Assembly (NCBI GenBank): GCA_963575745.1
Contig: CAUYUJ010000021.1
Coordinates: 1-64,000, forward strand
Reading direction: 5' to 3'
Source: Prorocentrum cordatum
Taxonomy: Eukaryota
DNA length: 64,000 bases
Both the position numbers and the translations under genes were made by a program. Below the pieces are notes generated by a model. It ran no database searches, was not told the origin of the DNA, and worked only from the letters and a program-made list of their open reading frames with translations. This document shows positions 1-64,000 of this stretch, piece after piece (within the stretch, counting starts at the first letter, position 1; the number at the start of each line of letters is the position of its first letter).

Positions 1-229
1 GCAGAATCCTCGAAGGCCACCCGTCAGGAGAAAGCTTGAAGTGAGATGCTGATGTCTTGTCAGCGATGCTTCTCAGCTCGCTGCACGTCGCGTGTCTCGT
101 TTGGAGATAAAGCGAGCAGACGGGCCCCTGAGGCGGCTGCCCTCACCGCGAAGACTGGGTCACTTTTGCCTGCGGTGCTTCTCAGCCCGCAGTTGCTTTT
201 CTAGACGCGTCGGTGCTGCGGCGGTCGGA

Positions 230-520
230 AGTGTCTCGTTTGCAGACATCTCCAGTTTGGCTAGCAGTGTCTCGCTCCAGACAAAAAGTCATTGATACAA
301 GTGTCTCGTTTGGACCTGAATCCGTTGATAGCAGTGTCTCGTTTGGACCTGAATCCGTTGATAGAAGCGTTTCGTATGAAGATGCCCTTATCGAAGGCAG
401 TGCGTCGTTCCATACTGAATCCATTGAACACCGTGTCTTGGTTGGGGCTAGATCCATTCATAGCAGTGTCTCGGTTGGACCTGTGTCCACTGATAGCGCA
501 GTCTCGTTTGGAGATACTAA
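230..520 (+). repeat. Degenerate ~36-bp tandem repeat (AGCAGTGTCTCGTTTGGACCTGAATCCGTTGAT-like; reads as SVSFGPESVDS)
   Basis: GTGTCTCGTTTGGA-like cores recur at ~231, 301, 335, 446 and 501; ORF 213..707 shows 12-aa periodicity. Confidence 0.75.
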
Positions 521-969
521 TATCCAAAGCAGAGGGTCCTTCGAATCTACATCCATGGAGGGCAGTGCGCAGTTGGTACTTCTAGCAATGCGTAGTTGGT
601 ACTTCTGCTGTTTCCCCTACTTCTATTATTACTTGTACTGCTACCGTTACTACAGATCGTCCTACCGATACACCTCCCACTACCAGTGCCACTGGTGTCA
701 CTACTAATACTCCCACTACCACTGCTATTAAGACTACTGCTGATGTTGCTGTTGCTGCTGCTGCTCCTCTAGCTACTGCTAACGCATCTACTGTCATTGC
801 TACTACTACTGCTACTGGAGGTACTCCCGTTACCACTCGTACCGACACTTCTTACCTTTCCTGTGCTGATGTTACAAATGAAAACGCGACGGGATCCGTA
901 GCCACATGTTTGCTCGAGTTTCACCTGGCCGTCCAGCCGCGGCGGTGCCCCTCAGCCTGCCTTGTCACA

Positions 970-2040
970 ATGCCAGCACGCGGCAAGGCATCGCCCCCGC
1001 CACCCCCGGCCCCATGTGATGGCCCGTGGGAGATTATGCCGGATCCGCCCGCGCCGACTCCTCAGCCAGGTGTCGACGTGGTCTTTGAGCAGGCTCACCT
1101 CGAAGACATCCGCCGTACACCAGGGATGGGTGGCAAGACCGCCTGCCAGTGGCAGCGCGCGCTGCGCGCCGAGTGCATTGTCAACAATTTGTCGTTCAAA
1201 GACGTAACAAACGACCCGTCCTACGACTGGAAGCAACTGCTTCGGTCTGCCGCTCCGGGTTTCGCTGGGCGCATAATCGGGCAGGGCATCGTCCAGGTTC
1301 TCTTTCGCATCATCGAGACAGAGCGCGACCCTAACTACTCCAACACGGATGGCCACGGCAGGCACTTCTTCGAGTTCCGTCGCGCAGACGGTTCAGCCAT
1401 GCGCCTGCATTACCATAAGAACGGCCGACCCGATGAGCCCACCTATGTCGGTCCACCACGCGCCGTTGCTCAGCCTGCCGTGCCTGAGCCTGGCGCTGCT
1501 CAGCCTCACGTTCCTCGTGGCGGCGCTGCTCAGACTGCCGTGCCTGACGGTGGCGCTGCTCAGCCTGCCGAGACTGGCGGTGATGCCCCACTGCTCTTCA
1601 CACAGGAGCACCTGCAAGAGGCAGCCTGCTCGCGCCAGATTGTGGGCCGCGACGAAGCCAGCGCCGCTCTCCAATCGCTGTTGCACTACCACCATGGCGA
1701 GACTGCCCCAGGTGCAGTTGACATCACCGATGGCTCAGCATTTGACTGGCTTCGATGGGTGGCACATATCGAAGGTGCGCGCGACGTCATCCGCAATGGC
1801 GTCCACAGGGTCTACGCTGTCCGCTGGAATCCGCACTGGGATCCAGAGGCCGTCTTCTGCTACGGCAACAACACCTACAGCACACTGGTGCCCCGCAAAT
1901 CGCGCTACACAGGCTCGTGGAGCCACACGCGAATTGTGACTCACCGGAACGCCAATTGGGTGACCGAGCCGTTGCTATCTGCGGCCCCTGTGGCAGCTAC
2001 GCCGTGGCTGGTGTTGCGGGATCAAATAACCTGGGAGTGA
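970..2040 (+). CDS. Hypothetical protein with two diverged copies of one domain, probably TE-borne
   Basis: Open frame 910..2040 with first ATG at 970. YDWKQLLRS..GRIIGQGIVQVLF resembles FDWLRWVAH..DVIRNGVHRVYA; the two are separated by a GAAQP repeat linker. Confidence 0.55.
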   Translation: MPARGKASPPPPPAPCDGPWEIMPDPPAPTPQPGVDVVFEQAHLEDIRRTPGMGGKTACQWQRALRAECIVNNLSFKDVTNDPSYDWKQLLRSAAPGFAGRIIGQGIVQVLFRIIETERDPNYSNTDGHGRHFFEFRRADGSAMRLHYHKNGRPDEPTYVGPPRAVAQPAVPEPGAAQPHVPRGGAAQTAVPDGGAAQPAETGGDAPLLFTQEHLQEAACSRQIVGRDEASAALQSLLHYHHGETAPGAVDITDGSAFDWLRWVAHIEGARDVIRNGVHRVYAVRWNPHWDPEAVFCYGNNTYSTLVPRKSRYTGSWSHTRIVTHRNANWVTEPLLSAAPVAATPWLVLRDQITWE

Positions 2041-3003
2041 TCTCTGGCAAACGAGATGTGGTGCTTCTCAGCCTGCACTCATGTGACGCGCAATGCCGTG
2101 CCCTGCAATCGTGTGGTGCTTCTCAGCCTGCACTCGCGCGGTGCTTCTCAGCCTGCGCCTCCTCGATGCTAGCCCGAGCCTCAGCCTGCACTCGCGCGGT
2201 CGCCGTGCTTCTCAGCCTGCGACCTTCCGCGGTGCTTCTCAGCCTGCAGGTTGCGCCGGCTGTCCGCTTCACACGCCGCCCCTCAGCGCGCTCCTCTTCC
2301 GTTTGCGACATGTCTTCGAAGAGTTGGTTGGGAGCCGAGAAGGACAGACAGACAAAAATCAATCTAGCGCGGTCATCATCCCATCATCGTCCTCAATCAT
2401 CGCATCAACATCATCAAAGGTTTCGCCGAGCACTTGTCCGATGTGGCGGCGGCCATGCCCACGGCCGACCCACTGATTCCTCCTCCAAGGCATCCGCCGT
2501 ACTTGACTGTTACCACTACACCCACTGCAACTACACTTCACTGTTACCACTACTGCCATCCACCCACTCCAACTATACTTCACTTCACTGCTACCACTAC
2601 ACCCACTACAACTACACTTCACTCGTTCACTCCCGCCACATACAACTACTACTTCACTGTTACCACTACTACCATCAGTACTACTTTTACTGCTACCTTC
2701 CCGCCTAGTCGTAGTAGTACTCGTACGCCTCTCCGCCTCCTTCTACTCGCACGCCTCTCCTCCTCCTTTTTCTTCTCTCATCGACGTCAGAACCCTTGCC
2801 TCCTATGACGTCCTCCGCTGGCCTGGGTGGTCTACTCAGGTCGCGGAGGGGGATAGGAGGGGGGTCGTTGCCATGGCTGGTTCCCTCGAATTGACGACGG
2901 GGAGGGGGGGGTGCACCGTTCCCTCGGATGGGCACATCCCCCCCTCCAAAGGTCTCCGAGCCCTCCCTCTCCGTCCTTTCCCTTCTCCTTTCTACTCGTA
3001 GAG

Positions 3004-3005
3004 TT

Positions 3006-3097
<92 letters not shown>

Positions 3098-3106
3098 TGT
3101 AGTAGG

Positions 3107-3200
<94 letters not shown>

Positions 3201-3279
3201 AGTAGTAGGAGTAGTAGTAGTACTAGTAGTACTAGTAGTACTAGTAGTACTAGTAGTAGTAGTAGTAGTAGTAGTAGTC

Positions 3280-3330
<51 letters not shown>

Positions 3331-3339
3331 ATAGTAGTC

Positions 3340-3373
<34 letters not shown>

Positions 3374-3462
3374 AAGTAGTAGTAGTAGTAGTAGTAGCAG
3401 TAGTAGTTGTAGTAGTGGTAGTAGTAGTAGTAGTAGTCGTAGTAGTAGTAGTAGTAGTAGTA
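3004..3462. repeat. (TAG)n microsatellite
   Basis: Direct reading; degenerate (CTA)-rich tracts in the opposite orientation at ~620-830 and ~2510-2700. Confidence 0.97.
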
Positions 3463-3611
3463 GACCGAACAGCTTTTGCTGATAGCTTCCTAGTGGGATC
3501 AGAAGATAGCATATGGACTCATCATGTTCCTTTTTGCTTTTGATAGCTGTCTTTGGCTTACAGAGTTTTTGCCACGGTACTCTTCTGTGGTGAAAAGGCG
3601 CCAGTCTCGCG

Positions 3612-5680
3612 ATGGCATTTTCAGCGTCAGCTTCTCGTGGTGCTTCTCAGCCTGCGAACGAAAGCCGACAGGAACCCGCGGTCGCCACTGGCCGCTGTGC
3701 TTCTCAGCCTACGTCTTTCACGATCGCCTCCTTCAACTTCGGATTCGATCAGAATATGATGACTGGGAAAAGGGCTGGCACTCACTTCTCCAACTTTGCC
3801 CGCGTGTGCGCCACAATCGTCCAGGACGGTGATGCTGATCTGCTGTTTGCTTGCGAAGTCGGTGCGTCTCGGCAAGGCCTCAGCAAAGCGATGGCTGACG
3901 CGGCAGACATCCTGACGAAACCGTTTGGCGACAATGTCTGTTTCTCCGAGGTTGACAACTACCTATGCCTGTGGGGATTCGGCGGTGCTTCTCAGCCTGT
4001 CGATGTTTCCCTGCAGGGAGACGAGCATATCCATCACATCCCAATCGGGAGACATGTGGACGCGGCGATCACACGGTTCGATGTGCAAATAGAAGGCCAT
4101 GGTAGAATTCATTTGATTATTGCCAACTTGCACATCGCTTGCGGAGCGAAGCCGCCGTCGGTGCTGACCAAACAACGTGCGGTCAGGCTCCTCCGACTCT
4201 ACCTGGACAGCCTTCCAGGTCCGCAAGTGGACGCACCAGTTGTCCGCGTCATTGTCGGCGACAGCAACCTGACGTCCACGCAGACCCGCGTTGCTCTGCA
4301 GCGCCACACCGATGACGAGCAGTTGCGGGATGTGTTTGCGCATCCAAGTGATCGCCAAGGTGACGACGTGGCGGTCTCTGGGGCCACTGCGCAGTTCAAC
4401 CATCGCTGTTGGCGCATCGTACCAGGACCGTGGCATGCGCAACGAGTCCCACGATGCTGTTGCAATCACCATTACTCTCCCTGGTGCTTCTCAGCCTAAG
4501 GGATTGCCTTAGGAGCTTTCGTCGTCTCCGATACTGCTGCAGACAAAGCCGAAACTGAAGTCGACTGGGAACCCTTGCCAAGCCGTTCTCCTTCGCCAGA
4601 ATGGCAACCCATGCCAAGCCGCTCGCCTTCGCCGCAGCGCAACGAGCTTGACGATGAAGTTCATCAGCGCGCGCAGGAAGTGCATCGTGAGATGAGGGAG
4701 TTCTGGGAGCAGATGTACGAGGAGAGCTACGATCCCAAACTTCTCCATCATCTCAGCCGCCTGCTTTTCATGAATGGCAGACGCTGGTGCTCCTCAGCCT
4801 GGCGATGACTGCGACGCAGCCTATGCGTCGCAGGAAGAGACTGCTCGGGCCATTCAGGCTGTTCTGCGGATCCGCCACGACTTCCTCCGAAGCAAGAACA
4901 TCACGAACATGCGCCATGTCCTTGCTGAGGAGGAGCGCGGGGAACTTGTCAAACGTGCTCGAGAAGAGTACGACAGTTCTGCCTTCCAGGTTCAGCTGCA
5001 GCACCGAGATGCCGAGAAAGGGAAAGCGAAGGGAAAAAACGTCAGCACAGCAGGAACGCGGTGCTGATCAGCCTGCGAGCAAAGGCAAGGGAAAAGGCAA
5101 GGGCAAGGAACAAGGCATTGGCAGCCTCCGTAAGTTCATCAGAGAGCAAAAGCGCAAGCGATGGCGTCGGCATCTGCAACGCGTTTCCGGGACGAAGCAG
5201 ATCTGGGAGGTCCTCGCCTTTTCCGGCCGCTTCGACGTTGACATGCTCAAGCGAGCCTTGCACGTCGAGCCCAGTGATGCACCCGCAGAGCTCGCCGATC
5301 GCAACCAGGTCTCTCAGGAAGAGCGCCGCCGCCTCCATCGTGACAAGGCGGAGGCCCTTGCGCGCTACAACGAAGGTGGGCGGCTCTATCGCCATCGGCA
5401 AGAGGTGCAGCGTCGCGGTGCTAGTCAGCCTGCAGACGATGCCACTTTCACTCGCAGGCAATGGGATGCACTGCGGAAGTGGGAGAGCGGCGAGTTGCTC
5501 AAGAACCGCAATGCGGCGATTGTGGCGCTGGGACATGGTCGTCTGCGCACGAAAGAGGGTGATTACCTTGACATCGGCGGCAGCGCCGGAGGTGGATCCC
5601 GGCGCATCATCGATTCTTGGCAGCCTCCAGATTGGCGCGATTTCCTGGAAGACGAGCACGAGAGGCGATGGATCCAGGCC
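3612..5680 (+). pseudogene. Frameshifted gene with an N-terminal endonuclease/exonuclease/phosphatase (EEP)-like domain
   Basis: EEP-like motifs in order: TIASFNFG, DLLFACEVG, LIIANLH, VIVGDSN, then ESHDAV in the next frame. Protein-like sequence continues through frames 4291..4512, 4575..4808, 4774..5067 and 4787..5770. Confidence 0.6.
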
Positions 5681-5739
5681 TGCTTGCCCGCGGTGTTTCT
5701 GAGCCTGCGGTGTTGGAATGCTACTTGCAACAGTGATTC

Positions 5740-6460
5740 CCTGCACGGCCGCGCACAGCTTCTCTGCTGAGGAAGACGAGGAAGGGGAGGAAGCGAGGGG
5801 AGAGGGCGCGCAGGAGGAAGAGGAGGAGGACGGGCAAGAGGAGGGCGGAGGCCGACGAGGATGAGGTGGAAGAGGAGGGGGGGCTCTGTCTGCCAGTCTC
5901 TGTGGTGCTTCTAAGCCTGCAGGCTTGCCTCGCTTTCCTCTTTTGTTCGTCGCCAGACTGGCGCGATCTAGTTCCAAAAGTGCCGCGCTGCACGGCCGCC
6001 TTCAGCCTCTGTGCTGACAGGGCGAGGAGGAGGAGGAAGACAAGGGAGATGACGAGCAGGAGGAGGAGGAGGAGGGGCGAGAGGAGGGCGGAGGCGAAGG
6101 AGGATGAGGTGGAAGAGGAGGGGGGACTCTGTCTGCCAGTCTGTGCGGTGCTTCTAAGCCTGCAGGTTTGCTTCGTTTTCCGCTTCTGTTCGCCGCCGGA
6201 CCGGCGTGATCTAGTTCCAAAAGTGATGCGCTGCGCGACCGCGTTCAGCTTCTCTGCTGAAGAGGACGAGGAGGGGGCGGAAGAGAAGGGGGAGGACGAG
6301 CAGGAGGAGAAGGAGGAAAAGGAAGAGGAGGGCGGAGGTGGAGGAGGATGAGGTGGGAGAGGAGGGGGGCTCTGTCTCTGAGTCTCTGTGGTGCTTTTAA
6401 GCCGGCAGGGTTGCCGCGCTTGTTCGCTTGTGATCGCCGCCAGACTGGCGCGATCTTCGA
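5740..6460 (+). repeat. Three diverged ~240-bp tandem units (GAG-rich tract + GGGGCTCTGTCTG..GGTGCTTCTAAGCCTGCAGG)
   Basis: Unit cores at ~5880, ~6122 and ~6366, each followed by a CTGGCGCGATCT-like motif. Confidence 0.75.
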
Positions 6461-7464
6461 GAAGACGAACAGGAGGGGTGGTGGATCCAACTCTCCATGC
6501 CCGCTGCGCTTGTCAGCCTGCAGTATTGGAAGACTATTTCCAAAGGTAATGATCTGCTCGGCCGCGTTGGCACGGTGCCTGCGAGTGTCTGCGATGCTTC
6601 TTAGCTTGCAGCTTTTGCCCGTTTTCTCGCTCCGCACGCTGCGCTCATTTGTGCTCCTCGTGCGTGTCCGAAAAAAACACGCCGAAAGAACGCAGCCATC
6701 AAACGCACTATTCATTGATACATAAGCTCTACTTTAAACAATCATGGTCATCATCACATCATCCACTTCGAACGCTTCCGTGAGCACGCAGTGAACGTAG
6801 ACACCAGAGTCCCATTTGAAACTGCATTCGTTGATACCGAGTGCTTGCTTAAACTCACATCCGTCGATTGCAGACTTTTGATGCAAAAGTCTACAATGAG
6901 AGTCCGAGTTGAATATTAATGAAATCGCCATCTGAATCTAAACGATGGTGCACACATATATGCTTTTACACGTCGTTGTTAGGTTGCTTTGCTGGGATAA
7001 TAGTTCTAGAAGTCATTTTCTTTTTGGGGTCCTGTTTTTCTCGTGGATCGGGCAAACATCACGCATTCGAGTATGTATAAATAGATGCACATATTATCAT
7101 ACGCACCTCCCCGAGGGAGTAGAGCTCAGAGGCGATTAATGCGCACGCGTCCGCGATTTGTCTGGGCGTTTCGCTCGGGACATCCTCGAAATCTTGAAAA
7201 TCGGTGGCACCCCTCACGCATATCGCGACCTCAGGGTCCAAAACCACATGGGAATTCTTTACGCTTCGCGTATCCCCACCAACCCATCTCACAACAGCAA
7301 CTCATGCGAAGCATGGCGACAGTCGTGTTTTTCAGGCGTGTGTCCGTTTGGCCCCGCATATCTCCCCTGTTCCTCCTTCCTCCCGCCTCCTTGCACATCC
7401 TCCTTGTGGGGGGAGCGGAAGGAGGACGAGGCGGAGGAGGAGGGAAAGAAAGCGCTCCTCGTGA

Positions 7465-7875
7465 TTTGAGTCGTTTGGGGTTTCTCGTCCTGGTGTGAGT
7501 CGTTCGGGCCCTTCTTCCTGGTGTGAGTCGTTCGGGCTCTTCGTGGTGTGAGTCGTTCGGGCTCTTCGTCCTGTTGTGAGTCGTTCGGGCTTCTCGTGGT
7601 GTGAGTTGTTCGGGCCCCTCGTCCTGGTGTGAGTCGTTCGGGCCCCTCCTCCTGGTGTGACTCGTTCGGGCTCCTCGTGGTGTGAGTCGTTCGGGGCCCT
7701 CGTCGTGGTGTGAGGTTCGTTTCGGGCTCCTCGGGTGTGAGTCGTTCTCGGCGCGCCTCGTCCTGGTGTGAGTCGGTTTCTCGGTCGCCCCTCCTTGTGG
7801 TGTGAAGTCGTTTTCGGGCTCTCGTGTGTGAGTCGTTCGGGCCCGTCGCCTGGTGTGAGTCGTTCCGGGCTCTTC
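7465..7875. repeat. ~23-27-bp minisatellite GGTGTGAGTCGTTCGGGC...
   Basis: About 15 imperfect copies. Confidence 0.9.
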
Positions 7876-7877
7876 GT

Positions 7878-8045
7878 GGGGCCTTCTTGGGGGGCCTCTT
7901 GGAGCCTCTTGGGCCTCTTGGGGGCCTCTGCCTCGTGGGGGCCTCTTGGGGGCCTCCTGGGCCTCTGGGGGCCTCTTGGGGCCTCTTGGGGGCCTCTTGG
8001 GGGCCTCTTTGGGGCCATCGTTGGGGCCCTCTTGGGGCCTCTTGG
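7878..8045. repeat. 10-11-bp minisatellite GGGGGCCTCTT
   Basis: Direct reading; a related degenerate tract lies at ~58790-59090. Confidence 0.9.
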
Positions 8046-8214
8046 AGGCGTCTCGGTTTCTGAACGTTCCCGTCGTTTTTGTGTTGTCTTGAGACCGATC
8101 GTTTTGAAAGGCTTCGCTGAACATCGTTGCCCACAGCCGCGGTGGTTTGCCCAAGACCATCCTTTGATCTCCCTCCTTCAACCTCGGTGCCCCACCCTTT
8201 TTTTCGTTATCCCT

Positions 8215-8597
<383 letters not shown>

Positions 8598-8749
8598 GTC
8601 TCGGCTCGAGATTGCCCAGCACTCAGACCGCAGCCGCGACGCGAAGCGCCCCGCCTCGGAGTCAGACCCCCAGGCCTCGCGAGACCGGAGGGGCCCCAGC
8701 AGGGCCCTACTGATTCGCGTCACCTCTCCCCACCAGAGCGCCCGCAGCA

Positions 8750-11320
8750 ATGGCCCCCAGTAAGCCGGAGCGCCGTCGCTCTTCCAAGCAGCCCCCGAGC
8801 TCACGTCCTGCTGCTGAAGGGTCTCTCCTCCAACGCAAGCAGGACTGCATCGCAGCTTTCAAGCAAGCGGGGTCTGACCGCCCCACGGCCGCATACAACG
8901 GGCTTGCCGAGCTGAACGCGGACGAGCTCCAGGCAACGTACGACATGCACAAGACCAACACGAAGAAGCTCGGCAGTGCCTTGATCCGCATGTGCGCCGC
9001 CAACCAGATCAGCTACACGCTTGATCACCACCAGCGCAGCAAGCCTAAGCGCATTGGCGGTGACACATCACACCCACCAGCTGGGTCCGCACGTCTTCAG
9101 GCTGCGGACACCCAATTCATCGCCTTGGACCCGGCCTTTTGGAAGGTCCCTGTCCTCGCCGAACCCACATCTCCTGACGACGGCAAGACGTACAAGCCCA
9201 GTATCAGCCTCCACGACTACGAGAGCGGTGAACGGCTGCTGCAACACCACCTCGAGCAGGGTAAGCGTACCACGGGTCAGCTTGCGATTGCTGTCATGGG
9301 CCCAAAAAACGACAACTACGTCGGTACCGAGCTCGCCGTCCCCGTGCTGAAGCGTCACCCCAAGGCGCCCAAAGTGGTCCACACGCACGTCCCCGTGACC
9401 GTGTACCAGCTGGGCACCAAGGAAGTCGCCTGCACGGAAAAAGTAGCCGTCGCCACCATCGACCCTGCCGACCACGTATGCTGGATTCGGGCGACCATAC
9501 ATGAAACCGAGGCCATTGCCGCAGTCCCCTCCATGCATCAGGCCTTTGAGGACCAGTTCTCGGGAGGTGCCCCCGTAAACGGTGGTCCACGCGCCAAGGG
9601 TCCTTTCCGAGGAGACTCCGCTCCACAGGACAAGGCGCGCCAAAACCAAAAGCACAGGGAGTCCAAGAAAGACGCTCGCCGCCAGGAGCTCGATAGTCAG
9701 CTCCAGGACACCTTCAAGGCCCTCTTCCACGGCAACTTTAAAGCCGTCACCATCCTCGAACCCTGCAAAAGCCTAGGCAGGTTTGGATCGGGCGTCGGAA
9801 AGAGGTCCCTGGCTGCCACCTTCGGCGTCAGTCTTCAAGCGGTCGACAAGGTCTTGGCGGGATCAGGGCAACTCGGTGCCACCTACGACCTCAGCAACGT
9901 AGGTGCAGACGAGCCCACCGCAGACAAGTATCAGACCGTGTGGTTCCCTGAGGACCAGCCCATCACGATGGCAGATGCGTTCCAGAAGTCGGTGGATTTC
10001 AAGGCCCTGGGAGTCGTCAGGCACGGCAAGTCAGGCTTATTGGGGATCCGTGTTTCACGAGGGTCAGACGCCGCCAAGGCTGCTGCCGTCAGCATCCGCG
10101 GCTGCGAGGCCACCCTCGCCAAGACGCGCTACCGCATCACTGGCATTGCGGCACGCCACGCCACGCTGACCCAGCTCGCCAAGACTCTCACGGGCCCGTC
10201 CGTTAAATGGGACTGTGAGGTCTACCACACCGCCTGGGACCCAGCCACCGCGGCTCAGTTTGCCTTAGTGCGCGCCCACCGTCCCCCACTCACATATACG
10301 GTACAGGTCGCAGGGTGCCCCATCCCGTGGAGCATCACCGAGGCCCCGTTGGCTGAGGTGGTGCCGAAGCGGGACAACGTTACCATCGTCACGCCTACCA
10401 CCATCACAGAGCCTGTGACGCCGCCAGCCCGTGGTGGCGGCTTCAGCCCCGCCACGGGCGCACTCCTCACCAAAGCGGCCCAGAGCCCCTACCTCCACGA
10501 CCTCATGACTGCCACGCCCAAAGGCAAGGGCGTCGCACCGCTCCTGATCCCCAAGGAGGAGCCTTTAGCCAAGCGCCACCGATCCTCCAGCGGGAAACGC
10601 GACGCCACGCCGCACGCAAGATCACACGGCGCCCCAGGCCGCAGCTCCTCTGCACCCCCGCACGGCACGGACGGAGCCGCCGAGCAGACGGCCGTCCCAG
10701 GATCAGGTGGTCATGACCCTCGGCTTGGCACGGTGGCGGCTGAAGGTGGGGGCCACACCGAAGGGGACGCTGCCACAGCCGCCGAAGTACCAGGCGACGC
10801 TGACGACGTCGAGATCCTCTCATCAGGTGATGAATACAGCGTGGCTTCCCACGAACTCAACACCTTCGGCGAACGCTTCGCATCGGCCTCTAAACTGCCA
10901 GATGCCGCCACGACCCGCATCCAACACATGGAACAACAGCACGAGCTGCTAGCCAACACGGTGGATAACATGCAGGTTCAGCTTGCGGGCGTTCTCTCCT
11001 CCCAGGCCACACTCACGGAGCACGTCTCAGGGTTGGAACGGGGGCTTGCCACCGTCGTCACCCAGCAACAGACGGCAACCGCCGACGCCGCTGCACTGCG
11101 TGGCGACATCCAGGCCCTCCTCGGGCACCTCACGGGGGGCACCATCCACCTGCCACAAGTGGCCACTCTGGAAACTAAGAAGGAGGAAGCTGCATCAGTT
11201 GCCGATCCCGTGGCTGTCTGCGGGTGGATCGACCAGCCAGGCCAGGTCACCCCAGGGACGGGGCCCCCAGGGGCTGACAAAGGCAAAGACAAGGGTCGGG
11301 CCACCCAGGAACCCTATTGA
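8750..11320 (+). CDS. LINE ORF1 protein (856 aa) with C-terminal coiled coil
   Basis: Long ORF 5' of pol, intact in both copies; heptad-like TRIQHMEQQHELLANTVDNMQVQLAGVLSSQATLTEHVSGLE. Confidence 0.85.
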   Translation: MAPSKPERRRSSKQPPSSRPAAEGSLLQRKQDCIAAFKQAGSDRPTAAYNGLAELNADELQATYDMHKTNTKKLGSALIRMCAANQISYTLDHHQRSKPKRIGGDTSHPPAGSARLQAADTQFIALDPAFWKVPVLAEPTSPDDGKTYKPSISLHDYESGERLLQHHLEQGKRTTGQLAIAVMGPKNDNYVGTELAVPVLKRHPKAPKVVHTHVPVTVYQLGTKEVACTEKVAVATIDPADHVCWIRATIHETEAIAAVPSMHQAFEDQFSGGAPVNGGPRAKGPFRGDSAPQDKARQNQKHRESKKDARRQELDSQLQDTFKALFHGNFKAVTILEPCKSLGRFGSGVGKRSLAATFGVSLQAVDKVLAGSGQLGATYDLSNVGADEPTADKYQTVWFPEDQPITMADAFQKSVDFKALGVVRHGKSGLLGIRVSRGSDAAKAAAVSIRGCEATLAKTRYRITGIAARHATLTQLAKTLTGPSVKWDCEVYHTAWDPATAAQFALVRAHRPPLTYTVQVAGCPIPWSITEAPLAEVVPKRDNVTIVTPTTITEPVTPPARGGGFSPATGALLTKAAQSPYLHDLMTATPKGKGVAPLLIPKEEPLAKRHRSSSGKRDATPHARSHGAPGRSSSAPPHGTDGAAEQTAVPGSGGHDPRLGTVAAEGGGHTEGDAATAAEVPGDADDVEILSSGDEYSVASHELNTFGERFASASKLPDAATTRIQHMEQQHELLANTVDNMQVQLAGVLSSQATLTEHVSGLERGLATVVTQQQTATADAAALRGDIQALLGHLTGGTIHLPQVATLETKKEEAASVADPVAVCGWIDQPGQVTPGTGPPGADKGKDKGRATQEPY

Positions 11321-11479
11321 AGGTGCCTCAGAGAGCCTGCCTCAGCCCTCCGAGGAAGCGCCTTCAGAGGCATCTCTTCCCTCTTCGCGTCGTATCTCTT
11401 TCTTGTCATCTCATGTCTGTTTTGGCAGCAGCACGCGCAAGCTATCTGGTGTAGGGACACCCGTCATCTTGCAGGGGGC

Positions 11480-14400
11480 GTGATTGTTGCAATGTACATG
11501 AGCATGCAGGGGTATTTGAGGATGCGTGCTGACATGCAGCTTTTGGCTCATCGCTCGCGCCGCCCGCCAGGCCTCGCCATCATGTGGCGCCTTGCCTGCA
11601 GCCTGGCCCTCCCCTCGCTTGCTGGAGCACACCCGTCTTCAGGCGGTGCGCCCCAGCACGGAGGAGAGGTTTTCCTGCGACACGTTGAACGTGGGACTTT
11701 CTTCCACCTTAACGATGACAGCATCAACAAGTACGATCACTGCACCATTTTGGACCCGATCGTGAACAGCACCGCCGCCGCGGGTCCGTGCGGCAAAGGA
11801 TCGCTGGGCGCCATCGCAAGCGCATCCGCGCCCTCGTCAACTACGACACATGTTTCGCAGTCCACCCCCAGCGTGGCCTCGACCGTTGTGCAGCAGATCC
11901 TTGACGGGGACGTTGATACAGGCCAGGCACGCAGTGGCGGCTTCAGCCCCGCTGTCGTGCCCCGCTATAGCCCCACGGGTTTCACTACCCCCCTGTGTGC
12001 TAGGGGCGAACCCGAGGAGGACCCCGCTTTCTGGCACCTGATGATGATCCGCGCCCGGCTCATACCGTGCGCTGCGGCGTGGGCACCAGGTGAGGACCAC
12101 CAGGACGTGTTCTGGGCATGGCTCGAGGACTGCGTCCCGTACATCCTGGCGACGCTTCATCTGCCACAGTACGACCACCTTTTCCAGGAGGACTCTGAGG
12201 AGACAACCGACGCCCTGCGCCAGCGCACCGCGTTCGACATGTGCGAGGACATCTGGTATAGAGCGGGCCCCGACAGACAGCGCACAAACCGCAACCTCAC
12301 TCGTATCCAGGGCAGCCGCGAGTATTCCACCCGCTACTTTGGCCTCCTTCTGGAATACCAGGGTGCTCGTGCCCAGCTTGTCGGCCCTGAGGCTTTCACG
12401 GCACCTCTGCCGCCATACCTCTCACGGGCCCACGCCTTACTACCAAGAGACCTTCCTCCGCCCGACCAAGACGCCCTGGCGTACCTCGCGGATGCGATCC
12501 TGCACCGCCCGACAGACATGCAGCCGCTTGTCGAGGCGGAGCTCGCCGCGGCGCCGATGGAACCGCTTAACCCACCACCGCCAGCTGGCCTCGCCCAGCA
12601 CGCCACGGGTGATCAGGCCGCAGACGACCCCGTATCATGGCTGCTCCAGCACATCGCGGCCAGCGACATCAGCAACACACCCCTGGACTCGTTCCACGCG
12701 TCGGACGATATCAGCAACATATCCCTGGGCTCGGTCCATGTGGACGATAGCCAGGACGACATGGAAACCCAGGATCGTGACGGCACGACACCACCAGGCG
12801 ACACGGCCCAGCGTGACCGTGACAGCGAACCCCACTTAGGGCACACCCCGTCGCACAGCAGTCCGCCCAACAACTCGGCCCAGGCCGACCCCTGCGCACA
12901 GCTCAACGACGCTGAAGGCGCCACTGCCGCCGACGCGACAAGCCATGCCACTGCATCGCCAGCTCATACCAGCCTGCGCAGTGGCGGCGTCAGCCCCGCT
13001 GCAGCACTGGCTGGACCTGGACATCCCCAGACCGCAGGTGGCAGCACCACGCCCCGCACCCTTGTCTGCCGTGTTAACGTGACCGACTCCAATCCCAGCG
13101 TCATTGACCACTGGCAGGCCGACATCGACAACGACCCCATCGACGACGAGTACCCAGATGCCAGCGGTTCCCACGAGGCCCAGCACAGCGCAGCGGCATC
13201 ACGACACTGTGGCTGCCTCATTTGCCTCTTTGTGGCCACGTACGCCATCGTGATAGCAATGCCGTACAAGGACCAGATCGATGGGCACTTGCCGACACCG
13301 AGCCGAGACCCCAGCTACCGACAACGACGACGACGTGAAGCGGCGGCACCAGGCCCATCTGTGCTTACTACATCCCGACGCACAACGGCATACAACGTCA
13401 CGTCCGCATTATGGGCTACTCTCAAGTGGACCAGCGTCAAACTCAGAGATATCGTCTCGGGCGGAGCCAGCGCAGTCGGGGTCGGCCTCGGGGGTGTCCT
13501 GAAATGGGCCAGCGGCAAACTCGGGGCTATTGCCACTGGCGGAGTGGTGTGCGGTCTTCTACTCGTCGGCGCCAAACTCCTCGCTCAAGGAGCCGTCGGA
13601 CACGTAGGAGCCCGCATCTGTGCGCGGGCCCTGGACTCATCCACGGCCCAGTGGTGCCTCCGCTGTTGCCAACCGAGCAGGAGGCCGCGTGATGAGGCCA
13701 CATACACAATGCCGCGCACGCTTGCCGACGAACACGAGGACCAGCACGTGCACTCACTCCGACATCCGCTGCTACAGGAACACTACGCCGCAGCAGTTGC
13801 CGCCGCAGTCGCCGATGTCACCACCGCCACCACCGCCGCCATCGTCGAAGTCACTGCCGCCGTATCGCGAGCCTCGTCTGCCACACCACGATCGACCAGC
13901 CCGTCTCCGCGAGACGGCTCCAAGAGCGGCGCGGCCTACGGTAACCTACCGACTAATGAAGATGCCACAGCACACGGCAGCGACACCGAGGCAAGGGAAA
14001 CACGTGAGTACACCCACGTTAGCCCGTGGTCCATCTTCCGACATGCTGATGCTCGTGGTTCCTCTCCCGACACGGACACCCAACCACCACGACGGCGAGC
14101 ACGCTATGCATCACCCGCTCAGGCCCTGGTATGCCCTACACAACCCCCAAGCCACCGACGCGCAACTTACGCAACACTATCCAGCGCGACCCAGCGGTCC
14201 CCGTGCCGCCGACGAGCATCCTCAACGCCCTGTACCAAAACGGCTTTGCGCTTGGTAACAGTGGCGTGTCTACAGAGGACATCAAAGACGCTCTGCGACT
14301 CCACGACCATCCTCGATTCACCCATGATCTAACACTCCAAGCGCTGGGGCCGTGGACTGACATCATGCAGAGGCCCCCGAACCGCCTCACTTGGGTGCTG

Positions 14401-17400
14401 GAAGACTCGGGCGGGAACTCAGGCGAGACGATTTTCCCCTACCTCACGTGGGACCTCCGCCAACCCACCACCGACGCGCCCACTGTCTTCTGGCATGGGA
14501 CCCGCGGCGACCTTGCGGCCCGTCTCGCTGCCAGCGGAGGGCACCTCTTGCCAGGCCCCCGCCGTGAAGCGAAGGGTCGAACTGGCACCAACGTTGGCCG
14601 CACGTACGTGAGCGTGCACCCTTCGCTGGCCGCGTGGTACGCAATGCCGCCCCACCCGCCCTACAGCCTCGAAGACGACACCCTCGCGTGGGGACCCATC
14701 GCGCTCTGGATGTGCGAGGCCACCCAACCACCGCGCGGTGAGAACAGGCGCAACTTCGTGAAAGGGGAGGCCCACGGAGCGCGTCTCATTTACCCTCGGG
14801 TCCTGAGCCTCCTCATCCGCATGGACTGGTGCGCCCCCACAGAAGCTGCCTCCAGGTGCCGTGCCCTACCACATGCCTATGGCATGGGCGACTGTGCGCA
14901 CGCCCTCCACATCGCTGGCTACGATCATCCAGATCTCCGTGAGGCGGCTGAAGCTCACGACCAGGAAGCTAGCACCAGGCGCAGGCTAGACATCGCGGCA
15001 GCGTGGCCACCGCCGCAGGCACTATACTCGCCAGAGGCAGCGCGAGTATGGGCCAAACAGCACTACGACACTGAAGCAGCCACCAGGGACGACCCTAACC
15101 AGCCCCGCCCACGCGTCTCGCTTCGCAAGCTCCAGCTGGACCCGAAACCACTCATCGACCTGGTGTACACTGGCTTGCAAGCCGTCCCCGTGCGGGGGCA
15201 TCCCGACGCACGCGAGTCGCGCCCCAGCGGCTCCAGCCCTGGGGCCGCGTCTGGCCCACCGCGCACTTACCAGTCAGGTGCAGCCCTGGCGCACAGTCCA
15301 GACCGCTCATCGACGACATCAGGAGCCGACGACCGCCGTACGCCTTCCCTCATCAGCGCGGCCGCCGCCCTCGCCCGAGGCCACGCCCGCCCACGGCGAT
15401 CCGCCTCCCGTTCGTCACGGCAGAGTGGCGGAAACTCCACCTCGGACAACAGCGACATCGAGACGTGGGAGCACATCGAGACGGAAGAGGAGCCTACTGC
15501 CTACCACGTCCTCGCCTACCACGTCCGCGATGTGCGGGCCCGTGTCAATGCCCCTGGCATCGAGGTCTGGCTTGACCCTGGTGATCACCACGACGGCGCC
15601 TACTTACCGTGGGGGACGACCGTCATGGGCCATCGCGTCATCGACCCTGCGGTGGCGGGGCGTGACGGCTGGGTCATCCTCCACCACGACCACGGCGACA
15701 CCACTACCAAGCTCTGGGTACCGACTCAAGTCCACGTCAAAGCGGACGACACCTGGCGCACGGTCATGGTACCAGCGGACATGGGGCCCCAGTGGATCGA
15801 GCGCCATGCCGAGGACGCTCGCCTCCCCGCCGAGGTTGTCCGCACTACAGGCCAATCCTGGTTTGCCGACGTCTGGCCCTTGTGGGATCGCCCCCGACCT
15901 CACCCAGACGACCCAGGCACAAACGAGCATGCGCTCCCGCCCCTACCAGGACGCTGGTCCTGCCTACAGTGCCGATTCCAATGCTGTCAGTACTGTGCGG
16001 CTCGCCGCAACACGCAGCTCGGCACCTCGGGCCAACCAACGTGCCCAGACTGTGCCCGCAGCGGACTGCGTGCACTTATGGACTGGTCCACGGACTACTC
16101 TTGCAACAGTTGGACGTGTGCATACAGCACCGACAACAGGGACTCCGACACATGCTGCCTGTCCAGCAGGTGCCCCCATCCGCCCAGTCCACACAGCCTG
16201 CTCGACGTCCGTGCCACAGGGATGCCGCCGCACATCCTTGCCCGCCAATACGGCAACGCGCCAGCCCACCACGACCTCAAGGAACCCCCCCGAGCGCCTT
16301 CAGGCCCCGGGGGGGAGCCTCCACAACCAGGCCAAGCAGGTTACCAGGGTCAATGGTACTTTCCTCCGAGGCCGCGGCGCATCCCCAGACAGGGACTGCC
16401 TGACGGCACGAGGCGGCCACCTGGGTTCACAGGAACGGGGATGCCCGAAGAACCGTCCCCCGACCAACCTCTCTGGAGGGAAGGCTACGTGCTCTTCGGC
16501 CCCCACCAGGCCCTCAAGGAGGAATTCACCTTCAACAAGACGGTCCGCCGACCCTACTCCCTAGCCATCACCAACATGTACAGGGACCGTGTCACGGTCA
16601 GGACCGTCTGCGAGTCGATCGCCGAGCGCATCCACACTACCCGCACCCGCTGGCGAGATGTGGTACTGTACTGGGACGCCGAGGGTGGTCCTGGGCCTCA
16701 AGCTCTCGACTATGACATGCGACTCTGCGACGCCATGGTGAGCCGTGCCACGACCGAAGCCGAGCTAAACCACGACCGCAGCAACCGTGGTAGTTTCTGT
16801 CTCTATGGACCAGCGCACCAGCGAGCTGTAAACATCACGGCGATCTCCGAGCCGCAGAACATCGACTACACGGAGCATGTGCGGCGATACTCACCCGTAG
16901 GGGAGACCTACCCAGACCACGCCTTCGAGCACGTCTATCGGGGCTGGCAGCGGCCCGACGTGCCCACCATCCTCCCCGACACCCGCCCCCTCTCGAGAGC
17001 CGACCAGCAGCGATATCAACAGCACCAGCAGCGCATTCAGCAGCGCGACCAACGCGACGCAGGACAGCCGAGCACGCCACGCTACCGCTCCCCCGCGCGC
17101 GCCCCGACTGGCGGCAGCACGGCCTACGGCGGGGCTGCCGCCTATCACCGTGGCCCCATTGGCGCCAGGCCCGCGGCGGCTGGAGCAGCCGCCTCCAGTT
17201 ACGGCCATGCCCCTCACGCCAGGGTGCACCCAGCGGTCATCGGCTACCCGCGTGCACTCGTGCAGGCCCCCCCACGGGCCACTTCGCCCGTGCCAGGGTC
17301 CACGCGCGCCTGGGGCCATTACCCAGGCCGCCATGACGGCACCCCCAGCAACCAGCCCGCAGTGGTAACCCCTGCGGCTTCAGCCCAGGGGGCTGCAACA

Positions 17401-20400
17401 AACCGTGGCAGGACAGGGCGCCCTGAAGGATGGCGTGATGCGAACGTGCGTGCTTGGCAACCGCGCCAGCACACGCCCCCGCCAAACGTGGCTGCAGCGC
17501 TGCGCCCTGCCCAGGCAAAACCTGCCCCACCTGAGCGGGAGAGGCAGCCGCTCGTCCCGCTCGTCCTCACGTACACCCAGGCGCATCACAGCGCCTCCCC
17601 GCGGCACAGCGAGGGAAGCGCCCATCACGTCAGCCCCCGCCCCGACGCTGTCGACCCTGACCAGGCCACAGCCACGGCGGAGGGCGGCACAAGCGGCTCC
17701 CGCCAGCCCAGCCCATCACCCTGCGCGGCGCCGATCCGATCCCCGAGCAGGGCGGATTCCGAGCGCGCTAATGCCCAGGCGACCTCGCCACGCGACCGCC
17801 ACACGGGCGGGCGCGTCCCGCGCAGCAGGTCCTGCAGCCGCCACAGCTCACGCAAGGCCCCAGGGAGCTCCACGAGCTCGCCGCCTCGCGAGACTCAGGC
17901 TGATGGCCGAGCCCCCGAAGTGGTGCCACGCTTCGGTGCCAGCGCCATCGAACCTGGCCAGGTCGACCTCGAGCCGACGCCGTCCACGGACCACGAGCTG
18001 CCGCTGCCCACCCGCGTGGTCGTCCCCATCGACGAGGCGCCGACCTTCGACCCGTTCAAGAACAAGTACCGCGTCAAGGACCTTGCGGCGGGTTTCGGCG
18101 GCGGCTCACCGCTCTCACCTCAGAGTCGGGGCGGAGCCCCCGCCACCTCAGCCGCTGCCGCGGCAGCGGTGGCCCCGCGTGGAGTCAGCCCTGTCCGCAA
18201 CGCGGGCCTCACGGCAGCGGGCATGGACGAGGCCCAGCGCCAGGCCACCGACCGCGCTGCTCGAGCTGTTCCACCAGATGCTGCTCATCACGGTACTGAC
18301 GGGGCGGGCGCGCCGCCGCAGGACGGACCAGCGGTGTCGCGTGCGCAGTATATGCGCGTGCGTTGCGCCGCTGCCGCGCCGAGCCGCCGCCGCTGGTTCG
18401 CTTTTGCTTTTGTGTTCGGCAGGACGGATCGAGGAGTCGCCTCCCTCTCCCTCTGCTGCCGTCTCACCTCTCCTCCCCTCGTCCCCTATGGTACAGGAGT
18501 GAGGAGGATTTTTCGAGGCAGTTTTACTGATGTTTATGAACCCCCCCTGGCGCAGTGCCGACCATGTCTCGCATATACTTCTGGCCTGACGGCGGCTTCA
18601 GCCCCGGTCAAGCCAATCCACAGGAACGCCATGAGCTCCTACTGTGGCCAAGCCTTCTACCTGGGTGAGGGTCAGGCTGACCTCCACCGTGCGGGGCGTG
18701 CCAACCCCAGCTCCACCGATGGAGACGGACCAGGTCGCTCCATACACCTCGTCAGCCTAAACATCACCAGTCTCTCAGCGAACTGGCCAACCATCACCGC
18801 TCTTGGTGTCGACCACAACGCCGCAGTCATAGCACTGCAGGAGACCCGACATGCCAAGCCGACCAGACAAGCCATCGCTACCAGCGCCGCCAATCCACAC
18901 CACGGGGGATACCACGCCAGTCTGGGACCTGACCTGGATCTGGCGCGAGCCCAGCGCAGAGCTGCCCACGGCGGCACAGACCACACCGTCGTGGGCAACA
19001 CTGGCGCCTCGGGAGGGGTCGCCATCCTCTCTAAGGATGCCATTGTCGACTCCACTGTCGACGACACTGCGCCCTGTATCGTCACCCTCAAGGCCAAGAA
19101 AAGATGGCACGAGGCCTTCCTCCCGCTCTGCACTCAGCACCGCCGCAGGCGGCGACGAAACAACCACGGGCCCGCTGGGATCTACATAGCGAGCCTCTAC
19201 GGGGTAGCTGGAGGAGACAGCACAGACCTGTTTCGGCTCGCTGACTGCGCCGCCGCAAGGGTCGGCTCAGCCCCGTATTTCATCTGCATGGACGCCAACA
19301 CGAACATCGACGACAATCCACACCTGCTGCACATGATGCAGCACGGATGGTTTAACGTCGCTGAGGGCACACCAGACCACACCATGCACACATACGGCAA
19401 TATCCCTGACTGGGACCGCGTCACCAAGTGCCCCCGCACTTCGCGCATCGATTATATCATTGCCAACCAAGCGGCGCGATCCCTTGTCACCGACTTCTGC
19501 TATCTGCGCGACTTGCCAGCGAAGTCCCATGTTGGCCTGCAGGTCACGCTCGACCTCAGTCGCCTCGACCATACGGCCCGACGCCTTCTTGCCCCCACGC
19601 CCTACCCCCCTAACGATGGAGCTCACGAGGGCCACGAACTGCAGGCATTAGGGACCCTCATCGCAGGGCGATACCAGGACCGCATGGAGCAGGCCGACAC
19701 ACGCGACGATGTGGAACGCATGTTCGCCCTGGCTAACGAGGCCAGCCATGAGTACCATCTCACCCGTCTGCGCGACCTGCCACCTCCACCGCCAGACCAC
19801 CCAAAAAAGAAGCCCCCCACCATGCACGGGCTCACGCCCACGTTCGAGGAGCGACCCGTTGTCCCCCGCGCCTTTCCCACCTACGGAGCTTCCACGATAC
19901 ACATGAACCGCCTGCGCAAGCTCCATCGGCAACTTTGTGAGCTTCGCTTCATCGGACAGCACCATCATTTAGACTGCCGTGCCATCCCGCCGTACCTGGC
20001 GCAGCGCATCGACTGCACGTGGACCGCGGCCCGCCTCCTCTGTCACAAGCTGCGCCCCACGGTCCTCCTGGCCTTTCCCGAGGCCTGGACCCCTGACGAG
20101 CCAGCACCTCACGGAGAGCATCTTGACTGTCTGATCCAAAACCTCGACTCAGAGCTGGCGCGACGTGCAAACCGTGCCAAAGCTGAACGCATCAAGATAT
20201 GGGCTGAGGGCGTCCGCGAGCCAAGCGGGCGAGAGGCGGCCATATACGCACGGGCTGCTGACAACTCGCCCACGGCGTATCTCCGCACGCCTACCACTCC
20301 CGACGATACACAACTCCACTGCGACACCAACGCCTTCAAACCTGACAAAGCTAGCACGGACGATAGTGACGCCGACACCGAAGCTGGCGGCTTCAGCCCC

Positions 20401-23400
20401 AGCGACGGTAGTTCGCCCGACACGGACAACGACGAAGACCACACTTGTGAACCACCACCTGCACAGGTCCCCGACATTCTCCCTGCCAACGCCATTGTTG
20501 CTAATACCAAAGACATGCTTAAGCTCATGGTCGACACCTGGGAGCCCATCTTGGGCAGGTACCGCGCCCGTGCAGGACATGACGCCGAAGCCATGCCGAC
20601 GTGGGCTGACTTCTACGACGAGTACCGACAAGAGCTGCCTACGCCATCACCAGCTACCCCTTTCCACCTCACCGACGACCAACTCATCCACTTTATTCGC
20701 ACCCGTTCACCGCGCCGTGCGGGGGGACTGGACGGCTGGACTACTAAGGAGGCTAAGGAGTTACCCGACGACATCCTTCGCCTCTTCGCCAGCGTCTTAC
20801 GCGCTATGCAACGCACTGGCACCATCCCAGAACCCCTCCTTCACGTGCCAAACCCGTGCCTCCGAAAAGGCCGAGGCGAACTCCCAACGGACCAACGACT
20901 TCTCTCGGTGCTTTCCGTTTGGATGTATGCGTGGGAAGCGCCAGCTTACCGCAGCCTCACGGACTGGCGGAAAGGATGGACCCACGCCACGAGCTTTGGC
21001 GCTGTTCCCAAAGCTACCATTGGGGACGTCAGCACCTCTCTCGCCCTGCGCATCGAGCACGCCAGGGCTTTACTCCTGCCCTTAGCTGGGGCTGCCCTTG
21101 ACCGACAGAAGTGTTTCGACTACCTCATCACGGACATCTGCCTTAACCTTGCGCTTCACGCGGGGTGCCCCCAAGACATCGTTACTGTCCGCAGAAACTT
21201 CTACAGTCGCCACAAACGCTACATCCGCATGAACGGAGCGTACTCTAAGGACTTGGCCAGGACCAACGGTCACCTCCAGGGAAGCTCATGGTCCCTGGAC
21301 GACATCAAGCTGCTCATGTGTGTGTGGACAAAGAGACAGCATCGATACGTTCCTCGATCACTCAGCACTACCTTTGTTGACGACAGCAACTCCACTACCC
21401 ACACCGCGTCTGAGTTGCAGAAATCTCTTGACGAAACCGCCAAGTTTGATCGATTCTCAGGTCAACGCATTCACCCTGGCAAAGTGGCGGGGTGGGCGCT
21501 CACCGACGAGCTTCACGCCGCCGTTACCCAGCTCACTCTGGCGGAACGGCCCTTACGCGTGGTCGACTCCTTCAAGCTCGTCGGGAGTTACATCAACGCC
21601 GAGGCAGCGCCGGCTCCAGCCGCGCTTAACCTCACGGCCACCGCTGACGCCCGTGTACGGAGGGCGACTAGTCGCCTGCCGCGCATTGGCAAGCTCCCAT
21701 CGCCGATGCTTATTAAGGCGCGGCACGCCCGTTCCCTTGCTGCCAGCGTCTGTACCACGGGCACCGACATTCAAGCCCCATCAGGCCCCGCCAAAACTGC
21801 CTACAACCACGCCCTCAAGGCGGCTATCCGCCCCAAGGGGAACAAGTGGGTCGAGTTTTGGACTCTCATGGCCGTGTGCGTCCCAGGACACGCCCTGGAG
21901 ATTGACGCCATCACGCAGCGTGAAGCTTTCCTGTGCCTGCGGCGACAGGTTAACCGCGACGTTACACTCTGCGGTCTCGTCAGGGATCTCCAACACCACG
22001 TCCAGACCCTGTTTGGTGGAGGACCTGTCGGACGACTCGTCCAGTCGCTCCAGCAGCTCCGTTGGACCTGGCCCACATTTGGCATCATGTACGACGACTG
22101 GGGCTGCCAGATCAGCTGGCTGAACTTACCCCAAAACGCCTTCCTTCACATGCTGCGGGCCTCACAACGCAGAGCCTTTCTGAGGAGGATCAAGCCACGG
22201 CGTCACGACCTTGGATACCTTGCCTCTGTCAGACAGGGCCTCGACCTCTTCGCCAGCACGTGGCTCGCCCGAACGAAAGGAGCAGCCAAATGCACTGCCT
22301 GGCAGCTGGCGCTCCTCCTGAACTACCTGTCGGGCGGGGACCACACCCAACAGCGACGATCCCGATCAAACACGTCAGCCGACCCCAGCCCCATCTGCCG
22401 ATACTGCGACGAGGAAGAGGAAACTCAGGAGCACACTGTCCGCGACTGCAAGTGCTGGGCCCGAGAAAGACTCCCTCTCACCACCCTCATCAGTGACGAG
22501 CAGTGGGCCCGTCTCCCGCCGCACACAAGACACTGCGGACTCTTCGATGAAGACCCAGCCCTCCTCGACCTGCAGGCCGACCTCGCGAGGGACCCGCTAC
22601 CTCAGCCCATACCGCGGCCCCCCCCTGAGGGAGATCCTGCGGCTTCAGCCCAGGACTCCTACACCACCTACCTTGACCACGACACTGGTTGGACATGGGT
22701 CTACGCTGCCACGGACGGTGCATGCACCAACCAAGCCATCCCATTGCTAGCACGAGCGGGCTACGGCGTCTACTACGGCATCGACCACCGCATGAACTAC
22801 AGTGCACGCGTTCACGGCATTACGCAGAACGCCAGCTTGCGGAGACCCTCGCCATTGTCCATCTCACGGCATGTGCTGAACGGCCCGTGCACGTTTTCGT
22901 GGACAACCAGGCGGTGGTCGATGGGGTTCCAAAGCATCATCGACGGACACTCAGCACCGCAGGGCACGCACGTGGAGCTCTGGGAAAAGATCCACCGATG
23001 CGTTATGGCCAAGCCCAACATGTTCCGCGTCGAGAAAATCGCAAGCCACCTGGGAGACATGGGCATCGACCTCGGGCTCATCGGGCCCATTGCGGAGGAG
23101 TTCAATCGTCAGGCTGACGCCCTCGCCACAATGGCGGCACGCACTCACAACCTTCCAGACGACATTGTCGAAGCTGCCAAAACACGACATCGCCAAGCGA
23201 CCGTGCTTCATGGGGTCGCTGTCGCCATCTACGAGCGTAGACACCGCACACTCCCGCTCCCACACCGCAGGGCTGGGTTTACAGCTGCGGAACTCAACAA
23301 AATGGAACCAAACCCCCTGCTGTCGGACCAGGCACCACCCGCGGCTGGACCAGACATCCCACAGAACCCGGACGAGCTCTGGGCCGAGGCCCAACGGGCG

Positions 23401-24462
23401 ATATTCGACGAACAGGAGGACGACCCTTTCGGCTTCGGCGGGGGACTTGACTTCCTAGGCGACGGGCCAGCCAGCGCCAACCTTGCCCCGTCGGGCATCC
23501 GCACGACGCCCTCGACTCCGCCACCGAGAGCGGCACCGCACCCACATGACGACGCCGCTCACCTCCAAGACGCTGACGAACAGGAGGACGACCCGTTCAG
23601 CTTCGGTGGGGGATCGGACGCCTTGGACGACGGCCCAGTCAGCGACAACCCTGCCCCGTCGGGCAACCTCTCGACGCCTACCGCGACTCCGTCTCCGAGA
23701 GCGACATCGCCCCCATATGATGATATCGGTCACCGCCAAGACGCCGACGACGACCTGGGTGACCCCCGCGGACTGAGTGGCATAGACGACGCACCGCCGA
23801 CACCCCACGCTGCCGACCATGCCGCCCTACCGAGACGCCACCCTACTACGCGGCTGACCTCAGAGCCCTCGCACGGCACCATGATTGGTCCCACCGCGCA
23901 AACCACTCCGCCCCCCCACCAGCGGCAGGCCGCGGGGGCGGCTTCAGCCCCCCCGCAGGGCACTGAACCAGACAGGCCCTCGCACCCCGTCCACGCTTCC
24001 ACCGTTGCTGAGCGAGAGGATGCGGCTCTTCCGACCTCTCGGGGCGTGGCCCTAGCGGCTCCAGCCCTGGGGCCGCGTGTTCCCCTCCAGTCACCTTTCA
24101 AGGGTGACGGACGACAGCATACAGGGTGCCGTACTACGCTAGTCCACCATCTGGACAGGCGTACCGAGGACCTCGCCCCTGTCACGAGGCCCGCGGCCGC
24201 TGGCACTGAGCAGCCACCCCTCACCGACCGCGAAACCGAGCTGTCCCAGGCTATGGCCGCTCTCCAGCAGAGGTGTGTTGCTCTCGCCGCGGACCTCGCC
24301 GCCGCCCAAGCTCGCCAAGGCCCTCTACTCCAGCGCCTCCACAGCGCCGGGCGAGCCTTCGCCGAGCTGCTCACGCCCTCGCCCGATGGTGCCGTGCCGT
24401 CACTCACCATCCAAGCTATGCTGTCATCGTTCCGCGGCGCTCCACCTGGTGCCCCGCGCTAA
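11480..24462 (+). CDS. LINE ORF2 polyprotein, copy 1 (split by a 16-bp deletion at ~14118; compensating -1/+1 indels at ~22832/22923)
   Basis: APE: VSLNITSL, ALQETRH, ICMDAN, SRIDYII, KSH (~18750-19550). RT: LDRQKCFD, GHLQGSSWS, FVDD (~20700-21600). Zn finger CRYC-X8-H-X4-C (22396-22449). RNase H: ATDGAC..NRQADALA (~22700-23130). Copy 2 reads through the 14118 break in one frame. Confidence 0.9.
23404..23745 (+). repeat. Internal ~171-bp tandem duplication in the ORF2 C-terminus (DEQEDDPFxFGGG)
   Basis: GACGAACAGGAGGACGACCC at ~23407 and ~23575; also present in copy 2. Confidence 0.85.
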
Positions 24463-25003
24463 TCTCCTCCTTTCTGCCTGCCCGTGAGTACGCGTGGCTC
24501 CGCGTCCACGGTGTCAGGGCGTGGGGGCGGGGGGTGCCCCGTCACTGCGCGCCGCTTTGCGGCCAAGCGCCCAACTGGCGGTCTGCCAAGCCGCCTAGCC
24601 ACGTGTCAGCACGTCGCCTTTCTTGTTGGGGCCTCTTTCTTTACGCGGTCTGACAGGTGAGATCATCATCGTCTGTCCGCCGTCTGTAGCGTCTGTCGCA
24701 CTGCGCCGGGGGAGGGGTTTTTTGTTGCCCGCCCTCGTATCTAAAGGCTGCACCGCCGCAAATAGTGTTTGCGAGTTGTCGCACCGCAGTGCGCCTCGCG
24801 GACGGACCCTGGTCCGCCTACTTGTCCGCTCTCTCTCTCTCTCTCTCTATAGTCTCGGCTCGAGAGTGCCCAGCACTCAGACCGCAGCCGCGACGCGAAG
24901 CGCCCCGCCTCGGAGTCAGACTCCCAGGCCTCGCGAGACCGGAGGGGTCCCAGCAGGACCCTACTGATTCGCGTCACCTCTCCCCACCAGAGCGCCCGCA
25001 GCA

Positions 25004-27574
25004 ATGGCCCCCAGTAAGCCGGAGCGCCGTCGCTCTTCCAAGCAGCCCCCGAGCTCACGTCCTGCTGCTGAAGGGTCTCTCCTCCAACGCAAGCAGGACT
25101 GCATCGCAGCTTTCAAGCAAGCGGGGTCTGACCGCCCCACGGCCGCATACAACGGGCTTGCCGAGCTGAACGCGGACGAGCTCCAGGCAACGTACGACAT
25201 GCACAAGACCAACACGAAGAAGCTCGGCAGTGCCTTGATCCGCATGTGCGCCGCCAGCCAGATCAGCTACACGCTTGATCACCACCAGCGCAGCAAGCCT
25301 AAGCGCATTGGCGGTGACACATCACACCCACCAGCTGGGTCCGCACGTCTTCAGGCTGCGGACACCCAATTCATCGCCTTGGACCCGGCCTTTTGGAAGG
25401 TCCCTGTCCTCGCCGAACCCACATCACCTGACGACGGCAAGACGTACAAGCCCAGTATCAGCCTCCACGACTACGAGAGCGGTGAACGGCTGCTGCAACA
25501 CCACCTCGAGCAGGGTAAGCGTACCACGGGTCAGCTTGCGATTGCTGTCATGGGCCCAAAAAACGATAACTACGTCGGTACCGAGCTCGCCGTCCCCGTG
25601 CTGAAGCGTCACCCCAAGGCGCCCAAAGTGGTCCACACGCACGTCCCCGTGACCGTGTACCAGCTGGGCACCAAGGAAGTCGCCTGCACGGAAAAAGTAG
25701 CCGTCGCCACCATCGACCCTGCCGACCACGTATGCTGGATTCGGGCGACCATACATGAAACCGAGGCCATTGCCGCAGTCCCCTCCATGCATCAGGCCTT
25801 TGAGGACCAGTTCTCGGGAGGTGCCCCCGTAAACGGTGGTCCACGCGCCAAGGGTCCTTTCCGAGGAGACTCCGCTCCACAGGACAAGGCGCGCCAAAAC
25901 CAAAAGCACAGGGAGTCCAAGAAAGACGCTCGCCGCCAGGAGCTCGATAGTCAGCTCCAGGACACCTTCAAGGCCCTCTTCCACGGCAACTTTAAAGCCG
26001 TCACCATCCTCGAACCCTGCAAAAGCCTAGGCAGGTATGGATCGGGCGTCGGAAAGAGGTCCCTGGCTGCCACCTTCGGCGTCAGTCTTCAAGCGGTTGA
26101 CAAGGTCTTGGCGGGTTCAGGGCAACTCGGCGCCACCTACGACCTCAGCAACGTAGGTGCAGACGAGCCCACTGCAGACAAGTACCAGACCGTGTGGTTC
26201 CCTGAGGACCAGCCCATCACGATGGCAGATGCGTTCCAGAAGTCGGTGGATTTCAAGGCCCTGGGAGTCGTCAGGCACGGCAAGTCAGGCTTATTGGGGA
26301 TCCGTGTTTCACGAGGGTCAGACGCCGCCAAGGCTGCTGCCGTCAGCATCCGCGGCTGCGAAGCCACCCTCGCCAAGACGCGCTACCGCATCACTGGCAT
26401 TGCGGCGCGCCACGCCACGCTGACCCAGCTCGCCAAGACTCTCACGGGCCCGTCCGTTAAATGGGACTGTGAGGTCTACCACACCGCCTGGGACCCAGCC
26501 ACCGCGGCTCAGTTTGCCTTAGTGCGCGCCCATCGTCCCCCACTCACATATACGGTACAGGTCGCAGGGTGCCCCATCCCGTGGAGCATCACCGAGGCCC
26601 CGCTGGCTGAGGTGGTGCCGAAGCGGGACAACGTTACCATCGTCACGCCTACCACCATCACAGAGCCTGTGACGCCGCCAGCCCGTGGTGGCGGCTTCAG
26701 CCCCGCCACTGGCACACTCCTCACCAAAGCGGCCCAGAGCCCTTACCTCCACGACCTCATGACTGCCACGCCCAAAGGCAAGGGCGTCGCACCGCTCCCG
26801 ATCCCCAAGGAGGAGCCTTTAGCCAAGCGCCACCGATCCTCCAGCGGGAAACGCGACGCCACGCCGCACGCAAGATCACACGGCGCACCAGGCCGCAGCT
26901 CCTCTGCACCCCCGCACGGCACGGACGGAGCCGCTGAGCAGACGGCCGTCCCAGGATCAGGTGGTCATGACCCTCGGCTTGGCACGGTGGCGGCTGAAGG
27001 TGGGGGCCACACCGAAGGGGACGCTGCCACAGCCGCCGAAGTACCAGGCGACGCTGACGACGTCGAGATCCTCTCATCAGGTGGTGAATACAGCGTGGCT
27101 TCCCACGAACTCAACACCTTCGGCGAACGCTTCGCATCGGCCTCTAAACAGCCAGATGCCGCCACGACCCGCATCCAACACATGGAACAACAGCACGAGC
27201 TGCTAGCCAACACGGTGGGTAACATGCAGGTTCAGCTTGCGGGCGTTCTCTCCTCCCAGGCCACACTCACGGAGCACGTCTCAGGGTTGGAACGGGGGCT
27301 TGCCACCGTCGTCACCCAGCAACAGACGGCAACCGCCGACGCCGCTGCACTGCGTGGCGACATCCAGGCCCTCCTCGGGCACCTCACGGGGGGCACCATC
27401 CACCTGCCACAAGTGGCCACTCTGGAAACTAAGAAGGAGGAAGCTGCATCAGTTGCCGATCCCGTGGCTGTCTGCGGGTGGATCGACCAGCCAGGCCAGG
27501 TCACCCCAGGGACGGGGCCCCCAGGGGCTGACAAAGGCAAAGACAAGGGTCGGGCCACCCAGGAACCCTATTGA
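25004..27574 (+). CDS. LINE ORF1 protein, copy 2 (856 aa)
   Basis: Differs from 8750..11320 at only a few residues. Confidence 0.85.
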   Translation: MAPSKPERRRSSKQPPSSRPAAEGSLLQRKQDCIAAFKQAGSDRPTAAYNGLAELNADELQATYDMHKTNTKKLGSALIRMCAASQISYTLDHHQRSKPKRIGGDTSHPPAGSARLQAADTQFIALDPAFWKVPVLAEPTSPDDGKTYKPSISLHDYESGERLLQHHLEQGKRTTGQLAIAVMGPKNDNYVGTELAVPVLKRHPKAPKVVHTHVPVTVYQLGTKEVACTEKVAVATIDPADHVCWIRATIHETEAIAAVPSMHQAFEDQFSGGAPVNGGPRAKGPFRGDSAPQDKARQNQKHRESKKDARRQELDSQLQDTFKALFHGNFKAVTILEPCKSLGRYGSGVGKRSLAATFGVSLQAVDKVLAGSGQLGATYDLSNVGADEPTADKYQTVWFPEDQPITMADAFQKSVDFKALGVVRHGKSGLLGIRVSRGSDAAKAAAVSIRGCEATLAKTRYRITGIAARHATLTQLAKTLTGPSVKWDCEVYHTAWDPATAAQFALVRAHRPPLTYTVQVAGCPIPWSITEAPLAEVVPKRDNVTIVTPTTITEPVTPPARGGGFSPATGTLLTKAAQSPYLHDLMTATPKGKGVAPLPIPKEEPLAKRHRSSSGKRDATPHARSHGAPGRSSSAPPHGTDGAAEQTAVPGSGGHDPRLGTVAAEGGGHTEGDAATAAEVPGDADDVEILSSGGEYSVASHELNTFGERFASASKQPDAATTRIQHMEQQHELLANTVGNMQVQLAGVLSSQATLTEHVSGLERGLATVVTQQQTATADAAALRGDIQALLGHLTGGTIHLPQVATLETKKEEAASVADPVAVCGWIDQPGQVTPGTGPPGADKGKDKGRATQEPY

Positions 27575-27733
27575 AGGTGCCTCAGAGAGCCTGCCTCAGC
27601 CCTCCGAGGAAGCGCCTTCAGAGGCATCTCTTCCCTCTTCGCGTCGTATCTCTTTCTTGTCATCTCATGTCTGTTTCGGCAGCAGCACGCGCAAGCTATC
27701 TGGTGTAGGGACACCCGTAGTCTTGCAGGGGGC

Positions 27734-30700
27734 GTGATTGTAGCAATGTACATGAGCATGCAGGGGTATTTGAGGATGCGTGCTGACATGCAGCTTTTGG
27801 CTCATCGCTCGCGCCGCCCGCCAGGCCTCGCCATCATGTGGCGCCTTGCCTGCAGCCTGGCCCTCCCCTCGCTTGCTGGAGCACACCCGTCTTCAGGCGG
27901 TGCGCCCCAGCATGGAGGTGAGGTTTTCCTGCGACATGCTGAACGTGGGACTCTTTTCTACCTTTACGATGACAGCATCTACAAGTACGATCACTGCACC
28001 ATTTTGGACCCGATCGTGAACAGCACCGCCGCCGCGGGTCCGTGCGGCAAAGGATCGCTGGGCGCCATCGCAAGCGCATCCGCGCCCTCGTCAACTACGA
28101 CACATGTTTCGCAGTCCACCCCCAGCGTGGCCTCGACCGTTGTGCAGCAGATCCTTGACGGGGACGTTGATACAGGCCAGGCACGCAGTGGCGGCTTCAG
28201 CCCCGCTGTCGTGCCCCGCTATAGCCCCACGGGTTTCACTACCCCCCTGTGTGCTAGGGGCGAACCCGAGGAGGACCCCGCTTTCTGGCACCTGATGATG
28301 ATCCGCGCCCGGCTCATACCGTGCGCTGCGGCGTGGGCACCAGGTGAGGACCACCAGGACGTGTTCTGGGCATGGCTCGAGGACTGCGTCCCGTACATCC
28401 TGGCGACGCTTCATCTGCCACAGTACGATCACCTCTCCCAGGAGGACTCTGAGGACACAACCGACGCCCTGCGCCAGCTCACCGCGTTCGACATGTGCGA
28501 GGACATCTGGTACAGAGCGGGCCCCGACAGACAGCGCACAAACCGCAACCTCACTCGTATCCAGGGCAGCCGCGAGTATTCCACCCGCTACTTTGGCCTC
28601 CTTCTGGAATACCAGGGTGCACGTGCCCAGCTTGTCGGTCCTGAGGCTTTCACGGCACCTTTGCCGCCATACCTCTCACGGGCCCACGCCTTACTACCAA
28701 GAGGCCTTCCTCCACCCGACCAAGACGCCCTGGCGTACCTCGCTGATGCGATCCTGCACCACCCGACAGACATGCAGCCGCTTGTCGAGGCGGAGCTCGC
28801 CGCGGCACCGATGGAACCGCTTTACCCACCACCGCCAGCTGGCCTCGCCCAGCACGCCACGGGTGATCAGGCCGCAGACGACCCCGTATCATGGCTGCTC
28901 CAGCACATCGCGGCCAGCGACATCAGCGACCCACCCCTGGACTCGTTCCACGCGTCGGACGATATCAGCAACATATCCCTGGGCTCGGTCCACGTGGACG
29001 ATAGCCAGGACGACATGGAAACCCAGGATCGCGACGGCACAACACCACCAGGCGACACGGCCCAGCGTGACCGCGACAGTGAACCCTACTTAGGGCACAC
29101 CTCGTCGCACAGCAGTCCGCCCAACAACTCGGCCCAGGCCGACCCCTACGCACAGCTCAACGACGCTGAAGGCGTCACTGCCGCCGACGCGACAAGCCAT
29201 TCCACTGCATCGCCAGCTCATGCCAGCCCGTGCAGTGGCGGCTTCAGCCCCGCTGCACCACTGGCTAGACCTGGACATCCCCAGACCGCAGGTGGCAGCA
29301 CCACGCCCCGCACCTCTGTCTGCCGTGTTAACGTGACTGACTCCAACCCCAGTGTCATTGACCACTGGCAGGCCGACATCGACAACGACCCCATCGATGA
29401 CGAGTACCCAGATGCCAGCGGTTCCCACGAGGCCCAGCACAGCGCAGCGGCATCACGACACTGTGGCTGCCTCATTTGCCTCTTTGTGGCCACGTACGCC
29501 ATCGTGATAGCAATGCCGTACAAGGACCAGATCGATGGGTACTTACCGACACCGAGCCGAGACCCCAGCTACCGACAACGACGACGACGTGAAGCGGCGG
29601 CACCAGGCCCATCTGTGCCCACTACACCCCGACGCACAACGGCATACAACGTCACGTCCGCATTGTGGGCTACTCTCAAGTGGACCAGCGCCAAACTCAG
29701 AGATATCGTCTCGGGCGGAGCCAGCGCAGTCGGGGTCGGCCTCGGGGGTGTCCTGAAATGGGCCAGCGGCAAACTCGGGGCTATTGCCACTGGCGGAGTG
29801 GTGTGCGGTCTTCTACTCGTCGGCGCCAAACTCCTCGCTCAAGGAGCCGTCGGACACGTAGGAGCCCGCATCTGTGCGCGCGCCCTGGACTCATCCACGG
29901 CCCAGTGGTGCCTCCGCTGTTGCCAACCGAGCAGGAGGCCGCGTGATGAGGCCACATACAACATGCCGCGCACGCTTGCCGACGAACACGAGGACCAGCA
30001 CGTGCACTCACTCCGACATCCGCTGCTACAGGAACACTACGCCGCAGCAGTTGCCGCCGCAGTCGCCGATGTCACCACCGCCACCACCGCCGCCATCGTC
30101 GAAGTCACTGCCGCCGTATCGCGAGCCTCGTCTGCCACACCACGATCGACCAGCCCGTCTCCGCGAGACGGCTCCAAGAGCGGCGCGGCCTACGGTAACC
30201 TACCGACTAATGAAGATGCCACAGCACACGGCAGCGACACCGAGGCAAGGGAAACACGTGAGTACACCCACGTTAGCCCGTGGTCCATCTTCCGACATGC
30301 TGATGCTCGTGGTTCCTCTCCCGACGCGGACACCCAACCACCACGACGGCGAGCACGCTATGCATCACCCGCCAGGCCCCAGGCGCCTTCAGGCCCTGGT
30401 ATGCCTTACACAGCCCTCAAGCCACCGACACGCAACTTACGCAACACTATCCAGCGCGACCCAACGGTCCCCGTGCCGCCGACGAGCATCCTCAACGCCC
30501 TGTACCAAAACGGCTTTGCGCTTGGTAACAGTGGCGTGTCTACAGAGGACATCAAAGACGCTCTGCGACTCCACGACCATCCTCGATTCACCCATGATCT
30601 AACACTCCACGCGCTGGGGCCGTGGACTGACATCATGCAGAGGCCCCCGAACCGCCTCACTTGGGTGCTCGAAGACTCGGGCGGGAACTCAGGCGAGACG

Positions 30701-33700
30701 ATTTTCCCCTACCTCACGTGGGACCTCCGCCAACCCACCACCGACGCGCCCACTGTCTTCTGGCATGGGACCCGCGGCGACCTTGCGGCCCGTCTAGCTG
30801 CCAGCGGAGGGCACCTCTTGCCAGGTCCCCGCCGTGAAGCGAAGGGCCGAACTGGCACCAACGTTGGCCGCACGTACGTGAGCGTGCACCCTTCGCTGGC
30901 CGCGTGGTACGCAATGCCGCCCCACCCGCCCTACAGTCTCGAAGACGACACCCTCGCGTGGGGACCCATCGCACTCTGGATGTGCGAGGCCACCCAACCA
31001 CCGCGCGGGGAGAACAGGCACAACTTCGTGAAAGGGGAAGCCCACGGAGCGCGTCTCATTTACCCTCGGGTCCTGAGCCCCCTCATCCGCATGGACTGGT
31101 GCGCCCCCACAGAAGCTGCCTCCAGGTGCCGTGCCCTACCACATGCCTATGGCATGGGCGACTGTGCGCACGCCCTCCACATCGCTGGCTACGATCATCC
31201 AGATCTCCGTGAGGCGGCTGAAGCCCACGACCAGGAAGCTAGCACCCGGCGCAGGCTGGACAGAGCGGCAGCGTGGCCACCGCCGCAGGCACTATACTCG
31301 CCAGAGGCAGCGCGAGTATGGGCCAAACAGCACTACGACACTGAAGCAGCCACCAGGGTCGACCCCAACCAGCCCCGTCCACGCGTCTCGCTTCGCAAGC
31401 TCCAGCTGGACCCGAAACCACTCATCGACCTGGTGTACACTGGCTTGCAAGCCGTCCCCGTGCGGGGGCATCCCGACGCACGCGAGTCGCGCCCCAGCGG
31501 CTCCAGCCCTGGGGCCGCGTCTGGCCCACCGCGCACTTACCAGTCAGGTGCAGCCCTGGCGCACAGTCCAGACCGCTCATCGACGACATCAGGAGCCGAC
31601 GACCGCCGTACGCTTTCCCTCATCAGCGCGGCCGCCGCCCTCGCCCGAGGCCACGCCCGCCCACGGCGATCCGCCTCCCGTTCGACACGGCAGAGTGGCG
31701 GAAACTCCACTTCGGACAACAGCGACATCGAGACGTGGGAGCACATCGAGACGGAAGAGGAGCCTACTGCCTACCACGTCCTCGCCTACCACGTCCGCGA
31801 TGTGCGGGCCCGTGCCAATGCCCCTGGCATCGAGGTCTGGCTTGACCCTGGTGATCACCACGACGGCGCCTACTTACCGTGGGGGACGACCGTCATGGGC
31901 CATCGCGTCATCGACCCTGCGGTGGCGGGGCGTGACGGCTGGGTCATCCTCCACCACGACCACGGCGACACCACTACCAAGCTCTGGGTACCGACTCAAG
32001 TCCACGTCAAAGCGGACGACACCTGGCGCACGGTCATGGTACCAGCGGACATGGGGCCCCAGTGGATCGAGCGCCATGCCGAGGACGCTCGCCTCCCCGC
32101 CGAGGTTGTCCGCACTACAGGCCAATCCTGGTTTGCCGACGTCTGGCCCTTGTGGGATCGCCCCCGACCTCACCCAGACGACCCAGGCACAAACGAGCAT
32201 GCGCTCCCGCCCCTACCAGGACGCTGGTCTTGCCTACAGTGCCGATTCCAATGTTGTCAGTACTGTGCGGCTCGCCGCAACACACAGCTCGGCACCTCGG
32301 GCCAACCAACGTGCCCAGACTGTGCCCGCTGCGGACTGCGTGCACTTATGGACTGGTCCACGGACTACTCTTGCAACAGTTGGACGTGTGCTTACAGCAC
32401 CGACAACAGGGACTCCGACACATGCTGCCTGTCCAGCAGGTGCCCCCATCCGCCCAGTCCACACAGCCTGCTCGACGTCCGTGCCACAGGGATGCCGCCG
32501 CACATCCTTGCCCGCCAATACGGCAACGCGCCAGCCCACCACGACCTCAAGGAACCCCCCCGAGCGCCTTCCGGCCCCGGGGGGGAGCCTCCACAACCAG
32601 GCCAAGCAGGTTACCAGGGTCAATGGTACTTTCCTCCGAGGCCGCGGCGCGTCCCCAGGCAGGGACTGCCTGACGGCACGAGGCGGCCACCTGGGTTCAC
32701 AGGAACGGGGATGCCCGAAGAACCGTCCCCCGACCAACCTCTCTGGAGGGAAGGCTACGTGCCCTTCGGCCCCCACCAGGCCCTCAAGGAGGAATTCACC
32801 TTCAACAAGACGGTCCGCCGACCCTACTCCCTAGCCATCACCAACATGTACAGGGACCGTGTCACGGTCAGGACCGTCTGCGAGTCGATCGCCGAGCGCA
32901 TCCACACTACCCGCACCCGCTGGCGAGATGTTGTACTGTACTGGGACGCCGAGGGTGGTCCTGGGCCTCAAGCTCTCGACTATGACATGCGACTCTGCGA
33001 CGCCATGGTGAGCCGTGCCACGACCGAAGCCGAGCTAAACCACGACCGCAGCAACCGTGGTAGTTTCTGTCTCTATGGACCAGCGCACCAGCGAGCTGCA
33101 AACATCACGGCGCTCTCCGAGCCGCAGAACATCGACTACACGGAGCATGTGCGGCGATACTCACCCGTAGGGGAGACCTACCCAGACCACGCCTTCGAGC
33201 ACGTCTATCGGGGCTGGCAGCGGCCCGACGTGCCCACCATCCTCCCCGACACCCGCCCCCTCTCGAGAGCCGACCAGCAGCGATATCAACAGCACCAGCA
33301 GCGCATTCAGCAGCGCGACCAACGCGACGCAGGACAGCCGAGCACGCCACGCTACCGCTCCCCCGCGCGCGTCCCGACTGGCGGCAGCACGGCCTACGGC
33401 GGGGCTGCCGCCTATCACCGTGGCCCCATTGGCGCCAGGCCCGCGGCGGCTGGAGCAGCCGCCTCCAGTTACGGCCATGCCCCTCACGCCAGGGTGCACC
33501 CAGCGGTCATCGGCTACCCGCGTGCACTCGTGCAGGCCCCCCCACGGGCCACATCGCCCGTGCCAGGGTCCACGCGCGCCTGGGGCCATTACCCAGGCCG
33601 CCATGACGGCACCCCCAGCAACCAGCCCGCAGTGGTAACCCCTGCGGCTTCAGCCCAGGGGGCTGCAACAAACCGTGGCAGGACAGGGCGCCCTGAAGGA

Positions 33701-36700
33701 TGGCGCGATGCGAACGAGCGTGCTTGGCAACCGCGCCAGCACACGCCCCCGCCAAACGTGGCCGCAGCGCTGCGCCCTGCCCAGGCAAAACCTGCCCCAC
33801 CTGAGCGGGAGAGGCAGCCGCTCGTCCCGCTCGTCCTCACGTACACCCAGGCGCATCACAGCGCCTCCCCGCGGCACAGCGAGGGAAGCGCCCATCACGT
33901 CAGCCCCCGCCCCGACGCTGTCGACCCTGACCAGGCCACAGCCACGGCGGAGGGTGGCACAAGCGGCGCCCGCCAGCCCAGCCCATCACCCTGCGCGGCG
34001 CCGATCCGCTCCCCGAGCAGGGCGGATTCCGAGCGCGCTAACGCCCAGGCGACCTCGCCACGCGACCGCCACACGGGCGGGCGCGTCCCGCGCAGCAGGT
34101 CCTGCAGCCGCCACAGCTCGCGCAAGGCCCCTGGGAGCTCCACGAGCTCGCCGCCTCGCGAGACTCAGGCTGATGGCCGAGCCCCCGAAGTGGTGCCGCG
34201 CTTCGGTGCCAGCGCCATCGAACCTGGCCAGGTCGACCTCGAGCCGACGCCGTCCACGGACCACGAGCTGCCGCTGCCCACCCGCGTGGTCGTCCCCATC
34301 GACGAGGCGCCGACCTTCGACCCGTTCAAGAACAAGTACCGCGTCAAGGACCTTGCGGCGGGTTTCGGCGGCGGCTCACCGCTCTCACCCCAGAGTCGGG
34401 GCGGAGCCCCCGCCACCTCAGCCGCTGCCGCGGCAGCGGCGGCCCCGCGTGGAGTCAGCCCTGTCCGCAACGCGTGCCTCGCGGCAGCGGGCATGGACGA
34501 GGCCCAGCGCCAGGCCACCGACCGCGCTGCTCGAGCTGTACCACCAGATGCTGCTCATCACGGTACTGACGGGGCGGGCGCGCCGCCGCAGGACGGACCA
34601 GCGGTGTCGCGTGCGCAGTATATGCGCGTGCGTTGCGCCGCTGCCGCGCCGAGCCGCCGCCGCTGGTTCGCTTTTGCTTTTGTGTTCGGCAGGACGGATC
34701 GAGGAGTCGCCTCCCTCTCCCTCTGCTGCCGTCTCACCTCTCCTCCCCTCGTCCCCTATGGTACAGGAGTGAGGAGGATTTTTCGAGGCAGTTTTACTGA
34801 TGTTTATGAACCCCCCCTGGCGCAGTGCCGACCATGTCTCGCCTATACTTCTGGCCCGACGGCGGCTTCGGCCCCGGTCAAGCCAATCCATAGGAACGCC
34901 ATGAGCTCCTACTGTGGCCAAGCCTTCTACCTGGGTGAGGGCCAGGCTGACCTCCACCGTGCGGGGCGTGCCAACCCCAGCTCCACCGATGGAGACGGGC
35001 CAGGTCGCTCCATACACCTCGTCAGCCTAAACATCACCAGTCTCTCAGCGAACTGGCCAACCATCACCGCTCTTGGTGTCGACCACAACGCCGCAGTCAT
35101 ATCACTGCAGGAGACCCGACATGCCAAGCCGACCAGACAAGCCATCGCTACCAACGCCGCCAATCCACACCACGGGGGATACCACGCCAGTCTGGGACCT
35201 GACCTGGATCTGGCGCGAGCCCAGCGCAGAGCTGCCCACGGCGGCACTGACCACACCGTCGTGGGCAACACTGGCACCTCGGGAGGGGTCGCCATCCTCT
35301 CCAAGGATGCCATCGTCGACTCCACTGTCGACGACACTGCGCCCTGTATCGTCACCCTCAAGGCCAAGAAAAGATGGCACGAGGCCTTCCTCCCGCTCTG
35401 CACTCAGCACCGCCGCAGGCGGCGACGAAACAACCACGGGCCCGCTGGGATCTACATAGCGAGCCTCTACGGGGTAGCTGGAGGAGACAGCACAGACCTG
35501 TTTCGGCTCGCTGACTGCGCCGCCGCAAGGGTCGGCTCAGCCCCGTATTTCATCTGCATGGACGCCAACACGAACATCGACGACAATCCACACCTGCTGC
35601 ACATGATGCAGCACGGATGGTTTAACGTCGCTGAGGGCACACCAGACCACACCATGCACACATACGGCAATATCCCTGACTGGGACCGCGTCACCAAGTG
35701 CCCCCGCACTTCGCGCATCGATTATATCATTGCCAACCAAGCGGCGCGATCCCTTGTCACCGACTTCTGCTATCTGCGCGACTTGCCAGCGAAGTCCCAT
35801 GTTGGCCTGCAGGTCACGCTTGACCTCAGTCGCCTCGACCATACGGCCCGACGCCTTCTTGCCCCCACGCCCTACCCTCCCAACGATGGAGCTCATGAGG
35901 GCCACGAACTGCAGGCACTAGGGACCCTCATCGCAGGGCGATACCAGGACCGCATGGAGCAGGCCGACACACGCGACGATGTGGAACGCATGTTCGCCCT
36001 GGCTAACGAGGCCAGCCATGAGTACCATCTCACCCGTCTGCGCGACCTGCCACCTCCACCGCCAGACCACCCAAAAAAGAAGCCCCCCACCATGCACGGG
36101 CTCACGCCCACGTTCGAGGAGCGACCCGTTGTCCCCCGCGCCTTTCCCACCTACGGAGCTTCCACGATACACATGAATTGCATGCGCAAGCTCCATCGGC
36201 AACTTTGTGAGCTTCGCTTCATCGGACAGCACCATCATTTAGACTGCCGTGCCATCCCGCCGTACCTGGCGCAGCGCATCGACTGCACGTGGACCGCGGC
36301 CCGCCTCCTCTGTCACAAGCTGCGCCCCACGGTTCTCCTGGCCCTTTCCCGAGGCCTGGACCCCCGACGAGCCAGCACCTCACGGAGAGCATCTTGACTG
36401 TCTGATCCAAAACCTCGACTCAGAGCTGGCGCGACGTGCAAACCGTGCCAAAGCTGAACGCATCAAGATATGGGCTGGGGGCGTCCGCGAGCCAAGCGGG
36501 CGAAAAAATAAAAAAAAAAAAAAATAAAAAAAACTAAAAAATAAAAAAAAAAAAAAAAGGAAAAAAAAAAAAATAAAAAAAAAAAAAAAAAAACAAAAAT
36601 AAACAAAAATAAAAACAAAAAAAAAAAAAAAAAAAAAAAAAAGGCGGCCATATACGCACGGGCTGCTGACAGCTCGCCCACGGCGTATCTCCGCACGCCT

Positions 36701-39700
36701 ACCACTCCCGACGATACACAACTCCACTGCGACACCAACGCCTTCAAACCTGACAAAGCTAGCACGGACGATAGTGACGCCGACACCGAAGCTGGCGGCT
36801 TCAGCCCCAGCGACGGTAGTTCACCCGACACGGACAACGACGAAGACCACACTTGTGAACCACCACCTGTACAGGTCCCCGACATCCTCCCTGCCAACGC
36901 CATTGTTGCTAATACCAAAGACATGCTTAAGCTCATGGTCGACACCTGGGAGCCCATCTTGGGCAGGTACCGCGCCCGTGCAGGGCATGACGCCGAAGCC
37001 ATGCCGACGTGGGCTGACTTCTACGACGAGTACCGACAAGAGCTGCCTACGCCATCACCAGCTGCCCCTTTCCACCTCACCGACGACCAACTCATCCACT
37101 TTATTCGCACCCGTTCACCGCGCCGTGCGGGGGGACTTGACGGCTGGACTACTAAGGAGGCTAAGGAGTTACCTGACGACATCCTTCGCCTCTTCGCCAG
37201 CGTCTTACGCGCTATGCAACGCACTGGCACCATCCCAGAACCCCTCCTTCACGTGCCAAACCCGTGCCTCCGAAAAGGCCGAGGGGAACTCCCAACAGAC
37301 CAACGACTTCTCTCGGTGCTTTCCGTTTGGATGTATGCGTGGGAAGCGCCAGCTTACCGCAGCCTCACGGACTGGCGGAAAGGATGGACCCACGCCACGA
37401 GTTTTGGCGCTGTTCCCAAAGCTACCATTGGGGACGTCAGCACCTCTCTCGCCCTGCGCATCGAGCACGCCAGGGCTTTACTCCTGCCCTTAGCTGGGGC
37501 TGCCCTTGACCGACAGAAGTGTTTCGACTACCTCATCACGGACATCTGCCTTAACCTTGCGCTTCACGCGGGGTGCCCCCAAGACATCGTTACTGTCCGC
37601 AGAAACTTCTACAGTCGCCACAAACGCTACATCCGCATGAACGGAGCGTACTCTAAGGACTTGGCCAGGACCAACGGTCACCTCCAGGGAAGCTCATGGT
37701 CCCTGGACGACATCAAGCTGCTCATGTGTGTGTGGACAAAGAGACAGCATCGATACGTTCCTCGATCACTCAGCACTACCTTTGTTGACGACAGCAACTC
37801 CACTACCCACACCGCGTCTGAGTTGCAGAAATCTCTTGACGAAACCGCCAAGTTTGATCGATTCTCAGGTCAACGCATTCACCCTGGCAAAGTGGCGGGG
37901 TGGGCGCTCACCGACGAGCTTCACGCCGCCGTTACCCAGCTCACTCTGGCGGAACGGCCCTTACGCGTGGTCGACTCCTTCAAGCTCGTCGGGAGTTACA
38001 TCAACGCCGAGGCAGCGCCGGCTCCAGCCGCGCTTAACCTCACGGCCACCGCTGACGCCCGTGTTCGGAGGGCGACTAGTCGCCTGCCGCGCATTGGCAA
38101 GCTCCCATCGCCGATGCTTATTAAGGCGCGGCACGCCCGTTCCCTTGCTGCCAGCGTCTGTACCACGGGCACCGACATTCAAGCCCCATCAGGCCCCGCC
38201 AAAACTGCCTACAACCACGCCCTCAAGGCGGCTATCCGCCCCAAGGGGAACAAGTGGGTCGAGTTCTGGACTCTCATGGCCGTGTGCGTCCCAGGACACG
38301 CCCTGGAGATTGACGCCATCACGCAGCGTGAAGCTTTCCTGTGCCTGCGGCGACAGGTTAACCGCGACGTTACACTCTGCGGTCTCGTCAGGGATCTCCA
38401 ACACCACGTCCAGACCCTGTTTGGTGGAGGACCTGTCGGACGACTCGTCCAGTCGCTCCAGCAGCTCCGTTGGACCTGGCCCACATTTGGCATCATGTAC
38501 GACGACTGGGGCTGCCAGATCAGCTGGCTGAACTTACCCCAAAACGCCTTCCTTCACATGCTGCGGGCCTCACAACGCAGAGCCTTTCTGCGGAGGATCA
38601 AGCCACGGCGACACGACCTTGGATACCTTGCCTCTGTCAGACAGGGCCTCGACCTCTTCGCCAGCACGTGGCTCGCCCGAACGAAAGGAGCAGCCAAATG
38701 CACTGCCTGGCAGCTGGCGCTCCTCCTGAACTACCTGTCGGGCGGGGACCGCACCCAACAGCGACGATCCCGATCAAACACGTCAGCTGACCCCAGCCCC
38801 ATCTGCCGATACTGCGACGAGGAAGAGGAAACTCAGGAGCACACTGTCCGCGACTGCAAGTGCTGGGCCCGAGAAAGACTCCCTCTCACCACCCTCATCA
38901 GTGACGAGCAGTGGGCCCGTCTCCCGCCGCACACAAGACACTGCGGGCTCTTCGATGAAGACCCAGCCCTCCTCGACCTGCAGGCCGACCTCGCGAGGGA
39001 CCCGCTACCTCAGCCCATACCGCGGCCCCCACCTGAGGGAGATCCTGCGGCTTCAGCCCAGGACTCCTACACCACCTACCTTGACCACGACACTGGTTGG
39101 ACATGGGTCTACGCTGCCACGGACGGTGCATGCACCAACCAAGCCATCCCATTGCTAGCACGAGCGGGCTACGGCGTCTACTACGGCATCGACCACCGCA
39201 TGAACTACAGTGCACGCGTTCACGGCATTACGCAGAACGCCCAGCTTGCGGAGACCCTCGCCATTGTCCACCTCACGGCATGTGCTGAACGGCCCGTGCA
39301 CGTTTTCGTGGACAACCAGGCGGTGGTCGATGGGTTCCAAAGCATCATCGACGGACACTCAGCACCGCAGGGCACGCACGTGGAGCTCTGGGAAAAGATC
39401 CACCGATGCGTTATGGCCAAGCCCAACATGTTCCGCGTCGAGAAAATCGCAAGCCACCTGGGAGACATGGGCATCGACCTCGGGCTCATCGGGCCCATTG
39501 CGGAGGAGTTCAATCGTCAGGCTGACGCCCTCGCCACAACGGCGGCACGCACTCACAACCTTCCAGACGACATTGTCGAAGCTGCCAAAACACGACATCG
39601 CCAAGCGACCGTGCTTCATGGGGTCGCTGTCGCCATCTACGAGCGTAGACACCGCACACTCCCGCTCCCACACCGCAGGGCTGGGTTTACAGCTGCGGAA

Positions 39701-40870
39701 CTCAACAAAATGGAACCAAACCCCCTGCTGTCGGACCAGGCACCACCCGCGGCTGGACCAGACATCCCACAGAACCCGGACGAGCTCTGGGCCGAGGCCC
39801 AACGGGCGATATTCGACGAACAGGAGGACGACCCGTTCGGCTTCGGCGGGGGACTTGACTTCCTAGGCGACGGGCCAGCCAGCGCCAACCTTGCCCCGTC
39901 GGGCATCCGCACGTCGCCCTCGACTCCGCCACCGAGAGCGGCACCGCACCCACATGACAACGCCGCTCACCTCCAAGACGCTGACGAACAGGAGGACGAC
40001 CCGTTCAGCTTCGGTGGGGGATCGGACGCCTTGGACGACGGCCCAGCCAGCGACAACCCTGCCCCGTCGGGCAACCTCTCGACGCCTACCGCGACTCCGT
40101 CTCCGAGAGCGACATCGCTCCCATATGATGATATCGGTCACCGCCAAGACGCCGACGACGACCTGGGTGACCCCCGCGGACTGAGTGGCATAGACGACGC
40201 ACCGCCGACACCCCACGCTGCCGACCATGCCGCCCTATCGAGACGCCACCCTACTACGCGGCTGACCTCAGAGCCCTCGCACGGCATCATGATTGGTCCC
40301 ACCGCGCAAACCACTCCGCCCCCCCACCAGCGGCAGCCCGCGGGGGCGGCTTCAGCCCCCCCGCAGGGCACTGAACCAGGCAGGCCCTCGCACCCCGTCC
40401 ACGCTTCCATCGTTGCTGAGCGAGAGGATGCGGCTCTCCCGACCTCTCGGGGCGTGGCCCTAGCGGCTCCAGCCCTGGGGTCGCGTGTTCCCCTCCAGTC
40501 ACCTTTCAAGGGTGACGGACGACAGCATACAGGGTGCCGTACTACGCTAGTCCACCATCTGGACAGGCGTACCGAGGACCTCGCCCCTGTCACGAGGCCC
40601 GCGGCCGCTGGCACTGAGCAGCCACCCCTCACCGACCGCGAAACCGAGCTGTCCCAGGCTATGGCTGCTCTCCAGCAGAGGTGCGTTGCTCTCGCCGCGG
40701 ACCTCGCCGCCGCCCAAGCTCGCCAAGGCCCTCTACTCCAGCGCCTCCACAGCGCCGGGCGAGCCTTCGCCGAGCTGCTTACGCCCTCGCCCGATGGTGC
40801 CGTGCCGTCACTCACCATCCAAGCTATGCTGTCATCGTTCCGCGGCGCTCCACCTGGTGCCCCGCGCTAA
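27734..40870 (+). pseudogene. LINE ORF2, copy 2, disrupted between APE and RT by a +1 indel (~36343) and an A-rich insert (36503-36642)
   Basis: ORFs 27734..36397 and 36923..40870 align to copy 1; RNase H is intact here (QNAQLAETLAI..VFVDNQAV). Confidence 0.85.
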
Positions 40871-41235
40871 TCTCCTCCTTTCTGCCTGCCCGTGAGTACG
40901 CGTGGCTCCGCGTCCACGGTGTCAGGGCGTGGGGGCGGGGGGTGCCCCGTCCCTGCGCGCCGCTTTGCGGCCAAGCGCCCAACTGGCGGTCTGCCAAGCC
41001 GCCTAGCCACGTGTCAGCACGTCGCCTTCTTGTTGGGGCCTCTTTCTTTACGCGGTCTGACAGGTGAGATCATCACCGTCTGTCCGCCGTCTGTAGCGTC
41101 TGTCGCACTGCGCCGGGGGAGGGGGTTTTTGTTGCCCGCCCTCGTATCTAAAGGCTGCACCGCCGCAAATAGTGTTTAGCGAGTTGTCGCACCGCAGTGC
41201 GCCTCGCGGACGGACCCTGGTCCGCCTACTTGTCC

Positions 41236-41236
<1 letters not shown>

Positions 41237-41266
<30 letters not shown>

Positions 41267-41281
41267 GTTTCTCTCTCTATT

Positions 41282-41345
<64 letters not shown>

Positions 41346-41363
41346 TCTTCTTCTTCTTCTTCT

Positions 41364-41409
<46 letters not shown>

Positions 41410-41464
41410 TCCCCACCCCCCCTCTCTCTTCGCTTCCTCTCTCTCTCTTCTCCTTCTCATCTCT

Positions 41465-41511
<47 letters not shown>

Positions 41512-41610
41512 TGCTCCTCTATCATCTTCCTCTCTCTCTATCTCCTCTCTCTACTTCTCTTCTCTCTCTCTCTCTCGCCTCTCTCCCTTCTCCTCCTCCT
41601 CTTACTTCCT
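41237..41610. repeat. (CT)n microsatellite
   Basis: Direct reading. Confidence 0.97.
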
Positions 41611-41616
41611 CGTCAC

Positions 41617-42900
41617 GGGGCTCGTGAGATCAGCCAGGTTGGCTCCCCCATGGGGCTCCCAAATGATGCCCCTGGCAGCGTTTTGTGACCATGAGGCTCT
41701 CAAGAGATACATGTTGGGGACGCCAAACGGCAATTCTAGCTGAGGCGTCCCACCAAAATCGGCGCGAACGGGCTCGTGAGATCAGCCAGGGTGGCTCCCC
41801 CTTGGGGCTCCCAAATGATGCCCCTGGCAGCGTTTTGCGACCATGAGGCTCTCAAGAGATACATGTTCGGGGCGCCAAACGGCAATTCTAGCTGAGACGT
41901 CCCACCAAAATCGGCGCGAACGGGCTCGTGAGATCAGCCAGGGTGGCTCCCCCTTGGGGCTCCCAAATGATGCCCCTGGCAGCGTTTTGTGACCATGAGG
42001 CTCTCAAGAGATACATGTTGGGGGCGCCAAACGGCAATTCTAGCTGACACGTCCCACCAAAATCGGCGCGAACGGGCTCGTGAGATCAGCCAGGGTGGCT
42101 CCCCCTTGGGGCTCCCAAATGATGCCCCTGGCAGCGTTTTGTGACCATGAGGCTCTCAAGAGATACATGTTGGGGGCGCCAAACGGCAATTCTAGCTGAG
42201 ACGTCCCACCAACATCGGCGCGAACGGGCTCGTGAGATCAGCCAGGGTGGCTCCCCCTTGGGGCTCCCAAGTGATGCCCCTGGCAGCGTTTTGTGACCAT
42301 GAGCCCCTCAAGAGATACATGTTCGGGGCGCCAAACGGCAATTCTAGCTGAGACGTCCCACCAAAATCGGCGCGAACGGGCTCGTGAGAACAGCCAGGGT
42401 GGCTCCCCCTTGGGGCTCCCAAATGATGCCCCTGGCAGCGTTTTGTGACCATGAGGCTCTCAAGAGATACATGTTGGGGAGGCCAAACGGCAATTCTAGC
42501 TGAGGCGTCCCACCAAAATCGGCGCGAACGGGCTCGTGAGATCAGCCAGGGTGGCTCCCCCTTGGGGCTCCCAAATGATGCCCCTGGCAGCGTTTTGTGA
42601 CCATGAGGCTCTCAAGAGATACATGTTGGGGCGCCAAACGGCAATTCTAGCTGGGACGTCCCACCAAAATCGGCGCGAACGGGCTCGTGCAGCCAGGGTG
42701 GCTCCCCCTTGGGGCTCCCAAATGATGCCCCTGGCAGCGTTTTGTGACCATGAGGCTCTCAAGAGATACATGTTGGGGGCGCCAAACGGCAATTCTAGCT
42801 GAGACGTCCCACCAAAATCGGCGCGAACGGGCTCGTGAGATCAGCCAGGGTGGCTCCCCCTTGGGGCTCCCAAATGATGCCCCTGGCAGCGTTTTGTGAT
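41617..42900 (+). repeat. 152-bp tandem satellite, ~8.5 copies
   Basis: GGCTCGTGAG at 41619, 41771, 41923, 42075 and onward. Confidence 0.97.
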
Positions 42901-44019
42901 CATGAGAGAGTGCGAGTGTGAGCTTAACTTATCGTGTCTTACCTTGAAATCTCTTCTTATCATATATTGTGATATCTTATCTTATCTTGTAGTATCTTAT
43001 CTTGTCTTGTCTTATCTGGTGATTATCATTGGGAGGAGGGAGGCGCTAGCGGGAGGAAAAAGGAGGAGGAGGAGGAGTGGGAGGCGTCAGAGTAATAACA
43101 AGAACCCCAATCCTTAGGATATGGGGAATAAAAGGATTCCCGATAGTTTCCAAATTTTTGTGCTCTTCGTCCTCCCCCACATTTCCCATATGTTCGCATG
43201 CTTTCCTGGGGATCGACGATTCATTGTGTCTGTTTGTTTTCCCTCCTGAGCTTTGACAAGCGCATAGGAGGGCCCACCCGCTCCTGGGCCCTGGGAGTTG
43301 ACCTACAACTCCGACCCATCCGAAAACGCGAAGGCGGATGTAGTATGCAGAGGACCATATGAGGGGAGGTGGGAGGGAGGAGAGGGAGGGGGAGGGGGGA
43401 GGGCTAGAGTAGTAGCAGGGATTGGGCTGCAGCGGTAAAAAGAAAACGAGCGGGGAGAAGGTGAAGGATAAGGCTGAAAAGGCAAACGAAAAATCTCACC
43501 ATGCAGAGAGAGACAGCCTCGACAGACGACCGTGCACGACGGCCGCAAATAATCGCCACAGGGCCGAGCTCACAAACGCACGAGCCACGCGGGATGTGGC
43601 CACCAAGGGCCACTAGGGAAAGTGCGCGCCACTCGAGATGAGTCATGAGCCACATCCGACAACCGAAACCGGCCAGTTCACCCATCGACGTGTCAGGGTC
43701 CCAGACCTCCGACGTCGTGACTTTTTCACAGCGTCGACCCCCAAAGGTCTGGACCCCGTCCCCGGGACCGGTTCTTCATCCTGGGTCGATTTTTCCCCCA
43801 TATCCTAAGGATTGGGGTTCTTGTTATTACTCTGACGCCTCCCACTCCTCCTCCTCCTTCTTCCTCCCGTTCGCGCCTCCCTCCTCCCAATGATAATCAC
43901 CAGATAAGACAACACAAGATAAGATACTACAAGATAAGATAAGATAGCACAAGATATGATAAGAAGAGATTTCAAGATAAGATAAGATAAGTTAAGCTCA
44001 CACTCGCACTCTCTCATGA

Positions 44020-45265
44020 TCACAAAACGCTGCCAGGGGCATCATTTGGGAGCCCCAAGGGGGAGCCACCCTGGCTGATCTCACGAGCCCGTTCGCGCCG
44101 ATTTTGGTGGGACGTCTCAGCTAGAATTGCCGTTTGGCGCCCCCAACATGTATCTCTTGAGAGCCTCATGGTCACAAAACGCTGCCAGGGGCATCATTTG
44201 GGAGCCCCAAGGGGGAGCCACCCTGGCTGATCTCACGAGCCCGTTCGCGCCGATTTTGGTGGGACGTCTCAGCTAGAATTGCCGTTTGGCGCCCCCAACA
44301 TGTATCTCTTGAGGGCCTCATGGTCACAAAACGCTGCCAGGGGCATCATTTGGGAGCCCCAAGGGGGAGCCACCCTGGCTGATCTCACGAGCCCGTTCGC
44401 GCCGATTTTGGTGGGACGTCTCAGCTAGAATTGCCGTTTGGCGCCCCCAACATGTATCTCTTGAGAGCCTCATGGTCGCAAAACGCTGCCAGGGGCATCA
44501 TTTGGGAGCCCCAAGGGGGAGCCACCCTGGCTGATCTCACGAGCCCGTTCGCGCCGATTTTGGTGGGACGTCTCAGCTAGAATTGCCGTTTGGCGCCCCC
44601 AACATGTATCTCTTGAGAGCCTCATGGTCACAAAACGCTGCCAGGGGCATCATTTGGGAGCCCCAAGGGGGAGCCACCCTGGCTGATCTCACGAGCCCGT
44701 TCGCGCCGATTTTGGTGGGACGTCTCAGCTAGAATTGCCGTTTGGCGCCCCGAACATGTATCTCTTGAGAGCCTCACGGTCGCAAAACGCTGCCAGGGGC
44801 ATCATTTGGGAGCCCCAAGGGGGAGCCACCCTGGCTGATCTCACGAGCCCGTTCGCGCCGATTTTGGTGGGACGTCTCAGCTAGAATTGCCGTCTGGCGC
44901 CCCGAACATGTATCTCTTGAGAGCCTCGTGGTCACACCCTGGCTGATCTCACGAGCCCGTTCGCGCCGCTTTTGGTGGGACGTCTCAGCTAGAATTGCCG
45001 TTTGGCGCCCCGAACATGTATCTCTTGAGAGCCTCATGGTCGCAAAACGCTGCCAGGGGCATCATTTGGGAGCCCCAAGGGGGAGCCACCCTGGCTGATC
45101 TCACGAGCCCGTTCGCGCCGATTTTGGTGGGACGCCTCAGCTAGAATTGCCGTTTGGCTTCCCCAACATGTATCTCTTGAGAGGGCTCATGGTCACAAAA
45201 CGCTGCCAGGGGCATCATTTGGGAGCCCCAAGGGCGAGCCACCCTGGCTGATCTCACGAGCCCGT
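44020..45265 (-). repeat. Same 152-bp satellite, inverted, ~8 copies (one internally deleted at ~44935)
   Basis: Reverse complement of the 41617-42900 units. Confidence 0.97.
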
Positions 45266-45269
45266 GACG

Positions 45270-46196
<927 letters not shown>

Positions 46197-46307
46197 GCTC
46201 AGTCACACTTAAACCCAGATTCGTCCTCACCGAGTCCCACCACCAAGGGAGCGCCAGCAAGGAGATGCACGTATGGGGATCCCCACGCAGTGAATACTTG
46301 ACGGCCA

Positions 46308-47383
46308 CGAGGCCCGGCGAGGGCCCCCGGAGGCCGAAGATGGCGAAAAACCTCCCGTCGTGACTTTGTTCACGACGCCAGGAGGTCCGGGGATGCCGAC
46401 GAGAGGCCTCGGCTCCCTGGGCCGCCGGGATCGATCCCCCGCCGAGCCACCGGCATCGATCCCCACGGCGGGCCGCAGGAGCGCCAAGGCCGCGCGCCAG
46501 GCCGCGGGGGCCGCGGGCCGCCCGGTGGACGCGGAGCCCCGCCCCGTCGACGCGGGGGGGGAGGGGGAGGGGGAGGGGGAGGGGGAGGGGGAGGGGGAGG
46601 GGGAGGGCTGCAGAGGATCGTCAGAGGCCAGCAACCTGTACACGTGCGCGGTTCGCTCCCCCTGGAGGGCGTTGAAAAACGAGGACGCTCGTGCACTCAG
46701 GATCGCGGAGGGCGTACATGTACACATGTCGCTGCTCGGAGAGTGCGCGCCACTCGAGGTGAGTCATGAGCCACATCCGACACGCGAGATGACGACGAGA
46801 GGACTCGGCTCCCTGGGCCACCGGAATCGATCCCCCGAGCCACTGGGATCGATCCCCACGGCGGGCCGCGGGAGCGCCGCGAAGACGCCACGGCGGGCCG
46901 CAGGAGCGCCGCGGCCCAGGAGGCCACCCGCGCCCGCTCCCCGGGGCCCGCCGCACGCGAGGGCCGCGCGCCAGGCCGGTGGGGCCGCGGGCCGCCCGGT
47001 GGACGCGGAGCTCCGCCCCGTCGACGCGGGGGCTGCGGAGGGGGGCAAGAGAGCCCAGAGGGCAAGGGGGCAGGAGGGCAAGGGGCCAAGAGGGCAAGAG
47101 GGCAAGAGGCCAAGAGGGCAAGAGGGCAAGAGGGCAAGAGGGCCTTCGACCGAGCCGCCCGACGGCCACGGGCCGCGAGCCCGCGCTGGCCCGCGGGAGC
47201 CCCTCCGCGCACGCGGGGGGGGGCCGCGGGAGCGGCCAGGGGGCCACGAGCAGGTCGGGCGGGCCCCCGAGCCGCGCCCCGCACGGGGGGGCTCGGCGAG
47301 CCCAGACCCCCTCGAGCAATGGAAAAATCACGACGGGAGGTTTTTCACAATTTTCAGCCTCTGGGGGCCCTCGCCGGGCCTCG
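46308..47383. repeat. GC-rich non-coding unit bounded by ~55-bp inverted repeats, with an internal direct duplication
   Basis: 46308-46362 CGAGGCCCGGCGAGGGCCCCC..AAAAACCTCCCGTCGTG vs its reverse complement at 47329-47383; 46395-46558 resembles 46790-47031. Confidence 0.7.
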
Positions 47384-48455
47384 GGAGCGTCGAAAAACGG
47401 CACGGGATGGCAAGCCGGCCCTGGGGAAGGGGTCGAGAACTCTGGGGTCGACGTAATGGAAAATTCATTACGTCGGGGGTCTGGGAGCAGAGGGGGCGAG
47501 GAGGGGCGCGGGCCACGAGCGGCCGCGCTGGGTCCCGAGGCCCGCCCCGCGCCCGAGGGCCCGGGGGGGCTGCGAGGGGCTGCGGGGCCCCGGGCCGCAA
47601 CCCACCGAGTCGCAGACTGCTGGCCAGCGGCCCTCTCAACGGGCCGCGGACGGAGCCCGCGCCGAGCGCTCCCCAAAGCGAAGAACTACTCCAGATTTCG
47701 TAATAAAAGACGCTACCCTGGAAAACCCGAGGGTTGGGGGAGAGCGCGGGGAGCGCTGCGCGTTGGGTAGGCGCGCGCCCGCGGGGGGGGGCGAGCGGCG
47801 CACTCGTCGCTCGCCGCTCCCCGCGGGAGCGCGCGGGTGCAGCGACACCCCGCGCCCCACCCCAACCAAAGGAGCGGCGAAGGGTGAGGGGAAACAAAAG
47901 CCGCCACGGCGGCCCGCGACGCGCGCACCGAGGGCGCCAGCCTCGCGTTCGGCCGACAAGCGCCCTCGGGGCAGCGCGCGCGACGCGGGGGTATATTTAC
48001 CCTCCCCCCACCGCAGGGAGACGTGGACAAAGAACACGAACAAGACGAGGAACACGAAGTCCATGAAGACCTGAGGCGAGCCACCCCAAACGCACCCCCC
48101 AACCGACCCAACCCGCCCCACCACAGGCACCGCGGCGAACCGCGGCGCCAGCGGCGGGGCGGCAGGGGTAGAAGGTTCCCAGGTCCGCGTTTTTGTGACA
48201 ACGAACAAAACTGCGTTGTGTTCTCGCCCACAAAAGACGCTACCCTGGAAAACCCGAGGGTTGGGGGAGAGCGCGGGGAGCGCTGCGCGTTGGGTAGGCA
48301 CGCGCCCGCGGGGGGGGGCGAGCGGCGCACTCGTCGCTCGCCGCTCCCCGCGGGAGCGCGCGGGTGCAGCGACACCCAAGGCCCTTGCTGCACCTGCGCG
48401 CGAGGAAAACCCAACGCTGTTCTCGCCGAAGGTGTTCTATAGGCTCACAGCCACC

Positions 48456-49886
48456 TCAGTCCTTGTCTTCGTCGCTGGACGAAGCGCCGCCGTGCGCTTC
48501 CCTGACGGCGCTGTCCTCAAGCGCATCCCTGTCTAAATATGACAGGAAGGCGGCGGACCGCCAATCTCCGGCGCGAAGGATGTCGGCCAGCCGCGAGCCA
48601 CGCACCGCCATGTCTTGGGCGTGGCCCCGACGAAAATCGTGGGTGCGATAGGCATCGTGCCGCGGCACCCCGAGCTCTTGCAGGGCCGCTCTCAACGCCG
48701 ATAGGACAGCGTCCGGGCGGAAACCCGCAAAAGGCTGCTGGGCCGCGCTGTCGGCGCAGAATTTCCCCAGCGCGTGCACGGGGCACGTTGATGGACAGCG
48801 CGCGCACCAGCACGTGCGCGTCATCGTGAGCGGCGTGGCGCGATTCTTGCGCCAAAGCAACGTCAGCGAGATCGAGCCGTCATGCAGGCGTAGGCAGCTC
48901 TTCGGCTCGACCGCCCGCGGCGGATCGCCGTCCCGAGCGACGTGCATCGGCAGTGCTTCCGACGGCAATCGCAACAGGAATATGTACGCCGTCAAGAAAA
49001 GCATCTGCAGCTCGCGCCCCGATTGGTGGCGTTCGAGATGCTTCAGTAATCTGGCGAGGAGCGCCTCCCGAATAAACATCTTGGGCCTGGCCTGCCAAGT
49101 GTTTCGCGCTTGCACCGCGCGAGCCGCGCGCTCGACTGCCGGGTCGCTCAGCGCGTCCAGCGGGACGCGCAACAGGATGCAGACTAATCTGACGTGCGAA
49201 ATATAGTTGTCGAATGTTCCTTTACAACGGAAGCATGTGCTCCACAATGCAAGGCCCTCGGGCGACGGCGGAATCACTTCCCCCGCGTCGCAGCCGAGCA
49301 CGGTCATGGCGAAAGTCGCCCAGCAGCGGAAGGCGCTGACTACGCTGGGCCACGTTTTCGGGCAGCTGCCCAGAATCGCGGCGACCCGAGCCGAATTCGA
49401 CCATTCGCTGAAGCTTCGCTGGGCGAGGCCCTGCCGCAGGGCCTCGACTTCACGGCGGGGGCCCGCGCGCGGCTCGATGGTGCACTGGCGCGCTATGCTG
49501 ACGGCCAGCTCAAGGTCCCGCACAGCACCGCAAGCCGCCGAAAGCTCATCGCACTTGGCAGCTCGCCGCCTGGCAGGGCGACTGCGGCTGCGGCACTCGC
49601 GCTGATGCACGTCGGGTGCAGGCGGAGGTTCGTCCTTTGCGCCGCGCACGACGGCAGATGGCTTCTTCGCTTCGTTAATTAACTCTGACAGCGCTACGCG
49701 CAGGGCGTCAGGGCTGACGCCTCGTTCCCCTTCTGCGGCAGACACCGGTTCGAACCAATCGACGCGCGCTAGCTGCAGATCTCTGAGATGCGTTATGTCC
49801 TGGCGCCGCAGCAACTCGATCAACGCAAAGGTAACCATGGGTGAAAGCTCTGGCAGGACGCCGCGGACCTCATGAAACAACGTCAT
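48456..49886 (-). CDS. Tyrosine recombinase (476 aa)
   Basis: Catalytic set R (LLRLPSE), K (WRKNR), HxxR (THDFRRG), W (AGDWRS), Y (FLSY). Confidence 0.92.
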   Translation of the reverse strand: MTLFHEVRGVLPELSPMVTFALIELLRRQDITHLRDLQLARVDWFEPVSAAEGERGVSPDALRVALSELINEAKKPSAVVRGAKDEPPPAPDVHQRECRSRSRPARRRAAKCDELSAACGAVRDLELAVSIARQCTIEPRAGPRREVEALRQGLAQRSFSEWSNSARVAAILGSCPKTWPSVVSAFRCWATFAMTVLGCDAGEVIPPSPEGLALWSTCFRCKGTFDNYISHVRLVCILLRVPLDALSDPAVERAARAVQARNTWQARPKMFIREALLARLLKHLERHQSGRELQMLFLTAYIFLLRLPSEALPMHVARDGDPPRAVEPKSCLRLHDGSISLTLLWRKNRATPLTMTRTCWCARCPSTCPVHALGKFCADSAAQQPFAGFRPDAVLSALRAALQELGVPRHDAYRTHDFRRGHAQDMAVRGSRLADILRAGDWRSAAFLSYLDRDALEDSAVREAHGGASSSDEDKD

Positions 49887-49889
49887 GGC

Positions 49890-52460
49890 TTATCGCTCGA
49901 CTGAGCGCCCGTCGCTGGCTGCGCTGGGACCGCGCGCTGACGCATAGGACAACCGACCAGGGGCCCATCGATGGGGCCGGTTAACGACGCAGCTTCCACT
50001 GTCGGCTTTTGGCATCAACTCGCGCGGGCCGCCCTCGCAAGGCACGCGCGAGGCATGGCTCGCAACGGGCTCGACGCGGGACAGCGGCTCACTCGCCTTC
50101 GTTGCTTCGTGCCGCCTTCGATGCGCAACGGCGCTCGCGGGGCGCGACGACGCGCGACGGCGCGCTCCCGCCGGCAGAGCGCGGGCCAGAAACGTCTCCG
50201 GTGCGAAGAACTCAGCCGCGCGTAAGCGCGGCGTCACGAAGTTCGCCCCAAGAACACGTAGCAACTCGTACTCCTCCCGCGACGGAAGGTCGGCGATGTT
50301 CTCTGCTGATGGGACCCGCGCAAACCACGGCGAACACCGGGTGCGTGCGATGAGGAACCACATGGCGTGAATGATGCGGGAGTGGTCCCAAGCGGAAGCG
50401 CGACCGCTCCGCACTGCCCCTTCTGCGCCCACATTGTCGGACCAAATCACCACTCGGCGGTCCGCCAGCAGTTCACTAAAGGTAGCTAATCCCAGCGCTA
50501 TAGCGAGCAGTTCTAACGCCATAATCTGAGAGTCCCGGCGCGGCGCCAAGTCCTCCAGCAGCTCCTGGTCTGGAGGGGCGTCGGACCAGAAGGCGCGACC
50601 ATCGACGAACAGCACGGCGGCGAGCCGTGGATCGGACCCGCCCCTTGCGTCAGCGAACAAGTGCACTTCTTGCCGTTCCAGCTGCGCCCACGGCTTGGAC
50701 TGATGGATGCCGAGGGCCAGCACCTCCGCCCACCATGACAGCGCCAAGTTGAGCGGGGCGCGAACGACACCCCGTCGCGCATTCTGCTGCGCGAACAGGG
50801 GCTGCAACATCGCACGCCCTAGCCGCTCGAAGCAATGTTGACCTGCCCAGCTGAGAGCGCCGGCCAGCTTGCTGGCTTGGCCGGCACATAGTGTCCCGCA
50901 GTCGAGCGCTTGCTTGATCAAGAAAAGCCACTTGCGCACCTTCTTGGGCGCGGGAAACAAGTTGATCCCGCTGAGAGAAAAGGACACATGCAGGCCCAAA
51001 ATCTCCAGCTCGTCGCCACATTCCAGCTTCTTATCGGAAACCGCTCCTGGACCTAGGAGCAGGCGCACTAGTCTGGCCAGCGATGCCATGGTATGCTCTT
51101 TAGTTGCGGGTGCGCACGGCCCAAAGAAATCGTCCACGTATCGGAGGGTGGGAATCTTTAAGAGCTTGCGGGCGAGGTGCGCCAAGGCAGCTCCGACTCG
51201 GTCCCACCCAAAGACGGCAGCCAGGGCGCCGAACATCAACGCCAGGTGACCAGTGACCCAAATGTCTCCGTCGTGCAAATACGTGCTGTAAGCTGCCCAC
51301 CTGTGGCAAGGCCGACAACGACACCGCAAACGCCGGGTTCCTCTGGAACCCCGACACGAGCACCCCAGGTCGATGCTTTTAACGGGGGGGGGCACCCGGA
51401 AATCCCGAGCCTGTGTTCAGGAGCGATAGGCACACGCCGGTAAGCGGAGTCGATGTCAGCCTTAAACAGTGCCGGTGCGTGCCCGCGCAGACCGTGATAG
51501 CAGCGCAGGGCGTCCACCAAAACGTCAGCCCCGTCCAGCAACAACCTCTCGGCGGGCTGGCACGCCGAGTTGATGCCCCCTCTCGATTCATCGTCTACTA
51601 CGCGAACCTTGGGCGCGCCATCCGGCTTGACGCCCTGCACAATGGAGAAACGCGGGGACAGACGCACCCTGCCCAAGTCCGCCTTGGCCAGCACAACCGG
51701 AGCGGTCATCCGCGACAGAGACGCATCGGCGAGCGCGCCCTCGTGGATCGCAGACGAGTTCACGTCCTCTCGCAAGGAAGACAAAATGGCTCTATTGTGC
51801 ACGGGGGAGGAGGTCAGCAACTCCTCGGACGACGTGGGCTCCGGGAATTTCTTTGCGGGCCCTCTGCCCGCATGGGGCAGCTTTCCGAGCAAAGGCGCGC
51901 CGTAGCGGAACAGATCAGCCGCGGCCGTGTCATCGTAGCTCGTCATGTCGAGCAGAGCAGCTAAAAGCGGCCCATTCACGTCGGCGGACACGGCGCGCGT
52001 CGCGTCGTCAGCGCCGGCGAACCATTGCTCGACGGCCCCGTCACGTCGTAACGCTTGTCCCCACGCTTCCAGGCGTGATAGCATATTGTCGCGCAGACGC
52101 ATAACCTCTACGCTGTCTCTGGACGCTTCCCACTCTATGGCGCAGCGAACGTCTTCCTCAATCCCGCGCGATGGCGCGATGTGAAATCCGTCCTTCATTG
52201 CACAGTTGATAAATTCTATCTTCTGCACGTCGCCAGCGTCAAGCTCTCCTACAACGCGACAGATTTTTAACGCGCGCGCGCGGGAGCAAAGACGGATACG
52301 CGATGGGGCCTTTCGACAAATGGGCTTGCACCCCGCCCACCGCGGGAGCGCCCGCGCCGGCAACTTCTTCCAGTGAAACAACCGGTGTAGGCTGCGCCCC
52401 GCGCGTCCACACCGAATTGGTAGCCTGCGCAAGCGCGACGCCACCGCGCGCGACATACAT
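49890..52460 (-). CDS. RT/RNase H; predicted exons 52460-52310, 52248-51411, 51300-49890 (~799 aa, start uncertain)
   Basis: KVRVVDD, FKADIDSAYRRVP, LMFG, RYVDDFF; RNase H LFADA, ALELLA, WSDN, ENIADLPSR. Frames join on removing GC-AG introns 52249-52309 and 51301-51410. Confidence 0.88.
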
Positions 52461-52604
52461 GTAGGTGCGCCGCGCTTCCAGCCTCCTGTCCGCGGCATGC
52501 TTCACATGTCACCGCTGGACTCTCAGCTGCGCCTGCGCGCCGTCCGGCTACCGCCGTCGCGCGCGCGCGCACCGACCCGCGCCTGCGCGGCGCAGGAACG
52601 TTGA

Positions 52605-53835
52605 TCAGCGCTCGTGATGCCTGGCTCTCTTGGCCCGCGGCTCCCCGTACTCGCCGCGGTCGTTCGGCGCCGCCGGGGGCGCAGGCGGGAACTTGCCCTT
52701 GCCGCCGCCCTTGGCGCCCTTGCCGCCGCCCTTGCCGGGTTTTCCGCCGCCCTTGGCACCCTTGCCCCCGCGGGGGGCTGAGCGCTCCTGACTTTCGCGA
52801 TCGTACGCGGCCTCTGCCTCGCCCAAGAGAGTCACATCGATCGTTGCCACGACAGTTTCGATGTCGAGGGAATCATCACCGGCGCGAGACCTCTCTGCCC
52901 AAGTGCGCCGGCAAATCTCATCGTATACGAGCCCCAGCGCGCCACTCCGATTAGCATTGGGCGCCTGCGCGGCCACCTGCCGCGCCGCGCGCGCATCGCA
53001 CTCGCGCCGCTGGATCCGCAGAGCAACGGCGATAGGCGGGCCTTCATGACGTTCTGGCGGTGGCGAATCGTCGCAGCCAGCGTCATCTGCTCCGTGCAGA
53101 CGCAAGCGATGGCGTACCTACGCGCTCGGACGACGCCGTTGCTCTTGGGTGCGCGCCCCGCGCGCAGACGCGTGCACCTGTCGAAGGCGGCATGCCATTG
53201 CGTGAAAGTGAGCGACTTCGCTTTGACTGGGTTCGCTACGCCGAGCGCGCGCGAAAGGTCGCGAAGATCCCGAGACATGGGCGGGCCCTCATCAGCCTCC
53301 TCTTTCGCGCTCTTCGATTCTGCCCAGGACGGCAAGAACTTCTTCAGGTCAGCGAACACAAATGGCCGCTTGATGCCGCGACGCTGCAGCCGCTTCACGT
53401 CCGTCTCGAGGGCGTCGACCGCCGCGGACCGCGGCCAAAACGCCTGGCCCACATCCTTCAGAGCGCCTCCTTGCAACTTCGCCTGAATGTCCACGTGGCA
53501 CATCGGCTCAGGTGCTGACCCGCTCCCGGCCGCGCTGCCTGCGCTGGCCGGATCAGCCGCGCGCTGTTCCTCCGCTGTCAGAGACTTCGCGGCAGCCATC
53601 ACTCTGGCTAAGAAGGAGCGCTTACCCGCGGACGGGTTGCCCTGCAGTGCGCCGGGATCTGCAAACGCAAGATCACGCACTGACTCCAACTCATTGTCCT
53701 GCGCGCGAGGCACTGGCGCGTCGTGGCGGCATTCGCAGCCGCTCGCGGCGCCTGGCATAGGGCTGCGCACTGCCGAAGCCACTCGGCGCCGCGGCTTGTA
53801 TCATCATGGGCCGCAAGAAAATCAGCCAGGCTCAT
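52605..53835 (-). CDS. Gag-like ORF; predicted exons 53835-53752, 53698-53178, 53117-53042, 52976-52605 (~350 aa)
   Basis: Lies upstream of pol. Splicing gives ..CAALCQ|DNELES..AAFDR|YAIA..NVMK|VAAQ..YDEICRRTWAER.. and a GKG-rich tail. Confidence 0.72.
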
Positions 53836-53994
53836 GGACAGCGTGGGCGTTGCAGCGCACATCGCTGGTGTGGCCGCGGCGCGCCCAACGGCGTATGCGG
53901 CTCGCGTCTTCTGCCTGCGCGCACTGCTGGCTCCGTCGCGTAACAACGATCATTGCGCGCGTCTCCTGACGAATGTCAACACGCTGGGCGGCGG

Positions 53995-54705
53995 AAACCG
54001 GTCGCATTGACGCGGTAATATTGGCGTGGTCGCACTGACACGGTCGCGCTGACACGGTCGCAATGACGCGTTCGCTTTTACACATTCGCATTGATACGGT
54101 CGCGGCGAGACGGACGCGTTGACACGGTCGCAACGGCACGGTCCCCTTGACACGCCCCACAAGACACGGACGCAGTGACGCGGAGAAATTGGCACGGTCG
54201 CAACGACACGGCGTAATTGACGCATTGCGTTGACGCAATCGAAAAGACGCGGTCGCATTGACACGGCCTTACAGACGCGGTCGCATTGACGCGATCTTAC
54301 TGGCGCGGTCGCGTCGACACGGCCCAGGCACGGTCGCATTGACACGGCCGCATCAACACGATCACATTGACGCGGTCATACTGGCACGGTCGCATTGACA
54401 CGGCCATAGCACGGTCGCATTGACACGGCTTTATCGACACGGTCGCACTGACACGGTCGTATTGGCACGGTCGCATTGACACGGCCCAGGCACGGTCACA
54501 TTGACACGGCCTTATTGACCCGGTCTCACTGACACGGTCGTATTGGCACGGTCGCATTGACACGGCCATAGCACGGTCGCATTGACACGGCTTTATCGAC
54601 ACGGTCGCACTGACACGGTCGTATTGGCACGGTCGCATTGACACGGCCCAGGCACGGTCGCATTGACACGGCCTCATTGACACGGTCATACTGACACGGT
54701 CATAC
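53995..54705. repeat. ~13-14-bp minisatellite (TGACACGGTCGCAT) in the 5' leader of the YR element
   Basis: Dozens of copies, homogeneous next to A1 and decaying toward gag. Confidence 0.92.
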
Positions 54706-55619
54706 GGAAACAAAAGCCGCCACGGCGGCCCGCGACGCGCGCACCGAGGGCGCCAGCCTCGCGTTCGGCCGACAAGCGCCCTCGGGGCAGCGCGCGCGAC
54801 GCGGGGGTATATTTACCCTCCCCCCACCGCAGGGAGACGTGGACAAAGAACACGAACAAGACGAGGAACACGAAGTCCATGAAGACCTGAGGCGAGCCAC
54901 CCCAAACGCACCCCCCAACCGACCCAACCCGCCCCACCACAGGCACCGCGGCGAACCGCGGCGCCAGCGGCGGGGCGGCAGGGGTAGAAGGTTCCCAGGT
55001 CCGCGTTTTTGTGACAACGAACAAAACTGCGTTGTGTTCTCGCCAATAAAAGGGAGGGAGTCTGGACCCTACAAGACAAGCCATTTCAGACCCCCCCCCC
55101 GTGGGAGAACCCTCCAAAACATCGTCCCCAGACCCCCCAGGCCCTCCAAGATAGCCTGGAAGAGACCCCCCCCCGAAATGAGACCCCCCTCCCTTTGTTA
55201 CGAAATCTGGAGTACCTCCTGGGATCTGGGTACAACGGCCCCTCGCCGAAGCTCTGGCTCAAGGCATCCCGGCTCACATCCGATACGTAGACCTTCCCCT
55301 ACAGTCTGCGCTCGCCCTATCATATGTTGCCCTCTCTTCTCTGCTCGTCGCTCCAGGACGGTGGCACAACGCCCTCTCCGAGGAGGTCGAGGCGGAAGAG
55401 GGGGAGGAGGGTGGTCGGGCCCATATTGGGGCTCACGGCTGCGCGGCGGCGGGCGTCCTCCGAGTGGCGATCGGGGCATCGACGTCGTCGCCCCCAACCT
55501 GGCGACGGAGGAGGAGGAGGAGGCGAGGAGCCAGTGCACGTCACGTGATGTATGCCATGGACGGCAAGGCGCTGCCTTCTAAAGCAATGCTGGCTTGAAA
55601 GTCTTGCCACTCCCCTGTC

Positions 55620-56860
55620 ATTTCCTCGCATCTCCCTCCCTCCCTCTCTCCGTGTCTGCCTCACCCGAACCTCGGTTTCCTCTCTCCTCAGCCCTTCTCC
55701 CTCCTGACTCCTCCCTCCTCCCTCCTGCCTTCTCCCTCCTCCTCCTCCTCCTCCTTTTCATCCTCCTCCTCCTCCTCCTCCTCCTCCGCCAGCAAGCGGC
55801 GCGGGAGGCGGCTCCACCAAGTCCATGAGATCAGCCGGAGCCGCAGGCTTCTGCGGCGCCTGCGCAACAACGCTCCGGCTGCCCTGGCCCTGTTCGCTCC
55901 AGACCTCGCTCCTCCCGCCCATCTCCTACTGCGCCTGCGCCACCGCCGTTTCCTTCTCCCCTGCCCTCGCTCGCCCACAGGCTGTCTCCCGTCCCTCCCT
56001 CCACCCCGCCCCCTGGCACCCCTCGTCCTCCCTGCCTCTGCGACATCCTGCTCCCCACTCACTCGTCCTCATCTCTTCTCCCTATCATCCCCTTCCTCCC
56101 CTCCTGTCCCCTCCCCTCCCCTCCGCTGCTCACCCTTCTTCGTATCATTTCTCATTCTCGTCATCCATTTCTTTCTCCTCCGCCGCCTCCTGCTCTTCCA
56201 CCTCCTTCCTGTCCTCATCTCCCTCCTCTCCTGTCCTTTCCTCCTCAATTCCCCCCAACCACTTCCCCTCCTCCCCGCCCTCTGTCCCCCTCCCCTAGCT
56301 GCCCACGCCTCTGTTCTCTCTTTCCCCCCGCCCCACCCTTCGGTCCTCCCCTCCGATTTCCCTCCCCTCCCCCCAGCCCCGTCACCATCTTCCCCTCCTC
56401 TCCCGCCCCCACTCCCCTATCAGCCTTCCGTCCCTCCCCCTTGTCCACCTCCTCCTCCTCCTCCTCCTCCTCCTCCTCCTCCTCCTCCTCGTCCTCCTCC
56501 TCATGCACCACCCCGTCCTTCGAAGCTCACCACCAACCTCCCTCTGCAATCAGCACGGCCGGCGCGCGGGAGCCTGCTCGCCGGATGCACTCGCCGGGGT
56601 AGCAGCGCCGCCCCTGCGGGAGAGCCAGTCGGCAGAGGGGCGAGGAAGGGGACCGGGGTGGAGGCAAGAGCCCTCTCCCAGATCTCCCCACTGCCCCTGC
56701 CCCTGCCCTTGCCTCTTCCCCTCCCCTTCCCCCTTTTCCCGTTCCCCCTTCCCCTCTCCCTCTTCCCTACATCTCCTCCACCTTCTCGTCAATCCTTCCC
56801 CCCCCTCCCCTCACCACTGTTTCCCCCCTCTCGCCACCCCCCTGATTCTCGTCCCCCGCT
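55620..56860. repeat. Pyrimidine-rich/(CCT)n low-complexity tract
   Basis: Direct reading. Confidence 0.85.
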
Positions 56861-57477
56861 CTCCATACGGGGCGCCTCCCAGGACAGGAGACGGAGGAGG
56901 AAACCGCTGCCTGCCGGTGGCGCCTTCCCCGCCCACTCCCATCGGAAGAGAGGGGGGGGGCCAAGGAGGGCAGATGACCAGGTGAGGCGCCGCCTGCGCC
57001 ATGGCGGTGCGACATGGCGGTCGACACCACTGGCACAGGCCGCGCGAGACGCGGAGCCCGCGACTGGCCAGACCGAGAGCTACGAGACCGCCCAAGTGCT
57101 CTCCCACTGGGGCCCGCGCCCTGGCGCGAGGCCGCTGCGCGCTGCGGCGCCGCGGCTGGCGCGCGCTGCCAAGAAGAACCTCCCCGCCAACATCATCGAC
57201 GTCGCCTGGCTCGCCGTGGCGACTGTAAGGGCTGCGTGGACGGTGGCGGCCTTCAACCGGCGGCAGCAGACGGAGCTGTGCGGCGATGGGGCCAGAGGCT
57301 ATAGTGAGAAGGCCGACGTAGTCTGATACCGCCATTCCAGGCCTGAAGACGGTCTTGCGCAAGGACGCCGCGGTGTTCATCGGTCTCCATACCCAGCAGT
57401 ACCCGCCGACACCGCCGTCGGTCGGCCCCAAATCCGCCAACCCTGTCGGCGTGTGGAAGACGCTCTTCCGTTCGTCA

Positions 57478-57517
<40 letters not shown>

Positions 57518-57844
57518 CGCCGCCGTCGCCGTCGCCGTCGCCGTCGCCGCTCCCCTTCTTTCCCTGAGAAGCGAATTTGAGTAACGTCGTAATTGAGTCG
57601 AATGGAAGCCCCTTCCATTTGATCCCTTCCCCGCCAGGGGGAGGGAGGGGGGTCCTGGGGTGGTCCAGGTCCATGGGGGGGGAACAACACCGATCCCAAC
57701 CACTTCGTACCGTTCAAGAACCACTTCGGACCGATGACAACCAGCGGAAACGGATGGATCGTAACGTGTAGGATTCCTCATGTAATCCGACAAAGGGAAC
57801 ACCAGATTGCAACCAGAAGAGCTTGTTTCAGCTTCCCTGGGCTT

Positions 57845-58600
57845 GTAGGATTTTGTAGGACTCCTGCAGGTAAGGAGTCTTGAAAGTTCCTGAAGGATTC
57901 CGGAAGGATTCCTGGCGGACTCTTGAAGGATTCCTGCGCAATTCTCTGAGGATCCCTGGAAGACTCCTGGAGAATATCCGACGAATTCCTGAAAGACTCC
58001 TGAAGAATGCCTGAAGGATTCTTAAAGATTCCGGAAGGATTCCTAAAGGATTTCTCAAGGATTCTTCGAGGATTCCCAGAAGATTCTTGGATGATTCCTG
58101 CAGGATTCCTAAAAGGACAGTTGGAGAATTCCAATAGGAATTCTGAAGGATTCCTGACAGATTCCTGACGCCTGAAGGATCCCTGAAGGATTCCTGGTAG
58201 ACTCCTGAAAAATTCTTGGGGGATCCCTGAAAGATTCCTGAAGGATTCCTGAAGCATTCTTCAAGGAATCTTGCAACCTTTCTGAAGGATCCCAGCAGGA
58301 TCTTTCGTGGATTCCTGACGGAATCCAGAAGGATCCCTTAAGGATGCCTGAAGGATTTTCGAAGGATTCTTGGAGGAGTCCTGCGGGATTCCTGAAAGAT
58401 TATTGGAGGATTCCTGAAGGATTGCTGAAGGATTCCTGGAGGACTCCTGAGGGATCCTTGAAGGATTCCTGAAAGATTCTTGAAGGATTTGTGAAGGAAA
58501 ATTTTCGGAATCCTAGAACAAATTATTTGATGATTCCTGAAGGAATCCTGAAGGACCCCTGAAGGAGTCCAGCAAGATTTCTGAAAATTCCTGAAGGATG
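57845..58600. repeat. 11-bp minisatellite (GGATTCCTGAA)
   Basis: Direct reading, degenerate copies. Confidence 0.93.
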
Positions 58601-59139
58601 CCCAGACTGACGATTGTCATGGTGGTGCTGGTTATGACGTCGCTGGTGATAATAATTCGCACCTGGTGGCCATCGGTCCATCCCGCCTCCGAGCCGGGGT
58701 TGCGTGTCAGAGGCCTCTGGGATACAGTCGGGGTATCGTGGGAAGCCTTTGGGAAGCTTCTTCTGGGAGGCACGTCTAAAGCCTGCTGAAGCCTTCTGGG
58801 GCTCCTGCAGGCCTCTGGGGGCCATCTAGGGGCAGCCTCTGCGGAGCCCGTTGGCGGTCTCGGGGATTATCTTGAGCATTCTTGGGCGCCTGCTAGGCCG
58901 TCTTGGGGCCCCCATCGAGCCATCTTGAGGTCTCCTTCGGGGCCTTTTGGGTCGTCCTGGGGCGGTCAGGGGAGCCTCTTGGGCCGTCTGGAACGCTGCC
59001 AGGATCGATCAGGCCAACATGGCTACACATGTGAGTTTGTCCACAGGACTGTGACGACGTTGTCCTCTTGGGGCCTTCTTGGAGCCCTCTTGACAATACC
59101 CGTGGCATCAGCACGGCTCCCGATGGTCGGCTACGACCA

Positions 59140-62850
<3,711 letters not shown>

Positions 62851-63344
62851 TTCCCACTACTGCCGTTTGTCGATCTGATGGACCACACCCACTTTTTCAA
62901 ATTTCAATCGGGATGCGTAAGGGGAGTCATTGTATCCAGAAGCGCTCTGGTGGTTTCTCCCTAAGTCGGGACCTTACTGAAGCGTCCCAACAACGCTCTC
63001 GACCACTTCGGACAGATCGCATCTGGTTGAAATCGGTCCCAAGTGGTTCCTGAACGAATCGTAGTGGATTCGATCGGTCGTGCTCGAGGGGGGGGTGGTC
63101 GAGGGGCGATCGCGTGTGTGTGTGTGGCCCGTTGGGTGTTTGTGTGGCCCGTTGCGTGTGTGTGTCCCGGCGAGCAGCCAGCCAGATGCGCGTAACTGTG
63201 GCCCGCGCTGGCCCGTGAGTCAAAAATATGTTTCAAAATCTGCGGAAGGCCTCCTCTGTTAGCTGAGAACAAATGGAAAAATCCTAAGAGATTGCATGTA
63301 TTACAAACGGAACAGAGTGGCATGTGTTTTGAAAGCACTCTGGT

Positions 63345-63488
63345 GATAGTACTAATGGTGATGGCGGCGACGGTGGCAGTGGCAGCAGTAGTGGTAGTAG
63401 TAGCAGTAGTAATAATAATATTAGTAGTACTAGTAGTAGTAGTAATAGTAGTAGTAGTCGTAGTAGTAGCAGTAGTAGTAGTACTAGC

Positions 63489-63520
<32 letters not shown>

Positions 63521-63582
63521 CAGTAGTAGCAGTAGTAGTAATAGTAGTAGTAGCAGTAGTAGTAGCAGTAGTAGTAGTAGTA

Positions 63583-63632
<50 letters not shown>

Positions 63633-63653
63633 ATAGTAGTAGTAGTAGTAGCC

Positions 63654-63695
<42 letters not shown>

Positions 63696-63880
63696 ATAGT
63701 AGTAGTAGTAGTCGATCATAGGAAGTAACCGTAGTACTAGTAGTAGTAGTACTAGTAGTAGTAGTCGTCGTCGTCGTCATAGTAGCATTAATAATCGGAA
63801 TCGCAGTTGTAGCCGTAGCAGGAGTCGTAGTAGCAGTAGTGGTAGTATGAGGAGTAGTAGTCATAGTAATAGCGGTAATA
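63345..63880. repeat. (TAG)n microsatellite
   Basis: Direct reading. Confidence 0.95.
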
Positions 63881-64000
63881 CGTTATCTTGAAAAATGTAG
63901 GGATATATAGAAGTAGTCGTTGTCGCTTGTCGCAGTAGGTCGTAGTGGGTGATGGTGGGCCGTTGGTCGAGGTCAGTAATAGTGGTCTGTCTAGTCCTAC

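Follow-up and report, generated by a model that had tools for sequence, protein, structure and literature searches.

A sense-oriented 23-nt bulged hairpin recurs in multi-copy orphan genes of Prorocentrum cordatum and related marine DNA

RESULTS

Genes at the locus

The window, that is, the whole stretch of 64,000 nucleotides of Prorocentrum cordatum DNA analysed here (GCA_963575745.1 CAUYUJ010000021.1:1-64000), carries two orphan genes in its first part and a LINE-like element further downstream (Table 1). The original prediction had treated the first part as one upstream transposable element; a single element was not demonstrated there, the region consisting of the two orphan genes, of which the second is a frameshifted copy.

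ORFa has 30 homologues, including P0042 with 98% identity, and its predicted structure showed no recognisable fold. Its linker (nt 1458-1570) is made of 30-nt hairpin repeats (GGAAQPA), and residues 165-207 have pLDDT values below 50. The linker copy at 1548 is retained even in homologues at 31-34% identity. The cluster of five hairpins downstream begins 15 nt past the TGA of ORFa, in mixed reading frames. The spliced-leader search that returned the weak stretch upstream of ORFa gave one match against 0.68 expected.

The second gene (EEP gene) has intact relatives at L020:3341-6058 and L054:143-2860, and other copies differ by +2, +16, +2 and -1 nt. It is predicted to comprise an N-terminal TDP2/EEP-fold nuclease domain (3612-4499) and a C-terminal region without an assigned fold. 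Pfam and PDB sequence searches with the carrier protein were silent. The AlphaFold2 model of the homologue P0003 (alignment A2) reached a pLDDT of 77.8, and its top Foldseek matches in the PDB were TDP2, an EEP family protein, DNase I and nocturnin (E 4e-10 to 2e-8, probability 1.00); as modelled, the N-terminal domain has the EEP fold. In the window, the hairpin at the end of this domain is out of frame, and mutation of its CUGC to CUAA has created a TAA stop. Within the LINE-like element, Pfam matched Exo_endo_phos (E 1.5e-7), while RVT_1 (0.012) and RNase_H (0.045) were both below the cut-off.

Table 1. Features of the window (positions counted from its first nucleotide)
Feature	Position	Strand	Remarks
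Hairpin copy	61..83	+	A-U closing pair variant; 6/6 outer pairs Watson-Crick; 30.9 bits
Hairpin copy	170..192	+	-13.8 kcal/mol
Decayed spliced-leader-like stretch, weak	896..918	+	Upstream of ORFa; 9-nt exact match and partial similarity
Hairpin copy, GCC/CCUC variant	940..962	+	9 nt upstream of ORFa AUG
ORFa, orphan protein	970..2040	+	Two folded domains; TGA stop
Two degenerate hairpin repeats	1458..1510	+	ORFa linker; 4 mismatches each; 1485-1516 scores 16.2 bits
Hairpin copy	1518..1540	+	C bulge, GCUC loop
Hairpin copy	1548..1570	+	C bulge, GCUC loop; ORFa linker
Five exact-core hairpins	2056-2078, 2111-2133, 2136-2158, 2200-2222, 2227-2249	+	Cluster 2056..2249
EEP gene, frameshifted copy of a ~900-aa orphan gene	3612..5770	+	
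Hairpin copy	3635..3657	+	Peptide RGASQPA; starts 20 nt after end of EEP-gene AUG
Hairpin copy	3692..3714	+	Weakened outer stem
Hairpin copy	3980..4002	+	EEP-domain loop (GFGGASQPV); conserved in most homologues
Hairpin copy	4479..4501	+	End of EEP domain; most widely conserved site in EEP family
Hairpin copy	4782..4804	+	CCUC loop
Hairpin copy	5056..5078	+	GAUC loop
Hairpin copy	5413..5435	+	AGUC loop; orthologous to RGASQPA site in L020, L054, L057
Hairpin copy	5688..5710	+	GUU/GAG variant; expected EEP-gene end
Three 243-bp tandem repeats	5721..6456	+	One hairpin each (5900-5922, 6143-6165, 6386-6408)
Hairpin copy	6501..6523	+	C bulge, UGUC loop
Last hairpin copy	6589..6611	+	A-U closing pair, UCUU loop
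LINE-like element	8714..40870	+	Two tandem copies of ~16.25 kb
LINE hairpin 16-mer starts, first part	10437, 11937, 12984, 15227, 16294, 17374, 18592, 20387, 22639, 23938, 24055	+	
LINE hairpin 16-mer starts, second part	26691, 28191, 29238, 30383, 31497, 33644, 34862, 36795, 39047, 40346, 40463	+	

Occurrence and folding of the hairpin

The hairpin is 23 nt long and comprises a 6-bp outer stem, a bulged U, a 3-bp GCU/AGC inner stem and an NNUC tetraloop, the first four pairs of the outer stem being GYGG/CUGC with a fixed G.U wobble. It (GYGG-U-GCU-UCUC-AGC-CUGC) occurs in 23-25 copies between 61 and 6611, every one on the + strand, and was not found elsewhere in the 64-kb window, where the chance expectation is about 1. 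The 16-mer GTGCTTCTCAGCCTGC with up to three mismatches matched 23 times, always on the + strand and within 66-6609, compared to a mean of 1.03 (sd 1.06) in shuffled windows, none of 100 of which reached 23. With up to four mismatches, there were 25 matches on the + strand and two low-complexity near-matches on the - strand. The loose core GCTNNNNAGC by itself was not enriched across the window (30 found versus 30.6 expected), and 22 of its 30 matches were concentrated in 68-6605. The original prediction of more than 20 sense-strand copies, in coding and non-coding parts alike and uniformly oriented relative to the ORFs, was thus borne out, and the positions that it gave proved correct to 1-2 nt (61, 170, 1548, 2111, 2136, 3980, 4782, 5056, 5413, 5900, 6143 and 6589).

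ViennaRNA folded the copies as ((((((.(((....))))))))), with energies from -9.8 to -13.8 kcal/mol and z from -1.95 to -2.83, which is a modest stability. At least five of the first six outer positions were paired in 21 of 25 window copies.

Covariation was assessed in 333 unique copies from the window and the metagenome loci described below. With the reservation that an exact 19-mer served to find the relatives and that many copies share common descent, so that the shuffle statistics overstate independence, the variable pair -4/+16 was paired in 72% of copies versus 39% after shuffling, and -5/+17 in 68% versus 47% (0 of 2000 shuffles in each case). The types at -4/+16 were CG (96), GC (55), AU (38), UA (20), GU (20) and UG (11), and covariation was seen at -5/+17 and -3/+15 too. 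In a 150-row alignment, double-sided changes occupied 162 cells versus 80.7 in shuffled alignments (0 of 500), and the covariation score was 0.305 versus 0.171, with slid controls at 0.05-0.12. At orthologous sites, pairing was kept in four of four double changes at -4/+16. The flanks thus pair better than chance, in agreement with the compensatory changes that had been predicted.

Positions -3 to +15 are conserved at 75-98%, most of them at 87% or more. The G.U wobble is retained in 281 of 333 copies, even though the U falls at a synonymous third position of a codon where C would pair better. Together with the Y-G pair, this conserved wobble makes the complementary strand fold worse. G.T pairs form in single-stranded DNA as well.

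Nucleotide and peptide constraint

In-ORF copies always use the frame GGT-GCT-TCT-CAG-CCT-GCN (e.g., 12 of 12 in L061), and non-coding copies lie in any frame with the same sequence and pairing kept. The GASQP, GAAQP and VLLSL peptides, which the hairpin had been proposed to explain, are, along with CFSA, the products of three reading frames of one motif. Among 138 GAxQPx peptides, 133 are encoded within three mismatches of the core, and 101 have TTTGT at the third codon positions. Codon use differs between the motif and the sequence outside it (GGT 70% vs 20%, GCT 92% vs 22%, CCT 78% vs 23%). The third residue of the peptide varies freely, yet the third base of its codon is T in 98%; the sixth codon is free, and its third base is a covarying stem position. 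Judged from sequence, what is repeated is a nucleic-acid structure tied to one strand rather than a peptide motif, GASQPA. Only the G-A-S-Q-P-A frame, a harmless peptide, would be tolerated in linkers.

Relatives in marine metagenomes

Exact 19-mer matches were found in at least 128 metagenome stretches, and the hairpin occurs hundreds of times in related marine DNA, which, from its spliced-leader motif, we take to be probably dinoflagellate. In the 124 loci kept, 78 of which hold two or more copies, 355 copies lie on the majority strand of their contig and four on the minority strand, non-coding DNA included. Two of these four are not hairpins, and the other two are real and lie in one apparently convergent neighbour locus. 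Orientation is thus not random relative to the ORFs. In-frame copies are present in 108 ORFs, which form 52 clusters. Of the genome-wide code that had been suggested, the GASQPA type is supported as a lineage-wide one.

The carriers are multi-copy orphan genes, with multi-copy depth in DNA runs, and have probably been retroposed. The commonest is the nuclease-fold gene (32 of 108 ORFs), and the hairpin is also present in many genes without a nuclease. A Pfam match was obtained for only six of the first 46 carrier ORFs and for none of 62 further ones. Pfam RVT was not found in the 108 carrier ORFs, at a sensitivity at which the reverse transcriptase of the window LINE itself scores only E 0.012, and tblastn of the LINE ORFs against all GASQPA loci, whose contigs are short, gave no match. 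Spliced-leader-like relics numbered eight on the hairpin strand and three on the opposite strand. A role of the hairpin as a spliced-leader acceptor was rejected, as none of the eight same-strand relics is followed by CCUGC.

Placement and conservation

Hairpins are located soon after the AUG (4-11 codons downstream in several families), in disordered linkers that separate protein domains, and directly past stop codons, where arrays begin 10-30 nt past the stop. In-ORF copies fall in regions of predicted disorder. Of 38 ORFs, 10 have a hairpin no more than 40 nt past the stop, versus 3.1 (sd 1.7) under the null; all 10, which represent about six independent families, end in TGA, compared to 20 of 38 overall, and distances of about 15 nt from TGA to hairpin are found repeatedly. 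A stop-codon readthrough hairpin was rejected because post-stop copies are in other frames than the ORF (e.g., window ORFa and L061).

Among 239 hairpins, 225 are also hairpins in blastn-alignable relatives. Identity in aligned relatives is 0.95 in the core versus 0.73 in the flanks, and third-position identity is 0.915 inside the hairpin versus 0.70 outside. At several sites, the hairpin is still present in protein homologues that share 30-45% identity. The 14 hairpins that were not kept mostly reflect point decay, two of them lying in gapped, poorly alignable stretches, and none of the 14 is a clean unit-sized presence/absence in these pairs.

A second hairpin family in the LINE

The LINE carries its own hairpin family, with the core G-C-GGC-UUCA-GCC-C in 22 copies on the + strand (up to two mismatches), whose outer stems vary freely yet stay complementary. 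As predicted, its dot-bracket topology is identical to that of the GASQPA-type hairpin, with a separate core. The string GCUUC(UC)AGCC is common to both families, and a covariance model of GASQPA-type hairpins scores the LINE hairpins at only 13.4 bits (E 0.79). The suggestion that shape rather than sequence is read was not supported, as each family keeps its bulge, its inner stem and the final two bases of its loop 87-98% invariant; a specific reader for each family, or a single reader family that has two specificities, fits better than one shape reader. A structure-only descriptor search of the window returned 41 matches on the + strand and seven on the - strand against a null of about five; the excess consists of the two families, and no third hairpin family appeared.

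DISCUSSION

The hairpin is real, strand-specific, old and common to many unrelated ORFs. Comparison among relatives indicates that it is under purifying selection at the level of both nucleotides and pairing, which gene conversion (sequence homogenisation) could mimic. We propose that it is most likely an undescribed RNA signal that would be read by a dedicated binding factor. In the scenario that we hold with moderate confidence, the hairpin, embedded in the mRNAs of multi-copy orphan genes, would act in cis on the sense-strand transcript as a stem-loop bound by a putative sequence-specific RNA-binding factor, and many copies per transcript may provide avidity. The sub-reading that we prefer, though only tentatively, is that of a self-recognition tag recruiting selfish transcripts into a ribonucleoprotein for retroposition or packaging. 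The GASQPA loci contain no detectable reverse transcriptase, which leaves the retroposition tag without a cognate enzyme. Somewhat speculatively, each selfish RNA lineage, such as this orphan-gene set or the neighbouring LINE, may possess a private hairpin alphabet, repeating its own 23-nt bulged stem-loop as in-frame linker copies and post-stop arrays, by which a cognate protein would tell its own RNA apart from the many spliced-leader mRNAs of the cell so that it could be reverse-transcribed or packaged.

If the hairpin does act as RNA, the main alternative is translational control. The hairpin could assist start recognition after the AUG, pause ribosomes at domain borders and thereby favour co-translational folding, or affect termination or readthrough 15 nt after UGA, as its position a few codons past the AUG in several families, its presence at domain borders in both hairpin families and the TGA-ending stop-proximal ORFs would suggest. 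However, pausing requires stability and gives no reason for the bulge, loop and wobble to be invariant, arrays of as many as five hairpins in 3' UTRs stay unexplained, the out-of-frame downstream copies make readthrough products unlikely, and the stop-proximal cases shrink to about six families; we regard this alternative as quite unlikely. A little less so, but still unlikely, is a selfish mini-palindrome resembling the Rickettsia palindromic elements, that is, a self-copying DNA module without function for its carrier that survives where GASQPA is harmless. The sharing of one core by 52 clusters of unrelated ORFs, the restriction to linkers and termini in the tolerated frame, some lineage-specific gains at non-homologous positions of one loop and local tandem amplification in 30-, 57- and 243-nt units are all consistent with such a module. 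It accounts poorly for an orientation of 355:4 that extends to non-coding DNA though two antisense frames are open, for conservation far above that of the flanks, synonymous sites included, and for outer stems that differ among copies with complementarity kept; nor did any unkept hairpin disappear as a clean unit.

Action at the DNA level, with an extruded single-stranded hairpin or the 19-bp duplex as the target of a nuclease or recombinase (e.g., the TDP2/EEP-fold protein) and as a joint for module shuffling, is improbable. The nuclease-fold gene is the commonest carrier, the modules past the hairpin differ among family members, and P0013 runs into an ORFa-type GAAQPA repeat exactly at a hairpin. 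Homology breakpoints are slightly enriched within 15 nt of hairpins (0.078 vs 0.054; reached by 24 of 500 random draws), though this enrichment is marginal and biased, since a conserved hairpin lengthens alignments. Furthermore, hairpin orientation follows the genes, the conserved wobble and Y-G pair impair the opposite-strand fold, and many hairpin genes lack a nuclease. Selection on the peptide, with GASQPA as a flexible linker or processing site and the nucleotide likeness secondary, is very improbable. It would fit the predicted disordered linkers and the single frame of in-ORF copies, but is largely refuted by synonymous positions fixed against local codon usage, by the near-invariant T in the codon of the free third residue and by non-coding copies that keep sequence and pairing in other frames.

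In dinoflagellates, genes are believed to be controlled mostly after transcription, and cis-acting RNA elements are hardly named in the parts of a dinoflagellate review available to us (PMC12787238). A full-text literature search for the peptide and motif found no paper, and topic searches returned nothing describing the hairpin. As an RNA-type element, the hairpin is sharply defined, very abundant and evolutionarily constrained, has a clear positional grammar (past the AUG, in domain linkers, past the stop) and offers a direct bait for its putative reader protein. Many 'dark' multi-copy genes are marked by it, and the GASQPA/GAAQPA peptide that recurs in predicted proteomes is explained as a by-product of the nucleic acid. 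Considered jointly with the private version in the LINE, selfish-RNA recognition in dinoflagellate-type genomes becomes testable; a self-recognition code, if true, would explain which mRNAs turn into multi-copy retrogenes.

Among known systems, mRNA regulon hairpins are read by a dedicated protein, as in the histone 3' stem-loop (SLBP), the iron-responsive element (IRP), Smaug recognition elements and the Roquin CDE. The present hairpin likewise combines a near-invariant apex with a lower stem that covaries through compensatory changes; like the IRE it has a bulge, it is shared by a set of mRNAs, and its loop resembles the histone loop in the closing U-A and the U at loop positions 1 and 3. 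It differs in reaching 17-21 copies per transcript, mostly in coding sequence and in one frame, and in its orphan, multi-copy carriers. The Histone3 stem-loop itself has an uninterrupted 6-bp stem and a 4-nt loop and is found once, in the 3' UTR, in histone genes. It was rejected here, given the bulged stem, the 25 copies in 6.6 kb, mostly in non-histone ORFs, and an Rfam cmscan of window positions 1-7000 (E up to 10) in which none of 10 matches fell at a hairpin or belonged to the histone family.

Rickettsia palindromic elements are in-frame coding palindromes of 100-150 nt in many unrelated genes. Similarly, the hairpin is a palindromic module lying in frame in unrelated genes (108 ORFs, 52 clusters) at tolerated surface or linker positions, with the peptide as a by-product. 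Unlike these elements, it is 23 nt long, strictly sense-oriented (both orientations were not found, the only real antisense copies being the two in one convergent locus), better conserved than its flanks, covarying in its outer pairs and patterned near starts and stops, and no clean whole-unit gain or loss was found among the 239 aligned hairpins in blastn-alignable pairs.

Coat-protein operator hairpins of the MS2/PP7 type and dispersed packaging signals are known in single-stranded RNA viruses. These share with the present hairpin the stem, single 5'-side bulge, short upper stem and tetraloop, and many copies across the coding sense strand, each genome or element having its own sequence version; here, however, a pyrimidine is bulged out 3 bp below the loop, neither a capsid nor a coat gene is in view, and the hairpins are carried by a LINE and by cellular-type genes with spliced-leader tags. 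In 'stringent' LINEs, a 3' stem-loop is recognised by the element's own reverse transcriptase. An element-specific hairpin would similarly mark RNA for the retrotransposition machinery, and a LINE with a private hairpin family adjoins the two genes, though hairpins are spread here over all ORFs instead of standing once at the 3' end, and the GASQPA carriers lack a detectable reverse transcriptase. The introner elements of Amoebophrya are, like the hairpin, a dinoflagellate-lineage repeat family of short inverted repeats that invades genes and forms RNA hairpins. According to the sections of that report available to us, they are introns with 8-20-nt inverted repeats at their ends and 3-5-nt direct repeats and are removed from the mRNA, whereas the present element is 23 nt overall, stays in frame and is counted in the ORF (PMC7789003).

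Results

Copies, fold and orientation

At up to three mismatches, the 16-nt core GTGCTTCTCAGCCTGC of the GASQPA hairpin (family 1, a 23-nt bulged stem-loop) matched the 64-kb window 23 times, always on the + strand and between 66 and 6609, and nowhere in the remainder of the window on either strand. The expectation in dinucleotide shuffles was 1.03 (sd 1.06), and 23 was reached by none of 100, so that the original prediction of more than 20 copies, all in the sense orientation, was borne out; its hairpin coordinates were accurate within 1-2 nt. Allowing four mismatches gave 25 copies on the + strand and two low-complexity near-matches on the - strand. A very loose core, GCTNNNNAGC, showed no enrichment window-wide (30 found, 30.6 expected), 22 of its 30 matches falling within the hairpin region. 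ViennaRNA folded the copies as ((((((.(((....))))))))) at -9.8 to -13.8 kcal/mol, and the complementary strand folded worse wherever G.U pairs were present. An Rfam scan at E values up to 10 returned no match at any hairpin, and in the published literature we found no paper on the peptide GASQPA or the motif GGTGCTTCTCAGCC and none describing the motif by topic.

Exact matches to the 19-mer GYGGTGCTTCTCAGCCTGC defined relatives in at least 128 stretches of metagenome contigs, of which 124 loci were analysed; by rough arithmetic, a handful of such matches would be expected by chance. In these short contigs, whose copies are related by descent, 355 relaxed copies lay on the majority strand of their contig and 4 on the minority strand, and 78 of the 124 loci among the matches listed had at least two copies. 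Relative to the ORFs, orientation is uniform, as originally noted. Two of the minority-strand copies form no hairpin, and the other two are found near the distal end of a single contig, arranged as in a convergent gene pair. One metagenome locus, L061, has 17 copies at up to two mismatches and 21 at up to three in 6.2 kb. A few long, high-GC, single-copy metagenome loci look like chance bacterial matches. Viral carriers were considered and rejected: seven viral contigs had single exact matches, and the one viral locus with two near copies (L006) proved to be a phage gene for a coiled-coil protein, read from the opposite strand, so these matches were attributed to chance.

Structure and covariation

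Conservation and pairing were measured on 333 unique 40-mers from the window and the listed metagenome loci. They share a conserved block, G-Y-G-G-U-G-C-U-(U)-(C)-U-C-A-G-C-C-U-G-C, outside which the sequence is free yet paired. Positions -4/+16 were paired in 72% of copies versus 39% of shuffled ones, and every pair type occurred there (CG 96, GC 55, AU 38, UA 20, GU 20, UG 11), and -5/+17 in 68% versus 47%; -3/+15 flipped from GC to CG in 25 copies, and from -7/+19 outward these 40-mers gave no pairing signal. Together with the window, where at least five of the first six flanking positions were paired in 21 of the 25 copies, these values uphold the suggestion that the flanks pair beyond the fixed core. 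A covariation alignment of 150 rows (all 23 window copies and a random pick of 127 of the 294 other unique copies) contained 162 cells with double-sided changes versus 80.7 (sd 6.7) when shuffled, a value reached by 0 of 500 shuffles, and scored 0.305 for covariation versus 0.171, with slid controls at 0.05-0.12. Between orthologous copies, the -4/+16 pair was kept in 4 of 4 double changes, a small number, and slid control pairs were mostly not kept. Window hits of the covariance model are not independent evidence, because the window copies trained it.

The -1/+13 pair is G.U in 281 of the 333 copies. This U occupies the third position of a proline codon; a C there would leave the amino acid unchanged and pair better. 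The fixed G.U therefore makes the structure specific to the + strand, and the wobble is itself under constraint.

Nucleotide and peptide constraint

In long ORFs of the window and the listed loci, the hairpin is always read as GGT-GCT-TCT-CAG-CCT-GCN (12 of 12 copies in one ORF of L061, and 5 of 5 in each of the loci L060 and L055), and copies past stop codons occur in any reading frame. A peptide-first search found that 133 of 138 GAxQPx occurrences were encoded within three mismatches of the core, with third positions TTTGT in 101 of the 138. Codons inside the motif departed from local usage (GGT 70% versus 20%, GCT 92% versus 22%, CCT 78% versus 23%). At the third residue S, A, P, T, F, L, G and D all occur, with T as the third base of its codon in 98%; the sixth codon uses all four alanine codons, its last base being a covarying stem position.

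Age and position

Among blastn-alignable relatives, 225 of 239 hairpins were hairpins in the relative too. The 14 others showed no clean unit gain or loss; they reflected mostly point decay, and two lay within gapped, poorly aligned stretches. Across 52 hairpin-by-pair instances with an identity of 65-92%, core identity was 0.95 versus 0.73 in the flanks, and identity at third codon positions was 0.915 within the hairpin versus 0.70 outside. Several sites are retained in protein homologues at 30-45% identity, among them an N-terminal site, one in a nuclease-domain loop, one where that domain ends and, in the ORFa linker, the last repeat; other sites are lineage-specific. Local copy number has also risen by the tandem duplication of units 30, 57 and 243 nt long.

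The hairpins are located in linkers or predicted disordered segments, and in several families one follows the AUG by 4-11 codons. Of 38 qualifying ORFs, 10 had a hairpin starting within 40 nt past the stop, versus 3.1 (sd 1.7, with 10 the highest value among 1000 draws) at random positions. The stop was TGA in all ten, versus 20 of 38 overall, and the ten cases reduce to about six independent families. ORFa, an orphan gene of the window, conforms, with TGA, 15 nt and then five hairpins. Because post-stop copies are out of frame with the ORF, a readthrough product is unlikely.

Carrier genes

Database searches gave 30 homologues of ORFa, one 98% identical. ORFa models as two folded domains and a disordered linker built from hairpin repeats; Foldseek gave no match to this fold at E 0.001 or better, and the best VIA-align Z of 5.3 is uninformative. 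The N-terminal domain of the EEP gene, a frameshifted gene with a nuclease fold, had no sequence match in Pfam or PDB; it nevertheless modelled well (pLDDT 77.8), and the model matched TDP2, EEP proteins, DNase I and nocturnin at E 4e-10 to 2e-8. Relative to the window, contigs of four DNA runs differ in this gene by +2, +16, +2 and -1 nt, and hhalign detected no kinship between the EEP carrier and the endonuclease of the adjoining LINE.

Among the listed loci, 108 ORFs in 52 clusters carry in-frame hairpins. Pfam matches were found in 6 of the 46 scanned first (PIF1 and AAA_19 below the cut-off, WW above it, PDZ just below it, RapZ_C, ASCH and one DUF) and in none of the other 62; the great majority of carriers are therefore orphan genes. 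The weak PIF1/AAA_19 helicase matches (E 2.6e-4) concern hairpin-bearing ORFs of 646 aa (L016:2018-3955) and 1210 aa (L060:33-3662(-)), the helicase part being a separate ORF in L016 and fused to the upstream ORF in L060.

Stretches resembling the dinoflagellate spliced leader had 8 occurrences on the hairpin strand of the listed loci and 3 on the opposite strand; by our estimate, fewer than one would be expected by chance. These stretches suggest that the carriers look like retroposed multi-copy genes of an organism that, judging from this motif, would be of dinoflagellate type, and depth in the DNA runs is likewise multi-copy for carrier sequence. The dinoflagellate spliced leader exists and serves as a retrogene tag (PMC6050394). 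A role of the hairpin as a spliced-leader acceptor was rejected after comparison with the leader-like relics.

Depth peaks in the DNA runs coincide with hairpin-containing bins. Contigs of three runs join 3670>3942 and 4014>4403; these joints could be deletion derivatives retaining hairpin segments, and could equally be diverged paralogues alignable only around hairpins.

The adjoining LINE and other repeats

Features of the window other than the hairpin copies
Feature	Position	Description
GTGTCTCGTTTGGA-type motif	230-540	about ten copies, 33-nt units, between the first two hairpins and ORFa
Spliced-leader relic	896-918	weak; the only one in the window
ORFa	970-2040	intact gene
(GTA)n array	2998-3463	~0.47 kb
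EEP gene	3612 to ~5770	frameshifted copy of a ~900-aa ORF; metagenome loci L020 and L054 have it intact
ORF-like repeat region	7231-8214 (-) and 7455-8045	28/53/81-nt tandem repeats, directly 3' of the hairpin region; peptide repeats rich in T, H, R, P, E; no hairpin copies
LINE-like element	8714-24462, 24968-40870	two tandem copies, ~16.25 kb; long ORFs of 868, 1003 and 3470 aa
Long ORF, second LINE copy	27575-36397, then 36545-40870	broken at the A-rich run
A-rich run, second LINE copy	36503-36642	140 nt, 83% matches
(CT)n/(GA)n tracts	41237-41585, 45269-46193	long; border the satellite arrays
152-bp satellite arrays	41618-42906, 44013-45197	8.5 and ~6 copies, 96-98% matches; consensus units mutually reverse complement, i.e. 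inverted arrays flanking ~1.1 kb
14-nt unit CGGTCGCATTGACA	53999-54705	dense, ~51 copies; 81/162-nt higher-order repeats
Low-GC end	last 6 kb	GC down to 0.42-0.46
(CTA)n array	59143-62744	~3.6 kb
(AGT)n array	63387-63872	~0.5 kb

Whole-ORF Pfam scans of the LINE were silent at 1e-3, ORF1 and ORF2 having no recognisable domains; sub-regions matched Exo_endo_phos (E 1.5e-7) and, weakly, RVT_1 and RNase_H. The A-rich run of the second copy may be an insertion or retrocopy junction. The LINE carries 22 + strand copies of G-C-GGC-UUCA-GCC-C, whose outer stems vary freely and are perfectly complementary, one copy having a compensated inner stem GCC/GGC; they fall in two reading frames and, as judged by eye, precede the endonuclease, RT and RNase H regions. 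Their geometry is, as originally noted, that of the family 1 fold, with an outer stem, a single pyrimidine bulged on the 5' side, 3 bp and a tetraloop. Of the proposal that two otherwise dissimilar elements carry the same fold, the identical topology stands. GCUUC(UC)AGCC is common to both families, but the best LINE hairpin scored only 13.4 bits with the family 1 covariance model. A structure-only descriptor found 41 matches on the + strand and 7 on the - strand of the window (Markov null about 5), the excess coming wholly from these two families. The listed GASQPA loci contained no LINE-like sequence.

Discussion

The GASQPA hairpin is strand-specific, old and constrained in both sequence and structure, and is common to many orphan multi-copy genes. 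That GASQPA is instead selected as a peptide motif is essentially excluded, the synonymous codons within the motif running against local usage.

Considering the sequence comparisons, the most economical mechanism would be that the hairpin serves, as RNA, as the site of a sequence-specific binding factor, a candidate that would bind at many sites along one transcript. Rival explanations are that the hairpin is an RPE-like selfish insert, that it serves translational control, or that it is a DNA target or joint, for which the breakpoint test of recombination at hairpins gives marginal support only. As to the role of such an RNA site, we prefer self-recognition of selfish RNAs, in which the hairpin may direct their retroposition or RNP packaging. 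That no reverse transcriptase was seen in loci with GASQPA-type hairpins counts against this role; we favour self-recognition because the carriers bear the marks of retrocopies and because a hairpin of the same design, private to that element, occurs in the neighbouring LINE.

Follow-up and report, generated by a model that had tools for sequence, protein, structure and literature searches.

It has long been asked how the proteins of a LINE choose and cover the RNA that encodes them (cis preference), and to our knowledge the specific LINE RNA signals that are known are single 3′ or 5′ structures. Besides MS2-type viruses, dispersed packaging signals have been reported for STNV, the HBV pregenome and coronaviruses; viral packaging signals usually lie tens of nucleotides apart. 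Other structured elements include the iron-responsive element with its 5-bp upper helix and CAGUGN hexaloop, the bacterial REP/RPE-type elements, which are small mobile palindromes, and the integron attC sites, in which structure is conserved rather than sequence and one-sided extrahelical bases distinguish the strands. As far as the accounts given in the sources go, the MS2-type packaging-signal motif consists of an xxYA loop with a 5′ bulge (PMC6281560) and recurs at many scattered positions on stems that vary (PMC6281560; 10.64898/2026.06.18.733228), and in stringent-type LINEs the ORF2 protein recognises a stem-loop of the 3′ tail (PMC4176376). The hairpins described here lie in a LINE of Prorocentrum cordatum and look like a set of protein docking sites for which LINEs have so far provided no example; our search of the literature on stem-loops of LINEs and retrotransposons found no similar one.

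The window, which is the whole stretch of 64,000 nt that was analysed, contains an APE/RT/RNase H LINE of 16.25 kb twice, in tandem and head-to-tail on the + strand (Table 1). The copies are 98.4–99.1% identical, with 138 bp at 36504–36641 present in copy 2 in addition to the sequence of copy 1. The element is a non-LTR retrotransposon: APE and RT are encoded in one ORF, (CT)n runs are found at both ends and form a simple-repeat tail, and a self-comparison revealed no LTRs. Its length is three times that usual for a LINE, and the contigs of sequencing runs indicate a very high copy number. Comparison of these contigs with the window gave ~2,200 differences, 40 of which were listed, and the sense strand shows a C-to-T bias. 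A search for relatives yielded 601 at E values up to 1e-10, and in the relative P0004 Exo_endo_phos, RVT_1 and RNase_H are all present. The ORF2 residues encoded by 14122–18700 gave 2 matches in a search restricted to shorter proteins. Pfam searches with ORF1 and with both ORF2 pieces returned no family, and nothing useful was obtained for 18 further ORFs of the window. The first segment of the 4,300-aa ORF2 protein resembles a signal peptide, and two segments of the protein resemble membrane spans.

Table 1. Positions of the LINE copies, their coding regions and the hairpin sites in the window.
Feature	Copy 1	Copy 2	Strand	Remarks
LINE copy 1	8575..24848		+	16.25 kb; flanked by (CT)n runs
LINE copy 2		24829..41256	+	head-to-tail with copy 1
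ORF1	8750..11320		+	~856 aa from its own ATG; long helix at C-terminus
ORF2	11582..24462		+	ATG 11582; in frame with ORF1, single TGA between
APE endonuclease in ORF2	~18808-19479		+	Exo_endo_phos 32.3 bits, cut-off 24.5
RT in ORF2	~21046-21495		+	weak Pfam match, RVT_1 E 0.039
RNase H in ORF2	~22700-23200		+	weak match
s01	9080..9114	25334-25368	+	core CGTCTTCAGGC; 33.7 bits
s02	10426..10460	26680-26714	+	38.7 bits
s03	11622..11656	27876-27910	+	33.2 bits; ~50 nt 3′ of ORF2 ATG
s04	11926..11960	28180-28214	+	35.1 bits
s05	12973..13007	29227-29261	+	31.8 bits (copy 1, loop GTCA) and 40.9 bits (copy 2, intact)
s06		30372..30406	+	copy 2 only; core CGCCTTCAGGC; 35.1 bits; intact in L126
s07	15216..15250	31486-31520	+	loop TCCA; 38.1 bits
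s08	16283..16317	32553-32587	+	loop TTCC in copy 2; 34.4 and 26.5 bits
s09	17363..17397	33633-33667	+	35.2 bits
s10	18581..18615	34851-34885	+	loop TTCG in copy 2; 33.0 and 22.9 bits
s11	20376..20410	36784-36818	+	34.1 bits
s12	21599..21633	38007-38041	+	loop TCCA; 30.1 bits
s13	22628..22662	39036-39070	+	34.6 bits
s14	23927..23961	40335-40369	+	38.7 bits
s15	24044..24078	40452-40486	+	loop TCCA; 38.0 bits; 117 nt 3′ of s14

In each hairpin a UYCA loop caps a 3-bp G-N-C/G-N-C helix, below which a C bulges out on the 5′ side and a lower stem follows whose sequence varies; a hairpin with bulge, 3-bp helix and tetraloop is the minimum-energy fold at every listed site (15/15). The bulge, 3 bp below the loop, is a C in 15/15 sites and the loop invariably reads T, T or C, C, A, giving UUCA in 12 and UCCA in 3 cases. 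The middle pair of the apical helix is U•G in s01 and s03, and also in the contig L125. The sequence-only reading had placed about 15 such hairpins in the LINE, and the sequence and the bulged-C tetraloop fold are found at all 15 positions that it listed. The element has 15 sites, all of which are present in copy 2, but copy 1 has 14 and not 15: a 16-nt deletion at 14118, a position where run contigs have loose ends, has removed s06 from it and also breaks the reading frame of ORF2. The site it had put at 12978 (s05) folds, although its loop is mutated to GTCA in copy 1; position 12989 is a T in all contigs of four other runs. Loop mutations private to copy 2 affect s08 and s10. Sequence conservation is limited to positions −1 to +11 of the hairpin and we found no second conserved motif within 80 nt on either side; the conserved part therefore looks like a recognition site.

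A covariance model built from the 15 sites (R1) was run with filters off on both strands of the window and of four related loci (L001–L004), 73,196 bases in all. It produced 29 matches scoring 22.9–40.9 bits, 14 in copy 1 and 15 in copy 2, all of which lie within ORF1 or ORF2 and none in the 3′ UTRs (24463–24830 and 40871–41256). Restriction to the sense strand, as previously claimed, was complete (29/29 on +). The next-best match had 16 bits, and nothing above this value was detected in the 31 kb of non-LINE DNA of the window or in the four related loci. The decamer GGCTYCAGCC occurs 21 times (20 on +, 1 on −) where 0.69 are expected and the largest number in a shuffle was 3; the + occurrences are all inside the two LINE copies (20/20). 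When copy 1 was shuffled such that the protein and the codon usage were kept, 0.56 cores and 0.03 hairpins were obtained compared with the 13 and 11 observed. As already noted from the sequence, the loop falls in all three codon phases (1, 9 and 5 sites), and s07 and s15 even share the same 25–30 nt in different reading frames. A peptide motif or chance was rejected as the origin because codon-preserving shuffles do not reproduce the hairpins, and the data support a nucleic-acid structure instead. The Rfam search (E up to 1) gave only a sub-threshold match to mir-598 (28.3 bits vs 69), which lies at s05 on the minus strand and which we attribute to chance. The more than 119 single matches to the 15-nt core pattern found on both strands of viral contigs were also taken as chance, and a protein search of viral contigs detected no relatives.

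Comparison between sites showed that 76% of cells are paired, as against 53.9% in shuffles (0/500 shuffles reach 76%), with changes on both sides in 13 of the 15 stem pairs. This bears out the earlier observation that the lower stems vary yet pair, and the proposed tolerance of G-T pairs agrees with the 11 G-T/T-G pairs vs 3 A-C mismatches. The excess of G-U over A-C is modest and could result from the bias towards C-to-T noted for the sense strand and from the stem extension rule used. The same sites could be compared in four short contigs of one record (G001), which represent 92–97% identical copies. A T:A pair of s11 has become C:G by a double change in L127, and in L125 a G•A mismatch of s01 is replaced by a C:G pair, both changes altering the protein; s11 has decayed in L128. 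Paired changes of this kind could also come from templated (quasipalindrome) mutation without selection.

The hairpins are evenly distributed, with a spacing of ~1.1 kb and 12 of the 15 intervals measuring 1000–1400 nt. The coefficient of variation of the intervals is 0.36, and only 6 of 100,000 random placements were as even (p ~6e-5). Some sites are near-identical (s04 and s05 over 24/24 nt, s02 and s05 over 32 nt at 94%, s07 and s15 over 30 nt at 93%); altogether three or four pairs share 24–32 nt at 87–100% identity, and the other sites have just an 11–13-nt core in common. Internal 1-kb segmental repeats were rejected as the cause of the spacing, since likeness in the self-comparison is confined to the 24–32-nt hairpins.

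The hairpins were acquired recently and are specific to this lineage. Related LINEs with a comparable organisation, at 53–82% protein identity, are without them, and an element of this type can thus do without such sites. The related loci L001–L004 were found with a single-protein query of metagenome contigs. Genome contigs contained one related locus, after which the genome G001 gave four contigs and, with further protein queries, nothing beyond these; of the 401 genomes searched in the same class, G001 included, G001 alone matched. Homologs of ORF1, at 46–88% identity, were compared as protein sequences. Relatives at 88, 72 and 59% identity retain the peptides corresponding to s01 (SARLQ[A/T/P]AD) and s02 (GGG[F/S]SP) within otherwise variable linkers, and the residues that vary are those which the RNA model lets vary. 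In addition, s10 is kept in a 90% and s11 in a 75% relative, and s11 and s13 coincide with extra stretches of 11 and 5 aa relative to L001. Where comparable, the hairpins are located in variable linkers between conserved blocks.

To the structure, strand orientation, peptide independence and covariation of the hairpins the present analysis thus adds even spacing, lineage-specific gain and copy-paste similarity between sites, which are new with respect to the sequence-only reading. The explanation that we tentatively prefer is that a protein encoded by the element recognises the hairpins as sites repeated along the LINE RNA, in the manner of the dispersed packaging signals of RNA viruses. A single protein, most likely ORF1p or a region of the ORF2 protein that binds RNA, would read the constant apical part, which comprises the UYCA loop, the G-N-C/G-N-C helix, the bulged C and the first G:C pair of the lower stem; for the rest of that stem pairing would be the sole requirement. 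A site every ~1.0–1.35 kb could nucleate protein binding along the whole 16-kb RNA. The protein would coat the RNA or condense it into an RNP, and so tag it as the element's own template. New sites might arise when an existing hairpin is copied into tolerant protein linkers and be kept where a gap is filled. ORF1p loading, export and protection from silencing had been suggested as roles, and may be among the purposes of such binding. Our searches for the partner identified no binding protein: ORF1 had no Pfam match and nothing below E 0.28 in a PDB sequence search, the ESM Atlas gave no usable match, and the AlphaFold2 model of ORF1 (5 sequences) had a pLDDT of 38 and was unusable. It is quite improbable, although conceivable, that the 16-kb RNA is packed as a regular particle (beads or a closed shell) in which 15 evenly spaced high-affinity operators would each seat one oligomer of an element protein; taken with the signal-peptide-like and membrane-span-like segments of ORF2, this would be a virus-like packaging evolved independently and perhaps permitting exit from the cell.

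Folding energy, with RNA or DNA parameters, favours neither strand (the sense is more stable at 8/15 sites and the sums are nearly equal), and the antisense cDNA could therefore be the active form. After RNase H action, first-strand cDNA would fold into the complementary hairpins (TGRA loop, 3′ G bulge) and start or organise second-strand synthesis at ~1.1-kb intervals, or protect the single strand. Palindromic DNA indeed folds on both strands, the antisense being more stable at 7/15 sites, the element encodes an RNase H, even spacing on a very long template fits multiple initiation, and the fixed orientation (29/29) is explained equally well. However, the apical U•G pair of s01, s03 and L125 becomes a C•A mismatch on the antisense strand, the overall ratio of 11 G-T to 3 A-C points in the same direction, and an internal hairpin offers no 3′ end. 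That we know of no eukaryotic priming system reading hairpins also speaks against this idea, which we consider unlikely.

The same evidence of structure and selection that underlies recognition by an element-encoded protein would apply to a recruited host factor, whether for export or stability, an RNA-modifying enzyme reading the loop or a device for ribosome pausing between domains. The position of the hairpins, where comparable, in variable linkers between conserved blocks would suit such a factor, and 3/15 sites contain C-UCCA, which we take to be the loop sequence targeted by the m5C writer NSUN6. But 12/15 loops are UUCA rather than UCCA, and 15 evenly spaced copies are not needed for export or stability; many places in the long disordered regions are permissive, and linker tolerance alone gives no even spacing. 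Co-evolution with a protein of the element also explains more easily than a conserved host factor why the motif is missing from relatives in similar samples. A host factor thus seems doubtful.

The confinement of likeness between sites to the hairpins (s04–s05, s02–s05, s07–s15), the extra stretches of 11 and 5 aa at s11 and s13 and the recent gain would all be compatible with a selfish or neutral mini-palindrome, that is a cassette of ~25–35 nt copied within the element, for example by RT template switching, its arms maintained by templated mutation and of no benefit to the LINE. Yet random insertion yields neither even spacing nor a single orientation (29/29), 2 × 16 kb and four other contigs contain no new hairpin private to one copy, all sites being common to the copies that cover them, and none occurs in 31 kb of non-LINE DNA. 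Copies decay through loop mutations or mismatches (s05, s08, s10, and s11 in L128) and are not corrected, and the s01 and s02 peptides persist down to 59% identity. An idle palindrome is therefore improbable. Processing sites, either excised introner-like hairpins or cuts by a structure-specific nuclease giving ~1.1-kb RNA units, which the even spacing could define, are very improbable in spite of the hairpin-forming intronic elements of a marine parasitic dinoflagellate, as every hairpin is crossed by an open reading frame, in three phases overall, the protein on either side can be aligned with that of relatives without a frame change, insertions comprising whole codons, and those elements are, in the account of the source, 120–240 nt long with direct repeats (PMC7789003), compared with 20–35 nt, a 4-nt loop and no direct repeats seen here.

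Fifteen near-identical, evenly spaced and recently gained hairpins within coding sequence provide a natural system, defined by sequence, for testing RNA recognition by LINE proteins. If recognition by an element-encoded protein is true, the principle of dispersed packaging signals extends from viruses to non-LTR retroelements. The hairpins may also explain the mobility of an over-long LINE at very high copy number, and, with their putative partner, might be developed into an RNA tag orthogonal to others and comparable to MS2 or PP7.

Among the known systems, integron attC sites share with the LINE hairpins a conserved structure and one-sided extrahelical bases, but are bacterial ssDNA recombination substrates, and the LINE has neither recombinase nor cassette structure. 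Small mobile palindromes (REP/RPE, and the Amoebophrya introner hairpins as far as PMC7789003 presents them) are likewise short, appear at new places and are sometimes translated. They occur in both orientations and unrelated contexts, whereas the LINE hairpins are all sense (29/29), confined to the LINE within the window and evenly spaced, with no direct repeats seen and stems diverged by paired changes. The iron-responsive element, which the sequence-only reading had named as a likeness, is read by a protein and, like the LINE hairpins, has a single 5′ bulged C below its apical helix; the comparison fails on helix length and loop (5 bp and a CAGUGN hexaloop vs 3 bp and a UYCA tetraloop). In stringent-type LINEs, to the extent covered by the source, a LINE protein reads a hairpin on its own RNA, a cis template recognition that is putative here, but there it is a single 3′ UTR hairpin beside the tail repeat, in contrast to 15 sites that all lie in the ORFs and leave the 3′ UTR free. 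The resemblance to the MS2 operator, also drawn earlier, stands for the loop and the 5′ bulge. It does not extend to the identity and position of the bulged base, an A 2 bp below the loop in MS2-type signals and a C 3 bp below it here. MS2-type signals are moreover degenerate, viral and paired with a coat protein, and viral packaging signals lie tens of nucleotides apart, while the LINE apical parts are near-identical and spaced evenly at ~1.1 kb in a non-LTR host with a putative partner. Common to both, on the published description of the MS2-type signals, are stem-loops within coding sequence that combine a shared apical motif with variable stems, present in many dispersed copies; the LINE has 15 per element with covarying stems, and its UYCA loop fits xxYA.

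The hairpins form a real family with a defined structure, even spacing and overwhelming statistical support, gained recently by one lineage of a giant LINE. All coordinates at which the sequence-only reading had placed hairpins carry the sequence it gave, and the fold that it had proposed, a variable lower stem with a 5′ bulged C, a 3-bp helix and a UYCA loop, is the minimum-energy structure at all sites, most of them having longer, imperfect lower stems. The GGCTYCAGCC core occurs 20 times on the + strand of the window and once on the − strand, with 0.69 expected. A scan for hairpins with at least eight Watson–Crick pairs and any loop sequence gave as the commonest class a TTCA loop, 3-bp upper helix and 5′ bulge (9 hairpins), any other class counting at most two. 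Model R1, a covariance model built from all 15 sites and run with filters off on the window and four related loci, returned 29 matches of 22.9-40.9 bits, all on the + strand and all within the LINE, while the next score was 16 bits. The estimate of about 15 hairpins per LINE proved to be exactly 15 sites per element (s01-s15, numbered along it), except that copy 1 carries 14, having lost s06 to a 16-nt deletion at 14118 that also disrupted the frame.

Sequence conservation across the 15 sites is confined to positions −1 to +11 (G, the bulged C, G-N-C, T-Y-C-A, G-N-C), and the flanking 80 nt on each side show no other conspicuous conservation. The lower stems do differ and still pair, as had been claimed: standard pairs fill 76% of cells vs 53.9% after shuffling (0/500 shuffles reach 76%), with changes on both sides in 13 of the 15 pairs, and pairing falls to 35-52% when the partner is slid by 1-3 columns. 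The upper stem also flips, its middle pair being G:C in 11 sites, C:G in 2 and U.G in 2. Since the sites are paralogous, the pairing count shows that each is its own palindrome and is by itself no proof of selection.

That the element is not a peptide motif is borne out by permuting synonymous codons in three open stretches of copy 1, with protein and codon usage kept. The shuffles contained on average 0.56 cores and 0.03 full hairpins (maxima 3 and 1 in 500 trials) vs 13 and 11 observed. All three codon frames are indeed used, the bulged C falling at codon position 1, 2 or 3 in 1, 9 and 5 sites, respectively; s07 and s15 are identical at 28 of 30 nt, yet lie in different reading frames.

The even spacing of the hairpins is a new observation, beyond the sequence-only reading. 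The site-to-site intervals are 1346, 1196, 304, 1047, 1135, 1108, 1067, 1080, 1218, 1795, 1223, 1029, 1299, 117 and 1290 nt, the last reaching into the next tandem copy and the position of s06 in copy 1 being taken from copy 2. Their coefficient of variation is 0.36, and when 15 points were placed at random 100,000 times, only 6 placements were equally even; 12 intervals lie within 1000-1400 nt, a range picked after seeing the data, as in 0/100,000 placements. Internal duplication was rejected as the cause, the self-comparison matching only the hairpins themselves (24-32 nt). Beyond these it matched a single short tandem repeat in the C-terminal part and another short repeat inside a 138-bp insertion of copy 2.

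The host element is a LINE of about three times the usual length, as follows from the domains of ORF2 and from domain-bearing relatives. Each copy has an ORF1 of ~856 aa, a single in-frame TGA and a very long ORF2 (ATG 11582 to 24462) containing an Exo_endo_phos (APE-type) endonuclease (32.3 bits, cut-off 24.5), a divergent reverse transcriptase (RVT_1, E 0.039) and a weakly matching RNase H. Searching without a profile gave 1,699 relatives, 601 with E ≤1e-10; one cluster, its representative ~30% identical to the query, includes a Symbiodinium microadriaticum protein, and another relative has clear Exo_endo_phos, RVT_1 and RNase_H domains. The two copies are 98.4-99.1% identical. Near-identical sequence is present in marine, estuarine and freshwater plankton metagenomes, and two organism-labelled runs contain it at very high word depth. 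A (CT)n run closes each copy, which also sits within (CT)n (microsatellite at 8430-8595, 24829-24850 and 41226-41500), and the head-to-tail junction is (CT)10; this setting suggests a (CT)n target preference, or tail-primed insertion into the tail of an earlier LINE copy.

Features of the LINE copies, of hairpin sites in other copies and relatives, and of hairpins in the related lineage
Feature	Location	Strand	Description
LINE copy 1	8575-24848	+	~16.25 kb
LINE copy 2	24829-41256	+	head-to-tail with copy 1
s01	L125		eighth lower position C...G; unpaired G...A in window; both changes protein-altering
s06	L126		hairpin intact
s11	L127		lower stem GCCGG/CCGGC; GCTGG/CCAGC in window; T:A to C:G double change
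s11	L128		decayed: loop GTCA and C.C mismatch
s01 peptide	ORF1 relatives at 88, 72 and 59% identity		SARLQ then A, T or P; gone at 46%
s02 peptide	same ORF1 relatives as s01 peptide		GGG, F or S, SP
s10 peptide	90% relative		AASAP
s11 peptide	75% relative		GGFSP
CCAA-loop hairpin	L001:1103-1122, L003:277-296		8-bp stem
CTCAT-loop hairpin	L001:1217-1244, L003:390-419		11-bp bulged stem

Some further features of the stretch may be recorded here. ORF1 and ORF2 share one frame, with a single TGA and a spacer of 261 nt between them (11318-11640; copy 2: 27572-27894). The first residues of ORF2 form a signal-peptide-like segment (MWRLACSLALPSLAGA), and two hydrophobic segments follow (residues ~540-560 and 644-665 from the ATG); the membrane or secreted N-terminal part predicted from these would be unusual on a LINE ORF2. 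The insertion in copy 2 (36504-36641) has an internal 58-nt repeat, and a tandem repeat of ~170 nt with 80% identity lies at the ORF2 C-terminus (39815-40158). Compared with some contigs of other runs, copy 1 is without an A behind 22832 and has an extra base at 22923, and the RNase H segment between them aligns poorly to the related locus L001; 22832-22927 seems to be a local double frameshift. From 58000 to 64000 the G+C content is down from ~64% to 42-46%, and both strands carry long ORFs that gave no Pfam match; this is a compositionally distinct segment.

The same sites can be followed in other copies. A Myxococcales-titled MAG record (G001) holds at least four short contigs of the window LINE with 92-97% identity, and these (L124-L129) are probably mis-binned eukaryotic DNA; the NCBI hypothetical proteins P0168 and P0172 stem from the same record. 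The double change at s11 in L127 is synonymous on one side and Ser to Gly on the other, and around s01 L125 has just three differences from the window in the 71 nt shown. The decay of s11 in L128 is as expected of dead copies. Private loop mutations are also found in the window's own copies, at s05, s08 and s10, and at 12989 every contig from four other runs has T restored. Of the few private within-hairpin mutations, four fall at the first or fourth loop base (two T>G, one A>C and one A>G; at 12989, 32568-32571, 34866-34869 and s11 of L128); on these small numbers, dead copies may have a mutational hot spot in the loop.

The hairpins are a recent, lineage-specific gain, which again goes beyond the sequence-only reading. 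In the related LINEs on four metagenome contigs (L001-L004; RT identity 67-82%, with L001 at 53% over 1,327 aa) there are no TYCA hairpins and no R1 match above 12 bits. Compared with L001, the window has 11 extra residues at s11 and 5 at s13, exactly at the hairpin places; s12 originated by substitution within an existing Ala/Pro stretch. Persistence in closer relatives was read at the protein level. The peptide residues that vary there would be those that the RNA model leaves free, F/S corresponding to the loop Y and A/T/P to the middle pair of the upper helix. The UYCA-less lineage has other perfect hairpins conserved between L001 and L003, and L001 carries two 8-bp, CAA-looped hairpins as well; they may be structured sites proper to that lineage.

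As to function, we infer, as the best-supported reading, that the hairpins would be repeated recognition sites for one protein, with which their spacing would seed the whole 16-kb RNA. Orientation is fixed in 29/29 matches, which means that recognition reads asymmetric features, either the sense C-bulge and UYCA loop or, if the hairpins act in antisense cDNA, the antisense G-bulge and TGRA loop. The tolerance of G-T pairs noted earlier holds, with 11 sense-strand wobble pairs vs 3 A.C mismatches, and the central pair of the 3-bp apical helix is U.G in s01 and s03, which becomes a C.A mismatch on the antisense strand. On the other side, sense and antisense 35-mers have near-equal minimum free energies (sense stabler in 8/15 sites, with RNA or DNA parameters), and a strong sense-strand C/T transition bias relative to other copies would alone favour G-T. 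In comparisons of copy 1 with contigs of four sequencing runs (X1, X2, X7 and X10), C>T and T>C differ at 321-397 and 307-370 places, G>A and A>G at 117-151 and 129-176, i.e. C/T changes are about three times commoner; this asymmetry may reflect purifying selection with synonymous NNY sites or a strand-specific mutation process. Weighing these points, RNA is the more likely active form.

For protein recognition sites on RNA, ORF1p is the natural candidate partner. Its model is poor, the only confident features being a helical bundle at the N-terminus and a long helix at the C-terminus, and Pfam, a PDB sequence search and the ESM Atlas gave no RNA-binding fold; the hairpins could instead recruit a host factor. 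They might also be a selfish mini-palindrome. On the origin of the sites, some pairs match well beyond the core (s04-s05, 24/24 nt; s02-s05, 32 nt at 94%; s07-s15, 30 nt at 93%), and new sites most likely arose by copying of an existing hairpin into a tolerant linker followed by stem divergence through paired changes. No LINE copy examined has a copy-specific new hairpin, so gain of sites is infrequent when set against the age of the copies. A role as processing sites comes last among the rivals.

The hairpins match no Rfam family, and the proposed likeness to the iron-responsive element fails, helix length and loop both being wrong. The 3′-tail hairpin of stringent LINEs is ruled out as a counterpart, all hairpins here lying inside ORFs and 0 in the 3′ UTR, and full-text searches of open-access papers and bioRxiv turned up no account of a LINE with repeated internal hairpins. 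The likeness to the MS2 operator stands in part: a loop plus a bulge with varying stems is common to both, but the base in the bulge is another one and sits at another distance from the loop. Dispersed packaging signals of ssRNA viruses are the nearest precedent, described as many stem-loops with a common loop-plus-bulge motif and varying stems, in MS2 xxYA and a 5′ bulged A (PMC6281560). As presented in a recent preprint (10.64898/2026.06.18.733228), dispersed signals seed nucleocapsid RNPs along a 30-kb coronavirus genome.

Follow-up and report, generated by a model that had tools for sequence, protein, structure and literature searches.

A probable, recently integrated tyrosine recombinase retrotransposon with intron-like interruptions in gag and reverse transcriptase in Prorocentrum cordatum

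We have analysed a 64,000-nucleotide stretch of Prorocentrum cordatum DNA (contig CAUYUJ010000021.1, positions 1 to 64,000; the window) and find that positions 55052-47705 of its minus strand probably hold a complete and very recently integrated tyrosine recombinase (YR) retrotransposon of the DIRS order, in which both gag and the reverse transcriptase (RT) gene are interrupted by putative introns. Copying through RNA should strip introns, yet this young YR retrotransposon appears to have several inside essential genes. An initial annotation had already read the region as a retrotransposon whose direct repeats are split and which encodes a tyrosine recombinase, and this is supported by self-comparison with blastn, by the junctions and by the weak matches to Cre recombinase described below. 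All the features given here lie on the minus strand and are numbered as in the window, which has a G+C content of 61%.

The order along the element is repeat B, a leader array, gag, RT/RNase H, YR and then repeats A, B and A. The split direct repeats, one of 347 nt at the 5' end and three of 146, 347 and 146 nt at the 3' end, are 99.3-99.4% identical. The 5' terminal repeat, 'B2' (54706-55052), corresponds in blastn to the 3' copy 'B1' (47890-48236) over 347 nt (99.4%), and the 3' copy 'A2' (48232-48377) corresponds to 'A1' (47705-47850) over 146 nt (99.3%); the latter forms the end of the element, as located by blastn and junction comparison. The two mismatches between the 347-nt copies, at 55047 and 55045, both fall in the junction core adjoining the outer junction, and the 146-nt copies have a single difference. 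Since the split repeats are thus nearly identical (345/347 and 145/146), the insertion is recent, as had been proposed. The core of the internal A2-B1 junction is CTTTTGTG, and CTTTTATT is present at both outer junctions; a recombination core and an 8-bp duplication are both admissible readings of this. In the leader, which separates the 5' repeat from gag, a repeat-family search and self-blast delimit a tandem array (53985-54705) with a base unit of 14 nt and higher periods of 67 and 81 nt. Elsewhere in the 64 kb, blastn self-comparison found no other copy of the element, and none of the six segments discussed below recurs. The window is rich in other duplicated DNA, with two tandem copies of ~16.25 kb.

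The pol gene ends in an exon C (49890-51300, stop TAA at 49892-49890), identified by homology, which carries RT motifs B-E including YVDD, together with RNase H; 4470 library proteins match it at E ≤ 0.001, and its RNase H region is followed by ~90 residues before the stop. Exon B (51411-52248), located by tblastn of relatives, holds the N-terminal part and RT motif A, with residues 87-365 of P0002 aligning to 52246-51410. A candidate exon A (52310-52460, ATG at 52460-52458) has a codon-usage score of +1.9, compared with -1.3 for the unspliced alternative frame from the ATG at 52498; conservation of this exon was not found in distant relatives aligned with MAFFT. The window's own RT and RNase H pieces matched no Pfam family, and 13 of the 24 aligned relatives matched RVT_1 (best E 6e-7) and one RT_RNaseH. 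Matches in the Protein Atlas were only to unnamed clusters and RVT_1 clusters, and the RT/RNase H profile gave 0 matches at E ≤ 0.01 against PDB sequences. A structure model of the 82% identical sister P0177 (pLDDT 88) matches the solved RTs of CaMV, foamy virus, Ty3, HIV-1 and MLV with E of 5e-12 to 3e-9 and a probability of 1.00; as modelled in this sister, the RT fold is present in the family.

The ATG of the recombinase ORF (48456-49886, ATG 49886) comes 3 nt after the pol stop in the same frame. The ORF is assigned from weak Pfam and PDB matches and from visible motifs. Its match to Phage_integrase (E 0.11, residues 394-447, below the cut-off) is the sole Pfam signal among the ORFs of the window at E ≤ 10, all 16 of its PDB matches are to Cre recombinase, weakly (E 0.41-0.62) and over the catalytic C-terminus, and an HxxR motif and a C-terminal Tyr are visible in the sequence; its single-sequence fold (pLDDT 37.6) was too poor for use. 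Compared with a relative of ~91% identity, 24 of the 38 changed codons are synonymous and 24 of the 40 substitutions listed, out of 320 differences, are at third codon positions, a comparison confined to the YR gene and to contigs of the relative that possibly derive from more than one copy. This argues for purifying selection on the recombinase, as far as such a sample of substitutions allows. No ORF of the window matched a DDE-type integrase in Pfam, nor did any match a methyltransferase domain at E ≤ 10, although a very divergent one is conceivable.

The repeats are of the Ngaro type, a class read here from repeat layout and domain content rather than from an RT or YR tree. Ngaro elements have the same A1 ... 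B1-A2-B2 arrangement of split direct repeats as that found here and likewise encode gag, RT/RNase H and YR with no methyltransferase, according to PMC13465315; the window element differs in that its ORFs are interrupted by short GY-AG segments. PAT-like (kangaroo) elements and DIRS-1 are YR retrotransposons too, the former with split direct repeats (PMC6681497). DIRS-like elements usually have a methyltransferase domain after RT/RNase H, for which the window element gave no match, and DIRS-1 has inverted repeats and an internal complementary region, whereas the repeats here are direct (PMC13465315 for both). The SymbioDIRS elements of Symbiodinium share the A-coding-B-A-B repeats, the separate YR ORF and a divergent RT missed by Pfam, but are described in PMC5890265 as intronless, some with DNMT; the window element is interrupted and gave no DNMT match. 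Descriptions of introns in DIRS, Ngaro or PAT elements were not found in the literature searched, and the fungal YR elements with introns mentioned in the initial annotation found no corroboration, PMC3783388 containing neither 'intron' nor 'splic'.

Five segments had been described as introns with a sixth as a candidate, and direct reading together with a script returned the same coordinates, lengths and ends for all six. Each begins with GC or GT and ends with AG, and each is, as had been noted, preceded by AG and followed by G. Without the first three segments gag reads as a single open frame, and without the last two so does pol, with the RT motifs in it. Only two of the frame breaks are obligatory, however: that at the 65-nt segment in gag and that at the 110-nt segment in RT. 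The earlier statement that four segments repair frame breaks exactly therefore holds for these two but not for the 60-nt segment, which is in frame and free of stops, nor for those of 53 and 61 nt, which are bypassed by ATGs. A random segment of the element has GY at its start and AG at its end with a probability of 0.012 per cut, and the full AG|GY..AG|G pattern with one of 1.2e-4; with ~13 cuts scanned, the minimal GY..AG signal would occur by chance with a probability of ~0.15 per site. The dinucleotides alone are thus weak evidence, and it is the comparative evidence that carries the case. Codon-usage scores do not exceed +1.3 in any intron frame, and those of the gag exons are +58.6, +5.1 (the short exon 3) and +25.8. 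Evolution of a non-coding kind between conserved exons was found for introns 2, 3 and 5, and weakly for intron 1. Comparison of sequences thus gives good support for the 60-, 65- and 110-nt segments being non-coding, whereas the 53- and 61-nt segments are possible introns that are not required, as in-frame ATGs exist without their removal. Of the 'at least five' introns first proposed, three non-coding segments with GY-AG ends stand and two are not needed for an open frame.

In gag, the candidate exon 1 (53752-53835, ATG at 53835-53833; codon-usage score +1.2) joins exon 2 in frame if the putative intron 1 (53 nt, GC-AG, 53699-53751) is removed. Exon 2 can also be entered in frame from another ATG, at 53758, which reads GTG in the loose end of the ~91% relative. 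In the same relative two of the three changes in the last 15 nt of exon 1 are synonymous in the proposed frame, and identity across the intron boundary is 9/15 on the intron side and 12/15 on the exon side. Exon 2 (53178-53698) has a codon-usage score of +58.6, compared with -79 and -77 for the two alternative frames; its identity to P0215-P0218 is 57-96%, with conservation beginning at its first codon. Intron 2 (60 nt, GT-AG, 53118-53177) has no coding signal in any frame. The ORFs of P0218 (57%) and P0216 (89-91%) terminate inside it, and the conservation of P0218 ceases at its 5' edge, but translation could pass through the intron in P0215 and in the window copy, where it is in frame and has no stop. 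Exon 3 (76 nt, 53042-53117) is recognised by homology, with 20 of 25 residues identical to P0222, and by a third-position G+C of 0.88 in the proposed frame.

A change of frame between exons 3 and 4 makes intron 3 (65 nt, GC-AG, 52977-53041) an obligatory break. In P0222, a 67% relative, its place is taken by 22 codons (66 nt) of low conservation, with conserved exons on either side; this run starts with Ala (GCN), ends with Gln and is in frame and stop-free, so that it may be translated there. Exon 4 (52605-52976, stop TGA at 52607-52605) encodes Gly/Lys-rich repeats and is identified by codon usage (+25.8) and by relatives P0219-P0223, of which P0220 and P0221 have ORFs that start at its first codon. 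The sixth candidate (50 nt, GC-AG, 52533-52582) has the ends described and lies in the non-coding spacer between gag and pol, where coding signal is absent in every frame.

In pol, the putative intron 4 (61 nt, GC-AG, 52249-52309) also has the ends described. Read upstream, the frame of exon B stays open as far as 52501 and contains an ATG at 52498, and the homology of relatives starts at 52264-52222, near the 3' edge of this segment. Intron 5 (110 nt, GC-AG, 51301-51410) is an obligatory break inside RT that is defined by homology and by length variation. It has no counterpart in any of the 16 relatives with a continuous ORF spanning the site, each of which is one ORF predicted on a metagenome or Logan contig. 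In 13 of the 16, two alignments abut at 51410/51299, with as many unaligned residues as unaligned codons; in P0007, P0178 and P0180 the first alignment extends into the intron, and the overlapping residues align better downstream. When the intron is removed, MAFFT alignment of nine relatives restores the conserved ..P..RW.. without a gap, and the junction ..PEHR|W.. given in the initial annotation is exactly the sequence of the relatives. Homology fixes the length at exactly 110 nt and the place to within ~2 codons. The sequence CACAG|G is repeated on either side of intron 5.

We compared the assembled contigs of four runs, in which intron 5 is 110, 109 or 108 nt long; two length variants occur together in run X9. 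Most of the runs that contain the window's sequence carry the label marine metagenome. Splice joints were not seen in the contigs compared, a kind of data in which a spliced or intron-less form could be missed. Every fixed indel in these runs lies in intron 5: within 51353-51384, X4 has one gap, X7 has two and X20 record 3 has three listed of its four, with 0 gaps in the other X20 records; the RNA label of X20 is only a guess, and its cover excludes 52140-52513, ~53130-53183 and the region beyond 53736. Among the gaps listed for the ~91% relative none falls in the RT exons. Sister P0177 is continuous across the site, which had been named in advance as a sign that the breaks were indel errors. 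The sister's frame is indeed open here, but the break is an insertion of 110 nt common to relatives diverged by ~9%, and it is therefore not an indel error; with the 110 nt common to several runs, sequencing error was also rejected as its cause. The RT intron was most likely gained in the lineage of the window's element; gain rather than loss is the direction suggested by its absence from 16 relatives, the 82% sister and 15 that are more distant. Long open frames are kept in relatives, as in P0176 (462 aa at 99%) and P0152 (402 aa at 92%).

A scan of JGI metagenomes gave two distant loci, L001 and L002, both with short interruptions at other sites and both colinear with the continuous relatives. 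L001 has three, of 59 nt (GC-AG), 55 nt (GT-AG) and 68 nt (GT-AG), and L002 at least five, of 56-85 nt; these junctions were searched under a GY-AG constraint, and the GY-AG cuts are 3 to 8 points below the best unconstrained cut. A scan of viral contigs found no close relatives. Near-identical spliced products of pol (257-821 aa) and gag (177-564 aa), and in a further range of 93-298 aa, were not found among the predicted proteins searched, most of which come from DNA assemblies.

From these features we infer that splicing removes the short (53-110 nt), G+C-rich GY-AG segments as spliceosomal introns of the type normal for the host. A single long transcript of the element would be spliced in part, and the spliced portion would be translated into Gag and RT/RNase H, with ribosomes re-initiating 3 nt past the pol stop to make YR. 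These proteins would then act in trans on intron-retaining RNA, so that new copies made by its reverse transcription keep the introns, and the recombinase would insert the copy at a short core, CTTTTRTK. An unspliced or antisense RNA had been proposed as template; intron-retaining sense RNA is the simpler inference, and no observation here favours an antisense one. Ogre LTR retrotransposons of legumes offer a parallel: they carry one intron, its removal restores the polyprotein frame and unspliced RNA is the template, although they use a DDE integrase. Retroviruses package unspliced RNA, which also encodes Gag-Pol, and translate spliced forms too; judged from its frames, the unspliced RNA of the window element, unlike theirs, would be unable to encode RT.

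Penelope-like elements keep introns after retrotransposition, which is called 'highly unusual among retroelements' in PMC8557442, but they belong to another RT clade and have a GIY-YIG endonuclease and pseudo-LTRs; the introns studied there lie in the 5' UTR and most ORFs are uninterrupted, whereas several lie inside gag and RT here. Pfam gave no match to these Penelope hallmarks in the window element, which has a YR-like ORF and split direct repeats instead. In Emiliania huxleyi, with a genome of 65% G+C, GC makes up 56-65% of donors, and reads cover the whole intron in 478 of the 535 that were inspected, or 89% (PMC4028052). By this analogy the GC donors may fit Emiliania-like hosts as well as dinoflagellates.

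Of the alternatives, a family that moves as DNA is unlikely but deserves the most weight. The recombinase would excise and re-insert a circle between direct repeats, as in Cryptons, with splicing serving expression only, and the introns would be kept because there is no RNA intermediate. The intact YR gene under apparent purifying selection, and the direct repeats with an 8-nt core common to both outer junctions, are in keeping with this, as are the Crypton DNA transposons themselves, which encode YR and often contain introns (PMC13465315). Cryptons, however, have no RT or gag, and the window element has both; its RT/RNase H exons are open and long frames are kept in P0176 and P0152. The ~91% relative has three listed gaps (of four) in the 110-nt segment and none listed in the RT exons, which suggests that RT is still needed, and in Ngaro and PAT the split-repeat layout is tied to reverse transcription (PMC6681497, PMC13465315).

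We consider it improbable, too, that the interruptions are never spliced and that this is a crippled, non-autonomous family, its RT broken by the 110-nt insertion and its gag by a 1-nt length change, copied in trans by intact intron-less relatives of the P0177 type in the same genome. Such a history would account for the continuous RT ORF of a close sister, the absence of the RT insertion from all more distant relatives, an intron 3 that is one base off an in-frame 66-nt version, and the absence of the spliced product from the predicted proteins searched. It does not sit well with an RT insertion that is common to copies ~9% diverged and flanked by exons without a listed indel, with the mostly synonymous changes in YR, or with gag ORFs of relatives that end in intron 2 while exons 3-4 are conserved downstream. 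The AG|GY..AG|G ends on all segments and the similar short GY-AG interruptions elsewhere in two unrelated relatives (L001 and L002) also speak for introns.

It is highly improbable that there was no recent transposition and that the repeats were homogenized by gene conversion or segmental duplication, or that we are dealing with a host-domesticated gene cluster with ordinary introns. The two ~16.25-kb tandem copies show that duplication has occurred in the window, but the split-repeat architecture is complete with sharp junctions, the element is present there as a single copy, run X9 holds two length variants of the RT intron, and terminal repeats are not expected in domesticated genes. Bridging of the breaks at translation, by programmed frameshifting or ribosomal bypassing, is the least likely alternative: retroelements commonly frameshift between gag and pol, but these breaks are within genes, that in RT is a 110-nt insertion inside a conserved motif, and its length varies by 1-2 nt between runs. 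With the letters of the window copy, lengths of 110 and 109 nt cause a frameshift and an in-frame TAA is met at 108 nt; with no length version of intron 5 readable through, translational recoding at the RT site was rejected.

Returning to spliceosomal introns kept through an intron-retaining template, we put forward as a tentative possibility that a marine-algal Ngaro-like clade has repeatedly gained such introns in gag and RT at lineage-specific sites, with only spliced RNA making RT and only intron-retaining RNA being copied. If true, the division of labour would reverse the retroviral one. Retention of the introns might then serve a purpose; for instance, they might be a passport that admits the RNA to expression or export where the host regards transcripts lacking introns as foreign, or alternatively might carry a signal that marks the template RNA. 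This raises the questions of how a retroelement picks unspliced RNA as template when that RNA is unable to encode its own polymerase, and at what rate introns come and go in a sequence with an RNA stage in every generation. Transposon annotation based on ORFs or Pfam will miss or fragment such elements, since the window copy has no Pfam match beyond the faint integrase signal. Such a family would let the gain and loss of introns be followed directly, and the window element can be compared with an intron-less sister and with relatives whose introns lie elsewhere.

Sixteen relatives span the site of the 110-nt segment in the reverse transcriptase (RT) gene (51410–51301, minus strand), each of them a single open reading frame (ORF) on a metagenome or Logan contig. 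For 13 of them, the paired tblastn alignments meet precisely at 51410 and 51299, leaving no residue of the relative unaligned; for the remaining three, the first alignment extends slightly into the segment. When nine relatives were aligned by MAFFT with the product spliced by script, the junction was gap-free and the conserved ..P..RW.. motif was restored. An unconstrained scan gave an excised length of exactly 110 nt and fixed the cut position to about two codons, the GC..AG cut being among the top three products. The segment is 110 nt long in the window, 109 nt in contigs of sequencing run X4 and 108 nt in those of X7, and X9 has two versions. Across the four runs, the gaps in contigs spanning the segment fall inside it, at 51353–51384 (one in X4, two in X7). 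An X20 contig (50308–51485, ~91% identical to the window) has three of its four gaps listed at 51353–51384, the remaining X20 records, ~2460 aligned bases, have zero gaps, and X9 has some minor, partial-depth indels at other positions. With the window's letters, the 110- and 109-nt versions shift the frame and the 108-nt version meets a TAA. None of the three versions can be read through by translation, while the surrounding exons are intact.

Minus-strand reading and excision by script gave lengths of 53 (53751–53699), 60 (53177–53118), 65 (53041–52977), 50 (52582–52533), 61 (52309–52249) and 110 nt for the six segments picked out in the initial annotation. Their 5′ ends are GC in five cases and GT in one, and their 3′ ends are AG throughout; an AG stands before each segment and a G after it, and their G+C content is 61–86%; the lengths, GC/GT-AG ends and AG..G flanks originally described are reproduced. 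Once the first three segments are excised, gag is a single open frame to the TGA at 52607–52605, and excision of the 61- and 110-nt segments leaves pol as a single open frame with RT motifs to the TAA at 49892–49890. The 61- and 110-nt segments have in common the octamer CGTTAAAA (52263–52270 and 51376–51383, minus strand), which is A/T-rich and unusual for this G+C-rich element; the sharing may be chance.

In gag, P0218, encoded like the sister P0177 on a 6717-nt contig, is 57% identical across exon 2 (53178–53698) from the exon's first codon and ends within the first few codons of the 60-nt segment, and the ORF of P0216 (89–91% identical) also ends in that segment. P0222 (67%) runs in one frame through exon 3 (53042–53117), 22 poorly conserved codons and exon 4 (52605–52976), so that the spacer is 66 nt there as against the frame-breaking 65 nt in the window. 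The first residue of this stretch is Ala (GCN) and the last Gln, which is consistent with what GC..AG ends would require. The ORFs of P0220 and P0221 share their first codon with exon 4. Codon-usage scores are +58.6, +5.1 and +25.8 for gag exons 2, 3 and 4, respectively, and at most +1.3 for every intron frame.

With the five proposed introns excised, the gag and pol frames are open, but two of the five, the 53- and 61-nt segments, are dispensable for open frames. The first is not needed because the ATG at 53758 is in frame with gag exon 2, the frame that relatives' ORFs use; the second is not needed because the frame starting from the ATG at 52498 continues unspliced into the RT exon. In favour of a putative 53-nt intron is the 30-letter loose end of the X20 relative, in which GTG replaces the ATG at 53758 and the donor GC is kept; its exon part is identical at 12 of 15 positions and its intron part at 9 of 15, with two of the three exon changes synonymous in the exon-1 frame. 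At the start of pol, codon usage scores +1.9 for the spliced alternative versus −1.3 unspliced. The 50-nt candidate lies in the spacer between gag and pol.

On the coding strand, the element runs from repeat B through a tandem array to gag, RT/RNase H, the recombinase and repeats A, B and A. Self-comparison showed the repeats to be split direct repeats, the two B copies (54706–55052 and 47890–48236) matching at 345 of 347 positions and the two A copies (48232–48377 and 47705–47850) at 145 of 146. Both B mismatches fall within an 8-nt core; the two outer junctions share CTTTTATT as this core, whereas the internal A–B junction has CTTTTGTG (55045–55052, 48229–48236, 47697–47709). The core resembles a site of crossover by the recombinase or a duplication of 8 bp, and may point to CTTTTRTK as the target. 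Because the long repeats are otherwise identical, the insertion is very young. The leader array (53985–54726), between the 5′ repeat and gag, has ~50 units of 14 nt and a higher-order periodicity at 67 and 81 nt. Three 21-nt repeats encode the Gly/Lys-rich tail of gag (52699–52771). At 52713, 3 nt are missing from one X4 contig, and numerous contig loose ends from all four runs begin at 52692–52737, so repeats of this kind are also present in other sequences.

Searched against Pfam, the gag and pol pieces of the window itself gave no match. For the C-terminal pol exon (49890–51300), 4470 relatives in the library reach E ≤ 0.001, and RVT_1 is matched by 13 of 24 relatives that were aligned. The AlphaFold model (pLDDT 88.2) of P0177, an 82% sister, matches solved structures of the caulimovirus, foamy virus, Ty3, HIV-1 and MLV reverse transcriptases with E values of 5e-12 to 3e-9. 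The last ORF, of 476 codons, gave faint matches over its catalytic end, to an integrase in Pfam (E 0.11) and to Cre in all 16 PDB matches (E 0.41–0.62). Its ATG lies 3 nt past the pol TAA in the same frame, with one codon (GCC) between (49884–49892), a spacing that suggests termination–reinitiation or read-through. No methyltransferase match was found in the element, and by domain content it therefore fits better with Ngaro than with PAT or DIRS1.

The ORF of the sister P0177 (77–82% at the amino acid level) is continuous across the RT site, as are those of all more distant relatives, so the putative RT intron would have been gained in the window's lineage or lost elsewhere. The two JGI metagenome loci recovered (contigs of 53–54% G+C) are distant relatives whose RT/RNase H is broken by short GT/GC-AG segments at positions other than those in the window. 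L001 has three such segments, at 1875–1933 (59 nt, GC-AG), 2579–2633 (55 nt, GT-AG) and 3090–3157 (68 nt, GT-AG); in L002 there are at least five, of 56–85 nt (806–861, 1516–1574, 1821–1899, 2097–2176 and 2378–2462), one of them lying two codons away from the putative RT intron of the window. The unconstrained scan upholds these lengths, the cut positions being chosen under the GY-AG rule.

Copies ~9% apart have the putative RT intron in common. In the X20 relative, third codon positions account for 24 of the 40 listed differences, and the change is synonymous in 24 of 38 altered codons; the 40 (of 320 in total) are tool-selected, all in the recombinase gene, and on contigs that may derive from different copies. 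Long open exons are kept in relatives (P0176, 462 aa at 99%; P0152, 402 aa at 92%). Together, these observations argue for selection having acted after the RT intron arose.

The simplest account is that spliced RNA would be translated into the element's proteins, which would act in trans on an intron-retaining RNA that is reverse-transcribed; we infer the splicing itself from DNA comparison. Ogre elements and retroviruses offer parallels. Such copying would be easy in a host whose introns are pervasively retained. In E. huxleyi, GC donors are reported to be in the majority (56–65%), with reads throughout the intron for 89% of 535 inspected introns (PMC4028052). Such donors suit an Emiliania-like host no less than a dinoflagellate, and the dinoflagellate link drawn in the initial annotation is not required. 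Movement at the DNA level by the recombinase would keep the introns too. It is also possible that the family is crippled and copied in trans by intron-less relatives. Recoding at translation is ruled out by the frame shifts of the 110- and 109-nt versions and the TAA in the 108-nt version. Penelope-like elements typically keep their introns, a trait described as highly unusual for retroelements (PMC8557442). Our literature search for introns in DIRS-order elements found no report, and DIRS elements of Symbiodinium are described as lacking introns (PMC5890265), in contrast to the putative introns here.

At least half of the sampled window words occur in 15 of 24 listed runs, from nine studies (eight once the possible source is set aside), most labelled marine metagenome. 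Elsewhere in the window (61% G+C), a large unit on the plus strand is present in two tandem copies 16254 nt apart (8714–24459 and 24968–40867), with giant open frames of 868, 1003 and 3470 aa in the first and 868, 2940 and 1441 aa in the second; four of these ORFs gave no Pfam match at E ≤ 0.001. Long simple-sequence arrays are of CT/GA type at 45.1–46.2 kb, of an 11-nt unit at 57.9–58.5 kb and of CTA type at 59–63.9 kb, and G+C falls to 42–46% past 58 kb (58000–63900).
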